From Selaginella moellendorffii (lineage: Eukaryota > Plantae > Lycopodiophyta), in the NCBI RefSeq assembly GCF_000143415.4, contig NW_003314304.1:1292841-1356840 (forward strand): DNA of 64,000 bases, given 5' to 3'. Shown here piece after piece: positions 1 to 64,000 of this stretch. Positions within the stretch are counted from its first letter, which is position 1, and every line of letters starts with the position of its first letter. Made by a program: the position numbers and the translations under genes. The notes under the pieces were generated by a model. The model was not told the DNA's origin. It ran no database searches and saw only the letters and a list, made by a program, of their open reading frames with translations.

Positions 1-1760
1 TGGTCCGGTGGTGTTGTGTAGTCGTCGTATTCTTCGCAGATGTACAATACTGGTTCGTCAGAGTTAGCTCGCGGTAATAATTTGTGTCAGATGTAGTTCT
101 CTCTCTTGTTTCTAAATTCTTCAAATCTCTATCTAAACTTTGGATAAGCCGTTGTCGGTCTTCTTCCGACTTGCTGGATGTTCTTTATGGTTTTGGATAC
201 ATGCATTCTTCTACTGGTTGTTGGTGTCAGATTCGTGTCTGCAGTCAATCATGCAGTTCGGGCAGAACTTCGGGAAGACTGTCGACGGGCCAATTGTCGA
301 TAAAGTCATTGTGAGGTTGTTATTTCTTTTCTGTGCAAATATTGATAGTGGTGCGTGTTGGGTTGGGTTGTGTTCAGCCGAGTTGTGTTGGGTCGAGTGT
401 GCTGGTGTAGTATGCAGACTGGTCTTCCACTTGCTGGTGCCGAGATGGAGTTTGATGAAGAGTTTCGGATATTTGGGTTTGTCTGGAATGATTTCTTTGA
501 TAATGTCGTCGAGTTGTTCGAGTCCGGATTGGGCGATGGCGTGATTGGCGAGAGTTGTTGCAACGAACGTGTTGATTTCGAACCGAGTTCAGACTATTGT
601 TTTGGTGCTGAGCTGCTGACTCTATCGGAGGGGTTGTCGAAAAATTGGTGGTGCATTGTCAAGTTGTCCCTCGACAAGTTCTCTGATACCGGGTAATAGA
701 GTGATGGGTTCGTCGTTGGTGTAGGTTCTGAGGATGTGCTTCAGTATTTGGAGTGGACGCAGGAATTGGAATTGTGTCGGAGCGCTAGGATTGCTGGGTC
801 GACGACTGCACGGAAGATGAGTTCGTTTCAGCAGTGGTGTCGGTTTGTGTCGAGCGCGCTGGTTGAGGTCTCGAGCTTGGAGTGGGTGGTCTTGTGCTCG
901 GAGATGGAGTTCGCCAATGAAGCTGTTGAGGGCGTCCGCTGATGAAGGTGCTGGTAGATTGGAGTTTCTTGTCAAAGAGGGCTGTTGGTGGTCTTTGTTG
1001 GTGATTGGACTCGGAGATCGAGAGAGAGAGAGAGCTTTCAGATTCTGCAAAGATCTCCTCTGGGAAGGGTCTGCCTCTACTGCGTTGGGCGGCGATCGCT
1101 TGGATGCCGTTGATCCATATTGGTGATGGCATTTGTTTGTTGTATTTGGGCGAATTGGGTGGTGAATTGGGTAGCAAATTGGGTGGCAAATTGGGTAGCG
1201 AATTTTGGCGAGTTGGGTAGATTGCTTGATCATTCTTGCTATCTGCGCACAAAGAATGGAGAAAGAATGGAAGAATTTGTGAACCTAAAGGGGAATTCAA
1301 AAGCCGTGGTTGCCAAATGAAGAGGTGTGAAAACTCCTCTTCACTGGAAATCTATTGTTAGTAAGAAAACAAAAGAGAAAAAAGCCCGATCTCCAAGGGC
1401 AGAGAAGAAGCACGAATAAAAGAATGCTATGTATTAATAAGAAAAATGATGGAATGGAGATAGGGATCCACAATTCGGATTCCCCCTTTTGAAAGGCTAG
1501 CAGTTCTAACTGCTAGCATATACTATATGCTGTGCATGATTTAATCTATGGCTACGATGCAGCCCTGGGTTCAAAGTCGGAGTCCCCTGAGCCTGGGTTT
1601 TTGGTTAATACACGATGCGTCGAGTGTAGTGCTTTGCGTAAGCTTGTGGGTGTGACTAGGCTAGTGGAGTCATGTTTTAAAGCTTTTCCTTGTCCCTTAC
1701 CATGCTCGCAGTGCCTCAACATACCCATGAGCAGTTGAGGGACTTCTTCGAACCTCACAG
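1..1760 (-). mobile_element. 5' part of a decayed LTR retrotransposon: 5' LTR about 1318-1760, PBS 1304-1315, stop-interrupted internal region running off the left edge
   Basis: The minus strand starts TGTGAGG at 1760 and ends ...CCTCTTCA at 1318, followed by TT and TGGCAACCACGG, which resembles the complement of a tRNA-Arg 3' end. Broken Pro/Ser/Thr-rich ORFs follow. The element abuts the start of the 1.76/2.89 kb duplicated block. No RT motif lies in the window. Confidence 0.5.
1152..1220. repeat. 12-bp tandem repeat, (G/A)AATTGGGT(G/A)G(C/T), about 5 degenerate copies
   Basis: gaattgggtggt gaattgggtagc aaattgggtggc aaattgggtagc read directly. Confidence 0.8.
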
Positions 1761-2322
1761 ATCCTTGTGTTGTATCATCGCCTCGCTTGCCATGCTTCTT
1801 CTCTTGTCAGCCATCAGCTATGCAGAGTCTAAACCTGCAAGCAGCTCTTAAGGAATTGTTTGCTCTCACCTGATGCTCGATCAAGGCTCTCACAACGTAC
1901 TCGGGACTAGACTACAGTGGATATCACTGATGCAACAAGCTTTAGGTTCCGAGTCTAAGTTAGTTGCACCAACTCAAAGATGTTCTGTTTTGTTTCATGG
2001 TTTTGAACATGGTTTTTCTATAGGAACAAGCATCAGACTGGAAGCTTTTGGGTGGTGTCTTGATGAATTAAGCTCCCCGAGGGTTTCATCTTGCGAAGAA
2101 GAGAGAAACAACTACCCCCAACCTTCAGCACTCTTGACATTTCCAGATGCCTTGCAACTCGAATCTCTTGGGCAGAACGCACTGGTGCTCTTGAGGGGGG
2201 TGCCTGGATCAAATCAAACTGATGGGAAACATTCGCGTGCCAGCTGAGCGCCATGCCCAGAATTTCAAGAAACGATTCATGAAAGTAACAAACACGTTAA
2301 CAAGCTATTAATGCATAATTTG

Positions 2323-2410
2323 GACGGGAACCTGTTGGCCGGATATCTGGCTCGAATAAAAACAATTATTGGCAAGGTCACAGGTTCGAACCCACAGCCA
2401 GAGACCCAAT
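2323..2410 (+). mobile_element. tRNA-related SINE-like element, copy 1
   Basis: A-box-like TGGCCGGATATCTGG and B-box GGTTCGAACCC. The T-stem does not pair, so it is not a tRNA. Repeated at about 3430-3518 and inverted at 3821-3851. Confidence 0.45.
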
Positions 2411-3429
2411 TAAATTTTACTTCGCTTGCGGGTCTTTATGGAATTCGCTGGAGTGCTTGAGCAGCAGCAGCAGCCACGATGATCATGGTCAGTGTGTCGA
2501 TCTAGCCCAGACTCTTCCTTTTGCTTTAAAGTCATGCTGGAACGCGTCTCAGCATTGCTCGCTTGAACGCCAACAGGTTTGGACGAGGAGAGGAGCTTAA
2601 ACTTGCAGCCCGCGTGACTCGCAATGCAGCCTTGTCTACGAAGGTATCATTGCATTTCAGCTAGAGGGGGTGTCCAAGTTTGAATCCACCACTAGCTCCT
2701 CCTACATGCTTCGTCAAAATAGCGAATGGCCGAGGACTACTGACAACCTGGATAACGATACGCTGCTCCACACTTTCGAGCAGCGTTTGACTGCCGCGCT
2801 TGTGCCAATCTCATGTAAGAAAGAGTGGAGCTGAGCGAGAGCGTAGCCTTTCTTCTCTCTAGTTTCTCGCAGTGGCTTGACGTGGGTCCTTGCAGATCAT
2901 TGTGTTGTATCATTCCACCGCTTGTCATGCTTCTTCTTTGCTCTCACCTGACGCTCGATCAAGGCTCTCACAGGCTGCAGTGAATAACAAAGGAATCACT
3001 GGTGCATCAACCCTCAGGTTCTGAGTCTAATCAGTTGCACCAAATCAGGGATGTGCCTCTCGTGTTTTTGGGAGTGAGTATTTAATTTCATGGTCTTGAA
3101 CATGGCCAGAGGATTTGATCTTGCAAAGAAGAGAGAAACAAATAAATACCCCAACCTCCAGCACTCTTAACATTTCCAGATGCCTCTCAACTCTGCTCTT
3201 CAAGAGGGTGGTTGGATCAAATCAAACTTGCTCATTTTCCAGAAACTTTTCTTTTTCTGAGAAACAAATTTTGCTCCAAAAAAAATCCTGGAACCAAGAA
3301 GAGAGGCTTGGAAACGTTCGCGCGACCTTGCCCACGTGATTGATACGGAACAAGAAATCAGCACGCGTGCCATTCACTCAAAATCAAGAACAAGCGAAAC
3401 ACTTTAACAGGCTATTAATGTTTAATTTG

Positions 3430-3518
3430 GACGGGAACCTGTTGGCCGGATATCTGGCTAGAATAAAGAAATTTATTGGCAAGGTCACAGGTTCGAATCC
3501 ACAGCCAGAGACCCAATC
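3430..3518 (+). mobile_element. tRNA-related SINE-like element, copy 2
   Basis: Near-identical to 2323-2410, with B-box GGTTCGAATCC. Confidence 0.45.
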
Positions 3519-3559
3519 AAAAAATTTTGCAACGCTTCTCCCTCCTTTGCATCTTGCAA

Positions 3560-3747
3560 GCTACTGTGATCAGAGCGAGGTCTTCTGCCTGCAGTCATCT
3601 CGGGATGAGAACTACTTGTCGTCCATAGCCCAAGACTACAGCATGTCCACGATCATGGAAAACTTAAGATGCTTGGTGGATCTGCTGGGGAGATCTGGGA
3701 AGCTGGACAAGGCCAGTGTCGAGCCAAATTTCAGCGCTGGAGAATGA
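3560..3747 (+). pseudogene. PLS-class PPR C-terminal relic
   Basis: Translation DYSMSTIMENLRCLVDLLGRSGKLDKA resembles the S2/E motif (HY.C.VDLLGRAG.L..A) of intact PPRs in this window. Confidence 0.55.
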
Positions 3748-3848
3748 AAGAGTGGGGAAAAGTCCGATGCTAGTTCGACCTGTCCTCTGGGCTGGAGATC
3801 ATGACTCACAGCCATTCGAAGGTTGTGGATTCGAACCTGTGACTTTGC

Positions 3849-4840
3849 CAAACGCACAAATTATCCAATTCTGACATTGGGAGGTACTGACAATAAATAA
3901 TAATACTGGGCTTTCAAAATTTGGTAATTGGAATGAGTACAATATAAATCTCTTAAGGAAGATTCATTAGAGGGCAAGTCTAGTGCCAATAGCTATAGTA
4001 ATTCTAATTCTAATAACATGTTATTATAGTTAAAAAGCTCATTTGGATCTCAGGACAAGATGAATGGTTTCCCTATATGCACTAGTCACCCCATTCTATG
4101 AGTCAATGATGCTAATTTGATCTTTACTGGCTAATGTGGAGTCGACAATGTTATTTTGAAAAAATTAAAGTACCCAAAACAGACTCATACTCTAAATACA
4201 TTAGTATGGAGTAATGTAATAGGACTCTGATCCTGTTGTGTTGGTCTCCAAGATATGAGTAATGATTAGTAGGGACAATTGGGGGCATTTGTACTCTATT
4301 GTTAGAGATGAAATTCTTAAGCATTTGCTGAGGATGCTTTTATTAATCAAGAATGAAAGTTAGGAGCTCAAATACGATTAAATACCATTTTAGTCTTAAC
4401 CATAGATGATGATGATTAGGGATTGGCAGATGTTATTTGGATAACAACGCCATCACCTCATGAAAAATCAAAGTCTTTGAGTTCCAAGAGGAGTATAGTT
4501 GCAAAGCTAAAACTTAAAGGAATTGATGGAAGGGTATTATTTGGAGTGAAGCTTATGGTTGGATGAAGAAACTTACTAAGTTTAGACATAGTAAAAATTA
4601 ATACATTAAGAGCTCTTTCTTGATTCTATAGGTGGTAATTTCTTAGTTGGTGAAGTGATTTGTTTGGTTAATTTTATTAATAAACAAGACCTCAACCTAG
4701 TAACTAGTGTTTTTTCCAAACTAGCTTCTTAGAGAGGCTATTTACTTTTGGTGGATAGAAGTTTGAAGCAATAATAGATTTGTGATGCCCTTAGATGTTT
4801 TGGGCTGCACATGCACTACATTGATGAACTCAACAAGTGT
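3849..4840 (+). pseudogene. 18S rRNA pseudogene fragment, 5'- and 3'-truncated and AT-eroded (copy 1)
   Basis: Degenerate 18S landmarks: aaattatccaattctgaca, gagggcaagtctagtgccaatagc, aaacttaaaggaattgatgg, tgtgatgcccttagatgttttgggctgcac. Confidence 0.93.
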
Positions 4841-6144
4841 ATGCCTATGTCAATATTAAAACCTTGACATTAACATTGGTAGAGTTGATATTAGAGTGAA
4901 ATGAGATATTTCTTCATAAGTATAATGCCAAAGATAAATTTTTGATCTATAATTAGTCAGATAGTTAGTGATTAATTAAGCCTCATTGGAAATTGATAAT
5001 TTGCTTCACTAGTTTTGACAAAGATAATATTGGTGATTTGGTTGTAACTTTATGTTGTTAATATTCATGCATTTGCTAGTTAGCAATTATACTGGCATTC
5101 AATAAATTGAGTGGTAAGTTGGGTTAGCTATATTATAGATGAAATTTTTTAGTAGGGTTGAGTTTTGGCTTTTCTTTGAAAAGTGACTTAATTAGTTAGT
5201 TTTGTAAAATGAAGAATTAGTGATTAATACTTAAATTGTTAGATCCTTGTTGGTTTGAGTTTGAAATTATTGATTATTGATGATTCTCATTGCACTTGTT
5301 ATAAAGTGTGTTACATGTTAAAATTTATAAAAGATGGTTTGGTGATCACTTGTCGAGCATGGCTTTTAAATTAATATAGATATACTCTTTATTAACTTTT
5401 GCATTATGAAGTTTTAGCCTGTGAATTTGCTAAGGTGGAAATTATAGGTTATATCATGATTTCTTTTTAAACATTGAAATTAGTCAGTATGAAATTTATG
5501 ATTGTTATTATATAGGATTTAGTTATAAACTTCTTTGAGCTTTTAGTTCTTGATAATCTGGGATAGTTAATTATCCTTATTAAATATTATAATTAATTAT
5601 TATTGCTAATAATTATATGCCATTCTATTCTATTTGGCAATGATTATCAATAATATAACTTATTTAAGTTAATACATTTCTCACAAAATATGAATATCAT
5701 AAATTTTTTTCTAGAGTTGTTTCTTTAGCAATGGTCTCAAGTGTGCATCAACAAGAATGTCAATCTTTTTAAAGGGGGGAGAACATATCATAAATAGTAT
5801 CAAAAGTTGTCTATTAGTAAAACTTTTTGAATATTTTTTTCTTTTTTTCTTTTTTTATGGCAGAAAGGTTAGTATTGTTAGACTTTTTATCAATCTCCAC
5901 ATAAGCTAGTTAAGAAATTAATTAATATATATGCATTTAGACCAAAAAGGCACTAAAGAAAGAAATCCTAGCTGTGATTGAGAATAGGTCATCATTGTCT
6001 CGCCATATCCAAGTCGACATCTGATAATCTATCACCTATTGAATATATTGAGAGACTAAGCTCAATATTGCAAGGGTTTTCAACATTAGCAAATGCAAAT
6101 TAACAATATAAATTTTTCATCACCAATGTCCAATATGCTATAAA

Positions 6145-6845
6145 CAAAGTTGGAATGCCTTCAGAAGTGACTGGAAAGGGGGGTCTGCTGCACCGACAAG
6201 ATACATAACGATCATAATCCTTAAATGCAAGGAGGTTTGTTACAGCTACCAAGTCTCTCCAGGTGGGTTTGTCCTTTATGACAAAGTGAACCTACAATTA
6301 TGAACACAGAATAACAAAGGCATGTCTAATCCGCAGCTTACTTCAATGGACACTTTAGCACTTTTGAGTGCCTTTGGTATGCTTTCTACAGCAATCCTTG
6401 CCGCTTTATCCAGAGGAAACCTGAAACACAATGCGAACTCAGTATACAAGAGGTAAGGTGTGAGTACAAACCCACCATAGCCGCACAAGATAGCTGGGAA
6501 CGCTATGTGCTTAACGCCCTCCTTGCAAGCAAGTGTTATAGCGTTCCTGTAATAGACAAAGCACAATGTATCAAATTTGCTACACACTCTTGTAAGTGAG
6601 ACCAAGATATTCAGCAGCTTCCGTGTCCCTGTCTTTGTAGAATTTTGGGCCTTGCATAACAATGATTTTAGGTGCTGGCAGTCCTCCTGAAGGGCTGAGA
6701 AACAAGTCCGTTAAAAGTTTTAAAAGGAAATGAGGAAAGACAGTTACGAAAGGAACCAGTAGCAAACCACAAACCAGTAGCAATACATATTTCTGAAAAG
6801 AGAAAAGCGCATGTCAAATGCCAAACACCCCTTTGCTTTACCTAT
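6145..6845 (-). pseudogene. Partial extra copy of the macrodomain 3' exons
   Basis: Repeats about 6957-7663 (GLPAPKIIVMQGP, HIAFPAILCGYGG, FPLDKAARIAVES). It lacks the 5' exons, and a deletion next to the small-exon donor shifts the phase. Confidence 0.8.
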
Positions 6846-6939
6846 CCTAAGTTATAATTTAGCAATATTGAGCTCAGTCTCTCAATATATTCAATAGGTG
6901 AGATATTGACTTGCAAGACAACAATGACCTAGAATATTC

Positions 6940-9138
6940 TCAATCACGGCTAAAAAAAGTTGGAATGCCTTCAGAAGTGACTGGAAAGGGAGGTCTGTTG
7001 CACCGACAAGATACGTAACGATCATAATCCTTAAATGCAAGGAGGTCTGTTGCAGCTACCCAGTCTCTCCAGGTGGGTTCGTCCTTTATGACAAAGTGAA
7101 CCTACAATTTTGAACACAGAATAACAAAGGCATGTCTAATCCAGGGAAGCTTACCTCAATGGACACTTTAGCAATTTTGAGTGCCTTTTGTACGCTTTCT
7201 ACAGCAATCCTTGCCGCTTTATCCAGAGGAAACCTGAAACACAATGCGAACTCAGTATACAAGAGGTAAGGTGTGAGTACAAACCCGCCATATCTGCACA
7301 AGATAGCTGGGAACGCTATGTGCTTAATGCCCTCCTTGCAAGCAAATGTTATAGCGTTCCTGTAATAGACAAAGCACAATGTATCAAATTTTGCTACACA
7401 CTCTGGCATACCTGTAAGTGAGACCAAGATACTCAGCAGCTTCCATGTCCCTGTCTTTGTAGTATTTTGGGCCTTGAATAACAATGATTTTAGGAGCTGG
7501 CAGTCCTCCTGAAGGGCTGAGAAACAAGTCCGTTAAAAGTTTTAAAAGGAAATGAGGAAAGACAGTTACATGATATCCAAGCCAGTAAAGGAACCAGTAG
7601 CAATACATATTTCTGAAAAGAGAAAAGCTCATGTCAAATGCCAAACACCCCTTTGCTTTACCTCTGTGTATCTGACCTCCAACAGGAACTACAATAGCGT
7701 CATTCTTTCCGTCTACAAACCACTCTTTTATGTCCCCGTTTTTAATCACGAACTTGCAAGAGCCGACTTTACAAACAAGCTTGAGGTCCTTTTCCTGATC
7801 AAAAGCCACTAAATCTCAAACCACAAACTCGGATAAACAAACAAAACGAGAGGTAGATTTGAACCTTGAGGTCCATCACTCTTATGCAGGGGTCCCTAAG
7901 AGGTCCGGGCTTGCAAGAGGTAAAGGGTTCGGGTACTTGAGGGTTCCCATTGACTGAAAACAGAAACAAGGTTATATAGCTATAATTGATGTACTGTACG
8001 TACCTAGGGGAAGGAAACCATCGGGTCTAACATCATATAACTCCGTCGCTTGTTCGTCTTCAGACTCATCCGGGTCTTCAGGCACATCTTCATCTTCAGA
8101 CTCAGATTCGTCCGCAGGCTCGGGATTTATATCGACTGGGTTTTCCTCTATGTCCTCTGCGGCGCTGTGTAGCTGTCCACTCACCTCTTGAGTCACTCCA
8201 TTGGCCACTTTCTGTCGCAGCAGCTCTCCAACAGGAACTACTGCGAATGTCCTGCAATCATCAGACCCTACATCGGCAATCTGGCGGCAAGCTTCCTCGA
8301 GGCCCTGTACTAGTTCGCCCATTACAATCTCGTTTGCGGATCAGAAGCATACAATACTCACAAGTGCGTCGATCCGAGTGGTGAAAACGCTTGTAAAATC
8401 GCTATCCATGTGATAATTTAGGTGTCTCGACGCAACGATTAGGTAAGTGTCTGCCGTAGTCAGCCGCTCCTGTGTGCACACACTTTCAGAATAACAAATT
8501 TCAACAAAAGAGTAAGTACCTTGTGGTAATAAAAAGGTAGACTGCTACTTTGCGGGGGGCTAGCATTTTTGAGACGGTAGAGAGAACTTGGACGGGTTAG
8601 CTTTTCGTCCTTCCCACTTCGGCACAGTATCACCAACGCAAGGGCCTGGCCAAATACATACACATGCGCGTCTCCAAGCACCACCACCAAGGACCTGTTT
8701 TGCGCACACCAATCCTATAAAACCAAAGTAAACATTCACAGAAACAGCAATAATCCATCTGACAAGAAGAGAGATTACCACATACCCGGCAATCTGATGA
8801 TCCTACCAGAGCCCGCAGCTCTTCATTCATCCTGCAAAAGAACCACCGATATTTTTTTGAAAAGTACAATGCACATACTCTTACTTTGTGAATGCGAGCT
8901 CCAGAGCTCGTGGAGTACCGAATGTTGACAGCTCCAGAGATGCTCGAATGTGATCCATGAGTCGAGATCGGCGTAACTTGAGAAGTTCGAGATGTACAGA
9001 ATAGAGGTGCACATCTCTTACGTCCGGATAAGCTGCATGGAAAATTAGCACAACTCGCTCCTGCACTCTCCCTAGCTCTGGCAAGCACACGATACGTGCA
9101 GTCGCATCCTGGGGCGGCTCGACTATCACTGCCTCCAT
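6940..9138 (-). CDS. Multi-exon gene: degenerate PP2C-like domain + acidic linker + degenerate macro (A1pp/MacroD-like) domain, copy 1
   Basis: A hand-spliced GT-AG model stays in frame from the ATG at 9138 to the TGA at 6940. Macro motifs: GDIKEWFVDGKNDAIV, LPAPKIIVIQGP, IAFPAI, FPLDKAARIA, VHFV. PP2C-like motifs: ALELAFTKMNEEL, VILCRSGKDEKLT, DTYLIVAS, GSDD. Confidence 0.65.
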
Positions 9139-9463
9139 CGCCACAGCACAGCCCTAAGCCCTATAGCCTTTTTACGTTAGAGTTATATTGAGTTTGCTTG
9201 CTTAATCCTTCGCCTTTGCGCAAAGGAGAGCTCCATTTCCCTGTTCTAAGCTCTGGAGCTCGTTTTATTGGGAAAAAGATATTCTAGCTCTGAAAGTTTC
9301 TACTTACGAGCCAATGATGCGAGTGGCATGGAGAAATCCTTGTGGATCGCATCTACTGGCGAGCTAGAAGAAGAAGAGCAACAAAAACTTGTTCAAGGCT
9401 CTTTCTAATCCAAAAAGGCATGAAGCCCAGCTGTAAAGGTGAGTTCACCTTTTTCTCGTTTCT

Positions 9464-9473
9464 CTATATAAAC
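9464..9473 (+). promoter_or_regulatory. TATA box of the GDSL gene (duplicate near 18715)
   Basis: CTATATAAAC about 45 nt upstream of the ATG at 9515. Confidence 0.5.
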
Positions 9474-9514
9474 GGGCTTTCCGTAATAGGTTCTCTCGTG
9501 AAGGTTTTGGCGAG

Positions 9515-10483
9515 ATGAAGACGTCGTCGAAGATTTTAGTGTTCTTGTTTGCGATCTTGGCTCTCTGCGCGTGCGTGTATGGGAGGTCAGTTCCTCAGCT
9601 GCGGACTATCTACATGGGAGACTCAATCTTTGATGTTGGAACTAACAAGTACGTGAAGAACTCTGTTTCTCGTTGTGATTTTGTGCCGTATGGGAAGACA
9701 AGGTATAACCAGCCATCAGGAAGGTGTAGCGATGGGTTTCTAATTCCAGATCTGATAAACAAAGTGATCGGTTTGCCCTTTTCAAAACCATTCTTGGGCT
9801 TGAAAGGTGGGAGCCAACTTCCACTAAGCATCAACTTTGCGTCAGACGGTAGTGGACTGCTTGATTCTACTCACTCCGACTGGGGTGTCGTGTCGTTTAA
9901 TGAGCAGCTAAAACAACTTGGACAGCTAGCCAACAAGATCCCCATGATGAATCTCAATGACTTTGTGGTTGTGATATCTTCGGGTGGCAATGACATTGCG
10001 GCAAATCTTCAAAACCTTGCTAATGTAGACTTGGAAGCAATGCTAGTGTTATTGGAGAAAGGCTTGGAGCAACTTTATAAATATGGATTCAGGAAGATTG
10101 TCTACTCTAGCCTTGGGCCGTTAGGCTGTGTGCCTATTGTCACGTCGGATGGAAATTGTGTGAGAGAGATCAACGATTTAGTAGAACAATTCAATTGGCA
10201 AGCTCGGGCGATTGTTTTGGGGGTGGCAAAGAAATTCCCAGGGATGAGAGGTGCATTTGTTGACGGCTATTCACTGATCAAATCGTACGTGGAGAACCCA
10301 AATAAGTTTGGATTCCAGAATGGAGGGGGTTGTTGCCCCAATTGCCTATCACACAAAAATACCTTGAGCGGGCTGTGCAGGAATCCAAGTGATTATGTTT
10401 TCTGGGATTTAATTCACCCAACAGAGCACACGTACACACTAGTGACGAAAGAATTCATGAAACAAATCAAGAAAATCTTGTAA
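9515..10483 (+). CDS. Secreted GDSL/SGNH esterase-lipase, intronless
   Basis: Signal peptide, GDSIFDVG, GRCSDG, INFASDGSG, GGND, FWDLIHPTE. Confidence 0.93.
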   Translation: MKTSSKILVFLFAILALCACVYGRSVPQLRTIYMGDSIFDVGTNKYVKNSVSRCDFVPYGKTRYNQPSGRCSDGFLIPDLINKVIGLPFSKPFLGLKGGSQLPLSINFASDGSGLLDSTHSDWGVVSFNEQLKQLGQLANKIPMMNLNDFVVVISSGGNDIAANLQNLANVDLEAMLVLLEKGLEQLYKYGFRKIVYSSLGPLGCVPIVTSDGNCVREINDLVEQFNWQARAIVLGVAKKFPGMRGAFVDGYSLIKSYVENPNKFGFQNGGGCCPNCLSHKNTLSGLCRNPSDYVFWDLIHPTEHTYTLVTKEFMKQIKKIL

Positions 10484-13445
10484 CTTCACAGAGCATTCTC
10501 ATTCACAGAGCTTGCAACCAGGCAGAAGAAAGCTGCCGAATGGAAGCAACGTATCCATCCTTCGCCTGTTCTTCATTGCGAGCTGGCATTTGTGAGGCAT
10601 CAGCAGTTTCTTTCTACTTCGACATGGAGCAACATGCCCCTCCAGCTATGACCAGCTCTAGGCCTTGCTCTACCACAGTTGCTCCCACCAGCGAGGCCAT
10701 ATTTAATAGATGGTGTTTTAGGTGAAATTAAAAAGTTAAAGAAAAGGAATATTAAAAGTAAAAAAAAAAAATCCGCCTTAAAATTAACTTTGCTCCAACC
10801 TTTATGAGTTAATAGTTACTATCGCATTTACTTTAATGAGTTTCTTTATTTAACCATGCATTTTTCGTTAGCTTAGATTTAAACAATTCACAGCCATCGG
10901 ATCAGCTAATCTGACGGTTAGGATGCTGTGTAAATATATCTAAAGGCTAGTGTTTAGGGTAAGTTTTGAGGGGGCTGGTTTTGCTGTTGGCGGCGGCGCT
11001 GGGGGGAGGAGGCGTTATGTTTTTCTCAAACCATCAAAATGCACACTGGTGGGGTGCCCATTCTCAACGTGGCTACTCAGTATTCGTTTTGGGCTGTCGC
11101 TACTGTTTTGCACAGTACGTTGAGGCGGCCAAAGCGAGAGGAAGTCGGGGAATCGAAGCCCCCGGCTGCCCCACACTTAGATGTAGGATTTTCGATTGTG
11201 TGAAACTACTAACAAGCAGGATCGAAGACCAGCTACCCAGCCCTCTCTTGGGGATTTCCTCTTTGAGGAGAACCCCTCCAAAACAAAAAACGGAGAAGAA
11301 GCATTCCTGTCGTTTTTTCTTATTCGAAACAGTGTTTGCCTTGTTGCTTGACAAGGATTAGGGCCCCCTCTGTTCCGCTCCATCCCCAAGTCTTCACAAT
11401 GAAAATTAAGCTGGGGAAAAATTGTCATGCAGGAACATGATCAAGAACTCGTCGTGTGCAAGGCCTCCCTGCAAGCTTGATAAACAACAAAGAACAGGGA
11501 ACTGCAAACCATAAGAACACTTCATACTCGCGAACTTCAGTTTCTTCCGATTGCTCATGACCCCCAAAGGAGCGTTTCTCTTTGGATCTAGCTAGGGTAG
11601 GGAGCGGCAGGGACAGGATCACCGGCATTTCATCGAGCTTGTAGCTGATCTTGATCATACCTTGGACGGCCATGAATTTCTGGTATCATACCCCTCTCTT
11701 AGCACTGCTTATTAGATCAGTGCACTTCTTCTTGCATGACTTTCCTTGTCCTGCCTGAGATGAATGCGTCTGATTTTCGATTTTCAGATAATTTCCTAGC
11801 AGCGTCTACCTGGAAGAGCTCCCAAACGCATACTGTCCGATATGTGCTAGCTGGTGGTGGTGAGAGCGTACCATGTTAATTAGATTTAACTAGTATCAAC
11901 AAATATCTGTGGATTGGATTTCAGGCATTACAACAGACTAGGATAAAACTTCTTCCTTAGAAAAGAAAAATGTGAGAGAAAGACACTGACACTAGAGGTA
12001 CTTTGAGCTCTATCTAGTATATTTTCTAATTGTAAATCATTTTATTGTCGATTTTCTATCGAATCAATATATCTAGACTTCATACAGGTAACACTTGCTT
12101 TATCTTTCTTGCTTTTCCAACGTTGGTTTCAGTTTGATATTTTAGTGTCAATCTTCATTCCGGAAAGTTTTCTTCTAATTCTCAAGCTGCTTTGACAAGT
12201 TCCTCCAGAGGCAAGATGCTTTTTACTTAAGTTCTTTCAAAGAGTTTCTATCGATCTTATACTCTGCATGGCTGTGGCCTTGCAGTGTCTGCTTCAGCCA
12301 AGGTAGCGTTTGGGGACATGCCAAGGACGTGATCCTCCCAGTAAGGCGCAAGTGGAGCTTCACATATATTTATATCATGCAACTCAAATTAACCAGGTAA
12401 CTCTCAGAGTCAAGAGACAAACCGGTTCTCAACACTTAATACTTTGACCAGTCCAGAAATAGGCGTGATCGAGGTCGCTACTTTCTCATGCTCCTTGTCG
12501 CAATTCTTTTGAGCCAGGGTCCTGGAGATACAAAGTCAAGCTCTACAAAGCAAGTATGAAGAGAGACACACGCCTTTACTTGGCTCATTCTGATGTCTGT
12601 ATTATTATCATATATATGATGTGGAAGTTTTAAAATTGTTTAAAGTTTGCAAAAATGTGAAGTATAAATTTTTTTTATAAAAATAAAAAACTATTAATAA
12701 AAAATAAATATAAAAATGTTTATAGCTAAAAAATGATAAGAAATTAATAAAAAAATTTAAAACTTCAAGTTGGTATAGTGTATATGTGTCAATTATAACT
12801 ACATTTGCTATAATGCCCACAACAAAATTCTAATTTTTCTTTCTTAAGATCTTCATTACAAACTTTTTTTGTTTTTGGGTGTCCCAGAAGTTTATGAATT
12901 TTTTGTAGCAACATACCAAGCACTTCCAAATGTTTAATGTCAATAGGATAAAGTACACTCTCATGTGTTTTATGATAAGAATCAAGTAAGTAACATATGT
13001 TAGCATAGAGTTAAAAAAATGGTAGTAGTTGTGTGAGCACAAGGTAATCCAACTTTTTATCATCCAAAGCATGAGCAAGACTATGTTAGTATGTTAACCA
13101 CACAAGTATGCTCTTGTGTCTATATTTCAAATATAGTAAGATCTAAGGGCATGAGAAACCTTATGAAATTGCATCATAAAGAGGTTTCATAATAGCTCAA
13201 TTATTATTTTTGGATTGATGCTCAAGTAGAGGATAGCCAAGGTCAAGTCCAAGTCCAGCCAAAATGAGTAAAGGCTGTGTGCCTATGTTCTTATTGTGCA
13301 TAAGCTTCACTCAGCTATTGAGGGCTTTGGCTACCCTTTGGCACTTGAAATATGAACCTTACAACTATGCCATCTTAGTTGATGCTGGTTATACATTGCC
13401 TTTACTGCATCTTTGGGTGCTAGGACATATGTGCTTTGCATTAAC

Positions 13446-14830
13446 TACTTAGTTGATCTTATTAGTAGTCATATGCTTGTCTCAAAGATTAAGCCATGAA
13501 TGTATAAATATAAATTTTTTTATATTGTGAAATTGTGAATGGCTTATTAAATCAATAATAGTTTATTTGATAGTACCTTACTACTCAGATAACTATAGCA
13601 ATTCTATAACTAATATGTGTAAAGAGTCCTGACCTTCAAAAGGCATGCACTTACTAGATTCAAGACTAATGTGTACTCATTTATATTCTCAGTGGTTCAT
13701 GATAACTTGTCAAATCATATGGTCCTCGTGTCAGTGATACTTAAATTAAATTTCTACCCTATCAACTTTTGATGGTAGGATATAATAGGGAATTAGGGTT
13801 TGATTTTGAGATACAGCTACCACATCTAGGGAAGGTAGCAAACGCACGAATTATCCAATTCTGACATTGGGAGGTACTGACAATAAATAATAATACTGAG
13901 CTTTCAAAATTTGGTAATTGGAATGAGTACAATATAAATCTCTTAAGGAAGATTCATTAGAGGGCAAGTCTAGTGCCAATAGCTATAGTAATTCTAATTC
14001 TAATAACATGTTATTATAGTTAAAAAGCTCATTTGGATCTCAGGACAAGATGAATGGTTTCCCTATATGCACTAGTCACCCCATTCTATGAGTCAATGAT
14101 GCTACTTTGATCTTTACTGGCTAGGGTGTGGAGTCGACAATGTTATTTTGAAAAAATTAAAGTGCTCAAAACAGACTCATACTCTAAATACATTAGTATG
14201 GAATAATGTAATAGGACTCTAATCCTGTTGTGTTGGTCTCCAAGATATGAGTAATGATTAGTAGGGACAATTGGGGGCATTTGTACTCTATTGTTAGAGA
14301 TGAAATTCTTAAGCATTTGCTGAGGATGCTTTTATTAATCAAGAATGAAAGTTAGGAGCTCAAATATGATTAAATACCATTTTAGTCTTAACCATAGATG
14401 ATGATGATTAGGGATTGGCAGATGTTATTTGGATGACAACACCATCACCTCATGAAAAATCAAAGTCTTTGAGTTCCAAGAGGAGTATGGTTGCAAAGCT
14501 AAAACTTAAAGGAATTTATGGAAGGGTATTATTTGGAGTGAAGCTTGTGGTTTGATGAAGAAACTTACTAAGTTTAGACATAGTAAGAATTAATAGATTA
14601 AGAGCTCTTTCTTGATTCTATAGATTGTAATTTCTTAGTTGGTGAAGTGATTTTTTTGGTTAATTTTATTAACAAACAAGACCCCAACCTAGTAACTAGT
14701 GTTTTCTCCAACCTAGCTTCTTAGAGAGGCTATTTACTTTTGGTGGATAGAAGTTTGAAGCAATAATAGATTTGTGATGCCTTTAGATGTTTTGGGCTGC
14801 ACATGCACTACATTGATGAACTCAACAAGT
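13446..14830 (+). pseudogene. 18S rRNA pseudogene, 5' end retained, 3'-truncated and AT-eroded (copy 2)
   Basis: Begins tacttagttgatcttattagtagtcatatgcttgtctcaaagattaagccatg versus canonical TACCTGGTTGATCCTGCCAGTAGTCATATGCTTGTCTCAAAGATTAAGCCATG. Has internal deletions, and no ITS or 5.8S follows. Confidence 0.95.
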
Positions 14831-16172
14831 GCATGCCTATGTCAATGTTAAAACCTTGACATTAACATTGGTAGAGTTGATATTAGAGTGAAATGAGATA
14901 TTTCTTCATCAATATATTGCAAAAGATAAATTTTTGATCTATAATTATTCAGATAGTTAGTAATTAATTAAGCCTCATTGGAAATTGATAATTTGCTTCA
15001 TGAGTTTTGACAAAGATAATATTGGTGATTTGGTTATAGCTTTATGTTATTAATGTTCATGCATTTGCTAGTTAGCAATTATACTGACATTCAATAAATT
15101 GAGTGGTAAGTTAGTGTCAATGCAATGGCATAGTGAGTCCAAAGAAAATAGTCTCTATAATAGACCCATAGGAGGGTGTTAGCTATATTATAGATGAACT
15201 TTTTTAGTAGGGTTGAGTTTTGGCTTTTCTTTGAAAAGTGACTTAATTAGCTAGTTTTGCAAAATGAAGAATTAGTGATTAATACTAAACTTATTAGATC
15301 CTTGTTGGTTTAAGTTTGAAATTATTGATTATTGATAATTCTCATTACACTTGTTATAAAGTGTGTTACATATTAAAATTTATAAAAGATGGTTTGGTGA
15401 TCACTTGTTGAGCATGGATTTTAAATTAACATAGATATACTCTTTATTAGCTTTTGCATTATGAAGTTTTGGCCTATGAATTTTCTAAGGTGGAAATTAT
15501 AGGTTATATCATGATTTCTTTTTAAACATTGAAGTTAGTCAGTATGAAACTTATGATTGTTATTATATAGGATTTAGTTATAAACTTCTTTGAGCTTTTG
15601 GTTCTTGATCATCTGGGATAGTTGATTATCTTTATTAAATATTATATTTAATTATTATTGCTAATAATCATATGCCATTCTATTCTATTTGGTAATGATT
15701 ATCAACAATATAACTTATTTAAGTTAATGCATTTCTCACAAAATATGAATATCATGAGTTTTTTCTAGAGTTGTTTCTTTGGCAGTGGTCTCAAGTGTGC
15801 ATCAACAAGAATGTCAATCTTTTTAAAGGGGGGAGAACATATCATAAATAGTATCAAAAGTTGTCTATTAGTAAGACTTTTTGAATATTCTTCTTTTACT
15901 GTTATAATAGAAAAAAGGTTAGTATTGTTAGACTCTTTATCAATCTCCACCTGAGCTAATTAAGAAACTAATTATTATATATGCATTTAGACCAAAAGGG
16001 CACTAAAGAAAGAAATCATAAATTATAAATGAGAAATTTATATTGTTAATTTGCACTTGCTAATGTTGAAAACCCTTGCAATATTGAGCTTAATCTCTCA
16101 ATATATTCAATAGGTGATAGATTATCAGATATCGTCTTGGATGTGGCAAGACAACAATGACCTAGAATATTC

Positions 16173-18389
16173 TCAATCACGGCTAAAAAAAGTTGGAATG
16201 CCTTCAGAAGTGACTGGAAAGGGAGGTCTGTTGCACCGACAAGATACGTAACGATCATAATCCTTAAATGCAAGGAGGTCTGTTGCAGCTACCCAGTCTC
16301 TCCAGGTGGGTTCGTCCTTTATGACAAAGTGAACCTACAATTTTGAACACAGAATAACAAAGGCATGTCTAATCCAGGGCAGCTTACCTCAATGGATGCT
16401 TTAGCACTTTTGAGTGCCTTTTGTACGCTTTCTACAGCAATCCTTGCCACTTTATCCAGAGGAAACCTGAAACACAATGCGAACTCAGTATACAATAGGT
16501 AAGGTGTGAGTACAAACCCGCCATATCTGCACAAGATAGCTGGGAACGCTATGTGCTTAACGCCCTCCTTGCAAGCAAGTGTTATAGCGTTCCTGTAATA
16601 GATAAAGCACAATGTATCAAATTTGCTACACACTCTGGCATACCTGTAAGTGAGACCAAGATACTCAGCAGCTTCCATGTCCCTGTCTTCGTAGTATTTT
16701 GGGCCTTGAATAACAATGATTTTAGGTGCTGGCAGTCCTCCTGAAGGGCTGAGAAACAAGTCCGTTAAAAGTTTTAAAAGGAAATGAGGAAAGACAGTTA
16801 CATGATATCCAAGCCAGTAAAGGAACCAGTAGCAAACCACGAACCAGTAGCAATACATATTTCTGAAAAGAGAAAAGCTCATGTCAAATGCCAAACACCC
16901 TTTTGCTTTACCTCTGTGTATCTGACCTCCAACAGGAACTACAATAGCGTCATTCTTTCCGTCTACAAACCACTCTTTTATGTCCCCGTTTCTAATCACG
17001 AACTTGCAAGAGCCGACTTTACAAACAAGCTTGAGGTCCTTTTCCTGATCAAAAGCCACTAAATCTCAAACCACAAACTCAGATAAACAAACAAAACGAG
17101 AGGTAGATTTGAACCTTGAGGTCCATCACTCTTATGCAGGGGTCCCTGGGAGGTCCGGGCTTGCAAGAGGTAAAGGGTTCGGGTACTTGAGGGTTCCCAT
17201 TGACTGAAAACAGAAACAAGGTTATATAGCTATAATTGATGTACTCTACGTACCTAGGGGAAGGAAACCATCGGGTCTCACATCATATAACTCCATCGCT
17301 TGTTCGTCTTCAGACTCATCCGGGTCTTCAGGCACATCTTCATCTTCAGACTCAGATTCGTCCGCAGGCTCGGGATTTAAATCGACTGGGTTTTCCTCTA
17401 TGTCCTCTGCGGCGCTGTGTAGCTGTCCACTCACCTCTTGAGTCACTCCATTGGCCACTTTCTGTCGCAGCAGCTCTCCAACAGGAACTACTGCGAATGT
17501 CCTGCAATCATCAGACCCTACATCGGCAATCTGGCGGCAAGCTTCCTCGAGGCCCTGTACTAGTTCGCCCATTACAATCTCGTTTGCGGATCAGAAGCAT
17601 ACAATACTCACAAGTGCGTCGATCCGAGTGGTGAAAACGCTTGTAAAATCGCTATCCATGTGATAATTTAGGTGTCTCGACGCAACGATTAGGTAAGTGT
17701 CTGCCGTAGTCAGCCGCTCCTGTGTGCACACACTTTCAGAATAACAAATTTTCAACAAAAGAGTAAGTACCTTGTGGTAATAAAAAGGTAGAGTGCTACT
17801 TTGCGGGGGGCTAGCATTTTTGAGACGGTAGAGAGAACTTGGACGGGTTAGCTTTTCGTCCTTTCCACTTCGGCACAGTATCACCAACGCAAGGGCCTGG
17901 CCAAACACATACACATGTGCGTCTCCAAGCACCACCACCAAGGACCTGTTTTGCGCACACCAATCCTATAAAACCAAAGTAAACATTCACAGAAACAGCA
18001 ATAATCCATCTGACAAGAAGAGAGATTACCACATACCCGGCAATCTGATGATCCTACCAGAGCCCGCAGCTCTTCATTCATCCTGCAAAAGAACCACCGA
18101 TATTTTTTTGAAAAGTACAATGCACATACTCTTACTTTGTGAATGCGAGCTCCAGAGCTCGTGGAGTACCGAATGTTGACAGCTCCAGAGATGCTCGAAT
18201 GTGATCCATGAGTCGAGATCGGCGTAACTTGAGAAGTTCGAGATGTACAGAATAGAGGTGCACATCTCTTACGTCCGGATAAGCTGCATGGAAAATTAGC
18301 ACAACTCGCTCCTGCACTCTCCCTAGCTCTGGCAAGCACACGATACGTGCAGTCGCATCCTGGGGCGGCTCGACTATCACTGCCTCCAT
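16173..18389 (-). CDS. Degenerate PP2C-like + macrodomain fusion gene, copy 2
   Basis: Same exon structure as 6940-9138. The small exon carries an extra in-frame 18 nt (EICIATGSWFATGSFTGLDI). Confidence 0.65.
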
Positions 18390-18765
18390 CGCCACAGCAC
18401 AGCCCTAAGCCCTATAGCCTTTTTACGTTAGAGTTATATTGAGTTTGCTTGCTTAATCCTTCGCCTTTGCGCAAAGGAGAGCTCCATTTCCCTGTTCTAA
18501 GCTCTGGAGCTCGTTTTATTGGGAAAAAGATATTCTAGCTCTGAAAGTTTCTACTTACGAGCCAATGATGCGAGTGGCATGGAGAAATCCTTGTGGATCG
18601 CATCTACTGGCGAGCTAGAAGAAGAAGAGCAACAAAAACTTGTTCAAGGCTCTTTCTAATCCAAAAAGGCATGAAGCCCAGCTGTAAAGGTGAGCTCACC
18701 TTTTTCTCGTTTCTCTATATAAACGGGCTTTCCGTAATAGGTTCTCTCGTGAAGGTTTTGGCGAG

Positions 18766-19726
18766 ATGAAGACGTCGTCGAAGATTTTAGTGTTCTTGTT
18801 TGCGATCTTGGCTCTCTGCGCGTGCGTGTATGGGAGGTCAGTTCCTCAGCTGCGGACTATCTACATGGGAGACTCAATCTTTGATGTTGGAACTAACAAG
18901 TACGTGAAGAACTCTGTTTCTCGTTGTGATTTTGTGCCGTATGGGAAGACAAGGTATAACCAGCCATCAGGAAGGTGTAGCGATGGGTTTCTAATTCCAG
19001 ATCTGATAAACAAAGTGATCGGTTTGCCCTTTTCAAAACCATTCTTGGGCTTGAAAGGTGGGAGCCAACTTCCACTAAGCATCAACTTTGCGTCAGACGG
19101 TAGTGGATTCTACTCACTCAGACTGGGGTGTCGTGTCGTTTAATGAGCAGCTAAAACAACTTGGACAGCTAGCCAACAAGATCCCCATGATGAATCTCAA
19201 TGACTTTGTGGTAGTGATATCTTCGGGTGGCAATGACATTGCGGCAAATCTTCAAAACCTTGCTAATGTGGACTTGGAAGCAATGCTAGTGTCATTGGAG
19301 AAAGGCTTGGAGCAACTTTATAAATATGGATTCAGGAAGATTGTCTACTCTAGCCTTGGGCCGTTAGGGTGTGTGCCTATTGTCACGTCGGATGGAAATT
19401 GTGTGAGAGAGATCAACGATTTAGTCGAACAATTCAATTGGCAAGCTCGGGCGATTGTTTTGGGGGTGGCAAAGAAATTCCCAGGGATGAGAGGTGCATT
19501 TGTTGACGGCTATTCACTGATCAAATCGTACGTGGAGAACCCAAATAAGTTTGGATTCCAGAATGGAGGGGGTTGTTGCCCCAATTGCCTATCACACAAA
19601 AATACCTTGAGCGGGCTGTGCAGGAATCCAAGTGATTATGTTTTCTGGGATTTAATTCACCCAACAGAGCACACGTACACACTAGTGACGAAAGAATTCA
19701 TGAAACAAATCAAGAAAATCTTGTAA
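18766..19726 (+). pseudogene. GDSL lipase duplicate with an 8-bp frameshifting deletion
   Basis: ggtagtggactgcttgattctac in copy 1 becomes ggtagtggattctac at about 19107, splitting the ORF into 125 aa and 212 aa pieces. Confidence 0.9.
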
Positions 19727-20327
19727 CTTCACAGAGCATTCTCATTCACAGAGCTTGCAACCAGGCAGAAGAAAGCTGCCGAATGGAAGCACCGTATCCA
19801 TCCTTCGCCTGTTCTTCATTGCGAGCTGGCATTTGTGAGGCATCAGCAGTTTCTTTCTACTTCGACATGGAGCAACATGCCCCTCCAGCTATGACCAGCT
19901 CTAGGCCTTGCTCTACCACAGTTTCTCCCACCAGCGAGGCCATATTTTTCTTTCGACGGTGTCATGTTGACGAAGGTGATGGATTTGATCGTCACAGCAA
20001 TTCATCACAAACTACAGCAGCTTTCTAGTGGGACATTCAGCACTCATATCACATCCCCACACAACAGACTCACAGCAGCAGTGTGATCTCTTCGGCTGTA
20101 TGCATGCCAAATAGTTTTCATCAGCATCACCACTTCCTACGACCACCAGACTTTGGTGAGCGGCTCAGAAGGTCTTCTACTCTTCCACAATCCCTCTGCT
20201 CGATGATTTGTGCTGACAACCTAATGGCTATTTATTCTCTCTCAAAGAGTCCTGCCATGCTTCTCTAGCAGCTCCATCTTAAGGAAATTGATTGAATAGT
20301 TCTGTTAATAATTCTTGTAATAAAAAA

Positions 20328-22331
20328 ATGTCTTACATGCTCTCCCAATCCATGAGAATTTTTGAGTCAACCAGTGTCAACGAAAGCATGCTTCATGAGT
20401 TGACCAGCAAGAGGAAATTGGAGGAGGCCAAGGCTTTGTTCGATCAGATGCCACACCACAGCTTGATGCTGTGGAATATGGTTCTTACTGCTTATGCTCG
20501 ATCAGGGTATCTCGAACAAGCAAGAATTTGCTTTGAGCAAATGCCGCAAAAAGACATTGCAATTTATAACTCAATGCTGACATCGTATGGTCGTGCTGAT
20601 GAAGCTGCTAAAGCTAATCAACTGTTTGATAAAATGCCAGCGTGGGATTCTGTATCCTGGAACTCATTACTAGCAGCATATGCCTGCATTGGGGATGTAA
20701 GCAAGGCAAAACGAGTGTTTGATAAGATGCCAGAGAAAATTTTAGTGTCATGGAACACGCTTCTCACAGCTTACGTTCAAAACCAAAATGTTTCTGATGC
20801 AATCTTTATATTTCATGGAATTCCTGTCAGGGATTTGATCACTTGGAACGTAATGCTATCAGCGTATGCTCATGAAGGGCATATTCAAGATTGTTTTAAG
20901 GTATTTCAAGAGATGCCTGAGAGGGATCAGGTCAGCTGGAATTCGGTGCTGGGAGCAGTTTGCTCTAGCCCAGAACATATCAACCTAGCGCTACAAATTT
21001 TCCATCTCATCCCCAAGAGAACGCTCAGCTCCTACAACACACTACTCCACTGTCTGTGTGAAGCTGGTCTCGTTGTCAATGCAAGAGAGCTGTTTGATCG
21101 AATGCCCGAGCGAGATCTCCTCACTTGGAACACGATGATTGCCACAAACTCTGGAGATGGCTCGATCGATCAAGCAGAAAATGTCTTTAACCAGATGAAA
21201 GAGAGAAGCTTGGTGTCGTTTACGTGCATGATCAATCTCTACTCCCAAGCCGGGAATCTGGACATGGCCAAGAACATTTTCTTTACCGAGATGCCATACT
21301 GGGATTTAATCTCTTCCAGCGCAATGCTAACAGCGTTATCTCGTCACGGGGATTTGATCAAAGCCGAGTATTTGCTCGAAAAAATCCCGAGGCTTGATAT
21401 GGTGCTCTTGACGACAATGATCGGACTATACGCGCAAAGTGGACAGATAGAGATATCCAAAACACTATTTATTTGCCCTTTTCTTTCAGACAAGGATGAA
21501 ATTTTCTGGAATTCAATGCTAACAGCAATTGCCGTAAATGGGCAATTGCAGCAAACAGAGAGTTTCTTCCAGGTTATACCCAATAAGGGTGTTGTGACAT
21601 GGACATCACTAATGACGTGTTATGCCATGCACGGGTACGTGGATAGGGCGAAAGCGATATTTGTTTTGATGCCCGAGCACGATGCAATTGCTACAAACAC
21701 GATGCTCGCTGCAATTACCCTAACTGGGGATATTCCAAAATGCCTGGAGTTCTTTCACGCGATCCCGGCAAGGAGCTCCACCTCATGGAGCACTGTGATT
21801 GCTGCGCTTGCTAGGGCGGACGATACTTTCGATCGCGCCAGGGATCTCTTTGACAGGATGCCAGTAGCCTTCAAGCGACCATGGAGTGGGATGATGGGGG
21901 CTTGCTGCCGCAAGGGCGATTGGCGCGGCGTGATGGATCTCTTCTCGGAGATGAGCATGCTCGAATCGCCCGACGAGCTGTGCTTCGTGGCGCTCTTGAT
22001 CGCTTGCAGCCAGCAAGGAGGACTGAGTGATGGGAGGGCGAAATTCGCGTCGATGGGCAGGGATTTTGGAATGGCGGCCACGAAGCAGCACTATAGCTGC
22101 TTGATCGATCTCCTGGGTCGCGCAGGATACCTCGGGTTTGCGAAGAATCTGATAGAGAGCATGCCATTCTTCGCCGATAGCTCGGATTGGCTGTGTCTTC
22201 TCGGATCCTGCATCAAATTCAAGGATTTCGGCATGGCGATCTACGCGGCACGGCAGATCCTCCACTTAGATCCACGAAATCCCAGAGCCTATGTGTTCTT
22301 GGCCAGCATTTGTAGTAGTCAAGAGCCCTAG
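20328..22331 (+). CDS. PLS-class (SS-rich) PPR protein ending in an E domain
   Basis: About 31-aa repeats (MPERD.VSWN..L.AY), C-terminal HYSCLIDLLGRAG...W.CLLGSC...AYVFLASI. First ATG at 20328; the ORF track opens at TTG 20292. Confidence 0.9.
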   Translation: MSYMLSQSMRIFESTSVNESMLHELTSKRKLEEAKALFDQMPHHSLMLWNMVLTAYARSGYLEQARICFEQMPQKDIAIYNSMLTSYGRADEAAKANQLFDKMPAWDSVSWNSLLAAYACIGDVSKAKRVFDKMPEKILVSWNTLLTAYVQNQNVSDAIFIFHGIPVRDLITWNVMLSAYAHEGHIQDCFKVFQEMPERDQVSWNSVLGAVCSSPEHINLALQIFHLIPKRTLSSYNTLLHCLCEAGLVVNARELFDRMPERDLLTWNTMIATNSGDGSIDQAENVFNQMKERSLVSFTCMINLYSQAGNLDMAKNIFFTEMPYWDLISSSAMLTALSRHGDLIKAEYLLEKIPRLDMVLLTTMIGLYAQSGQIEISKTLFICPFLSDKDEIFWNSMLTAIAVNGQLQQTESFFQVIPNKGVVTWTSLMTCYAMHGYVDRAKAIFVLMPEHDAIATNTMLAAITLTGDIPKCLEFFHAIPARSSTSWSTVIAALARADDTFDRARDLFDRMPVAFKRPWSGMMGACCRKGDWRGVMDLFSEMSMLESPDELCFVALLIACSQQGGLSDGRAKFASMGRDFGMAATKQHYSCLIDLLGRAGYLGFAKNLIESMPFFADSSDWLCLLGSCIKFKDFGMAIYAARQILHLDPRNPRAYVFLASICSSQEP

Positions 22332-22360
22332 CTCTTGTCCTAGGGTTCTTGAGAGAATGA

Positions 22361-25225
22361 ATGAGATACTGCAATGCCGGCAGGGCCAGGCGCGGGATCG
22401 CTTGGATTTCCAGGTATTTTGGCGAGCCAAGCGATGGCGCTGGCCCGGCGGCAGAGTTTGTTGCGGCATTGAGGGCTTGCGGCGTCTTGAAAGATCTGGA
22501 ACTCGGCAAGATCATCGCGGGCAAGGTCGGCAAGATAGACAAGTATGCCCAGACAGCGATCATCGATATGTATTCCAGGTGTGGAGAGATTGGAGAAGCT
22601 CGGAAGTCCTTTGACAGTCACATCCAGTGCCGCGATGCTGCTCCCTGGAACGCGATGATCCTGGGATACGTGAGGAACGATCGGAGCTCTCTGGCGCTGG
22701 AACTGTTTGCCAGGATGAGAGGATCGGCTTGCGAACCAGATGGTCGATCGTTTTTGGCTGGATTGGCGGCTTGTTCTAGCCTGGCAACGAAAGAACAGGG
22801 AGAGCTCATCGATGGAAAGCTCGTCAAGCTGGAGAGTTTGGCAAGAGGGATGGCTCTCTACTCTGACGCTGCGAAGAAGGGTTGTCACACAGAGATCTTC
22901 GTCGCGAACTCCATGCTGGATTTGTGTGGGAAATGCGGGTGCTTGGTGGACGCTCGCAAGATTTTCGACAGCATGGAGTGCCATGACGTGGTTTCGTGGA
23001 CGTCTCTGCTCTTGGTCTACGTGGAGAACTGTGAAGAAGAAATCGCGCTCGAGTTGATCGAACTTATGGAAGGCAGTGGATGTTCGCCAAACTCTCGGAC
23101 GTTAGTAGCCGGATTGATGGCTTGCTCGAGCTTGGCAGTGAAAGATCCGGGCAGGAAAGAAGGTGGCAGGCTTCTCAAAGTGAGGTGTTTGGAGAAAGGC
23201 AGGGATTTGCACCGTCGAGCAGTGGAAAGTGGCTGCGGGGGTGATGTTTTCGTGGCCAGCGCTCTCATCGACATGTACTCGAGGTGTGGAAGCTTGGAGG
23301 ACGCCGAGAACGCCTTCGCAGCTATCACACCTTCTCGCGACCCGGTTCCGTGGAACGCACTGATCCACGGGTGTGTTCTCAACGGCAAGAGCGAGCTGGC
23401 TCTGGAGAAGTTCCAGCGGATGAAAGCCACTGGCTGCGCTCCAAACGATCGAACTTACGTTGCCGTGCTCACGGCTTGCTCGAGCTTGGCCGCTGCTTCC
23501 AAGGACGAAGAAGAAGATGGCCGAGCTTTCTCCAAGGCGAGATGCTTGGAGAAAGGACTGGCAATCCATGCCGAAGCTGCGAAGTCCCAGCTCGATTCAG
23601 ACGCCTACGTCGCGAGCGCTCTGGTGGAGATGTACGCCAGGAGTGGAAGCATGGAGGACGCTCTTGCGGTTTTCCGGAAGATGGTGCCATGCCCGACGGT
23701 GGCAGCTTGGAACTCGATGATCCTGGGATATGTAGCAAGCGGGGAGAGCGATGTAGCTCTCAAGTTCTTCGCCAGCATGGACGAGCGGCCGGATTCACAG
23801 AGCTTCGTAGCAGCGATGATGGCAGTGTCGAGCTTAGCCGCGAGAGAAGAAGGGGACGATCATCGGAGAAGGAAGAGTTTCTGGCTCAAGGGAGGGATTG
23901 ATCTTCACGATCGAGCAGCCGAGCAGGGGTATGATTCCGACGTCTATATTGCATGCACGCTGGTGGATATGTACTCCAAGTGTGGCAGCATGGATCGAGC
24001 TCGCAGAGTTTTTGACGAGAAGTGTGGAGCTGGGAATCCAAATCTCGATCTAGCGAGCGTGAGCGTGGTGGCCTTGAACGCGCTGCTGCTGGGCTATGCC
24101 GAGAATGAAGAACCCGAGCTGGCTCTGGAGATCTTTGAGCACTACGAAGAAACGTCCCAAGTTAACGAGAGAACATTTGTAGCGGCGATGGTGGCGTGCT
24201 CGAGCATGGTGGAATCGATAGAAGGGGTTCCCGACCGGCGAAAGCTTCTCGAGAGAGGGAGGAGGATCCACTCAAGAGCCAGGAGGAAGTTCTTCGATGA
24301 CAACGTCTTCGTCGCCAACTCGCTGGTGGATTTCTACGCGAAGTGTGGCAGCATGGCCGATGCGCGAGCGGTGTTTGATGGGAGAGCTCGAAGAAGAAGA
24401 ATCTCCTCGCCGGTTCCATGGAACTCGATGATCCTGGGATACGCGGCCAGCGGCGAGAATGAGCTAGCTCTCGAGCTCTTTGCGTCCATGAGAGCTGAAA
24501 GAGTAGCGATGGATGCTAGGACTTACGTCGCGGCTCTCTCGGCGTGCTCGAATATGGCGGCTCCCCAATCTGGAATAGCGATCCACGCGGAGATCTGCCG
24601 GCAGGGACTCGAGAGCCGGGAGTTTGTGGCGAGCTCGCTCGTGGATTTCTACGCCAAGTGTGGGAAGATGGGCGCTGCTTGCCAGGTCTTTGATTCGATC
24701 GCCACGAAGAGCACGGTGTTGTGGAACGCGGTGCTTGCTGGCTATGGCTGCCAAGGAGATTCTTCCCGGGCACTGGAAACTTTCCAGAGAATGGTCGATG
24801 AAGGCATCGAGCTGGGGAGTGTGACGCTTCTCTCGATCCTCACTGCGTGTAGCCGTGCTGGCCTGGTAGAAACTGGCAAGAAAATCTTCGCGCGCATGGA
24901 ATTCCAGCCTCGAATCGAGCACTACCAGTGCATGATCGATCTTCTCGGGCGCGCGAATCGCTTGGAGGAGGCTCTAGCAATGATCCGGAGCATGCCCTAC
25001 GACGCTACAGTGGTGTCGTGGACGACGCTGCTTGGAGCCTGCGAGAAATGGAAGAATGTGGAGATTGGAGAGCTCGCATTTCGATCGCTAGTGAGCTTGG
25101 ATGAGAATCACGGCGCAGCGTACACATTGATGGCGAAGATTTTGGCTGGATCGGCAGGAATTCCTCCTCCTCGCGGGAAATCGCAAGAACTAGTAAGAAA
25201 TATTTCCACCAGGTATAAACCCTAA
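22361..25225 (+). CDS. PLS-E PPR protein with extended L motifs
   Basis: P-L-S triplets (DMYSRCG..EDA, WNSMILGY, TYVA.L.ACS) and an E domain (SWTTLLGAC...AAYTLMAKI). Confidence 0.92.
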   Translation: MRYCNAGRARRGIAWISRYFGEPSDGAGPAAEFVAALRACGVLKDLELGKIIAGKVGKIDKYAQTAIIDMYSRCGEIGEARKSFDSHIQCRDAAPWNAMILGYVRNDRSSLALELFARMRGSACEPDGRSFLAGLAACSSLATKEQGELIDGKLVKLESLARGMALYSDAAKKGCHTEIFVANSMLDLCGKCGCLVDARKIFDSMECHDVVSWTSLLLVYVENCEEEIALELIELMEGSGCSPNSRTLVAGLMACSSLAVKDPGRKEGGRLLKVRCLEKGRDLHRRAVESGCGGDVFVASALIDMYSRCGSLEDAENAFAAITPSRDPVPWNALIHGCVLNGKSELALEKFQRMKATGCAPNDRTYVAVLTACSSLAAASKDEEEDGRAFSKARCLEKGLAIHAEAAKSQLDSDAYVASALVEMYARSGSMEDALAVFRKMVPCPTVAAWNSMILGYVASGESDVALKFFASMDERPDSQSFVAAMMAVSSLAAREEGDDHRRRKSFWLKGGIDLHDRAAEQGYDSDVYIACTLVDMYSKCGSMDRARRVFDEKCGAGNPNLDLASVSVVALNALLLGYAENEEPELALEIFEHYEETSQVNERTFVAAMVACSSMVESIEGVPDRRKLLERGRRIHSRARRKFFDDNVFVANSLVDFYAKCGSMADARAVFDGRARRRRISSPVPWNSMILGYAASGENELALELFASMRAERVAMDARTYVAALSACSNMAAPQSGIAIHAEICRQGLESREFVASSLVDFYAKCGKMGAACQVFDSIATKSTVLWNAVLAGYGCQGDSSRALETFQRMVDEGIELGSVTLLSILTACSRAGLVETGKKIFARMEFQPRIEHYQCMIDLLGRANRLEEALAMIRSMPYDATVVSWTTLLGACEKWKNVEIGELAFRSLVSLDENHGAAYTLMAKILAGSAGIPPPRGKSQELVRNISTRYKP
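25214..25225 (+). promoter_or_regulatory. TATA-like and telo-box motif overlapping the PPR stop codon, upstream of IPK1
   Basis: TATAAACCCTAA ends 16 nt before the IPK1 ATG. Confidence 0.35.
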
Positions 25226-25241
25226 ACGAAGGCCTGTTGGA

Positions 25242-26980
25242 ATGCATGCTTGGGGCGATGGCGCTCTAAATGCCGCCGGCGACTGGCGCTACAAGGGAGA
25301 AGGCGCATCCAATGTCGTGCTCGACTATCGTGGATCGGATTCACAGCTCGTAAGTCTGGATTTCTTTCTTTCTCGGGATTTCGATAGAATGCCGCCAAGC
25401 GAGCTTCTTCCATGCAGCTTGGAACAGTGCTGAGGATCCGGAAGGCGCCACTGCGAGAGAATGGAGGGGGGTGCGCTCCTGTTCTCTCCGATCTGGAGAG
25501 AAATCTCTGGAAAGATTGGCCTGCCGTGGCGTCCTCGAGCAACGAAGAGGAATTGCGCCACGTATACGTGAGAGATGTGATGCGGCCATTGCTGGGTGAG
25601 GACTACGTTGATTCCGGGGTGTGTGTTCTCTACTAAGATTTTTCTTTCTATCCTTTCTCATTCTTCTCGAGAGATGAGATGCGTCTTACGCGAAGTTTTT
25701 TTCTTCCAGGTAATCGTCCCAGTGTCGAGAAAGTTTTTGGAGGACGTTTCTCAACACATTCGAGCAAATCGACCAGCATGGAGAGCTGAGGAAGCCGACC
25801 TGGATTTTTCCAGCAAGAACGTTCTTGCCGTGTGCGACCACACCTTGTTTCCAGGTTTGTTTCATTGCTTGGTGTTTGACTTGGAGAGTTCTAAGTGCAC
25901 CATCTCTTTTCCAGGCGTGAGAGCGAATGAATCCGACTCTCCCACCTTGTCTATCGAGATAAAGGTCTGGTTTCTTCTTTCTCTTGTGGTTTTAGTGATG
26001 GCCAGGCTTTTTTTTCAGCCCAAGTGGGGATACTTGCCACAGTCCGATGCCATTTCAACCGAAAATCACGTGAAGAAGGTGGTTTCCCGCTTCGCAATGC
26101 ACCAGCTTCTCAAGTTCGTTCAAGGCAAGGTATGCAAAATTGATTCTTTCACCTAGCTAGTATGAACTTCTTTCTTCTTTTGTCTACAGATACGAAGCTC
26201 TAGCTCTTACTGCCCGCTTGACCTCTTTTCTGGAACGCGCGATGGAATAATCAAGGCTTTGAACGCCTTGTTCAAGAGTCCTCAGAACAACTTACGGGTT
26301 TTCAAAGACGGCAACAGGATCTTCACTGGAAGTGTAGACGGTGCACAGGACTCGACTGACAGCAGTGCGAGCCGTGATCTTCTAGAAAGATCTCTGGTGG
26401 ACTTCACGGATTCTGTGACGGGCCAAAGGTTGGACGTACTCGAGAAGCTGATAGCGGAGATCTTGCACAGCAGCGAGACCCTGAGGAAGCTGTTGCAGAC
26501 ACAACAGCTTGACAGTTTGGACATTGAAGGCGTCATACACCTGTACTATAGCTTCGTGGGGTTGCACTGCCCGGAGTGTGGATCCGACAAAACAGGATGC
26601 TCCATCGATTCGGACGTTGACAAGCGATCCGTTTTATTCGCAAGCCACCACTCCATGCCAGCCGATGAGCAAAGACGAAATCTCTGCAAGTTTCTTATAG
26701 CCGCCACTGCGAAGGATTGCAGCCTCATGGTCACCTTAAAGCCGCTTGACGATTCCATCGTTGCGTCGTCCGTGACCAGGAGCATCATCTCTTGTCCAAC
26801 GACTGGAAGATCTTACGTCTACAAGGTATAGTCTTTACTCCCCATGATGAGAGTCATTTGACAAGCTTTACTCCGCAGATATCATTCTTGGATCTGGATT
26901 TGAAGCGGCTGGACAAGATCCCTCACTACTTTCGCTTGGACCAAAGCATTGTCAAGTTCTATGCAGAGCACACTACATGA
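25242..26980 (+). CDS. IPK1: Inositol-pentakisphosphate 2-kinase (multi-exon)
   Basis: WRYKGEGASNVV, VLRIRK, EIK|PKWG, YCPLDLFSG, PQNNLRVF, FLIAATAKDCSLM, DLDLK, with short GT-AG introns. Confidence 0.92.
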
Positions 26981-27125
26981 GACTAGGCCAGTCGAATCTT
27001 TGAATAACTGTGAGTTTTGGACGACCTTCTTTTCTCACATTGCCTTTTCTCCTTTGCTTTCAGAAAGTATTTAGGGGTTAAGAGAGCGAGAGGCAAGGGA
27101 AGCAGCAAAAAAGCTGAAGAGGTAA

Positions 27126-27995
27126 ATGGCCGCCAGTGCTACCAATGCTTTCAATGGCACTGCCTGGCGGAGCGTCCGCTCGAGCATTCGCTACTGGGCC
27201 GCGGAGCACCCGCCGGTTGCCAGATTCCGATGGGACTTCAACACCTTCGGTGCGTCGTGGACGTTCCTGGTCGCCTCCGTGCCGCTCTACCTCTCGCTCG
27301 TCCTGCTGCTCAAGCTCCTGCTCAGCTTCCGCAAGAGGCCGGTTCCATTGGGTCCGGTGCCAGTGCTGCACAACATGGTTCTCGTGGTGGGATCTGCGGC
27401 CATGTTTATCGGCTGCCTCCAAGCTACGGTGATTGAGATCCAGGAGAACAGGTGGCTATGGAACAAGAAGAAGGGGCTCAACTGGCTACTGTGCTTCCCG
27501 CTGGGGACGAGATCCGTGGGGAGGGTCTTCTTCTGGTCCTACGTTTACTACCTCAGCAAGTTCTACGAGCTGCTCGACACCGCTATCCTCATCCTCCGCA
27601 AGAAGCCGCTGACGTTCCTCCACGTCTTCCACCACTCGACCGTGATCGTGATGTGCTTCTTTTGGCTCCAGTTCACGCAGTCGCTCCAGGTGATCGCGCT
27701 GCTCACCAACACCGGCGTTCACGTCGCCATGTACACGTACTACTTGCTGTGCAGCCTCGGACTCCACCCGCCATGGAAGAAGATGGTGACCAACTTGCAG
27801 ATCTATCAGTTCCTCTTCAGCTTCGTGGTGTCGCTGGCGATGATGGTGCTCCATTTGGGGGGCGAGGGCTGTGCTGGGATCGGGGCTTGGTCCTTCAACT
27901 TTGGTTTCAACATCATCCTGCTCATGCTCTTCGCGAATTTCCACTCGCAGCAGTACGGGAATGCCAACGGCCAGGGAAAGAAGAAGAGGATGTAG
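27126..27995 (+). CDS. ELO/GNS1/SUR4-family fatty acid elongase (HOS3-like), intronless
   Basis: YYLSKFYELLDT, FLHVFHH His box, HVAMYTYY, C-terminal KKKRM. Confidence 0.93.
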   Translation: MAASATNAFNGTAWRSVRSSIRYWAAEHPPVARFRWDFNTFGASWTFLVASVPLYLSLVLLLKLLLSFRKRPVPLGPVPVLHNMVLVVGSAAMFIGCLQATVIEIQENRWLWNKKKGLNWLLCFPLGTRSVGRVFFWSYVYYLSKFYELLDTAILILRKKPLTFLHVFHHSTVIVMCFFWLQFTQSLQVIALLTNTGVHVAMYTYYLLCSLGLHPPWKKMVTNLQIYQFLFSFVVSLAMMVLHLGGEGCAGIGAWSFNFGFNIILLMLFANFHSQQYGNANGQGKKKRM

Positions 27996-28050
27996 CAGCA
28001 AGTAAGCCATCTCTTTCCTTTCACTATAGCTCAGTAGCTCTGTAGAGCTA

Positions 28051-28052
<2 letters not shown>

Positions 28053-28083
<31 letters not shown>
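28053..28083. repeat. (CT)n microsatellite
   Basis: About 15 CT units read directly. Confidence 0.95.
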
Positions 28084-28085
<2 letters not shown>

Positions 28086-28166
28086 GCTATTCTTCCAGCT
28101 CCATCGTTCCTTTTTGTTCTTCGCTTTTTCTCTTGGAAAAGAGCGATGATCTCTTCTTGAAGTTGG

Positions 28167-30131
28167 ATGGTTTACGCAATAGCTTGCTCGTCACCTCTGC
28201 CTGGATCTAGTCTACCGCCTCGTAGCTTCGCTGATGGCACCCCCACGACTTTCCACCAGAACAAGATGATCGAAGCCTATGGAAAGTGTGGAAGGCTCGA
28301 GGATGCTCTCGACGTCTTCCACGCCATTCAAGACAAAGATTCCTTCTCCTGGAACCTAATGCTCGCTGCCTTGTGCCGCGCCGGGGAGCTCAAAAATGCC
28401 AGGGCCTTGCTGGATTTTATGCCAGAGAAAGATCTGGTGTCGTGGAACACGATGCTCGCGGCATACGCCCAAACTGGGCATCTTGGTCTAGCCGAGGAGA
28501 TCTTTGCCGCAATGCCGTTTTGGAGCCTGGCCACGTGGAATGCCATGCTGGCAGGGTACGCAGAGAACGACCAGCTGGACCAATCCCAGCGCGTCTTTCG
28601 GGCAATGCCGGAAAAGAATCTGGTAACGTGGACTGCCTTGGTCACAGCACTTGCCAGGAACGGGCATTTGGAGGATGCGGCGTCTGTGTTTGGAAATATG
28701 CCAGTACGGAACGTGGTGTCGTGGAACGTTATGCTCTCTGCGTACGGACAGAACTGGCAGTTGGAAAAGGCCCAGGCCGTGTTTAACAAAATGCCCGAGA
28801 GGAGTTGCAAGAGCTTCAATGCGATGCTCTCGGCATATGCCGTGTATGGGCATATGGAAGAGTCGAAAGCGTTGTTTGATGGTATGCCACAGAGAGACAT
28901 TGTGAGCTGGAATGTCCTGATTGCGGCGTATGCTCAGAATGGTTACGTTCTTCGTGCTCGAGAGATGTTTGAAAAGATGCCCGAGAGGAATCTTGTGTCG
29001 TGGAATTCCATGGTCTCTCTTTATGCCGACGCTGGAAAAATCCAAGAAGCGGAGGCTTTTCTCGATAGCATGAGCGAAAGAAACGTAGTTTCGTTTAACG
29101 CGTTGCTTTCAGCATATGCCCAGAACGGGCAACTTTTGCGAGCCAAGGACCTGTTTCGGGAAATGCCGTACCACAGCATGGTGTCGTGGAACGCCGTACT
29201 GTCCGGGCATGCACAAGACGGAAGGCTTGACGACGTGGTCTCCCTGTTTCGTATTATGCCGTACAACAACCACGTGTCGTGGAATGTCCTCGCGACGGCA
29301 AACGCCATACAGGGAAATCTCGAAGAGACAAAGAGAATCTTCGATGGAATGCCACAGCATGATCCGTACTCTTGGAATCTAATGTTGTCGGCTTTCGGGG
29401 AGAAAGGCTATCTGGAAGACGCGAAAAGAGTTTTTTACGCGATGCCAGTGAGGAACACAGTGTCGCTGTGCGCGATGATCTCTGCATATGCCCGAAATGG
29501 GCATCTTCACCAGGCAAAGGAGTTGTACGAAACCATGCCGAGGAAAAGCCTCTTTGCGTCTTGCTCCATTGTCACTGCTCACGTCGAGAATGGACACCTC
29601 GAAACAGCGGCAAAGATCTTCGATGCGATGCCCGATAACGATGATCCGGTTGCCTATGCAGCGCTGCTTGGAGCTTACGCTCAAAATGGACACTCGACTC
29701 AAGCGTTCCAGCTCTTCCACCGGATAAGTTTGATCGACTCACACTCACACCAGCAAGCGAATCTCACGTCGATTCTCATCGCTTGCACGCACAAAGGCAA
29801 GCCGATCCTTGGGAGGAACTGGTTTGCGTCGATGAGACAAGACTATGGCGTGGAGGCCACCAAGCAGCACTATTGCTGCATGGTCGACTTGCTCGCTCGA
29901 GCTGGATACCTGGATGATGCCAGGGATTTAATCGGTACCATGCCGTATGTTCCAGACATCTGGGAATGGACGAGCTTCCTCGGATCTTGCAGAAGTTACC
30001 GAGTCCATCGTCACGGAGCTTTTGCTGCAAAGAACTTGCTACATGGATCAAACTGGAGCGACGAGGCTCCGAGTTATCTCCTGCTCGCAAGCGTGATCGG
30101 AGGTGACAGTGGAGGAAATCATGATACTTAA
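28167..30131 (+). CDS. PLS-class (SS-rich) PPR-E protein
   Basis: Tandem 31-aa repeats MPE(K/R)NLVSWN.M..AYAQNG, then HYCCMVDLLARAG and an E domain. Confidence 0.92.
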   Translation: MVYAIACSSPLPGSSLPPRSFADGTPTTFHQNKMIEAYGKCGRLEDALDVFHAIQDKDSFSWNLMLAALCRAGELKNARALLDFMPEKDLVSWNTMLAAYAQTGHLGLAEEIFAAMPFWSLATWNAMLAGYAENDQLDQSQRVFRAMPEKNLVTWTALVTALARNGHLEDAASVFGNMPVRNVVSWNVMLSAYGQNWQLEKAQAVFNKMPERSCKSFNAMLSAYAVYGHMEESKALFDGMPQRDIVSWNVLIAAYAQNGYVLRAREMFEKMPERNLVSWNSMVSLYADAGKIQEAEAFLDSMSERNVVSFNALLSAYAQNGQLLRAKDLFREMPYHSMVSWNAVLSGHAQDGRLDDVVSLFRIMPYNNHVSWNVLATANAIQGNLEETKRIFDGMPQHDPYSWNLMLSAFGEKGYLEDAKRVFYAMPVRNTVSLCAMISAYARNGHLHQAKELYETMPRKSLFASCSIVTAHVENGHLETAAKIFDAMPDNDDPVAYAALLGAYAQNGHSTQAFQLFHRISLIDSHSHQQANLTSILIACTHKGKPILGRNWFASMRQDYGVEATKQHYCCMVDLLARAGYLDDARDLIGTMPYVPDIWEWTSFLGSCRSYRVHRHGAFAAKNLLHGSNWSDEAPSYLLLASVIGGDSGGNHDT

Positions 30132-31744
30132 CCGTGATCGTCTCCACGAGACGAGGTGATGTTTCTAGCCATCACGTAAGCTCTCGAGTTTTGTGGATCC
30201 AGCTCGATCAACCGCTGGGCTGCGAGATAGGCACGGTCTTGGTCACCGTGGAATCGGCTGGCACCAAGAACACACGTCCACTCGAGAACGTCCGCTACAA
30301 AGGGCATGGTTTCGACGAGCTCCACAGCCGAAGCCAAGTGACCAGAGCGGGCAAGCAAGTCGACCACGCAACAGTAGTGTTGTTTCGTGGGAGTGAGACC
30401 AAAATCCGTGACCATGGAGACGAAGTGGCACATTCCATCGTAGAGTTTTCCTCCGTGGTTGCAAACTGGAAGAACTAACGCGAAGGAAACTTGGTCTGGA
30501 AGTTGAGTGAGCCTTTGCAAGTGGAAGACGTGAAGAGCATCGTCAAGGAAGCCATTGTGGTGGTAAGCTGCGACCATTGCACTGTGAAGAACAACGTCGG
30601 GGTCTGGGCTTTCATCAAAGATCTGTCTCGCCTGTTGGATCTTTCCGTGCCGAGCATAAGTGACCAGCATTGTCGTCCATGACACTGTATTCTTGTAGGG
30701 GATTTCAAGCAAGGTTTTCTTGGCATTGTGGATACATCTCGCCTGAGCAAACGCTGCTAGCAAGCAGTTCCATGAGATGGTGTCTCGAACGGGCATTTCC
30801 CGAAACATTTGCTGGGTCTCCTCAAGATATCCGTTTTGAGAGTACGCAGTGAGCATCGAGTTCCAGGAGAGAGCGTTTCTTTCCGGCATAATTTCGAAAA
30901 CTCTTTTGGATTTGGAGACAATGTGATGTAAAACATAGGCATTCAGCATTGAGTTCATGGTGACAAGGTCGCGCTCGGGCATGCTAAAGAAGATAGTCTC
31001 AGCTTTATTAATATGCCCATCTTGGGCAAATGCTGCAATGACGGTGTTCCACGAAGTTATATCTCTTTCGGGCATTTCGTACAGCATTTTTTCTAAATTA
31101 TATTGTAAAAATGACGATGCAAAACAATCTAACATAGAATTGTAAGAAACTATGTTTCTCTGAGGCATATCACAAAAAGCCTTCCATGCTTTGTCCCTAT
31201 GCCCGTTTCGGGCATAGGCTCCTAACAAAGACGTCCACGAGATAACGTCGCGCTCGGGCATCTCAATAAACAGACCATCTAATTGATCCACATTCTGGCA
31301 AAAGGCTGCGAGCATTGAGTTCCAGAGGATCAAATCCCTGAGAGGAGCCTCATCAAACAACCTCTTTGCGTCATCAAGATACCCAGAATGGGCATATGCA
31401 ACGAGCAAAGTTGTCACGACCATCAGAGTTTTAACCGGCAGCGAATCAAAGAAGCCCTTGGCATCCTCAATTTTGTCGTTTCTGGTGTAGACGATGAGCA
31501 TCTGGTAAGAGGTGTGATCACTTACCACTGCCATGGATTCATAGACTGATCTAGCATCACCGACGCTGCCACATCTTCCAAACATGTCGATGAGCCTGTC
31601 ATGCACAAATGCATCGTCACGTCCAAGACAAGATTGGAGACTGGTGTAGATCTTCGTGGCTGCTCTAAGGCTGGAGCATGATTCTATGAGCTCCAAGCAA
31701 GCACTTCTGCTAAAATCCTTCATTCCGCTACAAAGGACTTGCAT
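30128..31744 (-). CDS. PLS-class (SS-rich) PPR-E protein
   Basis: MPERD..SW repeats, HYCCVVDLLARSG, EWTCVLGASR, AYVMARNI. Confidence 0.92.
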   Translation of the reverse strand: MQVLCSGMKDFSRSACLELIESCSSLRAATKIYTSLQSCLGRDDAFVHDRLIDMFGRCGSVGDARSVYESMAVVSDHTSYQMLIVYTRNDKIEDAKGFFDSLPVKTLMVVTTLLVAYAHSGYLDDAKRLFDEAPLRDLILWNSMLAAFCQNVDQLDGLFIEMPERDVISWTSLLGAYARNGHRDKAWKAFCDMPQRNIVSYNSMLDCFASSFLQYNLEKMLYEMPERDITSWNTVIAAFAQDGHINKAETIFFSMPERDLVTMNSMLNAYVLHHIVSKSKRVFEIMPERNALSWNSMLTAYSQNGYLEETQQMFREMPVRDTISWNCLLAAFAQARCIHNAKKTLLEIPYKNTVSWTTMLVTYARHGKIQQARQIFDESPDPDVVLHSAMVAAYHHNGFLDDALHVFHLQRLTQLPDQVSFALVLPVCNHGGKLYDGMCHFVSMVTDFGLTPTKQHYCCVVDLLARSGHLASAVELVETMPFVADVLEWTCVLGASRFHGDQDRAYLAAQRLIELDPQNSRAYVMARNITSSRGDDHG

Positions 31745-31820
31745 TGAAATGAAACGTCAACTAAAGTCAACTAAATGACCATTATTGACGATTCCATTAA
31801 AAATTGACTTGCATTGGCAG

Positions 31821-33338
31821 TTAATGCATTTTTGCTGCCGCTTTTTGAGCCAGATACAAGCTTGCCAAGCGAGGAGACTCGATTCCTCTTGGCTCAATGA
31901 ATCCTAGAGTCTCATTCCCAGTGCTTCCCAGCGATTGTATCGTGTTTCCAATGGCCCAGTTTGCTGCTTGTGGAGGTTTCACAACTTCCAACACTTTGGT
32001 GTGACAGTTCCACACAACACTAAATCCAGAAGTATAGCCATGATGTTTGTATGGCCTATTGCGCAGGCTGATCGTCCCATTTTCAAACTTCATGCTGTCA
32101 TACAGGATCCCAGTTGCAAAATGAGCGTGAGGCTCCGCGTGTGAGCTCCCATATGCGGTGCTGTTAAAGAAAACATTTGGACCATTTGCTTGGTCCCGGG
32201 TCATGTAGCTGAACTGGGAGCTTCCTCCTTGGATGACGCTGTTCTTGACGAGGATCTGGGAGCCTGGAAAGGCAATGGCGAGATCAGCAAATTTTGGACC
32301 TTTCATCGGGCCCGGAATAGTCCGGATGAGATTCAAGCCCTCGACTGTGATCCTCTTTCCAGTGACAGTCATGGTATCGCCTCCAAAGTCGACAGCCACG
32401 ACATTTCTCACCCAAGAGTCCTCCACCTGAGCGATGTTGAGAAAGGTGCCACGGCCGACAGGGAGAACTTTGTCCTGGACAGCCTTGAAGTTCTCGAGAC
32501 CGACGTGGGATACTCGTCCAGAGATCTCCACCTTGACCAAATAAGCCGGCTGTGACGAGCTCAGGTACCTGAGATCAACACGAAATGGAACCGGGATGTC
32601 GAGAAACACCATGTTCTTTTCGCCGTTAACTCTGGAAACTCTGCGCTCGATGGAAGTAACCGCAAAGTTTCCCCATCTCTCGCTCATATTCATCATCTGG
32701 ATCCACCTGGAAGTCATCGGCCAGACGATCGAGACGAGATCGCCGGGTTTGAATCCACAAGACGAGTCGAGCTTCACATAGTTAGAACCGGAGGGAACAG
32801 TCTCGACAATAGCAGCTCTGTGACCAACCTCTGTGATGGTTTGCTGTGGACTCTCGACTGAGAACAAAGCGTGGACGTCCATGCCATCCTCGGCTATGGA
32901 AACATTTGCGTGGAGGATGGTTTCGCTACTGCTGCTCCCGGTGATGAGAATTCCACTGGTGTTGATGGTGAAGTGGTGGCCTCGAACGTCGAAATTTCCA
33001 CTTGAGAGCTGGATTGCTCCCCGGAAACCTGTGCAGGGATCGAGTGGCAAGGAGGAGAGCTCGTTGATGGCATGCTGGATGGATTCACCGTCGCTCTTGT
33101 TGGTGTCTTTACAGTTGCGAGCAGGATAGAGGACAACTTTCACTGGTACCTCTGGCAGTTTGGCATCTCTTCCCAAGTATCCCACCGACGAAAAATCCAT
33201 GATCGTGTCACCTGCATTGGTGGGTTTGTAGACGAGTTTGCTGGTGTTGGCGTCAAGAGATACCCAGTAGATTGGAACGCCTTGAGTTACATGTAGGCAA
33301 GAAAATATTGCGATCATGAAGAGCACAGAAAGAGCCAT
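31821..33338 (-). CDS. Secreted parallel beta-helix (pectate-lyase-like) protein, bacterial-like, paralog A (probable chimera)
   Basis: Signal peptide MALSVLFMIAIFSCLHVTQG from the ATG at 33338, then DFSSVGYLG, IQHAINE...GFRGAIQL, GPNVFFNS, PHAHFATGILYD, WNC, PPQAANWAIG. Intronless. Confidence 0.8.
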   Translation of the reverse strand: MALSVLFMIAIFSCLHVTQGVPIYWVSLDANTSKLVYKPTNAGDTIMDFSSVGYLGRDAKLPEVPVKVVLYPARNCKDTNKSDGESIQHAINELSSLPLDPCTGFRGAIQLSSGNFDVRGHHFTINTSGILITGSSSSETILHANVSIAEDGMDVHALFSVESPQQTITEVGHRAAIVETVPSGSNYVKLDSSCGFKPGDLVSIVWPMTSRWIQMMNMSERWGNFAVTSIERRVSRVNGEKNMVFLDIPVPFRVDLRYLSSSQPAYLVKVEISGRVSHVGLENFKAVQDKVLPVGRGTFLNIAQVEDSWVRNVVAVDFGGDTMTVTGKRITVEGLNLIRTIPGPMKGPKFADLAIAFPGSQILVKNSVIQGGSSQFSYMTRDQANGPNVFFNSTAYGSSHAEPHAHFATGILYDSMKFENGTISLRNRPYKHHGYTSGFSVVWNCHTKVLEVVKPPQAANWAIGNTIQSLGSTGNETLGFIEPRGIESPRLASLYLAQKAAAKMH

Positions 33339-33499
33339 TTTTGCTCGAGCTTCCCTGATTTTTTCTCTTTGATTCATAGTTCGTACAGGAAATGATATAG
33401 TCACTCTTGCTTTGGACTTTAGCCTGGAACTAATGACAACGTCATGTCTGATGAAAAGATCGAGACAAAATGCAGGCCAAGTGAGAAAGACTTTTAACT

Positions 33500-33580
33500 T
33501 AACCATCATTTTCAAAGTGATGAAACCTCGTCGTACATGTGGAATAATTTTCCTCTTGGAGATTCTGGAAATGGATTGTG
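33500..33580 (-). pseudogene. DYW-domain C-terminal relic
   Basis: ISRISKRKII followed, after a frameshift, by RFHHFENDG. Matches 41320-41352. Confidence 0.7.
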
Positions 33581-33623
33581 TCGTGGAATGCTCTGGACCA
33601 AACTGGCAATTGAAAAGGCTTAA

Positions 33624-33700
33624 TCTTGGGCAAATGCTGCAATGACGGTGTTCCATGATGTTCTATCCTGTTCGGGCATTTTGTAAACCATTACTTCTAA
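33624..33700 (-). pseudogene. Short PPR fragment related to 31020-31097
   Basis: tcttgggcaaatgctgcaatgacggtgttcca is identical to 31020 onward. Confidence 0.75.
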
Positions 33701-33808
33701 ATAGAGGACGAATCATGGCATCTCGCGAGGTCCAGAAAAGAAATCTTGATTAATAATCTGATTATTAGCTGAAGGCTATAAACACGATCACTAACACCAG
33801 CTATTTAC

Positions 33809-33878
33809 TATTAGTAATGGGATTCAAACCCATGCCCTTGCAGACTAGTACCTGAAACTAGAGGCTTAGATCAACTCG
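33809..33878 (-). pseudogene. tRNA-Leu(CAG) pseudogene, 5'-truncated
   Basis: Minus strand CGAGTTGATCTAAGCCTCTAGTTTCAGGTACTAGTCTGCAAGGGCATGGGTTTGAATCCCATT follows the plant tRNA-Leu(CAG) pattern, with TTC>TTT in the T-loop and the 5' acceptor strand missing. Confidence 0.8.
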
Positions 33879-33965
33879 AAATTGTACAAATGCATTTTCA
33901 CATCCAAGGTTTATCATTGTTAGCACTTGATTGAAACCAATTTCTTTGTAAACTGACTATGCCTA

Positions 33966-35322
33966 CAGTGGATAAAGTGTAAGAAAACCAACTATGTCTA
34001 CTATGGACAGTGATTATTGAACATTTTATTTGATCTAATTGAATTATAAATTTATCATTTGGTAAATTGATTAATCAATTCATGAGCTTATATTCATGAG
34101 TTGATTTATCACTTCATGATGTTTCTGGGTTGCCTATATTTAAAATTTTGAACTAAATATAGTTATTAATATATCTAGCTATTTTTCTTATTTTAAAATT
34201 AACTAATATCAATATCAAGTATTGAACCTTAATTCTACTGTAAAAACCTAAATAAAACCACTTATTCATAGGGGTTTAAATATAAAGGGAAAGGGTTTAT
34301 AGAAAAAAATTAATCTTTTCTAATGCATTGTGCAGAAATGACAATCTAATGGACAGTCTAGATATTATAGCATCGTTGCTTGATACTCACTTGGAATTTA
34401 AAATTGAAAAAGAGAATTCAAAGCTCAGATAGGCTAAAAATATTTGGAAGATTTTGCATGATCAATGAGTTCCTTCCACTTCCATGACTAATATCCAGCT
34501 GCATCACAACAAAAGAAGACTATGAACTTGAAAGTCAAATTAAAAGATATTTAGGGTTAAGTGTATTAATTTTAAATAGTATTGGGTTGAGTTACGATAC
34601 TTGAGGTTAAATGTTCTTAAATTTGAATAGTGACCTCTTAAGAAGTATAAATTTAAGAATTTACACTACTAAGATGTGAATGCAACCTATAAAAGCCTTA
34701 AGGAAAGAATACTAGCCAGAAAAAAAAGCACCATAAAGCAAGATATTTATATGAAATGTTACAAGCCTTAAACCAACTCCTCTCTACACTCTAAATATTA
34801 AACACAACATCCCAGCCACAAATGCTTAATTGCAAGTCACTTTAAGCATTATTAAAGATCCTTTCACACCACCTAACCACCTCACCTCCAAACCTTATAC
34901 CATGAGTTTTTTTGTTTCCTAACATTAAATAACACAACTATATCACTCTATAGCCATCTTGGATGTAATGTTTATTACATTCTACACACCTATTTGATGT
35001 TATCTTTTGCATGCCTAAAGGTTGAAGTCTTGCTTTACTTCTTCAGCCCTTTATAGAACCTTCACCATCATACTTGGAAACTTAACCAAAGTGAAGTAGT
35101 TGGTCTAATAATTCTCCAGTATTTTAAACTCTATGATTTATAATAAATTCACCAATAAACTATTATGATCAATCAACTATTGAATTGATGAAACAAATCA
35201 TCAATTATCAAAGCATTCATTGATCAATTAAATCATGAACTGATCAATCAACTCATGATTTGATCAATTTATAATTCAATTTAACTATAATTGATCAATA
35301 ATCAAGCACACTTTTTCCACTA
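33966..35322. mobile_element. Non-autonomous TIR DNA transposon, Tc1/mariner-pogo-like, with TA target-site duplication
   Basis: TA|CAGTGGATAAAGTGT ... ACACTTTTTCCACTA|TA. Imperfect inverted homology continues about 150 bp (aattgaattataaatt, tcatgagttgatt.atca.ttcatgat). No transposase ORF. Confidence 0.7.
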
Positions 35323-37422
35323 TAGCCTTCTTTACTGGATAATTCAGCAAGATGGCTTGGTGTTGCAAAATGTTTAAGAGTGTGTTCATTCACACATTGG
35401 CAATTTCATTTTTAGACAGCTGAATTTCTTATTGAAAAGCTGATAGATAACACTTGAATCAGTTGTAACTTATCATGTCATGATACAAGCCTGCCAAGAA
35501 TTGCGGGACTTGTTTGGGTTGGGCAGAATTAGGTACCCAGGCGAAAAATGGGCCCCTTGCCCTAGTGGGCTTGCAAGAGTTTTGTAAACTCTAGAACCAA
35601 GATGGAGATCTTAGTACAAACAAAGCAAGTGAAGATTGAAAGGCTTCGGAATGCACTTCTTGCTTGCTGTGGAACTATGGATACAATCCTTCAGGAGGAG
35701 GAAGAGGAAGAGGCGGAATCCAGCCGGCACTCTTCGGCAGACGAGAGCTCCGATGACGAGGTACGAATGGTGCTTAATACCAGTGGATTCTTTTGCACAG
35801 GAGAACCACTACGCAAGTTTTGCTCAATGCTCAGTGCTTGGGCCCTGGGGCTGAGCTAGAAGTGAGAAAGTTGTGGATCTCTGCTTGTGAGCATTTGTTT
35901 TGAACAGCAACAACAACTGACCAGTTGTTTTGAAGTGCAAAGAACAATGTCCCTTCATTGTATGCAACAGTTTGTTTTAGAAATTCATCACATCTGGCAA
36001 ATGCATAGTTTAACTACAAGACTTCACAATTGTATCTTTCACCAACCAATCCACTCTAATCTTCATAGGTATTACTTTATTCTCTTCTTTTCCTTCTGTT
36101 GAATCACTTTTAGTTCTTGTTCAACAACAAAAGCATTTGTAGATTGTGGTGGCTTCTTCACATCTTGCCCAGAAACATCTTATAATGATGGCACAACACG
36201 CTGGACAATGGCCTTCCTCATGCCTCAAGTCTTATGCTAAACCTCCCAAGGTTGTGATCTTGTGAGAGAAATGATACCAATCAAATTAATTGCTATGGCA
36301 AGTTTCACCTGCGGAAGTATCTCCACAGTTATAAGTACCATTGGCTGCTTGGATAAAAAATGTCAATGGGGAACTCTAGATGTGTGATTGGCTTGGATTG
36401 GTCTTTAGAGTTTAGTTCTGTTAGGTTGATTTTATGTATACTGTTCTAGAAGGAATAGGCCAGATTACTTGACATATGAGAAAAAATTGGTATGTAAGGA
36501 TATGTCAATATGGTCATTACCCTTAATTTATTAACTTAAGTTTTGAAGAATTTTCGTAAGTTTAAAACTTAACCCCCTGTTTACCTTAAAGTGTTTTGAT
36601 TCATACTTTAACAAACCCTTGTTGAATCAAGTCTCCCCCTCTAACTCCCATCTTTCAAGCTCCAAAGCCCCACAATTCATGTGGGATTTTGATTGGTCCC
36701 AGAATTTTTCACAAGTTTTCGCAGAATTTCTCGTGGCACAGTGCAAAGATCCTTCATGGGTCATCAAGCACTAGAAGAACATTTAGGTGTGAGATTGGAA
36801 CCACGATAGAGAGCCAAAAACAGATCTAGCGACTGGTGGAGGTCAATTTGAATGAGAGATCCCTTGATCTAGAGCTGATTGAAGCATGCTGAGTAAGAGA
36901 GAGTTGGATAGGTTGAGATCAAGTGGCAGTGCTAGATTTGCGCACTATCTTGCGTGATTAGCAGCCCAAATCTCCTTGCAGCAATCAAAGAGCTCTTAAT
37001 GGAATAATGGCAAGTTAAGTGACTTAACTTCTGTAGCTTCCTAAAATTTAAGGGTAAAGGTAAATATAAGGGATATACATAAGCATTGATACATAGCTTA
37101 AAGGTTTATGTGAAACCAAATTACTTAAACAATCACTTTTAACTTTAAGGGTAAGGGTCAGTGCAAAAAAGCCCTAATACCAAAGTAATATTATACTCAT
37201 AGTTAGGCATACAATGGTCCAAATGTAGGTAGAGGGTTTGGCACTGGATGATAACCAAAACTTATCATCCAAAATTGTACTGAAAATATTGGACCAAAGA
37301 AGCATGCTTTCCATTGTGAACAACCTTATTAAGGAATTTGAAGTGATTTTTTGTTTTGACTAGTTTGATTTGATGTGGAAGTATTTTTTTAAATAACAAA
37401 ACTTTACAGTGGAACATTTTTG

Positions 37423-38958
37423 TTAGTTCTCATATTTTTGTTCAGAAGTTTCAATTTTTGCAGCTGCTTTTTGGGCCAAATACAGACTTGCCAAGCGATG
37501 AGACTCAATTCCTCTTGGCTCGATAAATCCTGGAGTCTCATCCCCAATGCTTCCCAGAGATTGAGTGGTGCCTCCAATGGCCCAGTTTGCTGCTTGTGGA
37601 GGTTTCACAACTTCCAACACCTTGGTGTGACAGTTCCACACAACACTATATCCAGAAGTGTAGCCGTGATCCTTGTATGGCCTGTTGATCAAGCTGATTG
37701 TCCCACTCTCAAACTTCATGTTATCATATAAGATCCCAGTTGCAAAGTGAGCGTGAGGCTCCGCAGGTGCGCTCCCATATCCAGTGCTGTTGAAGAAAAC
37801 GTTTGGACCATTCGCTTGATCGCGGGTCATGTAGATGAACTGAGTGCTTCCTCCTTCGATGATGCTGTTCTTGACGAGGATCTGGGAGCCTGGAAAGGCA
37901 ATGGCGAGATCAGCTGGTTTTGGACCATGCCTCGGGCCTGGAAGCGTCCGGATGAGATTCAAGCCCTCGACTGTGATCCTCTTTCCAGTGACAGTCATGG
38001 TATCTCCTCCAAAGTCGACAGCCACAACATTTCTCACCCAAGAGTCCTCCACCTGCGCGAGGCTGAGAAAGCTGCCACGACCGTAAGGGGGAACTTTGTC
38101 CTGGACAGCCTTAAAGTTCTCGAGACCGACTTGGGATACTCGTCCAGAGATCTCCACCTTGACCAAGTACGCCGGTTGTGACGAGCTCAGGTACTCTAGA
38201 TCAACACGAAATGGAACCGGGACGTCGAGAAATACCGTGTTTTTCTCGGCGTCAACCCTGATAACTCTGCGCTCGATGGACGTTTCCGCATAGTTCCCCC
38301 ATCTCTCGCTCATCTTCATCATCTGGATCCACTTGGAAGTCATCGGCCAGACGATCGAGACGAGATCGCCGGGTTTGAGTCCACTAGACGAGTCGAGCTT
38401 CACGTACCTAGAACCGGAAGGAACAGTCTCGACTATAGCAGCTCTGTGACCAACCTCTGAGATAGTCTGCTGTGGACTCTCGACCGAGAACAAAGCGTAG
38501 ACGTGCATGCCATCCTCGGCTATGGAGACATTTGCGTGGAGGATGGTTTCGCTACTGCTGCTGCCGGTGATGAGAATTCCACTCGCGTTGATGGTAAAGT
38601 GGTGGCCTCGAACGTCAAAAACTCCACTTGAGAGCTGGATTGCTCCTCGGAAGCCTGTGGAGGGATCGAGTGGCAAGGAGGAGACCTCGTCGATGGCTTG
38701 CTGGATGGCATCGCCATCGCTTTTGCTGCTGCCACCAGATCGAACGGGATAGAGAGTTCTTCTCACAGGCACGTTATCTGGGAGAGTTGCATCGCTGCCC
38801 AAGTATCCCACCGCTGAAAAATCCATGATAGTATCGCCTGCGCTGGTGGATTTGTAAACGAGCTTGTTGCCATTGTCACTGTCCAATGACACCCAATATG
38901 TGGGGGCACAAAAAACTGTAACACAACCAAAAACTAAAGTGAGCAAAAGAGTAAGCAT
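37423..38958 (-). CDS. Secreted parallel beta-helix (pectate-lyase-like) protein, paralog B
   Basis: 511-aa intronless ORF with signal peptide and the same motifs as paralog A. Confidence 0.82.
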   Translation of the reverse strand: MLTLLLTLVFGCVTVFCAPTYWVSLDSDNGNKLVYKSTSAGDTIMDFSAVGYLGSDATLPDNVPVRRTLYPVRSGGSSKSDGDAIQQAIDEVSSLPLDPSTGFRGAIQLSSGVFDVRGHHFTINASGILITGSSSSETILHANVSIAEDGMHVYALFSVESPQQTISEVGHRAAIVETVPSGSRYVKLDSSSGLKPGDLVSIVWPMTSKWIQMMKMSERWGNYAETSIERRVIRVDAEKNTVFLDVPVPFRVDLEYLSSSQPAYLVKVEISGRVSQVGLENFKAVQDKVPPYGRGSFLSLAQVEDSWVRNVVAVDFGGDTMTVTGKRITVEGLNLIRTLPGPRHGPKPADLAIAFPGSQILVKNSIIEGGSTQFIYMTRDQANGPNVFFNSTGYGSAPAEPHAHFATGILYDNMKFESGTISLINRPYKDHGYTSGYSVVWNCHTKVLEVVKPPQAANWAIGGTTQSLGSIGDETPGFIEPRGIESHRLASLYLAQKAAAKIETSEQKYEN

Positions 38959-39528
38959 GCTTGAGAGATTATATACTGCTCTAAACTATCAAAATCAGCC
39001 TACATTTTATAGTGGAAAACCACGACAAAATGTTATAAGAGAGTTTAATACGGCATGGCAAAGGTTGGAGAAAGAACATTTTCATTCTTTCAGGACAAAT
39101 TCAAGAGGATTCGAATCGATATCTGGAAACACCGTGAATCTTATACGTTGACCGGTCTTTGGCCGCGCAGATACATTGTCCTATCCTGGAATTATAAACC
39201 CTTCTACCGCATGTAAATAATTTCACATCTTGATTTGCATTGCTTCCTTGATTTTCCCATATGAAACTTTGGCCTTGTTCCTGTTACCAAAGAAGAGGAA
39301 GATTGCACTGAGAAGAATATGGACTTCGTGTCTGATTTTTTACACTGTCACTACAAATTTCTGACACTTACGCTTCCAATTATCTGGCGTTTATGTGGTT
39401 TTGCAAACCAACTCGGCATGCAAACGAGGTGTCCTAGAAACGTTTTTGTGTTGCTTATTCATCCTAGACATATGTTGAAAGTTTCAAAGGGTATATCCAT
39501 AAATTTGACGTGTATTGACTTTCTTTGC

Positions 39529-41067
39529 TCACATTTTTGCGACCTTTTTTTGAGCCAGGTACAAGCTTGTCAAACGATCAGACTCGATTCCTCCCGGCTC
39601 GATGAATCCCGGCGTTTCGTCTCCAATGCTTCCCAGCGATTTCGCGTTGCATCCAATCGCCCAGTTGGCCGCCTGTGGAGGATTGATCACCTTGAGCACC
39701 GTCGCGTTACAGTTCCATGCGACACTAAACCCGGATGTGTAGCCGTGAGTGATGGTCGCTCGATTCACCAGGCTCAGCGTTCCACCCACCAAGTTCATGT
39801 TGTCGTACAAGATCCCTGTCGCAAAGTGGCTGTGAGGTTCCGCTGGCGAGCTTCCATAGCCGGTGCTGTTGAAGAACACGTTGGGACCATTTGCCTGGTT
39901 CCTGGTGATGTAGCTAAACTGAAAATCTCCTCCCCGAATGACGCTGTTCTTTACGAGGATCTGTGAGCCTGGAAATTGGATGGCGAGATCTGCTCGTTTG
40001 GCGCCATACCTGTTGCTCTGGATGGTCCTCTCAAGGTGCAAGTTGTCGACGGTGACCTTCGTGCCGGCGATAGTAACAGTGTCTCCTCCAAAGTCCACAG
40101 CAGCGACGTTTCTCACCCACGAGTTCTCCACTCGCTGGATGTTGAGGAAGTTCCCGGCACCGTACGGAAGAACTTTGTCCTGGACTGCTTTAAAGTTCTC
40201 GAGACCAACGTGGCTTGTTCTTCCGGAGATGTTCACCTTGACCAAGTAGGCCGGCTGCGCGGTGCTCAGGTACGCTAGATCGATCCGGAAAGAAACTGGG
40301 ACGTCGAGGAAGACTCTGCTGCTCGCGTTGTCGATACTGGCGACTTTGCGTTCGATGTATGTTGACGAAGCATTCGACCACCTGTGCGTCATGTTCATGG
40401 TCTGGATCCACGCGGAGCTCATCGGCCAAACGATCCTCACGAGGTCCCCAGGATTGATGTCTCGAGTTGAGTTGAGCTGCACGAACCTGGATCCCGACGG
40501 CACTGTTGCTATGATCGCGGTTTTCGAGCCAATCTCCGAGACCTTTTCTTGCGGACTCTCCACAGAGAAAAGAGGATAGAAGTGGGGAAAGGTACTGTCA
40601 TCGCCGTCGACGCGGGAAACGCTTGCCTGGAGAATTGTTTCTTCGCTGCTGCTACCGGTGATGACAATTCCACTGGTGTTGATGGTAAAGCGGTGGCCTC
40701 GAACATCAAAGACTCCACTCGAAAGCTGGATTGCTCCACGGTAACCTGTAGAAAGATCCAGAGGCAAGGAAGAAACCTCATTGATGGCCTGCTGGATGGA
40801 TTCACCATCGCTCTTGTTGCTGCCTTTGTAGTTGCGAGCAGGATAGAGGGCAACTTTCACTGGTATGTTGTCTGGCAGTGCGGCATCCCTTCCCAAGTAT
40901 CCCACGGCCGAAAAATCCATGATTGTGTCACCTGCATTGGTGGGTTTGTAGACGAGTTTGCTGGTGTTGGCCTCAAGTGACACCCAGTAGATTGGAACGC
41001 CTTGAATTACATCTAGACAAGAAAATCTTACAATGATGAGTAGCAGCAAGAGCGCAGGAAGAGTCAT
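39529..41067 (-). CDS. Secreted parallel beta-helix (pectate-lyase-like) protein, paralog C
   Basis: 512-aa intronless ORF with signal peptide and the same motifs. Confidence 0.82.
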   Translation of the reverse strand: MTLPALLLLLIIVRFSCLDVIQGVPIYWVSLEANTSKLVYKPTNAGDTIMDFSAVGYLGRDAALPDNIPVKVALYPARNYKGSNKSDGESIQQAINEVSSLPLDLSTGYRGAIQLSSGVFDVRGHRFTINTSGIVITGSSSEETILQASVSRVDGDDSTFPHFYPLFSVESPQEKVSEIGSKTAIIATVPSGSRFVQLNSTRDINPGDLVRIVWPMSSAWIQTMNMTHRWSNASSTYIERKVASIDNASSRVFLDVPVSFRIDLAYLSTAQPAYLVKVNISGRTSHVGLENFKAVQDKVLPYGAGNFLNIQRVENSWVRNVAAVDFGGDTVTIAGTKVTVDNLHLERTIQSNRYGAKRADLAIQFPGSQILVKNSVIRGGDFQFSYITRNQANGPNVFFNSTGYGSSPAEPHSHFATGILYDNMNLVGGTLSLVNRATITHGYTSGFSVAWNCNATVLKVINPPQAANWAIGCNAKSLGSIGDETPGFIEPGGIESDRLTSLYLAQKKVAKM

Positions 41068-41310
41068 TTTTTGCTTGAAAAATTAGAGCTTTTGTTTGAT
41101 AATTTCGTCATGATTTATCTTTTTCTCAATGTCGGGTAGTTCCTTTGGACTCTAGCCTGGAACCAATTTCTACGTCAATAATGTATGATGGGACGAATAC
41201 TTTGCCCACGATCTAGTGTCTAGTGAACGTAAAAATCTGGAAAATTACTTGGCATTGAAATTAGATGCCTCTAAACTTATCAGTAGCCTTTGCAGCAGCA
41301 AGTAAAGTGA

Positions 41311-43783
41311 TCAATCACACAAAATAATCTTCCTCTTGGAAATCCTGGAAATGCACCTGAAACAAGTGTGACAATCCAAAGAAACTCTCAAGTTCTTCAT
41401 TACCCGGATGGTCGTCCCTGGCACAGTGCTGATCAATCCAAACGCAATCACCGACTTCTCGCTGTGATGCTTGACCATCTCTTCCTTTTGCTCCTGGCTG
41501 ACGTCGTGAAGAACACCGGTGGTATAAGGAACACATCCCAAATGATCACGCATCTCGCGTATCAACCTCTGCAAGAGTGAGAATCATCCCGCGACACGAA
41601 CTCGTGCACAGCATCGCCTACATAGATATTAGAAACCATCACAAACGGACCAGCACTCACCGATTCCGGAGCCACCTCGCGGAAGCTCTCCGCTACCCGA
41701 GGGCCTCTCTCAATGCTGCCCTGTGTCTTACAGTACACTTCATCTCGTGTATCAATCTCTGTAACTCCACCACAAGAATCATCCCGCGACACAAACTCGT
41801 GAAAAGCCATACATATTAGAAACCATCACAAACGGACCAGCACTCACCGATTCCGGAGCCACCTCGCGGAAGCTCTCCGCTACCCGAGGGCCTCTCTCAA
41901 TGCTGCCCTGTGTCTTACAGTACACTTCATCTCGTGTATCAATCTCTGTAACTCCACCACAAGAATCATCCCGCGACACAAACTCGTGAAAAGCCATACA
42001 TATTAGAAACCATCACAAACGGACCAGCACTCACCGATTCCGGAGCCACCTCGCGGATGCTCTCCGCTGCCCGAGAGCCCCTCTCGATGCTGCCGTGCGT
42101 CTTACAAGCTCCCAAGAAGAGCACCCACGCTACCGAGTCCGGCTCAAAGGGCATGTTGTTCAAGAGATCCTCGGCCTCGTCCAGCTTCCCGGCTCGCCCA
42201 AGCGCATCCACCATGCACCTATAGTGCGTCAACCTGGGGTTCTTCATCTCCACAAAGTTGTCGTAGGCCTCGTCCACGAGCCCAGCGTGGCTACACGTAG
42301 ACAAGAGCGTTCCATAAGTCACCTCGTTGGGCATCACCCCATCGAGAGCCATCCTCCGGAAGAGCTCCAGCGATTCTTCGCAGTGGCCGTGCTGGGAGTA
42401 AGCAGCGATGATCGACGTCCAGGCCACCACATTCTTCCTTTCCATGCTCTCAAACACCTCCCTTGCCTCGTCCAAGCCAGCACACTTCCCATACATGTAC
42501 ATGAGCGCTGTCTGGATCAAGAGGTCTCTGGCGAGCCCATAGTCGATGATACTGGCGTGGATTCTTCGTCCCTGGCCCAAGGCCGTGAGATTGGCGCTGG
42601 CTTCCAGCAAGCTAAGGAACGTCATGTTGTTGGATTCCAGTCCCTCTTCTTGCATCTCTCGGTAGAGCTCTAGCGCCTCTCGATAGAAGCCATTCTGTGC
42701 CAGGGTCGTGATCATCACGCTGCAGGAGATCGCTGTCCTGGGAGCGATGGAATCGAAGACTTGTCTGGCCTCTTCCACGCTGCCACACTTGGAGTACATG
42801 TTGACCAGGCTGTTCTTGAGAGATTCGTCCGTATGGAAGCCACTGGCAATGGCGCGACGGTGAAAGAGCCTCCCGGTACCGAGATTTCCCTGCCAGGAGC
42901 AAGAACAAGCCTCGATCAGTGCCAGGAATGTGATCTTGTTCGCTTGGAACGTACCTTCCAGCTCCAAGAGCCGAAATACCGCGATCGCGTCGGCGCCTCG
43001 GCCGTGCTGCGCGTAGGCCTCGATCATCGCGTTCCAGGAGACGATATTTCGGGCGGGCATGGCATCGAAGACCTCCCTGGCGCTGGCTATGGCGCCACAT
43101 CGCGCGTACGCGCTCACCACGGCCGTGGCGACGAGGACGTCGCGATCCATTCCAGCGGCAGTGATCTTCTCGACGATCGATCGCGCCTGGGCGAGGAGCT
43201 CCGGGGCGGCGCATGCCGATAGAGCATTCAAGAACGTAACCCTAGTGGCCTTGATACCGTGTAGCTCCATTTTCTTGAGGAGCTCCAGTGCCGCCATGGA
43301 TTGCCCATTCATGGCATTTGCTCCAATCCAGATGTTCCAGGAGAATACATTCTTCTCGTGGATCTCTTGGAACGCCGCGGCCGCCTCATCCAATCGCCCA
43401 CACCGTCCATACATATCCACCACGAGATTGCCAAGAAATCGGTCGTGTTCCAGCCGCATCGATCGAATGTGAGCGTGGACGAGCTTGCCCGCCGCGAGGG
43501 CATTGAGTCTGCCACATTCTTGGAGGAGCCAGGAGTAAGTCGAGAATTCGGCACGGGCGCCAGGCAGGAGATTGATCCTCACGGCATCGTGAAGCTCACG
43601 AATGCGAGGACGCGGCTCCCGGATCAAGGGCAGCGCGGGCTGATCAAATACGGCAGCTCCGCATTTGAGATCTTTCCCTCCAGGAGCTCCTGGAACAGAG
43701 AAGGGCATGGCTAGAACAATGGGTTTCTTCGATTGATCGAGATCTCGCAAGTGTAGCCTCGTGTGTAGGGCAGAAGAAGCCAT
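41311..43783 (-). pseudogene. PLS-E-DYW PPR gene: PPR part open (41966-43783), DYW part disconnected and degenerate
   Basis: The 605-aa PLS ORF stops inside a 187-bp repeat. Downstream: G.VP.T..VLHDV..EQKE....HHSEK, KNLRVSLDCH, and a stop after KIILCD. Confidence 0.8.
41582..42110. repeat. 187-bp tandem repeat, about 3 copies
   Basis: agaaaccatcacaaacgg recurs at 41631, 41818 and 42005. Confidence 0.92.
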
Positions 43784-44103
43784 TGAGCGGCGCTACTGCT
43801 GGAAATCAGAGGCGACTTCGCTGTGGGCATCAGTAAAGCACAGAGCGAAACCATTGATCGCTAGCGCTAGTTGCGATGCCAAGAATCGAGAGTATGAGCT
43901 TCCTGTAGTAGGGCAAAAGCACTGGAGCTCGCGATCGTCCCGTGAAGGAAGAACTACGGTTGTCTGGCCGCTGGACCATTGGTCCTTTGGATCTAGGAAC
44001 GAGCCACAGGGATGCGCGCTTAGGCGCCGCGCGGCACCCTCGCAGAGAGCATCGTTCCCAAGAACCCTAGATCCAATGGTGGAATTTAAAGCAACACCAG
44101 ACC

Positions 44104-45606
44104 ATGGCCGTCGATCTGGTCTCTTGTACGAATCTCGTCACTGCCCACTCCAGAAATGGCGACGTCCGGCAATGCAAAGATCTCTTCGACTCATTCCCAC
44201 ACCGTGATCTCGTCTTGTGGAATGCGATGCTATCGGCATATTCCCAGAACGGGCATCTGGAACAAGCGAAGTGGATATTCGAGGAGATGCCCGAGAGAAG
44301 CATCGTGTCGTGGAGCTCTATGCTGGCAGCGTACGCTGCCCAAGGAAGATTCCAATGCGCTCAAACAATATTCAATGAAATGCCGCAGAGAAACGTGGTC
44401 TCCTGGACCTCGCTCCTCTCCGCATATGCCCAGTATGGGCATATTCCCAAAGCAAAGAAGATATATTCCTCCATGCCGGAGTGGAATCTCGTCTCCTGGA
44501 CGTCGATGCTAGCCGCATTCTCTCAATCCGGCCACACACAAGAAGCCGAGAGAATATTCCACGAGATGCCCGTACGGAACCTTGTGTCGTGGAATTCCAT
44601 GCTCGCTGCGTACAGCCGGAGCTCCCAGTACGGCATCGAGGCGAAGGAGTTGTACGATCGGATGCCTGGCCACAATATCGTGGCCTGGTGCTCGATGCTC
44701 GTGGCGTACGGGCAACGGCGGGATGTTAATGGCTCGGAGGGGATATTCTTTTGGGCCATGCCCGAATGGAACCTTGTGTCGTACAATGCAATGCTGACTG
44801 TGTATGTCCACAATGGACGTGTTGAGAATGCAAAGTGCCTCTTTTCTCAAATGCCTCAAAGAGATTTAATCTCTTGGAGTTCTTTTCTTTTGGCATATGC
44901 CCATTCAGGGTATCTTGAGCCGGCTTTGGGAATATTTAACCAGATGCCCGAGTGGGATCTTGTTTCGTGGGGCACGATGCTCTCTCTTTACGGTCAGAAA
45001 GGTGAGGTTAATCGTGCGATGGAGATCTTTTACGAGATTCCGGAACGAAATGTGGCTTGCTGGAATTCTATCCTTGCGGCATATGCCCAAGTTGGCCATA
45101 GAGAAAGAACAAAAACGTTGTTTGATCGGATGCCCGAGAGGGATATAATCTCCTGGGGAACACTCTTGGCTTCTTATTCTTTCAGCGAAACAAAACTACC
45201 ATCTTCTTTTCAAGATGTTTCCACAAGTTTCGATCTACTCACAATGACCCGGCTCCCAGACGGGGCGTGCTTTGTCTCGCTCTTGGTGGCTTGCAGCGAT
45301 GGTGGCAAGATCTTCCAAGCTCGCCGCTACTTCGTCTCCATGATCCACGACTTTGGATTGAAACCCCAGAAGCAACACTACTGCTGCATCGTAGACTTGC
45401 TAGCTCGCGCTGGACGCTTTGATTCTGCGCTGGATCTTGTTAGAAACATGCCCTTTGTCCCTGATGCTTTGGAATGGACGTGTTTGCTCGTTTCTTCCAA
45501 GTGCCAACAACATAAACTTTTAGACAAACTCTTCGCAAAGAACACGAAGTTACTGGATGGTGGGTCTTTCGTTTTGCTCTCAAACGTGTGTACTACTCAG
45601 CTTTGA
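44104..45606 (+). CDS. PLS-class (SS-rich) PPR-E protein
   Basis: MPE(W/R)NLVSW repeats, HYCCIVDLLARAG, FVLLSNV. Confidence 0.9.
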   Translation: MAVDLVSCTNLVTAHSRNGDVRQCKDLFDSFPHRDLVLWNAMLSAYSQNGHLEQAKWIFEEMPERSIVSWSSMLAAYAAQGRFQCAQTIFNEMPQRNVVSWTSLLSAYAQYGHIPKAKKIYSSMPEWNLVSWTSMLAAFSQSGHTQEAERIFHEMPVRNLVSWNSMLAAYSRSSQYGIEAKELYDRMPGHNIVAWCSMLVAYGQRRDVNGSEGIFFWAMPEWNLVSYNAMLTVYVHNGRVENAKCLFSQMPQRDLISWSSFLLAYAHSGYLEPALGIFNQMPEWDLVSWGTMLSLYGQKGEVNRAMEIFYEIPERNVACWNSILAAYAQVGHRERTKTLFDRMPERDIISWGTLLASYSFSETKLPSSFQDVSTSFDLLTMTRLPDGACFVSLLVACSDGGKIFQARRYFVSMIHDFGLKPQKQHYCCIVDLLARAGRFDSALDLVRNMPFVPDALEWTCLLVSSKCQQHKLLDKLFAKNTKLLDGGSFVLLSNVCTTQL

Positions 45607-45848
45607 GTTGATGGCTTTCAAGAACACGGCCACGCGATCGTGGTTCGAACGCCATCTCCAGACACTCCAACTCGATAGTTTTCTTTCTCTTTGGGCAGCA
45701 CCAACAGACTATGGCGATAAGAAGATCCTCAAGAGACATTGGGTTACACGAAAGAGTGCTCCTTAGAACACTTTAAAAACCTCTTGAATCGATCCTTTTC
45801 GAAAAGGTTGGAGTTATTACCTTTGAAGTCTCTACCTTTTATCAATCG

Positions 45849-47041
45849 CTACATCTTGAGTAGCCTGTGAAAAATGGAAGCCGCAGTGATGCGAACTCGA
45901 AGATCCGAGATATCAATGTCGTGACCACCTTCAACCAGTCCCCATTTGGCAATCTGGAAGAAAAAAAGACCATCACAAATGCTATCACCCGAAAGGAAGA
46001 AAAAAGATTTTCGCCGTACCTGGAAGTCTTCATCCACGCGAATGGCTTTCATGGCTTTCTCCACGTCGAGGCGTCCGTCTATAATCGCCAAGGCGATGAC
46101 CAGAGAACGAGCGGAAGCAGTCAGTTGATCCACAGCCGAGAGTTCCCAGTTGTTAAAATCGCCGAGAATTTTCTTGTATGCGTCGAGTACTTCCTTGGGC
46201 TGTTTGCCGATCAAAATGCTCGACGTCACGGATGGCTTCGCTCCAATCTTTCCCTCGATCCATTTTACAAGAGGATCCCACTGCTGAGCCTGTTTGTCTA
46301 GGAAGAAACCAAGAAAAAAAACGGTGAGTGAATCTCGTTTCAAGTTTTCTGTATGACTTACGAGAGAGAGGCTCAGTCTCTGGAGCACGGCAGTAAACTG
46401 AGTCCGCGTGAGAATACTTGAGCAAATTCTCGATGACATTCTCTCTGAAATCTGGAAGTCGATCGATGGTAGTAGCGGCGAGCTTCATGAGCGGCATGGT
46501 AAACGGCCGGATTCCTGATTTGGTCTGGAAAAATGCCCCGATGTCAAATGGTGGTCACCAAGTCTGCAGTGGAGACTCGCATTTTAATAAACTCCAGGCA
46601 TTCCTCTCCTCTAAAAGTTCTATCTCAATCAACAAAGTTGCAAAGAAGTCTCTTTGGAAAAATTTCGCTCCCTTCCTCTCTCGCAAGAACTCAAGAAATT
46701 CCAAGAATTCAAACGGTGTGCTTGCTTACCTGCCACTCCCATTCCGCCGCGATCGCGAGCGCCAATCCGGGCGTTGGCACAGACACGGGATTCTTCTTGG
46801 GCGTCTTGAGCGTGAATCGATCCAGCATTACCACGTAATGCCCATCGTCGCTGGGGCGCATCCGAGCATGCTTGTAGAATCGCGGCCCGACGCTCCCGCC
46901 AGAGCCCGATCCCCCCGCCTTCTCTGGCAACTGGACGCTTTCCTCCTCCGCCGTGGAGGACCATCGCCTCGCCCATGCTGCCCCAAACCCTAACCCTAAC
47001 TTTCCAGGCCTCGTCCCGCCGGGCCGCAGTGCCAGCGCCAT
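45849..47041 (-). CDS. ATP12: Mitochondrial F1-ATPase assembly chaperone ATP12/ATPAF2 (multi-exon)
   Basis: RFYK, LKTPKK, LALAIAAEWEWQ, PFTMPLMKLA, QWDPLVKW, EDFQ|IAKWGLVEGGHDID. Confidence 0.92.
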
Positions 47042-47084
47042 CGCCAAAGCTTGAGCTTCGCTACATTTTTAAGTGGCTGCTCAG

Positions 47085-47172
47085 CCAGCGGTATATCCAC
47101 CCTACCAGCGGAATATCCACCACGCTAACGGAATGTACTCTTATATAGCGTCCTAGATGACGGAATATCCAC
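47085..47172. promoter_or_regulatory. Repeated CGGAATATCCAC motif in the ATP12/SPC25 bidirectional promoter
   Basis: ccagcggtatatccacc (47085), ccagcggaatatccacc (47105), ctaacggaatgtactc (47125), tgacggaatatccac (47158). Confidence 0.55.
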
Positions 47173-47208
47173 AGTGGGGTTTTTTGTTTGAAAGCCCCGA
47201 GCGAGGGA

Positions 47209-48245
47209 ATGGCGACCATGGCGGAGGGCGCCAGGGTTCGCAATCGCCACCAGCAGGTGATGGAGACTGTGCGATCGGCGCGCTCCAGGTTTGAGGCGTG
47301 GGAGCGATCTTGCGAGAAGCGCATGGACGAGCTCCAGGAGATGTCGAGATCTGTGAGCCGCGGCGGCCACGGTAAGCGATTTGTGTGTTCTCGTTTCCCC
47401 TAAATTTCTCGTCCGATCAGAGGAATCGGAGCAGCTCAAGCAGCATTTGCGTGAGATTAGCGAGCAAAAAATTCACAAAGAAAAAGGTCTGGTTTTCGAG
47501 AATTATTTTCCAATGGTGGTTGGAACTTTTCCACTGTACAGAAATTACTGCCCGGAAGCAGCAACACGAGACCTTGAAGAAGATGATCGAGCAAGCAAAC
47601 GAGAAGAAGATCTACCTTGCAAAACGCTTGGAGTTGCTGAAAGAACGACGAGAAGGTTGTGCTCACGTCGCTGAAGAATCCTTAAAAGGTACGTAGTTTC
47701 CAATTGTGCTCATAGAAATGACCATTTCTCTTGCACAGATCTGGAGGAGCGTGTGCGTCGCGTACAGCAGAAAGTAAATGCACAGAAGATCGCTCGCAAG
47801 TTTTACAACGACATTCTTGGCATCCGTGCAGACTTCGCGAGCGGTAAGTTCTTCCTCTTCTTCAATTTTTCTTCTCATCATCACATGAGAATATGAAAAA
47901 CTTTCAGGGATCAAGATCACCTTCACCAAAGTGAATGCAAAGAACCCGGATCACGAATACTCGTGCACAATCCGTCTAGACAAGCACACCAACAAATACG
48001 CCAGTAAGTTCTCTCTCTCTCTCTCGTTTTTTCTTCCAAACTCGACTAAAACAAGAGCATGATCAGTGCTGGACTGCGTCCCTTACGTGAAGAGAAGCGT
48101 CGATCTACTCGACGACCTCAACATCACCAACGAGTTCTTCGAGTTCCTGCGTTTGATGCGGCGGGAATTCGAGCGGCTGGCCGAGGAATCCGACGCTCGC
48201 AGCGTAAGGCTCAAAGATCTCCACACCTTTCAATCCGTCCAGTGA
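47209..48245 (+). CDS. SPC25: Kinetochore NDC80-complex subunit Spc25 (multi-exon)
   Basis: Coiled-coil exons, then FYNDILG, GIKITFTKVN..NPDHEYS, LNITNEFFEFLRLMRREF. Confidence 0.8.
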
Positions 48246-48610
48246 GACAAAGGTGTGGATCTTCTCTCTCCCTCTCTCATTCCTCTCTCTCTGTTTGGTT
48301 TTTCTAGAAAGCAGTGGCGGAGTGGTGCTCGAGCCAGCTCCAGACTGTTCAAACCAAAACCATAGCTTGAAAGAAAAAAGAGAAAAAAGGACGAGGTGCG
48401 AATATTCCCTGCTAACGTTCCTGAGGATCAGGGCATTTTCAATTTTATTTTTGGTGGGCAGTGGTGGACATGGCGCCAGATTCTTGCGCTCTGCTGCTAC
48501 TCTGGTCCCAGCCGCAAATCTTTGGATTCCAGCTCGCGATCCTGGTCTAGGGTTTTTCCCCGGGGAAGCAATGCAGGTAGATGGCAAGAGGGTCTAGATT
48601 GGCTTCTTCC

Positions 48611-48957
48611 ATGGAAGCCCAAGGGGAAGATCACCAAGTTAATGGCGACGCAGACTCTTCACAGCAGCAAGGCTCTTCTTCCTTGTCTCCATTTTCCACG
48701 GTAAGGAGCTCTTTTATTTCCTTCTTGGATTTTTATTTTTTCTTGGATTGCTTAATTGCTTCTATGGAACTTGCAGCTCAAGAGAGCTTACGATAAGATC
48801 TACGACAAGTACGAGAGAGACAAGGTAATCTCTTTTTTTTCTCGAGTTTGCGGAAAAGCTGATCTTGCTCTTTCTTTTTCTCTCTGTAGGCCAGGAGGAT
48901 CGAGAATGCTGAGAAGTTGTTTGAAGAGCACAAGTTACGCACTGCTGCTTACTCGAA

Positions 48958-49002
<45 letters not shown>

Positions 49003-49728
49003 TGTGATTTCCATTTAAACTTTGTCTTTCGTTTGTTCCAGCTACGGAGTCGCTAGTAGAGACACTCCGCGAAGAGAACGAAATGCTCCGGCACCTAGTA
49101 AAAGAGTCTCAAGTCGAAGAGACAATGGTAAGGTAAGAAAATCCATTTTCCATTTTCACTCACAATCTCCATTGTCTTTGGAATTCTTCCCTCCAGGTTG
49201 AAAGAGCTGGAGAAAGAGAATGCACTATACCGGAACCAGCTTCTCATGGCTCAAGCGAGGGGTAAGCTCAAAACGATCGTTTAGTTTTTCGTTTCTCATG
49301 GTGTTTCTCTAGACTGTCATTCTGACAGGACGAGAGAAGATCGCTACAGATTTCTCCAAAGACTGTTCGAGCTCTTGAGTGACATGCAAATAACCGAAGT
49401 AGAGGATGACAATTCAGCGGCATTTGTTTTCCTCCATCAATCCACAGGTGAATTTTCCTGCTTCTTTTTCTTCGTGTTGGCATCAACTTAAGATCGTTGC
49501 TTCGTTTTTTTCCTTCAACAAGGTCTCAAGTTCTCGCTGGAACCTGTTGTTGACCCCGACACTGCCCGGATTTGTGGTGGCGACAGAGAAGTGAAATTCA
49601 CGTCCTTGGCGCTTGGGTCACTGCGCTACATCGCTCCGGAATGGATGCGTGAGAGCATCACGTTTAGCATCAGCCAGGCTCCAGTTTTCTTCCGGAGGAT
49701 ACAAACAGTGACAAGAGGAAGGTCCTGA
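48611..49728 (+). CDS. TTN9: TITAN9-like protein (plant Csm1/monopolin-type RWD protein), multi-exon
   Basis: AYDKIYDKY, LVETLREENE, HQSTGLKFSL, LGSLRYIAPEWMRESITFS...PVFFRRI match the TITAN9 pattern as I recall it. Confidence 0.78.
48961..48997. repeat. Intronic (TC)n microsatellite directly at a splice donor
   Basis: aag|gtctctctct... with about 18 units. Confidence 0.9.
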
Positions 49729-50212
49729 CGAAAACGAAAACGAAAAAGTTACAAAAAGAAAGACAAAAGAGAATTTACTTCTTTCACGGTACTACACCGT
49801 TGTAAACTTACAAACTTTCCATCGCTTCGAGTTGATTTCCAATTCATTCTATCGCAAGCATGGAAGTGTAGTGTTCTGGATATGATATTTGCAACCTGTA
49901 TCAAAACAAGTGATCAAAATTGTAAACATAGATTCATTCGTATACCCGTGTGGGACACAAAACTTTTGTTCCCATCGCAGAGGCTGTCGATCGCTCCTGC
50001 TGTAGCAAATCTTTGAAGCAGCGAACCCGACACCCGCTCCTCCTGATCAAACAAAGCATTCGAAGTAGGTGATCAAATAAACCAGATGAGAATGGCACCA
50101 ACTTGCTTACCACGAGCTCCCGATGCGTTCTTCCAGCTATAAAATTCTCCACGCCCGGAGTTCTCCTTCGACACTGTCACCCAATTCGGTAAAGAAGAAA
50201 GGAGACTTAGAG

Positions 50213-51475
50213 ATGTCTGCTCTTACTTTTCTACTGTTCTTGGTCCCAGCTCTTGTCACCGCCATTGCTCCAGCTCCATCACCTCCTCCGCAGTGCAACT
50301 GCCTTCCAAATCCTCCACCCTCTGATCCTCACGCCTTCGGATTCTATCCCGTGACAATGGTGCTGCCACCCAATCCAAGCGCGAGCTCGCCAACTTTCGC
50401 TGCCACTATCACCTTCTTCCCAAACAACGAGCACGACAGCGACGAGGCCTTCACTCCCATTCCTCCACAGCTCGTCAATCTCACACTCGATTCCAGCTGC
50501 AACCAGATCATCCTCCCTTTCCAAGACTGCTACCGCCTGCGCTTGCAAGACACCTGCGCCGATCGATTCATTCGCTGCAACGCCACCACAGCCGCGTGTG
50601 GTTCCAGCGATGGCGAGATTGTCTTCCCCTCGCAAGCTCCACTCAAGCTCTCCTTCAACACCTCTCTTCCTCTCCCCGGCCTTGATCCATCCTCGGCCAC
50701 TGTCCCCATCCTCTGCTCTAGCGGAAGAAACCCGGGCCAAGGAGTCGCCGGACTCGCCCCCTATCGCCTCTCGCTCGTCGTCAACGTCCATCGCAGGCTG
50801 GAAGCTCTCAATCTCCGCAAGATCTTTGGCTACTGCCTGGGAAGACCTCGAGGATTCTTCTTCGTTGGCCAGCCCAACTACGTTTTTCCCAACACCACCA
50901 TCGCTCCCATGAGCTACATCCCAACGCTGCGCTGGGACGAAGACGTTCTTCCTGTTCTACACCTCACCGGCATGGCGATCCACGGCGGCGACGAATTCGG
51001 CAACGTCACGGCGCCGCTGGAAGAATCCGTGTTTGCCGAGGGCCTGGCGATTGGAACCGGGAGACGCTACCTGGCCCTCGTCGATCCGGCGTACCAGTGG
51101 CTGCGCAGCACGATGATGGCCATGGCCAATGCCTCCTCCCTGGTGCCGGCGCCGTCGCCCTTCCACGAGCTGGATCTGTGCTATACCCTAGCGCCCGACA
51201 TGACGATCGATGGGCATGGGCCGCTGCTGGAGCTCCGCTTCGCCGGGAACAAGAGCTGGACGATTGATCCCTTGAATTTCCTGGTGGAGACGCCCTCTCA
51301 CCTGGTGTGCCTGGGAGCCGTGAGCACTGGATCGTCCCAGGGCCTGTCCTCGCTTGGAACCCTAGCGCAAGAGGAGCTCATCGTGGAGTATAACTTTGAA
51401 GAGCAAATGGTGGGAGTCAGTGGATCGCTGCCACGTGTAGGGACGGGATGTGGCCAGCTCGGCTTCCCAAACTAG
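50213..51475 (+). CDS. Secreted A1 aspartic-protease-fold protein (TAXI/XEGIP/nepenthesin-like), probably non-catalytic
   Basis: Signal peptide from the ATG at 50213, LTLDSSC, GVAGL, FGYCL, AIGTG, LDLCY, CLG, LGTLAQEELIVEYN. Confidence 0.8.
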   Translation: MSALTFLLFLVPALVTAIAPAPSPPPQCNCLPNPPPSDPHAFGFYPVTMVLPPNPSASSPTFAATITFFPNNEHDSDEAFTPIPPQLVNLTLDSSCNQIILPFQDCYRLRLQDTCADRFIRCNATTAACGSSDGEIVFPSQAPLKLSFNTSLPLPGLDPSSATVPILCSSGRNPGQGVAGLAPYRLSLVVNVHRRLEALNLRKIFGYCLGRPRGFFFVGQPNYVFPNTTIAPMSYIPTLRWDEDVLPVLHLTGMAIHGGDEFGNVTAPLEESVFAEGLAIGTGRRYLALVDPAYQWLRSTMMAMANASSLVPAPSPFHELDLCYTLAPDMTIDGHGPLLELRFAGNKSWTIDPLNFLVETPSHLVCLGAVSTGSSQGLSSLGTLAQEELIVEYNFEEQMVGVSGSLPRVGTGCGQLGFPN

Positions 51476-51557
51476 TTAAAGGCTGTAGTTAACCTAATAA
51501 AAACATAGTTTAGTAATAGCATTAATAACTCTTAATCCGCCACCTTTTGGAGTTGTT

Positions 51558-53987
51558 CTAACAATCAATGACCACATTTTCGCACAGCTTGTCCAAGCCA
51601 TCTTGCCATGGATACTCGGAGTAATTCGCCCCAACATCATAAGTCCGCTTCTCTTCGTCCAAATCCCCAGCCTTTTTTTCCTCTTTCTCAGCGTTGCATT
51701 CATGCTCCTCGACGTGGTGCTTGTAGTTTGCAGTGCTGGATCCAAAGCTGGATGGAGGGAGTGTCTCCTGACGACATCTCTGCGATGTCCGCGAGAAGAC
51801 GTAACTGTTGAAGAGTAAGAAGAGTCCTTTCAGAAACCACAGTAGCATCCCCAGGCAAACGATCCCACCCATGGACGATGTTGCAATCAAGTTTCGCTGC
51901 TGCTTGTGCTCCGGAGGAAGGACCGAAAACCCCGCAGCTCCAAATGCTAGCAGCCCGAAAGTGATGGAGATCGCGAGCGTCAGTCCGGCCGCGAACAAAG
52001 TTCGCTCGATCCGCTTCACCACCTCCTGAATGAAGATGTCCGGCATTGGGAGCACACCTCGAGCTGCTGCTAGCGTGCTGGCCATGGCGAAGAAGAAGGA
52101 CAGGCTGTTGAACCACACGAAGAGCTTGACACCAATCTCGTTGATGTAAACGTACGTCCCCTTGAGGCCACCGGGAGGCTGGAGGAATCCCTGGAAGCTT
52201 ATGCTTGCGATGAGCGCCGCCCCGACGAGGATCGCGTTGAGAGCGTCCACGAAAACTTGGCGATCCCGGTAGAGTATCTCGAGGTAAGCTCGGACGTCTT
52301 CGCGAGAGGAGAGCTCCTTTCGGATATCTGGATGCTGGCGTTCCACCGCGTACCTGTATGGCGACTTTGAGTGACCATCGTCGAGGTTGGCTTTGCATTC
52401 CCGGATCTCACAGAGCTTGGTCACCACATCGTTGTATCCCAGGATGGTTGCCCAGTGCAAAGCCGTTCTCTTCGTGTGGCTTCCCTGCTCGTTGACAATG
52501 TCTCTCCACGCTCGTCGAGTGTCGATGAACTTGACTATCTCTTGCCTCTCCTCGTAGAAGAGCCAGAACGCAAATGGTATGTCCTCCTGGAGCTTTTCGG
52601 CTCTCTTGCCAAAGCGCTCCACGTCCCGGCCTTTGAGCTTGACCCGGAGATCCTCCACATTCCTCTCGAGAAACGTGTTCATGCTCTTGAGGATGTCCGC
52701 CATCTTGTACTTGCAGTGCCTGTGATCCGCGAGAGAAGCCGCGAATTCCATCTTCCCGTGCTGTAGAGCGCTGAGCAATGCCGAGGCCATCTTTCTCTCG
52801 AACAAGCCCGGATCACTTCCATATGTGATGTATCGCTTGAGCAGCTTCATCACCAAGTTGATGCTTTCCTTGTTTCCTCTCTTGGCAGCCCAGTCGACGA
52901 GGTCGGACGCTATCAGCAACCTCTCCAAGTTGGCCGAGTAGTTTTGCTTCTTCTTCTCGATCGCGTAGTCTAGACTTCGATCTAGCCTCTCAATCATGCC
53001 GGAATCCCCGTATCCTATCACGTACCTCACCAAAGAGATTTGCGGGAAAGCTCTTCGATCCAGCAAGCCTTGCTCCATCACAACTCTCAGAAGATCCCGG
53101 ACGTGCTCTCGGCCATGCTCTTCGGCAAGCTCCAGCACGCTCTTCCCAGCTCTATTCTCCGAGAAGACTCGCAATCCTCGCCCCACGCAAGCCTCCACGA
53201 GGAGCCTCACTGCTTCTTTGTCACCTCTCATGGCCGCCCAGTGTAGCGGAGTCCCCTTCTCCACAACGTCGCGGGCTTGCAGCGACGCTCCTCGCGCGAG
53301 CAGCCACTTCATCGCCGCGATCCTGCCGTTCCACGCCGCGTAGTGCAGCGCCGTGAGCCCGGATCGACTGGCGGAATTCACGTCCCGCGGCACTGGAAGG
53401 CGCGCAAAGATGAGCTCCAGAGCGTCGACGGATCCAGACCTGGCGGCGAAGTGTAGCGGCGTGGCACCGGTGTGATCGGCCTGGGAAATCTCCGCGCCGC
53501 GCTGGAGGAGGAGCTCCGCGAGGGCCACATTGCCCTTGCCCAGCGCGTAGTGGAGAGGAACCATTCCATGGCGATTTATGGGACTGGAATTAGGGTTCAT
53601 GCCATTGGCGCCCAAGGCCTGGAGTAGAGCATCGAAGACCGCGACGTCGCCGCCGATCGCCGCGATGTGGAGGGCGGTGTCGCGATCGGAGAGGTCGCCG
53701 CGGAGGATGTCGATGGCGGCATCGCGGCGGAGGAGCGAATTGACGAGGGGGAGATTGCGGAACTCGCTGGCGAGGTGGATGGCGGTGGTGTAGTGATTGT
53801 AGACGTTGTGGATGTCGAAGCCGTCGCGTATGAGCTCCTCGAGCTTGGAATCGATGCTGGATTGGGTGGAATCGGCGCTGGATTGGGTGGAATCGGCGCT
53901 GGATTGATCGCCGGATTGGGTGGAGAGGAGATTGTAGAAGCGGTACTCGAGCGATTCGCCCTTGGTGCGCTCGGCTGGAGGAATCAT
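51558..53987 (-). CDS. Ankyrin-repeat + PGG-domain transmembrane protein (ACD6/ITN1-like), intronless
   Basis: TALHIAA, PLHYAL, TPLHFAA, TALHYAA, TPLHWAA, then LIASISFQGFLQPPGG and four hydrophobic helices. First ATG at 53987; the ORF track opens at GTG 54098. Confidence 0.9.
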   Translation of the reverse strand: MIPPAERTKGESLEYRFYNLLSTQSGDQSSADSTQSSADSTQSSIDSKLEELIRDGFDIHNVYNHYTTAIHLASEFRNLPLVNSLLRRDAAIDILRGDLSDRDTALHIAAIGGDVAVFDALLQALGANGMNPNSSPINRHGMVPLHYALGKGNVALAELLLQRGAEISQADHTGATPLHFAARSGSVDALELIFARLPVPRDVNSASRSGLTALHYAAWNGRIAAMKWLLARGASLQARDVVEKGTPLHWAAMRGDKEAVRLLVEACVGRGLRVFSENRAGKSVLELAEEHGREHVRDLLRVVMEQGLLDRRAFPQISLVRYVIGYGDSGMIERLDRSLDYAIEKKKQNYSANLERLLIASDLVDWAAKRGNKESINLVMKLLKRYITYGSDPGLFERKMASALLSALQHGKMEFAASLADHRHCKYKMADILKSMNTFLERNVEDLRVKLKGRDVERFGKRAEKLQEDIPFAFWLFYEERQEIVKFIDTRRAWRDIVNEQGSHTKRTALHWATILGYNDVVTKLCEIRECKANLDDGHSKSPYRYAVERQHPDIRKELSSREDVRAYLEILYRDRQVFVDALNAILVGAALIASISFQGFLQPPGGLKGTYVYINEIGVKLFVWFNSLSFFFAMASTLAAARGVLPMPDIFIQEVVKRIERTLFAAGLTLAISITFGLLAFGAAGFSVLPPEHKQQRNLIATSSMGGIVCLGMLLWFLKGLFLLFNSYVFSRTSQRCRQETLPPSSFGSSTANYKHHVEEHECNAEKEEKKAGDLDEEKRTYDVGANYSEYPWQDGLDKLCENVVIDC
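53855..53922 (-). repeat. 21-bp coding tandem repeat (QSSADST), about 3 copies
   Basis: gctggattgggtggaatcggc repeated. Confidence 0.85.
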
Positions 53988-55353
53988 CGCATTGATTGTG
54001 AATTTGCGATGGTTTCTCGCAAGGAATTGGAGGAAGAATTCTCTTGAGAGGTTAGAACAATTGGAGTGGTCAATGTCACGCGCTGTAGAAGCTCTCACGA
54101 CTCTTCCATGCTTTGTTTGTTATGTAAAGTAAGAGAATATTCAGGACAAATGCTTCAAACTTTGCAGTAGTTCCATTTGCCTGAAATTAGCTAATGGAAC
54201 TTGGAAGCAATCAATTTTGACCATTTATTTCTATAAATATAAATTACATTATCATAAAATACAAATGCGTTTAGTCATAAAAATATAATATTACCTAAAC
54301 TATTATATATCTTTATTTATGTTAATAAAATAGTTAATATCATAAAAGCTTTCTTTCTTTATTAGCATTTGCAAGAGTGGGATATATTTGAAAAGTTTCA
54401 ATTTTAAGATTTTTTTTATTTTTTAACAACACTAATTGTCATGTTAGTATACAAATTATTAAATTTTACAGATTTTTAAAATAACTAGTAAATTTATTAT
54501 TTTTATTAATACTCCCACAACTTTTATTCATTGAATTGGTCCTCACCTTCACATAAATTTTGTTATAATTACATACTTTCAACCTTTAGTATATACATAT
54601 TTTGGAATTTAATTAAATATAATAACTTTAAACAAATAAAAATAGAATATTTTTATCCCATGATGAAAACATGGCATGTGTGTTGACTAATATTTCAAAA
54701 ATCTATTTAATAATTCATTCAAAAATTTATTTTTAAATTATAGAAATTAATAACCTTTATAAAGTGAAGTGATTCTATTAGTTTTATTTATTTATTTTTA
54801 TTATGAATAGCTACTTCACAACATTAAAAAAAAAGATGTGCACAAAAGCTTACATTCATTGACTTGTAATATAGTCTAACTATATGGTACAAGAATTTTA
54901 ACTTCATAATGAATTATAATTTTGAATAGTTAAAATTAAATATAAATAAGAATGATTTTTTTTAATTTTATGTAATAAATAAGTGTTTAGTATAATGATT
55001 TTTATTATTTTTAATTAATTATAAATAAGTATAAAAATAAGCTTTTAGAATTATATAAATATATATATTTTAAATAACATTTATGTGGCATAGCATATAC
55101 ATCATTTAATGTTTTTTTATATAATCTCAAAATATATACATAAAATATTAAATATATATATTTATAAAAGTTCTAATATCTATATTAGCCAAGCTAGATT
55201 TATTGAGGGGAAGATAGAGGATGGAGGTGATGATCTTTTTGTTGTTCTCAAGTATGAGTTTTACATAAGAATATGTTGTCAATACCTATAAAGGCAAGAA
55301 AAATGATTTTCTTAGGTAATCATTGCTCAATATAAAAAAAATTAGCATTTTAC

Positions 55354-58300
55354 TATAAGACACAAATCTCTAAATCCGAGTCTATGAGGTGGTGGCAAGA
55401 TGAAAATCCAATAAGTATAACATGTTTGAAATAAAAATTCCAACTCAAAAAGTTAAGAGTGGAAGTAGAATTCCCAAAGAAGTGATAAAGGAACAAATAT
55501 GAAGCAATTGGTAAGTGAGTTTTGAAAAGGGATAAAAGAATAACCAATTAGATTTGAGATGGAGTCCGTGGAGTCCAAAGAGTTTAAAATGGAGTTTGAG
55601 ATAAAGTTTGAGACTAGATCCAAGATTGAAATTGAAATTGAAACCAAGATTAAAACTATATTCAAATTTGAATCCAACTCTAAATTTGAGTTTGAGGGTG
55701 AAACCCCAAAGCAATCATCTTCCAGACCTTGGGGAGTTTGGTAAGTCTTTATTAGATAGCAAGGGGAGGACTCTAGTGGAACTAATTCGGCCAAAGAATG
55801 TTAGTGTGACCAAGGAAGGTTACACCTATGTGCTAGGTGATGATATAAACACTAAAGAATCTAAGGCTAGAGTGAATATAAATGGTTAAGTGAAGTGTAC
55901 CTACTGAACCTCATTTTAGCTATATGGTTAAGGCACCCTAATGGTAGAAGGTTGGGGAAGTACTCACGAAGTTTATATTGCACTACAATATTTCGAAATA
56001 TCATCCAAAAGTTTTAGATTGCGGGAAAAGTACCCATGAGACTCACATAGGGCCATGGTGTTCCAAATCGTTATCCCAAAGTCCTAGACTGTGGAAAGGA
56101 AGAGGAGCAATTCTTTGGTGTAATGACCAAGGATACAGTCATGTGGTGAGGAAGTCCCAGAAGACCGTGGGACTTAGTGGTCGGGCATATGGGCCTTGAT
56201 CCAGTGGCAATGTTAGCAAACTCGGTCATGGACAGAAAGGGACTTAGTGGGGACCAGAAAAGGGATATTGGGGAAGGTTATTCCCCATGTCTGCGGGCAT
56301 CTTAAGGATGCTAAGAAGTGGATCTGGGATGATCACTAATGGATGGATGGTGCAGTCTTTGAAAGACAGGATGGTGATGCAAGTGGTGTTAGACCACCGG
56401 TGTGACCAAGGTGAAGGGGCATGGCCTTAGCATAACAAGCCAATATATCAGTGGTACCTTGGGGTGTCGATCATGAGATCGGACACATAGAGCATTTGGA
56501 CCAAATGCAAAGGTTGAGTGGCATAGATGTCATTCTTGGGGTTAGCAAGCCCTAAGTCCTGAATTGGACTTATGGAGGTTGTGAATGGGACTCCTCCAAA
56601 TGGTCAAAGGTGTGGTTAAACGACTAAAATAGAATGAAAAAATTAATTGCTTACAATTTGGTATCAAAGTTGTTCCTTAGTCCGACTTTTATTGGTGCTC
56701 AAGTATATCATCATGGGTGTTGGCATCGGAAGGTCCTAGAAGTGGGCCTATCCTTGAGGAGTAGCAGGTTGAAAAGACATGGCTCTCCACTACAGTTCAT
56801 GTGTGAACTTGTAAGTAAGGTAGTGGATAGAAAAGGGCCAATAATGGAATGACTTTGGGGTCTTGGGAATAGTATAAGATTTTCCTCAAAGAGTTGAAAA
56901 TGTAATCCAGATGAGCATTTGACTTAGCAAACTGGCTAATGTAGTTGTGGTAAACAACTATAGTTGGGATCACGGGAAAGATAGAGACTCCAAAATAATG
57001 AAAGAGTCATAAGATTATCCTCATATAGTTGAGGCTGGTGCTCATAAATTTGAGACTAGAATTAATGACCATGAGAGGTCAAATACGGATTAGGACACGA
57101 GTCCTTGAAATGGTAGCTGGGGCTACCTTAAATGTTGGAACAAACCCAAGGAATTAGGGGTGTACTTAGAGGATGAGTCGGTATTCTCATCATAAGGATA
57201 GATAGTTCTAAGGGGCAAAAGTAGCCCATAGGGAATGGAAAATAATCAAGTGTTAAAATAACACTTGCAAAGATGGTCTTTATAAACAGGACATGAATAC
57301 ACGAAGTTGTATTCTAGCGAATTGACACCTCAAAATAGGACTTTACGGGTCATTGAATTAGCGAAGTCCAAAAATGTTGGATGACTCAAGTAGAGTCAAG
57401 GAATGGTCATAAAGGATTGGTAAAAGCATTTGAATTGAGGTGTGTTGTACCTCACGAAGGATGGGGAAGATCATAAGATCCAAGTATGAGGACAGTGGGT
57501 ATCTCATCGATGGCAGAATGTGCCATACTAAAGTCGGGGGAAAGGTGTTCCTAGAAAAAAGAAACTTTAGCACAAAGTTGTGTATGAACACTATGGTGCC
57601 GTGTTAATTGATAGTTGGTATGATAAACAACTGCTTTGGTCTTGGCAAAGACCTAGACATGAGTGGGAAGTGTTGTAAGGGTAGGCTTGTAAAGCTAATG
57701 GTGTGAAAACACTAAATGTGTCAAAGCATAAGGCCTTGAGGTCAAATTAGCGGGTTCATTAGAACCCCTTCCCAAAAGAATTCTGATGGAAATGGGAATT
57801 GCGTAGCCTAAGCTGGAAGGTCTGTGGTTGGAGTGTGGTAACCCAAATAATAATGAAGGTTTTGCTTAGTTGCTTCATAGTTGTCAAGTCCTACAACTCA
57901 TTACTGGTGACCCCAAGTATCCTAAGACTCTTAACCGATTGTTGATTTTTGAGTTTGGGCCAGTATAGATAGACTGGCTTCGAAATAATTGGTTAAACTG
58001 GTAGAAGGTAACTACTTAAGACTTTTTATTAGGATAAAAAAGTTAGTTATACCTTTAAGGGGGATAAATTGCTTATGTTGCGATATAGTAAGTCAATGTC
58101 GAAAAGGGATTGAAGAACCACTCCTTAGGTTATCGAGTAAGTTCATCCCTATAAATACTTGCTAAAGCATGGTAGAAATTGCAAAGTTATCCTCCTAGTC
58201 TAGAGAAAAATAATTGAAAGAAATATATGAGGCAAAAAACAAGTAGTAAGGGGATAGAATCGAATCATGGAAATCGAAAGGCATAACCAAGGGTGGTTAT

Positions 58301-60797
58301 ACAAGTTGGGAATGGAAAATCAAGTGGGTGTTCGAGCATGTTGTTATTAACAACCGTGATGCCATGGAAAGTCTAAAGTATAAAATTGTCTATATTAGAC
58401 CATATGGCAATTAGAAAGCTTGCGAAAGGAGAGGCTTTAGCAAGGTAAGGGATTAAGTCCCTTCAAAGTTCCCAAAGACAATTCTATATAGCTTAATACT
58501 TAAAAAGCCATGTGTAAATGGTTTATAGAACGCACAAAATCAAAGTGGCGCAACAGAAGCGTGGTCTTGAAGCTTATCATAAGGCAAGGCTATCAAGGTT
58601 GGGGAAGTAGTTCCCAAGTGTTCAAAGGGATGGCTTTGAACAAAAGTTGATGGTCAAGAACTTTCACACTTATGCATGAAACCATGTTACATTAATCGGA
58701 TGACTTGCTAAACAAGATTGGCAAGTCAGGGAAACAAATCCCCTAGTTGAAGATGCTAACTTCAAAAGGGGTGGCTCATGAGGCCGAGCGTGAAGGAGTC
58801 CATACATGATTACAAACTTGTCAAGTAAGAGAACTTGGCAGTGCGGAGGAACTAAATTCCTAAATTGTGATCTATAGCGCACTTTAAGTATAAGTTGGTG
58901 CACCGGCGTAAGGAGTCATACTAAGCATCTTGAATAATACCATTTGTAGATGCATATACGGAAGTTGGGTTTAAGTCCTGACCCTCTAGTGCTTGGGTTC
59001 GAGTCTCAATTCACTAGGGCGTGGTGATGGTTTGGAATATAAGGACACTCATTTTTCGGTGGTCATGGACTCTTAATAAGGAGACTAGTTTGGGCACACC
59101 GCCAAGCAGGGGATGCCCTGGAGTCATGATGCATAGTTAGATTGTTTAATGTGAAAGTTCGGCATATCTAACTTGAACACTTTGGTGCAAGTGGCACTTA
59201 GAACATGGTGAATGAGATGGGGACACCCAGTCTCAGTTACTATGGACCCTTGGTCGGAAGGGCTGGCTCAAGCGCACCACTAAGTGTGGGGGATGCCCTT
59301 GGGGTTATGGTTAACAATTTAAAGGTCTGAAAGACCTAGTACCTATTAGCAAACTTATTAAGGTGTCAAGATAAGATCACTAGGCAATCTTGTGGCTAAA
59401 TAAAGACAAGGTCCTTGTTTGGGTAAGGAATAAAGTTCCTAGTTTAAAATATTGATTTGAACTAATGATAATGGTGTGGCTTAGTCAACGTGACTAAGTG
59501 GGAAGAACACTTAAGGGAAATGAGTTATGTCAATGCGATAGCATAGTGAGTCTAAAGAAAGTAGTCTTTAGGAGAGACCCATGAAAGAGGCATAAAGTTG
59601 GGCTGTAGATGAAGCCCATAGCAAAAAATGCTAAAAAAACCTACTAGGGGTGAGCACCCTTTGGACTTGGTAAAGTGGAGCTTTTGCCATGGAACCGAAA
59701 GAATACCTCAAGGATGAAAGTAGTGATCCTATGTTGCTTGGTGCAACAATTAATGGATAGGAGCAAAAAACTAATGGCTAAGAAAAGAGCCATAGGAACC
59801 ATGGAAAGAAATCCAAATGGCAAAGTTAGGCCAGGAACACCAATGTGTTAGAGGCTAATAGATTGTGGGAAAAGCAATGTGTTTCCAAAGATGGATTCTC
59901 AATTGCTCTAATTTGGTGAAAATGAAAGCTCCAAAGGAGGGAGCAGTAAGGTAGCCAAATGATAGAGTTATAGACAACCTAGCACGAATTATAGTAACTG
60001 GAACTTAGTGCGGTGGCATGAAATAGAAAAGAGGATGGTGGTGCCCTCAAGTAAAGAATTTCCTAGGATGGGGAACTGGAGTTGCACAAAATGTGCAATG
60101 CAAGGTGTTAGAGACACCTAGGAAATTGACTCCGAGAAGTCAAAAGTAAAAGTTCTAAAGTGCAAAGATTATATTAATGGGAATTGAGACTAATTGAGAA
60201 TGAGTAGTGGGATTGAGATAAAAAAGGTGTCTCTAACAAGTTTAGCAAGAACTAAACTAATAAAAGGAGAGAACCACCACAAACGGTCGAATGAGTCTTT
60301 AAGTTAGAGAAGCTATGCTCCTTAGAGGATGGGCAAAGCATGGTGAGCCTTCAGTGTCAAACTATTGATGAATATTAGCTATATGCCAAGGATGGAAAGG
60401 GTAATACATGCTAATATTACTTTATAAAGTAGTTTGTCATTCATTGAGGACATCCAACTTCGTCTATGTGTGGTGGAGTTGTGAGACACAAATCCCTAAG
60501 CCCCAAAGTGGAGTCGAAAGGGTGCCACGTGGTAGTGGCCGAAGCGAAAGCCAAATGAATGTAACACGTCTCTAGAAAAGGGACACAAGAGGTCCAACAC
60601 ATGACACGTGGAAGTGTCCGAGATGGAGTCTGAGATGAACCTAAGATGGACTCGAGATGGAGTCCGAGATGGAGTCCGAGATGGAGTTCGAGATGGACTC
60701 GAGATGAAGTCTGAGATAGATTTGAGATGGAATCCAAAATGGAGGTCGGAGGTGTGGTTAAATGATTAAAGTAGAATGGAAAAATTAGTCGCTTACA
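55354..60797 (+). mobile_element. Decayed gypsy-like LTR retrotransposon: 5' LTR about 55354-56655, PBS 56659-56669, 3' LTR about 60480-60797 (internally deleted)
   Basis: GCTTACA followed by att and TGGTATCAAAG (iMet PBS). Both LTRs share agacacaaatc.ctaa at the start and ggtgtggttaaa...gcttaca at the end. TTGAGGAC...gtggtggagt precedes the TGTGAG start of the 3' LTR. No long ORFs survive. Confidence 0.75.
60618..60745. repeat. 12-bp tandem repeat GAGATGGAGTCC in the LTR; eroded counterpart at about 55550-55695
   Basis: Read directly. Confidence 0.85.
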
Positions 60798-61800
60798 ATA
60801 TGGTCATATGTGAAGTCCCAAATGTTAGTGGGACTTAGTGGATAGGTTTTTATGTTTTGACCCAATAAATGGTCAATGGAAAAAGTGAGCACTACTGTAA
60901 ATGGAAAAAGATTTAATGAGAATAAAAAAAGAAGGGATATTGAAGGATAGTATTTCTTATGTTTTGGGGCATTGTAAGGATGTTAAAATGTGGTTATAGG
61001 ACAACCACTTAGAAATGGATAACACTAATGAGATATTTAAAATAAATATAGCCTTAGCATTTGCATCAATGTTACCATTGAGTGTCCAAAGTATGACTAG
61101 ATATATAAAGCACTTAGATCAAGTATGAAATTAATGTGGATATAAGAACACATTTGAGGGCTAATAAATACCCTAATTTGGGATGAGGATTTATAAAGGT
61201 TGTGAATGACTCTTTTAAGTGGTCAAAAGTGTAATTAAATAACTAAAGTAAAATAAGTCTATTTGCATTCATAGATCACATCATAAGGAGAGAACAATAT
61301 TTATGAGTTTCTTGTGTGCTATTAGTATTTTACCTTTGATTTGGTACATAATTTCAATCATTCTTGCAAGGAATTACTCCAAGAACTAAAAGAACTTTTA
61401 AATGTATTTAGAGTGCAACAAAAGCCTCTTTAGAAACTCAAGTGCTCCCCTAGCTTCTGGTCTAGAGGAATGAATTATTTACGAGAATAAAACAGATTGA
61501 GAGCAAATTTAATAGTGAATTGTACTGCTATGGAAAAATTCATAATTTTTATAGATAATCTTAAAATAATTATAAAATATAAAATATTTATTAACTAAAT
61601 ATCAATCCGTTAAATAGTAGAATATGCTAAAACATCCACGCATATTCTAAGTATATCCTAGGTAGAGTATGATGTGAATGAAGATGCCCGTGTGCGGCAA
61701 GCATGAGAAAAAATTGCGGTTGTTCCCAGGGGCATGGCTCCCAAAAACTCTCAATCACTCACCTCTACATAAACGTGGCTTTGCTATAATATACTCCTAA

Positions 61801-64000
61801 ATGCGATGCTTCTTGAGAACTAGAACCCTAGCGTTGGACGCGCGAGAGCAAGGTAAGGCCCGCGATGCCGAGCTCCTCTCCAAGCTCCGCGCGATCCTCG
61901 TCGGCTCTAGCGCTGCCGCTAGCGCCAGGCCGCCACCGAGCTCCAGCGCCAGCAATCCCGACAATGCGGGGCTCCTGGCGCGGCTCCGGCGGATTCTCAG
62001 CGGGGACAGGGAGGGCGAGAGCACGGAGACGACGAGCATCGGGCTTGTAGCGCATTCGCTGGCCAGGCAGGGCAAGATCGATGAGGCGATCAAGATGTGC
62101 TCGGAGATGGCCAGGAGGGGATGCGTTCCAGAGATTACGGTGCTCAGTGCCTTCCCGGCGGTGAGATTGGGAGCTGGAGCTTGCCTGGTGGATCTTCCGC
62201 GGGGCTGGAGCTCGCGGCAAGAGCTCTCTCCGCATTCCTCGGTGATCAAGGTACTTTGCAAGGCTGGGAAGTTCCAAGAGGCTCACAAGAGCGCTGTGGC
62301 GATGCTGAGACAGGGATTGGTGGTGGAGACTTTGGTGCTCAACACTCTGGTCTATGGACTCTACAAGGCCGGGTTGAGCGACCAGTGCTTCCTGATCCTC
62401 CTGGAGATGGCTTCCAGGGGCAGCTCCCTGGATGTTCTTGCCGGAGAAGAGGATGGTGGAAGCGTCGTCCATAGAATCTGTGGAGCTTTGGATGATTTGA
62501 TCGAGCACAGCGTTTGCCCGGACGTTGTGTTCTACACCACTTTGGTGGATGGGCTTTGCGCGATTGGGAAGATCGAGGAGGCTTATTTCCTCTACAGAAA
62601 CTCGGCAGCCAAGAACGAGTTTAGCGTCTCCACGTGCAATGCGCTCGTTCAAGGTCTCATCGAGCGTGGCCGGGGTGCCGAAGTTTTTCCGCTCGTCCTG
62701 AGCATGGTCAAGAACGGGTTTGCAGTGAAGAACAACGTTCTCGACTCGCTCATCGCGAAGTTTTGCGAGGCAGGGAAGGACGAGATGGTTCTTCCGGGGT
62801 TCTACTCAGCCGACGAGAGTTTGCTGGATCACAAGTCGATGCTTGCGGGGCTCTGTGGCCTGGGGAAAGTCGAGGAAGCGTCTCGGTTCCTGGGTGATAT
62901 GGTCAGAAGGAGTGCTGTTGCGGACACCGACACTCTCAACTTCTTGGTGCTGGAGCTGTGCAAGGCAGTGCTCGAGAGGCCAGAGAACTACAATCTATTC
63001 GATACGATCGTGAGAACTACAACAAGTTCCAGCCTTTGCTCTTCTACCACGTACGAGATACTAGTGGATTTCCTCTACAAGGCGGACAGGATGGAAGACG
63101 TTCACAGACTGGTGAAGAAAATGCTCGACAAGAAGTTCGTGCCGGACAGCAACACGTACAACTCTCTCGTCGTCAAGCTCTGCGAGGAACACAGGGTCGA
63201 CGACGCTTTGGTTCTACTCAAAAGGGCGACCTGCACCGTGAGCACCGCAGCTAGCAACTGTGTTCTTCAGGCGCTATGCAAAAATGGTGGCGGTGTTGAT
63301 GTGGCTCTAAAGTTTGTGGAGTGGATGCGAACCAAAGACCAAGCTCCCGATTCCGCGTCCTGCAATGCTCTGATGGAAAGGCTGATCAAGGAGAAGAAGA
63401 TGGAGCAGGCCTTCTCGTTGTACCACGGGACGATGGTTAAGCAGCGGTTCAAGCTGGACAAAGCCTCGTACGATGCGATTCTAGGTGGCCTCTGGGAGTC
63501 AGGGAAAGAAAACGAAGCTGTCAAGCTTTTCCAGCAGATGGTCCGGAACGGCATTGCACCAGACGCTGCAACAAGCAACATTCTCATCGCTGGCCTCTGC
63601 AAATCCCGGAAAGTTGACGCCGCTCTCAAGATTGCGAGCATCCTGCCGACGATGGGATGCGTCCCCGATCTTGGTGCTTACAAGACACTCCTGGCCGCCC
63701 TTTGCGAGCGAGGCGATCCAGAGCTGGTCAAGAACCTGGTGAAGGATATGAGTGACAATGGACGGCTTCTCGATCTCGACAGCTACAACACGGCTTTTCT
63801 CTGCTTCTCAAGATCCGGCCGGGACGCAGAGATACACAAACTATTTCTCCGGATGATGGAGAAGGGGTGTGAGCCAGCCGACGAAACTTACGAGCTAGTA
63901 TTCGGCAGTCTTTGCACTGCAAACAACCTGGACGGTGCCTGGGAAGCATTACAGGCAGTCATCAAGGCGGGGTTCTTGCCTCTGAGGAAATGCGCATACA
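61801..64000 (+). CDS. P-class PPR protein, truncated by the right edge of the window
   Basis: ATG at 61801 (MRCFLRTRTL) opens a frame in which I saw no stop before the window end; probably missing from the ORF track for that reason. 35-aa repeats such as PDVVFYTTLVDGLCAIGKIEEA and PDAATSNILIAGLCKSRKVDAA. Confidence 0.88.
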   Translation, partial: MRCFLRTRTLALDAREQGKARDAELLSKLRAILVGSSAAASARPPPSSSASNPDNAGLLARLRRILSGDREGESTETTSIGLVAHSLARQGKIDEAIKMCSEMARRGCVPEITVLSAFPAVRLGAGACLVDLPRGWSSRQELSPHSSVIKVLCKAGKFQEAHKSAVAMLRQGLVVETLVLNTLVYGLYKAGLSDQCFLILLEMASRGSSLDVLAGEEDGGSVVHRICGALDDLIEHSVCPDVVFYTTLVDGLCAIGKIEEAYFLYRNSAAKNEFSVSTCNALVQGLIERGRGAEVFPLVLSMVKNGFAVKNNVLDSLIAKFCEAGKDEMVLPGFYSADESLLDHKSMLAGLCGLGKVEEASRFLGDMVRRSAVADTDTLNFLVLELCKAVLERPENYNLFDTIVRTTTSSSLCSSTTYEILVDFLYKADRMEDVHRLVKKMLDKKFVPDSNTYNSLVVKLCEEHRVDDALVLLKRATCTVSTAASNCVLQALCKNGGGVDVALKFVEWMRTKDQAPDSASCNALMERLIKEKKMEQAFSLYHGTMVKQRFKLDKASYDAILGGLWESGKENEAVKLFQQMVRNGIAPDAATSNILIAGLCKSRKVDAALKIASILPTMGCVPDLGAYKTLLAALCERGDPELVKNLVKDMSDNGRLLDLDSYNTAFLCFSRSGRDAEIHKLFLRMMEKGCEPADETYELVFGSLCTANNLDGAWEALQAVIKAGFLPLRKCAY

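What the first reader, a model, noticed from the sequence alone, without database searches (positions are those of the whole stretch)
6940..9138. Double-pseudoenzyme fusion: dead PP2C-like domain + acidic linker + degenerate macrodomain (second copy at 16173-18389)
Seen in sequence: the scattered minus-strand ORFs splice through short GT-AG introns into one frame, in both duplicate copies. The N-terminal ~210 aa follow PP2C motif order: IFHAAY (cf. VFDGHG), ALELAFTKMNEEL, SLVVVLGDAHVYV, VILCRSGKDEKLT, ERLTTADTYLIVASRHL (cf. DEFLILASDGL), EEACRQIADVGSDDCRTFAVV (cf. GSxDNITVVVV). The metal-binding Asp residues of DGH and DG are gone. The C-terminal macrodomain keeps GDI, LPA..I...GP and IAFPAI, but AIVVPVGGQIHR replaces the N-x-A-N...GGGG loop that MacroD hydrolases use. 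Inference: a scaffold, reader or decoy linking phospho-signalling and ADP-ribose signalling. I do not know of this architecture being described, and the ORF track does not show it.
Basis: partly seen in the sequence, partly recalled or inferred. Interest (0 to 1): 0.85.

Follow-up and report, generated by a model that had tools for sequence, protein, structure and literature searches.

The report
Spikemoss pseudo-PP2C–macrodomain fusion gene family
The spikemoss Selaginella moellendorffii has a young, expressed, multi-copy gene that joins a probably inactive phosphatase fold to a probably inactive ADP-ribose-binding fold; the fusion is real and seems undescribed, but its function is untested and only the phosphatase half is clearly kept by selection.

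Summary
The gene is real and the organism is Selaginella moellendorffii. RNA confirms 11 GT-AG introns, and one transcript contig joins both halves. RNA also shows a 43-nt micro-exon inside the open stretch of the macrodomain, so the gene has 12 exons: 529 aa (copy 1) and 535 aa (copy 2, SELMODRAFT_419713). The N-terminus has a PP2C/PPM fold by three structure searches and a language-model search, though the model is low-confidence. It lacks the two main metal aspartates. The C-terminus descends from plant MacroD (five shared intron positions) and has lost the catalytic asparagines, glycine loop, aspartate and tyrosine. Homologues were found only in S. moellendorffii. Five of 11 genomic copies are broken. 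Omega is 0.56 for the PP2C part (p=0.0009) and 0.98 for the macro part. Neighbouring genes differ between copies. A bridge between phospho- and ADP-ribose signalling is therefore unsupported. Most likely this is a weakly constrained, non-catalytic PP2C-fold interaction protein carrying a vestigial macrodomain. The scan has noted this family at least five times elsewhere in this genome.

The parts
8885..9138 (-). Copy 1 exon 1 (aa 1-84): start of the PP2C-like domain, degenerate motifs 1 and 2
8786..8831 (-). Copy 1 exon 2 (aa 85-100)
   Evidence: (contig only)
8520..8714 (-). Copy 1 exon 3 (aa 101-165): beta strands, motif 5 without its Asp, shortened flap region
8362..8469 (-). Copy 1 exon 4 (aa 166-201): motif 8 with Arg180 in place of the Asp
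8004..8304 (-). Copy 1 exon 5 (aa 202-301): motif 11 (D216 kept) and acidic linker
7865..7953 (-). Copy 1 exon 6 (aa 302-331): proline-rich end of the linker
7662..7794 (-). Copy 1 exon 7 (aa 332-375): macrodomain start, GDI kept, catalytic loop 1 lost
7570..7612 (-). Copy 1 exon 8, 43-nt micro-exon; shrunken from about 106 nt in a MacroD paralogue
7412..7516 (-). Copy 1 exon 9 (aa 390-424), macrodomain
7285..7359 (-). Copy 1 exon 10 (aa 425-449): diphosphate loop with Leu445, Arg447, Gly449 in place of Ser, Gly, Tyr
7155..7233 (-). Copy 1 exon 11 (aa 450-476), macrodomain
6940..7101 (-). Copy 1 exon 12 (aa 477-529): last macro strand and helix, variable tail, stop
16173..18389 (-). Copy 2, intact, 12 exons, 535 aa; identical to EFJ19013.1 (SELMODRAFT_419713); 11 substitutions and a 6-aa insertion against copy 1; its variants are seen in RNA
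6141..6843 (-). Broken partial copy (intron 7 to the 3' end; 92% identical; micro-exon 45 nt and out of phase; intron-9 donor lost)

Best explanation
A young, dispersed gene family seen only in S. moellendorffii. It arose by DNA-level fusion of a decayed PP2C gene, an acidic linker and a copy of a plant MacroD gene. Shown: one spliced transcript, both folds, loss of key catalytic residues, birth and death of copies, and moderate purifying selection on the PP2C-like half. Inferred: the protein has no phosphatase or ADP-ribose hydrolase activity and probably does not bind ADP-ribose. It most likely acts through the surface of its PP2C fold, as a non-catalytic binder or competitor for partners of active PP2Cs (TAB1-like logic). 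The macrodomain is a folded but largely vestigial passenger.
For: Splicing and a single transcript. PP2C fold: language-model hits at 0.95 to PPM clusters; all top 50 Foldseek hits; top 37 VIA hits at Z 7.2-4.6 against 3.6 for unrelated folds; a Streptophyta PP2C cluster at TM 0.53. Metal ligands lost. Macrodomain: Pfam E 1.5e-14, TM 0.84 to a plant Macro cluster, five of six paralogue introns shared in position and phase. Selection: omega 0.56 (p 8.6e-4) for PP2C, 1.06 linker, 0.98 macro. No indels in 603 nt of exons 1-4 against 10-12 per 630 nt of intron, and every exon 1-11 indel in open copies is in frame.
Against: No partner, localisation or phenotype data. The model is low-confidence (pLDDT 43). 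Omega 0.56 is weak constraint and rests on only three independent lineages. Against the intron rate both domains look similarly constrained (non-synonymous ratio 0.64 and 0.70), so 'macro is neutral' is not secure. In one raw RNA run exons 1-3 had far lower depth than exon 5 (0.1-2.6 against 15-19), so short transcripts without most of the PP2C part may be common.
Confidence: 0.5

Rival explanations
1. A nearly neutral family without a specific function. Copies survive when they land beside a promoter, and selection only removes frameshifts and misfolding changes.
For: Five of 11 copies are broken and one more has lost its first ATG. Macro and linker omega are about 1. Expression is modest, roughly 6 FPKM summed over copies in one run. 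No homologue in another species.
Against: PP2C-part omega is significantly below 1. About 10 stop codons were expected across three lineages at the intron rate and none is seen, although copies were chosen as open. All 22 splice sites are kept in those lineages.
Confidence: 0.3
2. One reading: a scaffold or reader in which the macrodomain still binds ADP-ribose and couples it to phospho-signalling partners.
For: The adenine-binding GDI motif is kept. The domain still models as a macro fold. One lineage lies head-to-head with a PARG gene.
Against: Loop 1 with its asparagines and aspartate is deleted, and the tyrosine is glycine in all copies. The window copies also replace the diphosphate-loop Ser and Gly with Leu and Arg (51, 67); these positions bind diphosphate and distal ribose in MacroD (PMC5413906). 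Macro omega is 0.98. Other lineages neighbour unrelated genes.
Confidence: 0.1
3. A fast-evolving double decoy that absorbs pathogen effectors aimed at PP2Cs or macrodomain/ADP-ribose proteins.
For: Species-limited expansion, tandem and dispersed copies, fast turnover and high omega are typical of defence genes (general knowledge).
Against: No NLR or receptor partner among the neighbours seen. No test showed positive selection. No infection-induction data.
Confidence: 0.1

Closest known systems
PPM/PP2C phosphatases (Pfam PF00481; PPM1A, PPM1K, Arabidopsis TAP38, ABI1, HAB1)
   Same: Fold and order of secondary structure; motifs 5, 8 and 11 recognisable in order.
   Different: No Pfam or phmmer match, 10-17% structural identity, DGH and DG aspartates gone, flap region shortened.
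PPM-family pseudophosphatases TAB1 and PHLPP2 (PMC12002173)
   Same: PP2C fold that cannot form the two- or three-metal site; expected to act by binding.
   Different: Those are old, conserved animal proteins that keep one metal. This is a young plant family fused to a macrodomain; whether it keeps a metal (E27, Q/E123, D216 remain) is untested. An independent origin is inferred.
MacroD-type macrodomains (PF01661; E. coli YmdB, O. iheyensis MacroD, human MacroD1/2; plant At2g40600-like genes, the last named from my own knowledge)
   Same: GDI, LPA..I...GP, IAFPAI and G-F-P motifs; fold TM 0.84; five intron positions shared with a Selaginella paralogue.
   Different: Asn pair, glycine loop, catalytic Asp and Tyr missing; about 20 residues deleted; fused behind a PP2C-like domain.
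Non-binding macrodomains such as macroH2A1.2 (own knowledge)
   Same: Macro fold kept with a disabled ligand pocket.
   Different: Those are strongly conserved with known protein roles; here omega is near 1.

Membership tests
PPM/PP2C phosphatase | PP2C alpha/beta sandwich fold | tested here: met
   model confidence low
PPM/PP2C phosphatase | Sequence match to PF00481 | tested here: not met
PPM/PP2C phosphatase | Motif-2 DGH aspartate | tested here: not met
   No Asp in either possible register; exact register not fixed
PPM/PP2C phosphatase | Motif-8 DG aspartate | tested here: not met
   Arg180; top ungapped match to a Selaginella PP2C
PPM/PP2C phosphatase | Motif-11 aspartate | tested here: met
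   D216 in window copies, Glu in other lineages
PPM/PP2C phosphatase | Metal-dependent phosphatase activity | not testable with these tools
   needs an assay
Macro superfamily (PF01661) | Profile match above the curated cut-off, and macro fold | tested here: met
   54.4 bits against cut-off 22
MacroD hydrolase | N-x-x-N plus glycine-rich loop 1 and catalytic Asp | tested here: not met
   alignment to YmdB; roles from PMC5413906
MacroD hydrolase | Diphosphate loop S-T-G-x-Y | tested here: not met
   L-C-R-Y-G in window copies; S-C-G-x-G in other lineages
MacroD hydrolase | Adenine-binding G-D-I | tested here: met
   G351-D352-I353
MacroD hydrolase | ADP-ribose binding or hydrolysis | not testable with these tools
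   needs ITC and a hydrolase assay

The most novel reading that the evidence does not exclude
A lycophyte-born double pseudoenzyme in which both dead domains have been repurposed, as a scaffold joining PP2C partners to ADP-ribosylated or macro-binding proteins, or as a two-domain decoy, spreading as a precise start-to-stop unit into new promoters.
Probability: 0.12. Interest if true: 0.75.

Novelty: new variant of a known kind. Interest (0 to 1): 0.38.

Why it matters
It is a clean case of a new gene built from two decayed enzymes, with several copies at different stages of life and death. It shows that profile-based PP2C counts in Selaginella miss PP2C-fold pseudophosphatases, a class that is well studied in animals (TAB1, PHLPP2). 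It would matter more if a binding partner or orthologues were found. As it stands it is a species-limited curiosity and does not open a known question.

Tried and rejected
Pfam, phmmer against the PDB, and hhalign against a Selaginella PP2C did not detect the PP2C link; only fold and feature searches did. A global pairwise alignment to that PP2C scored no better than shuffles (the macro part of that script failed and was redone). Scans of viral, prokaryotic and metagenome contigs found no relatives. A RecA match to the micro-exon region was rejected: about 6 bits per copy, summed over concatemers, and the segment is explained by MacroD homology. Retention of the open-frame stretch 7661-7517 was rejected by RNA. 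dN/dS rows for L002 are invalid (frameshift) and were not used. Fixed linkage to PARG or to a PP2C gene was rejected, since each occurs at one locus type only. Paper searches for the architecture and gene ids found nothing relevant. The G188E paper search was blank, so I do not equate Arg447 with that mutant beyond its position in the loop. No tRNA or clear terminal repeats were found around the unit (83, 87).

Full report
Observation. Six-frame translation and self-BLAST show the described peptides on the minus strand at 9138-6940, a 97.9% duplicate at 16078-19947, and a 92% partial copy at 6141-6843. A first splice model gave an open 512-aa frame with these exact ends. RNA laid on 6000-10800 showed 11 joints, all GT-AG on the minus strand, and first mates on the plus strand as expected for a minus-strand RNA. 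It also split my 153-nt intron into two introns around a 43-nt exon. The corrected gene has 12 exons and 529 aa; copy 2 has 535 aa. One 1431-nt contig covers exon 1 through the macro exons, so the halves are one transcript. The contig runs are only guessed to be RNA, but they are spliced. Many RNA variants match copy 2, including its 18-nt insertion, and some match neither copy, so several copies or alleles are expressed. Rough level in one run is about 6 FPKM for all copies together.

Identity. Exon 1 found only two real hits among 1.84 billion proteins, both from Selaginella moellendorffii. Copy 2 is identical to EFJ19013.1 (SELMODRAFT_419713). Copy 1 is SELMODRAFT_419711, whose JGI model skips the micro-exon, while RefSeq XP_024540744.1 has it. 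Three searches of 5.8 billion proteins returned family members only from this species, apart from one weak metagenomic macrodomain. These searches are limited by length and shared words, and other Selaginella species may be missing, so restriction to the species is likely but not shown.

Method note. Searches used single exons or open frames by reference, or database proteins by id. P0024, a stored database protein, happens to equal copy 2.

N-terminal domain. Sequence methods see nothing. Language-model features give PPM-type phosphatase clusters at 0.95. An AlphaFold model is poor (pLDDT 43), yet all top 50 Foldseek hits are PP2C-family. The top 37 VIA hits are also PP2C-fold proteins, at Z 7.2-4.6 against 3.6 for the best unrelated chain, and Atlas shapes agree. 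These share one model, so there are two independent lines, not four. Against a canonical Selaginella PP2C from locus L001, motifs 5, 8 and 11 find their best ungapped match in the expected order. Motif 8 has Arg180 for Asp, motif 5 has Gln123 (Glu in other lineages), and motif 11 keeps Asp216. Motif 1 fits the QERV stretch only as the third-best match. No DGH Asp exists either way. PPM enzymes need two or three metals (PMC12002173), so activity is very unlikely. A single residual metal site is not excluded.

Macrodomain. Pfam Macro scores 54 bits. The Atlas model matches a Streptophyta Macro cluster at TM 0.84. A Selaginella macro paralogue in L002 has introns at phases 1, 2, 2, 2, 0 at the same positions as ours, and its 106-nt exon corresponds to our 43-nt exon, which points to DNA-level descent with internal deletion. 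Against YmdB the Asn pair, glycine loop and catalytic Asp are gone and Tyr126 is Gly. In MacroD these residues hold the distal ribose and diphosphate, and Y126A abolishes activity (PMC5413906). The window copies also carry Leu445 and Arg447 at the loop's Ser and Gly. Only the adenine GDI motif remains. Hydrolysis is very unlikely and binding is doubtful; both are inferences.

Family and selection. Nine more genomic copies were fetched. All share the 12-exon layout at 72-93% DNA identity. Six of the 11 have an open frame, in three lineages, and one of these six (L007) has lost the first ATG. Five carry frameshifts or stops. Some pairs are probably haplotypes. Codon models on the six give omega 0.56 for the PP2C part (p=8.6e-4 against 1), 1.06 for the linker and 0.98 for the macro part; broken copies give 0.73, 1.02 and 0.94. 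Measured against intron divergence instead, non-synonymous change is 0.64 (PP2C), 0.70 (macro) and 1.39 (linker) of expectation. The macro result therefore depends on the yardstick: weak constraint is possible, strong constraint is excluded. Exon indels are rare and in frame, which could reflect avoidance of nonsense-mediated decay as well as a need for the domain.

Context. Neighbours differ by lineage: GDSL lipase (window, L007), PARG (L003, L005), aldo-keto reductase with a PP2C downstream (L001), isochorismatase (L002), FAM32A-like (L006). Similarity between lineages begins only 5-20 nt before the ATG and ends shortly after the stop, with introns included. I could not identify the mechanism of this movement.

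Mechanism. The best reading is a non-catalytic PP2C-fold binder with a vestigial macrodomain (0.5). Rivals are a near-neutral family (0.3), an ADP-ribose reader scaffold (0.1) and a defence decoy (0.1). The fusion, folds, residue losses and selection values are shown; the binding role is inferred by analogy with TAB1 and PHLPP2.

Novelty. No paper in the library describes the architecture or names these genes. Databases label it hypothetical or macro-containing. Both parts are known kinds, and pseudo-versions of both exist, so this is a new variant. Earlier notes of this scan report the same family on other pieces of the genome; they are not independent support. Interest 0.38.

Noticed in passing
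window 6940-9138 against L001, L002, L003, L004, L005, L008: Dispersed copies share sequence only from 5-20 nt before the ATG to shortly after the stop, introns included; upstream flanks are unrelated and often carry telo-box-like motifs, and most copies sit head-to-head with an unrelated gene. Suggests repeated movement into existing promoters; mechanism unexplained.
   Followed up: partly
window 9515-10483 and 18766-19726 (+): GDSL lipase gene head-to-head with each copy; the second is split by an 8-nt deletion.
   Followed up: partly
window 5969-6120: Inverted copy of the gene's 3' untranslated region behind the broken partial copy, giving 46-nt inverted arms with 6862-6907; read-through RNA could form a hairpin.
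   Followed up: no
window 8500-9138: In run X21 depth falls from 15-19 at exon 5 to 0.1-2.6 at exons 1-3, and RefSeq has 5'-truncated models starting at aa 186 and 288: possible short linker-plus-macro transcripts.
   Followed up: partly
L002 17277-19675: Another degenerate MacroD-like gene with a proline-rich N-terminus, 5 kb from a fusion copy; its loop 1 and diphosphate loop are also altered.
   Followed up: partly
L001 12760-13701: Intronless canonical PP2C with a signal-peptide-like start, 600 bp downstream of a fusion copy; not detectably its parent.
   Followed up: partly
window 3476-3506 and 3821-3851: 31-nt inverted repeat containing a tRNA T-loop-like GGTTCGAATCC; no tRNA gene called.
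   Followed up: no
window 3849-5970 and 13839-16020: AT-rich 2-kb segment duplicated downstream of both copies; related AT-rich repeats lie downstream of L007, L004 and L008.
   Followed up: no
window 20292-45606 and 50123-54098: Cluster of at least six intronless PPR genes, an ELO elongase, three related ORFs at 31821-41067 (the one tested has no Pfam hit), an aspartic-protease-like gene and an ankyrin-PGG gene.
   Followed up: no

What the first reader, a model, noticed from the sequence alone, without database searches (positions are those of the whole stretch)
31821..41067. Tandem trio of intronless, secreted, bacterial-looking beta-helix proteins: horizontal transfer candidate
Seen in sequence: three intact 505-512 aa paralogs with signal peptides and several N-x-S/T sequons. 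Their motif string (DFS.VGYLG..LP..PV, IQ.AI.EVSSLP.D..GFRGAI.L, GR.S.VG.EN, VEDSWVRNV, GPNVFFN, PH..ATGILYD, HG...G.SV.WNC, PP.AANWAIG) matches from memory an uncharacterised pectate-lyase-superfamily group of soil bacteria and some fungi. It is unlike plant PL1, GH28 or PME families. The genes sit among clear plant genes and share flanking relics with them, which argues against contamination. Inference: an acquired and amplified apoplastic polysaccharide-degrading or defence system.
Basis: partly seen in the sequence, partly recalled or inferred. Interest (0 to 1): 0.85.

Follow-up and report, generated by a model that had tools for sequence, protein, structure and literature searches.

The report
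Bacterial-type beta-helix genes in spikemoss
The spikemoss Selaginella moellendorffii carries three intact tandem genes for a secreted sugar-polymer-enzyme-like protein whose relatives are almost all bacterial; clubmosses and a whisk fern share the gene, so it most likely entered early vascular plants from bacteria.

Summary
Three intact, intronless minus-strand genes of 505, 511 and 512 aa sit inside a plant PPR-gene cluster of Selaginella moellendorffii. They have hydrophobic signal-like N-termini and 3-10 N-glycosylation sequons.

- **Selection and expression:** dN/dS is 0.19-0.28. Gene 3 is transcribed without splicing. Gene 1 is a gene-conversion mosaic of the gene 3 and gene 2 types.
- **Fold:** the AlphaFold model (pLDDT 92) is a right-handed beta-helix. 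It matches no Pfam, NCBIfam or solved family by sequence.
- **Family:** it is large and uncharacterised (2296 hits), and the named or context-checked members are mostly bacterial. Many members carry carbohydrate-binding modules or type IX secretion tails.
- **Plant members:** only Selaginella (two loci), Diphasiastrum (two loci) and a Psilotum transcript.
- **Phylogeny:** the plants form one clade (100/99) nested among bacterial sequences. Agreement with the species tree is not rejected (AU p 0.27).

Horizontal transfer is therefore supported, but it is ancient. It happened at or before the lycophyte-fern split, with loss in seed plants, rather than recently in Selaginella. The donor lineage is unresolved. 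The family also occurs in giant viruses, a fungus and an amoeba transcriptome. Enzymatic function (glycan hydrolase or lyase) is inferred, not shown.

The parts
31821..33338 (-). Gene 1: 505-aa secreted-type beta-helix protein (database protein P0001; its other-haplotype allele is SELMODRAFT_431084)
   Evidence: ORF. The translation equals P0001. It carries 8 sequons and has dN/dS 0.28 against gene 2.
33050..33338 (-). Gene-conversion or recombination tract. The first ~290 nt of the gene 1 coding sequence (signal peptide to about residue 95) are of the gene 3 type. The rest of gene 1 is of the gene 2 type.
   Evidence: families D4 and D6: gene 1 vs gene 3 is 84-90%, gene 1 vs gene 2 is 61-76%. 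sliding identity: gene 1 vs gene 3 is 0.88-0.93 over the first ~290 nt, then gene 1 vs gene 2 is 0.85-0.95.
33623..33702 (-). Fragment of a PPR motif about 285 nt upstream of the gene 1 start codon, copied from the neighbouring PPR gene
   Evidence: family D7: 86% identical to 31019-31098. Read by eye, it encodes MVYKMPEQDRTSWNTVIAAFAQD. This is nearly identical to the misannotated N-terminus of the other-haplotype model P0119 (MVYRMPEQDRTSWNTVIAAFA), shown.
37423..38958 (-). Gene 2: 511-aa paralogue, intact, with no RNA coverage in the four runs laid
   Evidence: Depth is zero. This is the protein modelled by AlphaFold.
39529..41067 (-). Gene 3: 512-aa paralogue, the most divergent of the three (68% to gene 2). 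It is transcribed and unspliced.
   Evidence: In one search, raw RNA-seq reads and contigs cover about 39494-40982 only. The first mate lies on the + strand (on - in only two bins of run X20), there are no joints, and the adjoining DNA has zero depth.
30128..31744 (-). Flanking PPR (E-motif) gene, showing plant chromosomal context
   Evidence: Pfam PPR E = 4e-57.
41966..43783 (-). Flanking PPR gene on the other side of the trio
   Evidence: Pfam PPR E = 1e-58.

Best explanation
The three genes are functional Selaginella moellendorffii nuclear genes for a secreted, N-glycosylated right-handed beta-helix protein. The protein belongs to a large, uncharacterised, mainly bacterial family of modular extracellular carbohydrate-active-type proteins.

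The plant lineage acquired one copy by horizontal transfer from a bacterium, probably a soil bacterium, at or before the common ancestor of lycophytes and ferns. The gene then gained a eukaryotic signal peptide and sequons. It was kept in Selaginellales, Lycopodiales and at least Psilotum, and was lost in seed plants and in the other sampled plants. In Selaginella it later duplicated in tandem, with gene conversion between copies.

Inferred mechanism: the protein is exported to the apoplast and binds a polysaccharide along the beta-helix groove. It cleaves that polysaccharide by hydrolysis or beta-elimination, using the family-invariant polar residues that the trio retains (E280, H402, D412, R426 and others, gene 2 numbering).

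Shown here: gene integrity, purifying selection, transcription of gene 3, the fold, family membership and the phylogenetic position. Inferred: secretion, catalysis, substrate and biological role.
For: **Integration in plant DNA**
- The trio lies among six PPR genes plus ELO, TAXi-type protease, ankyrin-PGG and GDSL-lipase genes.
- A PPR relic sits upstream of gene 1.
- GC3 of 0.56-0.63 is like the neighbouring genes.
- The second Selaginella locus also has PPR neighbours.
- The Diphasiastrum copies lie on 44-49 Mb chromosomes.

**Constraint and expression**
- dN/dS is 0.19-0.28.
- RNA-seq covers gene 3 only, with the first mate almost always on the + strand, as expected for a minus-strand RNA in most stranded libraries, and without joints.

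**Family**
- The exhaustive HMMER search gives 2296 hits, 287 of them below 1e-30.
- Named hits are Chitinophagaceae, Mucilaginibacter, Paenibacillus, Planctomycetota, Polyangiaceae and similar.
- Bacterial gene contexts were confirmed for several members.
- Relatives are fused to CBM6/35/64, CBM32-type discoidin, CBM96, BACON, type IX secretion tails, a dockerin, a PL6 domain and a GH88/105 domain.

**Fold**
- The model has pLDDT 92.4.
- The best structural match is the GH28 enzyme 1bhe at Z 28.4, and the list holds only beta-helix proteins.
- Full-length matches at TM 0.85-0.87 are all to bacterial Atlas clusters.

**Phylogeny**
- Plants are one clade: 100* and 100/99 in the careful tree.
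- That clade is nested in starred bacterial sets.
- Plants score at least 736 bits against at most 374 bits for the best bacterium.
- A lycophyte-only clade is not rejected, AU p = 0.27.

**Distribution and catalytic residues**
- No other plant lineage appeared.
- The trio retains the family-invariant polar residues.
Against: - No member of the family has a known activity, and no substrate could be inferred from bacterial synteny.
- Several positions conserved in at least 90% of bacterial members are changed in all plant copies (R131, Y178, R404, W405, W433). The plant stem branch is long (0.6-0.8), so function may have shifted.
- E280 is Q or S in the non-trio plant members.
- The Psilotum member is known only from a transcriptome, with no genomic context.
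- The donor lineage is unresolved: support is 24-31 around the plant clade.
- The family also occurs in a fungus, an amoebozoan transcriptome and giant-virus contigs, so the route need not have been direct.
- Absence from other plants rests on the databases searched, which lack most 1KP transcriptomes.
- Expression of genes 1 and 2 was not shown.
Confidence: 0.7

Rival explanations
1. Vertical descent. The family is an old eukaryotic or streptophyte gene that survives only in lycophytes and Psilotum after many independent losses. No transfer into plants occurred.
For: - The family is patchily present in other eukaryotes: a Mortierellomycota protein, an Ascomycota Atlas cluster and a Protostelium transcript.
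- The plant subtree is compatible with the species tree.
Against: - Plants sit inside a well-supported bacterial subset (100* and 99*).
- The fungal sequence is far away, at path length 2.8.
- No alga, bryophyte or seed plant has it.
- P0003 and P0004 translate straight from the genomic DNA, gene 3 transcripts show no splice joint, and nearly all of P0122 lies in one ORF, though its annotated span is about 245 nt longer than its coding length.
- This reading would need many independent losses.
Confidence: 0.08
2. Indirect transfer. The gene reached early vascular plants through a giant virus (Nucleocytoviricota) or another eukaryote rather than straight from a bacterium.
For: - P0202 lies next to an NCLDV major capsid gene on a contig with 20-27% GC.
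- P0165 lies on a contig with ubiquitin, an HNH-AP2 endonuclease, dUTPase and many orphan ORFs.
- P0202 was sister to the plants at 75/89 in the 42-row tree.
- NCLDV-derived genes have been reported in Selaginella (PMC4083422).
Against: - Once its relatives are added, P0202 joins P0165, P0212 and P0251 (98*). The plant sister position then dissolves, with supports of 24-31.
- P0202 has a long branch and biased composition, so the earlier grouping looks like long-branch attraction.
- No family member was found in IMG/VR.
- No viral hallmark gene lies near the trio.
Confidence: 0.1
3. The proteins are no longer enzymes. They serve as secreted glycan-binding or decoy proteins, a neofunctionalised beta-helix.
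For: - Plant-wide substitutions occur at positions conserved in at least 90% of bacterial members.
- E280 is replaced by Q or S in four of the seven plant members.
- The plant stem branch is long.
Against: - The window trio itself keeps E280, H402, D412, R426, D46, D245 and N458.
- It evolves under purifying selection.
Confidence: 0.15
4. Bacterial contamination or misassembly, or a recent transfer specific to Selaginella.
For: The genes are intronless and have bacterial-like sequence.
Against: - The genes lie inside a 1.66 Mb scaffold, between PPR genes, with a PPR relic alongside.
- A second haplotype allele exists.
- The genes have plant-like GC3.
- Plant RNA-seq shows expression.
- Orthologues at 37-48% identity exist in Diphasiastrum and Psilotum.
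Confidence: 0.02

Closest known systems
Uncharacterised bacterial 'pectate lyase superfamily / discoidin domain-containing' proteins, e.g. Niastella vici A3860_09575 (P0021), Mucilaginibacter mali (P0019), Chitinophaga niabensis (P0033) and Paenibacillus sp. RC67 (P0040)
   Same: - They align over the full length at 30-35% identity with E down to 1e-62.
- The whole-protein predicted structure is the same, TM 0.85-0.87 over about 465 residues.
- They share the invariant residues and the C-terminal SLY..Q helix.
   Different: - Plant copies lack CBM, BACON and type IX secretion modules.
- Plant copies have eukaryotic-type signal sequences and N-glycosylation sequons.
- Plant copies share derived substitutions at several otherwise conserved positions.
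- None of the bacterial proteins has a known activity either.
GH28 polygalacturonases (Erwinia 1bhe; Arabidopsis PGLR 8ikx) and other pectin-lyase-fold enzymes
   Same: They share the right-handed parallel beta-helix core: Z 28.4 with 291 residues aligned at 2.6 A to 1bhe, and Z 24.6 to PGLR.
   Different: - There is no sequence relationship.
- Identity is only 8-11%.
- About 220 of the 511 residues lie outside the aligned core.
- The family-invariant polar residues (E280, H402, D412, R426) are not the GH28 aspartate set recalled from memory, an inference.
- Many unrelated beta-helix families score nearly as well, so no family stands out.
Phage tailspike and capsule depolymerases and the Geobacillus virus E2 ORF18 'pectin lyase' (7chu, 9k4a, 7w1c, 4ru4)
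   Same: - These are the best Foldseek E-values, 7e-10 to 5e-8.
- They give the only profile-to-PDB sequence hits: 7chu at E = 2e-8 over the N-terminal cap, and 9k4a at E = 1.7e-4 over profile positions 165-394.
   Different: - TM scores are low, 0.23-0.38.
- There is no trimerisation or virion-binding part.
- In the 9k4a alignment the conserved GxEN glutamate has no matching glutamate in the phage protein (read by eye).
Known microbe-to-plant transfers of secreted carbohydrate-active genes, e.g. bacterial GH8 in Trebouxiophyceae and the fern Tma12 LPMO (reviewed in PMC12448838; PMC6786969)
   Same: The event is of the same kind. A microbial extracellular glycan-active gene is integrated, expressed and kept in a restricted plant lineage.
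   Different: - The protein family is different and uncharacterised.
- The recipients are different: lycophytes plus Psilotum.
- I found no paper that mentions these genes.
- The Ma et al. 2022 catalogue could not be read.

Membership tests
Right-handed parallel beta-helix (pectin-lyase-like) fold superfamily | Coiled three-sheet right-handed beta-helix core | tested here: met
   The AlphaFold model has pLDDT 92.4 and pTM 0.92. All 50 top VIA matches are beta-helix proteins, at Z 19.7-28.4.
Pfam PF12708 (Pect-lyase_RHGA_epim; GH55 and tailspike-type N-terminal region) | Score above the Pfam gathering cut-off of 27 bits | tested here: not met
   The plant proteins give no hit at E <= 0.1. Bacterial relatives give N-terminal hits of 20-37 bits, and 22-86% of members in some Atlas clusters carry the family. 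The relationship is distant at most and confined to the cap region.
Plant pectin enzymes PL1 (PF00544), GH28 (PF00295) and PME (PF01095) | Match to the family HMM | tested here: not met
   There are no Pfam hits and no PDB sequence hits. Only fold-level similarity exists.
The uncharacterised bacterial beta-helix family (no Pfam, NCBIfam or, to my knowledge, CAZy name) | Full-length homology with the shared invariant residues (D46, S48, Q86, R104, R230, H402, D412, R426, N458, C-terminal SLY..Q) | tested here: met
Bacterium-to-plant horizontal gene transfer | The gene is physically integrated in host chromosomal DNA and is not a contaminant | tested here: met
   PPR flanks and a PPR relic, a second haplotype, and chromosomal loci in Diphasiastrum.
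Bacterium-to-plant horizontal gene transfer | Recipient sequences form a clade nested within donor-domain sequences with strong support | tested here: met
   The plant clade has 100/99 support. It is nested in bacterial sets at 100* and 99*. The root is not inferred, and the immediate sister is unresolved.
Bacterium-to-plant horizontal gene transfer | Absence from the recipient's wider relatives (algae, bryophytes, seed plants) | tested here: inconclusive
   None were found in a 15-billion-protein collection. Word-based searches missed known members (P0122, P0003). Most fern and lycophyte transcriptomes are not in these databases.
Glycoside hydrolase or polysaccharide lyase (enzyme) | Demonstrated cleavage of a glycan, with identified catalytic residues | not testable with these tools
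   Only indirect evidence exists: fusion partners (CBMs, PL6, GH88/105) and conserved acidic, His and Arg residues.

The most novel reading that the evidence does not exclude
These genes may represent a new carbohydrate-active enzyme family with plant members. An early vascular plant could have captured it through a giant-virus intermediate, since members of the family sit on NCLDV-like contigs. Lycophytes would then have kept it as an apoplastic enzyme that degrades microbial exopolysaccharide or cell wall, which would be an ancient defence lost in seed plants.
Probability: 0.08. Interest if true: 0.8.

Novelty: new member of a known kind. Interest (0 to 1): 0.5.

Why it matters
If the reading holds, it adds a well-supported and very old (at least about 400 My) bacterium-to-plant transfer of a secreted glycan-active-type gene. 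The gene survived in lycophytes and a whisk fern and was lost in seed plants. It bears on how early vascular plants borrowed extracellular enzymes from soil microbes.

It also flags a large protein family that has no Pfam, CAZy or PDB representative. That family has 2296 hits at E <= 0.001, 287 of them below 1e-30, and includes members fused to CBMs, PL6 or GH88/105. The expressed plant copy (gene 3), a single-domain protein, would be a convenient target for first biochemical and structural characterisation.

The finding does not change a major concept. Microbe-to-plant transfers of this sort are already documented.

Tried and rejected
- **Family scans:** Pfam and NCBIfam scans of the plant proteins gave nothing usable.
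- **PDB by sequence:** the single-sequence search gave nothing. The profile search hit only the N-terminal cap of 7chu and gave a weak 9k4a match.
- **Bacterial gene neighbourhoods:** Paenibacillus, Mucilaginibacter, Niastella and Chitinophaga showed no shared polysaccharide-utilisation locus and no substrate clue. The look-up for Niastella koreensis P0281 found no record.
- **Accessory-domain clue:** CBM96's founding member binds alginate (PMC9971899), but the domain occurs in unrelated contexts, so I treat it as a weak hint only.
- **Giant-virus sister hypothesis:** P0202 was sister to the plants in the 42-row tree. After its relatives were added, the grouping dissolved, so I rejected it as supported evidence.
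- **Viral contig scans:** scans with P0202 and with the plant alignment found no relatives. The 66-sequence alignment was too divergent for that tool.
- **Literature:** searches for the locus tags, the DUF names and HGT catalogues found no mention. Maumus et al. 2014 list other Selaginella NCLDV-like genes, not these.
- **Unfinished tree:** the 76-row careful tree did not finish in time, so I used the quick tree and a finished 42-row careful tree.


Full report
**Observation.**
One search shows three long minus-strand ORFs at 31821-33656, 37423-38958 and 39529-41067. The first is a 611-codon maximal ORF, but its product from the Met at 33338 (505 aa) is identical to database protein P0001.

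They are 68-83% identical to each other, and every quoted motif is present. Each starts with a hydrophobic core (mean hydropathy 2.6-3.0 over 12 residues) followed by small residues. They carry 8, 3 and 10 N-x-S/T sequons. Secretion and glycosylation are inferred from this, because no signal-peptide predictor was available.

Pairwise dN/dS is 0.19-0.28, with dS of 0.37 (gene 1 vs 2), 0.87 (gene 1 vs 3) and 1.14 (gene 2 vs 3). These are constrained genes and not chance ORFs.

**Genomic setting.**
The window is Selaginella moellendorffii. P0001 clusters at 90% or more with SELMODRAFT_431084, the allele on the other haplotype scaffold. Earlier notes of this scan name the same species.

The trio lies inside a cluster of six intronless PPR genes. 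An ELO elongase, a TAXi-type aspartyl protease, an ankyrin-PGG protein and a GDSL lipase lie nearby. GC3 of the trio (0.56-0.63) falls within the range of the neighbouring PPR genes (0.53-0.70).

An 80-nt fragment at 33623-33702 is 86% identical to 31019-31098 inside the adjacent PPR gene. It encodes a PPR motif that the public gene model of the other haplotype wrongly fused to the N-terminus (P0119). Contamination or misassembly is excluded for practical purposes.

**Local evolution of the trio.**
Nucleotide similarity among the copies ends at the ORF boundaries. Gene 1 is a mosaic:
- The first ~290 nt of its coding sequence match gene 3 at 88-93% and gene 2 at only 41-78%.
- The remainder matches gene 2 at 85-95% and gene 3 at 60-80%.

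This indicates gene conversion or unequal crossing-over between tandem copies.

**Expression.**
I laid two raw RNA-seq runs and two small contig sets of the same organism on 37300-41200. Reads and contigs cover about 39494-40982, which is gene 3 only. First mates lie on the + strand, apart from two bins of run X20 with some on -. That is the expected pattern for a minus-strand RNA in most stranded libraries. No splice joints were seen.

Depth is zero across gene 2 and the spacer. This serves as an internal control against DNA carry-over. So gene 3 is transcribed and unspliced, and gene 2 is silent in these samples. Gene 1 was not tested, because only one read-laying run is allowed.

**What the protein is.**
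Pfam, NCBIfam and a PDB sequence search give nothing for the plant proteins. An AlphaFold model built from a 66-sequence alignment is confident (pLDDT 92.4, pTM 0.92).

The model is a right-handed parallel beta-helix. The best VIA match is the GH28 polygalacturonase 1bhe (Z 28.4, 291 residues, 2.6 A). Mannuronan epimerases, PL6/PL9/PL31 lyases, GH82, GH91 and many phage tailspikes score almost as well. Foldseek ranks phage depolymerases first, but with TM of only 0.23-0.38.

About 220 residues fall outside the aligned common core. They presumably include the N-terminal strands, a segment around residues 165-260 and the C-terminal helix. No solved family stands out. A profile search of the PDB hits only the N-terminal cap of Geobacillus virus E2 ORF18 (E = 2e-8) and, weakly, a Klebsiella phage K1 depolymerase (E = 1.7e-4).

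In contrast, predicted structures of bacterial Atlas clusters match the whole protein (TM 0.85-0.87, about 465 residues).

**The family.**
An exhaustive HMMER search of 1.84 billion cluster representatives finds 2296 proteins at E <= 0.001, of which 287 are at E <= 1e-30.

Named members are Chitinophagaceae (Niastella, Chitinophaga, Niabella), Mucilaginibacter, Paenibacillus, Planctomycetota, Polyangiaceae, Acidobacteriota-type clusters and others. Bacterial gene contexts were verified for several of them.

Many members are modular. They carry discoidin/CBM32-type domains, CBM6/35/64, CBM96, BACON, Ig-like domains, type IX secretion tails, a dockerin, a PL6 chondroitinase-B-type domain (P0132) or a GH88/105 domain (P0349). 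This is the signature of secreted polysaccharide-active enzymes. The PL6, GH88/105 and CBM96 partners hint weakly at uronic-acid polymers (CBM96 founder: PMC9971899).

Bacterial neighbourhoods did not share a utilisation locus, so no substrate can be assigned. I found no characterised member and no paper on the associated DUFs.

**Conserved residues.**
One search examined 374 non-plant members. The near-invariant polar positions, in gene 2 numbering (numbers plus 4), include D46, S48, Y52, Q86, R104, D198, R230, D245, E280, H402, D412, R426, H431, N442 and N458.

The window trio keeps all of these. The other plant members have Q or S at E280. All plant copies share substitutions at several positions that are otherwise at least 90% conserved (R131, Y178, R404, W405, W433).

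I therefore commit to a retained catalytic function for the trio. This would be a glycan hydrolase or lyase acting along the helix groove, probability about 0.65. A neofunctionalised binding protein is the main functional rival.

**Distribution in plants.**
Four searches recover only these plant members:
- the window trio;
- a second Selaginella locus (SELMODRAFT_407052/422454, 40% identity), which is intronless and also next to PPR genes;
- two Diphasiastrum complanatum genes on 44.8 and 49.3 Mb chromosomes (P0122 at 48% and P0004 at 37%);
- one Psilotum nudum transcript (46%).

With the plant profile, plant sequences score 736-849 bits and the best bacterium 374 bits. No seed plant, bryophyte, alga or other fern appeared.

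One caveat applies. The word-seeded searches missed known members (P0122, P0003). The claim of absence therefore rests mainly on the exhaustive search, and on what that collection contains.

**Phylogeny.**
- The plants form one clade in FastTree trees of 273 and 163 rows, at 100* in the 273-row tree.
- The same holds in a quick IQ-TREE LG+C20 tree of 76 rows (SH-aLRT 100, stem 0.8). There the clade is nested in bacterial sets supported at 100* and 99*.
- The finished careful tree of 42 rows gives the plant clade UFBoot/SH-aLRT of 100/99.
- Inside the plant clade, Psilotum joins the window trio (100/97), and the second Selaginella locus joins the two Diphasiastrum genes (95/57).
- Forcing all lycophyte copies into one clade is not rejected (AU p = 0.27), so simple vertical descent within vascular plants after one gain is acceptable.
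- The only fungal sequence tested (Mortierellomycota P0114) is remote (path length 2.8).

**Donor and route.**
The sister of the plant clade is unresolved. Two neighbours were unexpected.

P0153 comes from a Protostelium nocturnum transcriptome. It pairs with a bacterial sequence whose contig carries an atp operon.

P0202 lies directly downstream of an NCLDV major capsid gene (Capsid_N 100 bits, Capsid_NCLDV 80 bits, both above cut-off) on a contig of 20-27% GC. P0202 was sister to the plants at 75/89 in the 42-row tree. However, it has a long branch and biased composition. When its relatives P0165, P0212 and P0251 are added, it joins them (98*) and the link to the plants dissolves, with supports of 24-31.

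P0165 lies on a contig with ubiquitin, an HNH-AP2 endonuclease, dUTPase and many orphan ORFs, which also looks like a giant virus.

So giant viruses do carry this family. NCLDV-derived genes have been reported in Selaginella (PMC4083422; these genes are not among them). A viral route is not supported by the better-sampled tree, though it is not excluded.

**Verdict.**
The acquisition is ancient and shared with Lycopodiales and at least one fern, and the Selaginella trio is a later tandem amplification.

The functional label (apoplastic polysaccharide degradation or defence) remains a reasonable inference without direct support. I found no publication describing these genes. The large HGT catalogue of Ma et al. 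2022 could not be read, so prior listing there cannot be excluded.

In kind this is a new member of a known class of event, microbe-to-plant transfer of a secreted glycan-active-type gene. It involves a protein family that is itself uncharacterised.

Noticed in passing
L010:46-2815 (Logan contig SRR14578319_49949): A member of this beta-helix family (P0202, 498 aa) is encoded directly downstream of an NCLDV major capsid protein gene on a contig with 20-27% GC. P0165, P0212 and P0251 form a clade with it. The P0165 contig (L011) has ubiquitin, an HNH-AP2 endonuclease and dUTPase. Giant viruses therefore appear to carry this family.
   Followed up: partly
P0153 (EukProt EP01117 Protostelium nocturnum transcript): An amoebozoan transcriptome holds a full-length family member that groups with a bacterial sequence near the plant clade. 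It could be a real amoeba gene, or it could come from prey or contaminant bacteria.
   Followed up: no
window:41621-42181: There are three tandem copies of a 187-nt unit (99% and 66% identity to the first). They run into the 3' end of the PPR gene at 41966-43783.
   Followed up: no
window:33050-33338: The 5' part of gene 1 is a conversion tract of the gene 3 type in an otherwise gene 2 type copy. The upstream ORF extension to 33656 has no homology and is probably non-coding.
   Followed up: yes
window:20292-31744 and 41966-45606: Six intronless PPR genes are densely packed, and two of them overlap by 4 nt at their convergent ends (28167-30131 on + and 30128-31744 on -). An ELO elongase gene (27126-27995) lies among them.
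   Followed up: partly
window:33700-37400: The 3.7 kb spacer between gene 1 and gene 2 is AT-rich (GC 0.34 at 34-36 kb) and has no ORF over 85 aa. It may be a degraded insertion that split the tandem array.
   Followed up: no
P0123, P0124 (metagenomic bacterial proteins): Some bacterial members hold two tandem copies of the whole ~500-aa beta-helix unit in one polypeptide. From memory, this recalls the two-helix layout of GH55.
   Followed up: no
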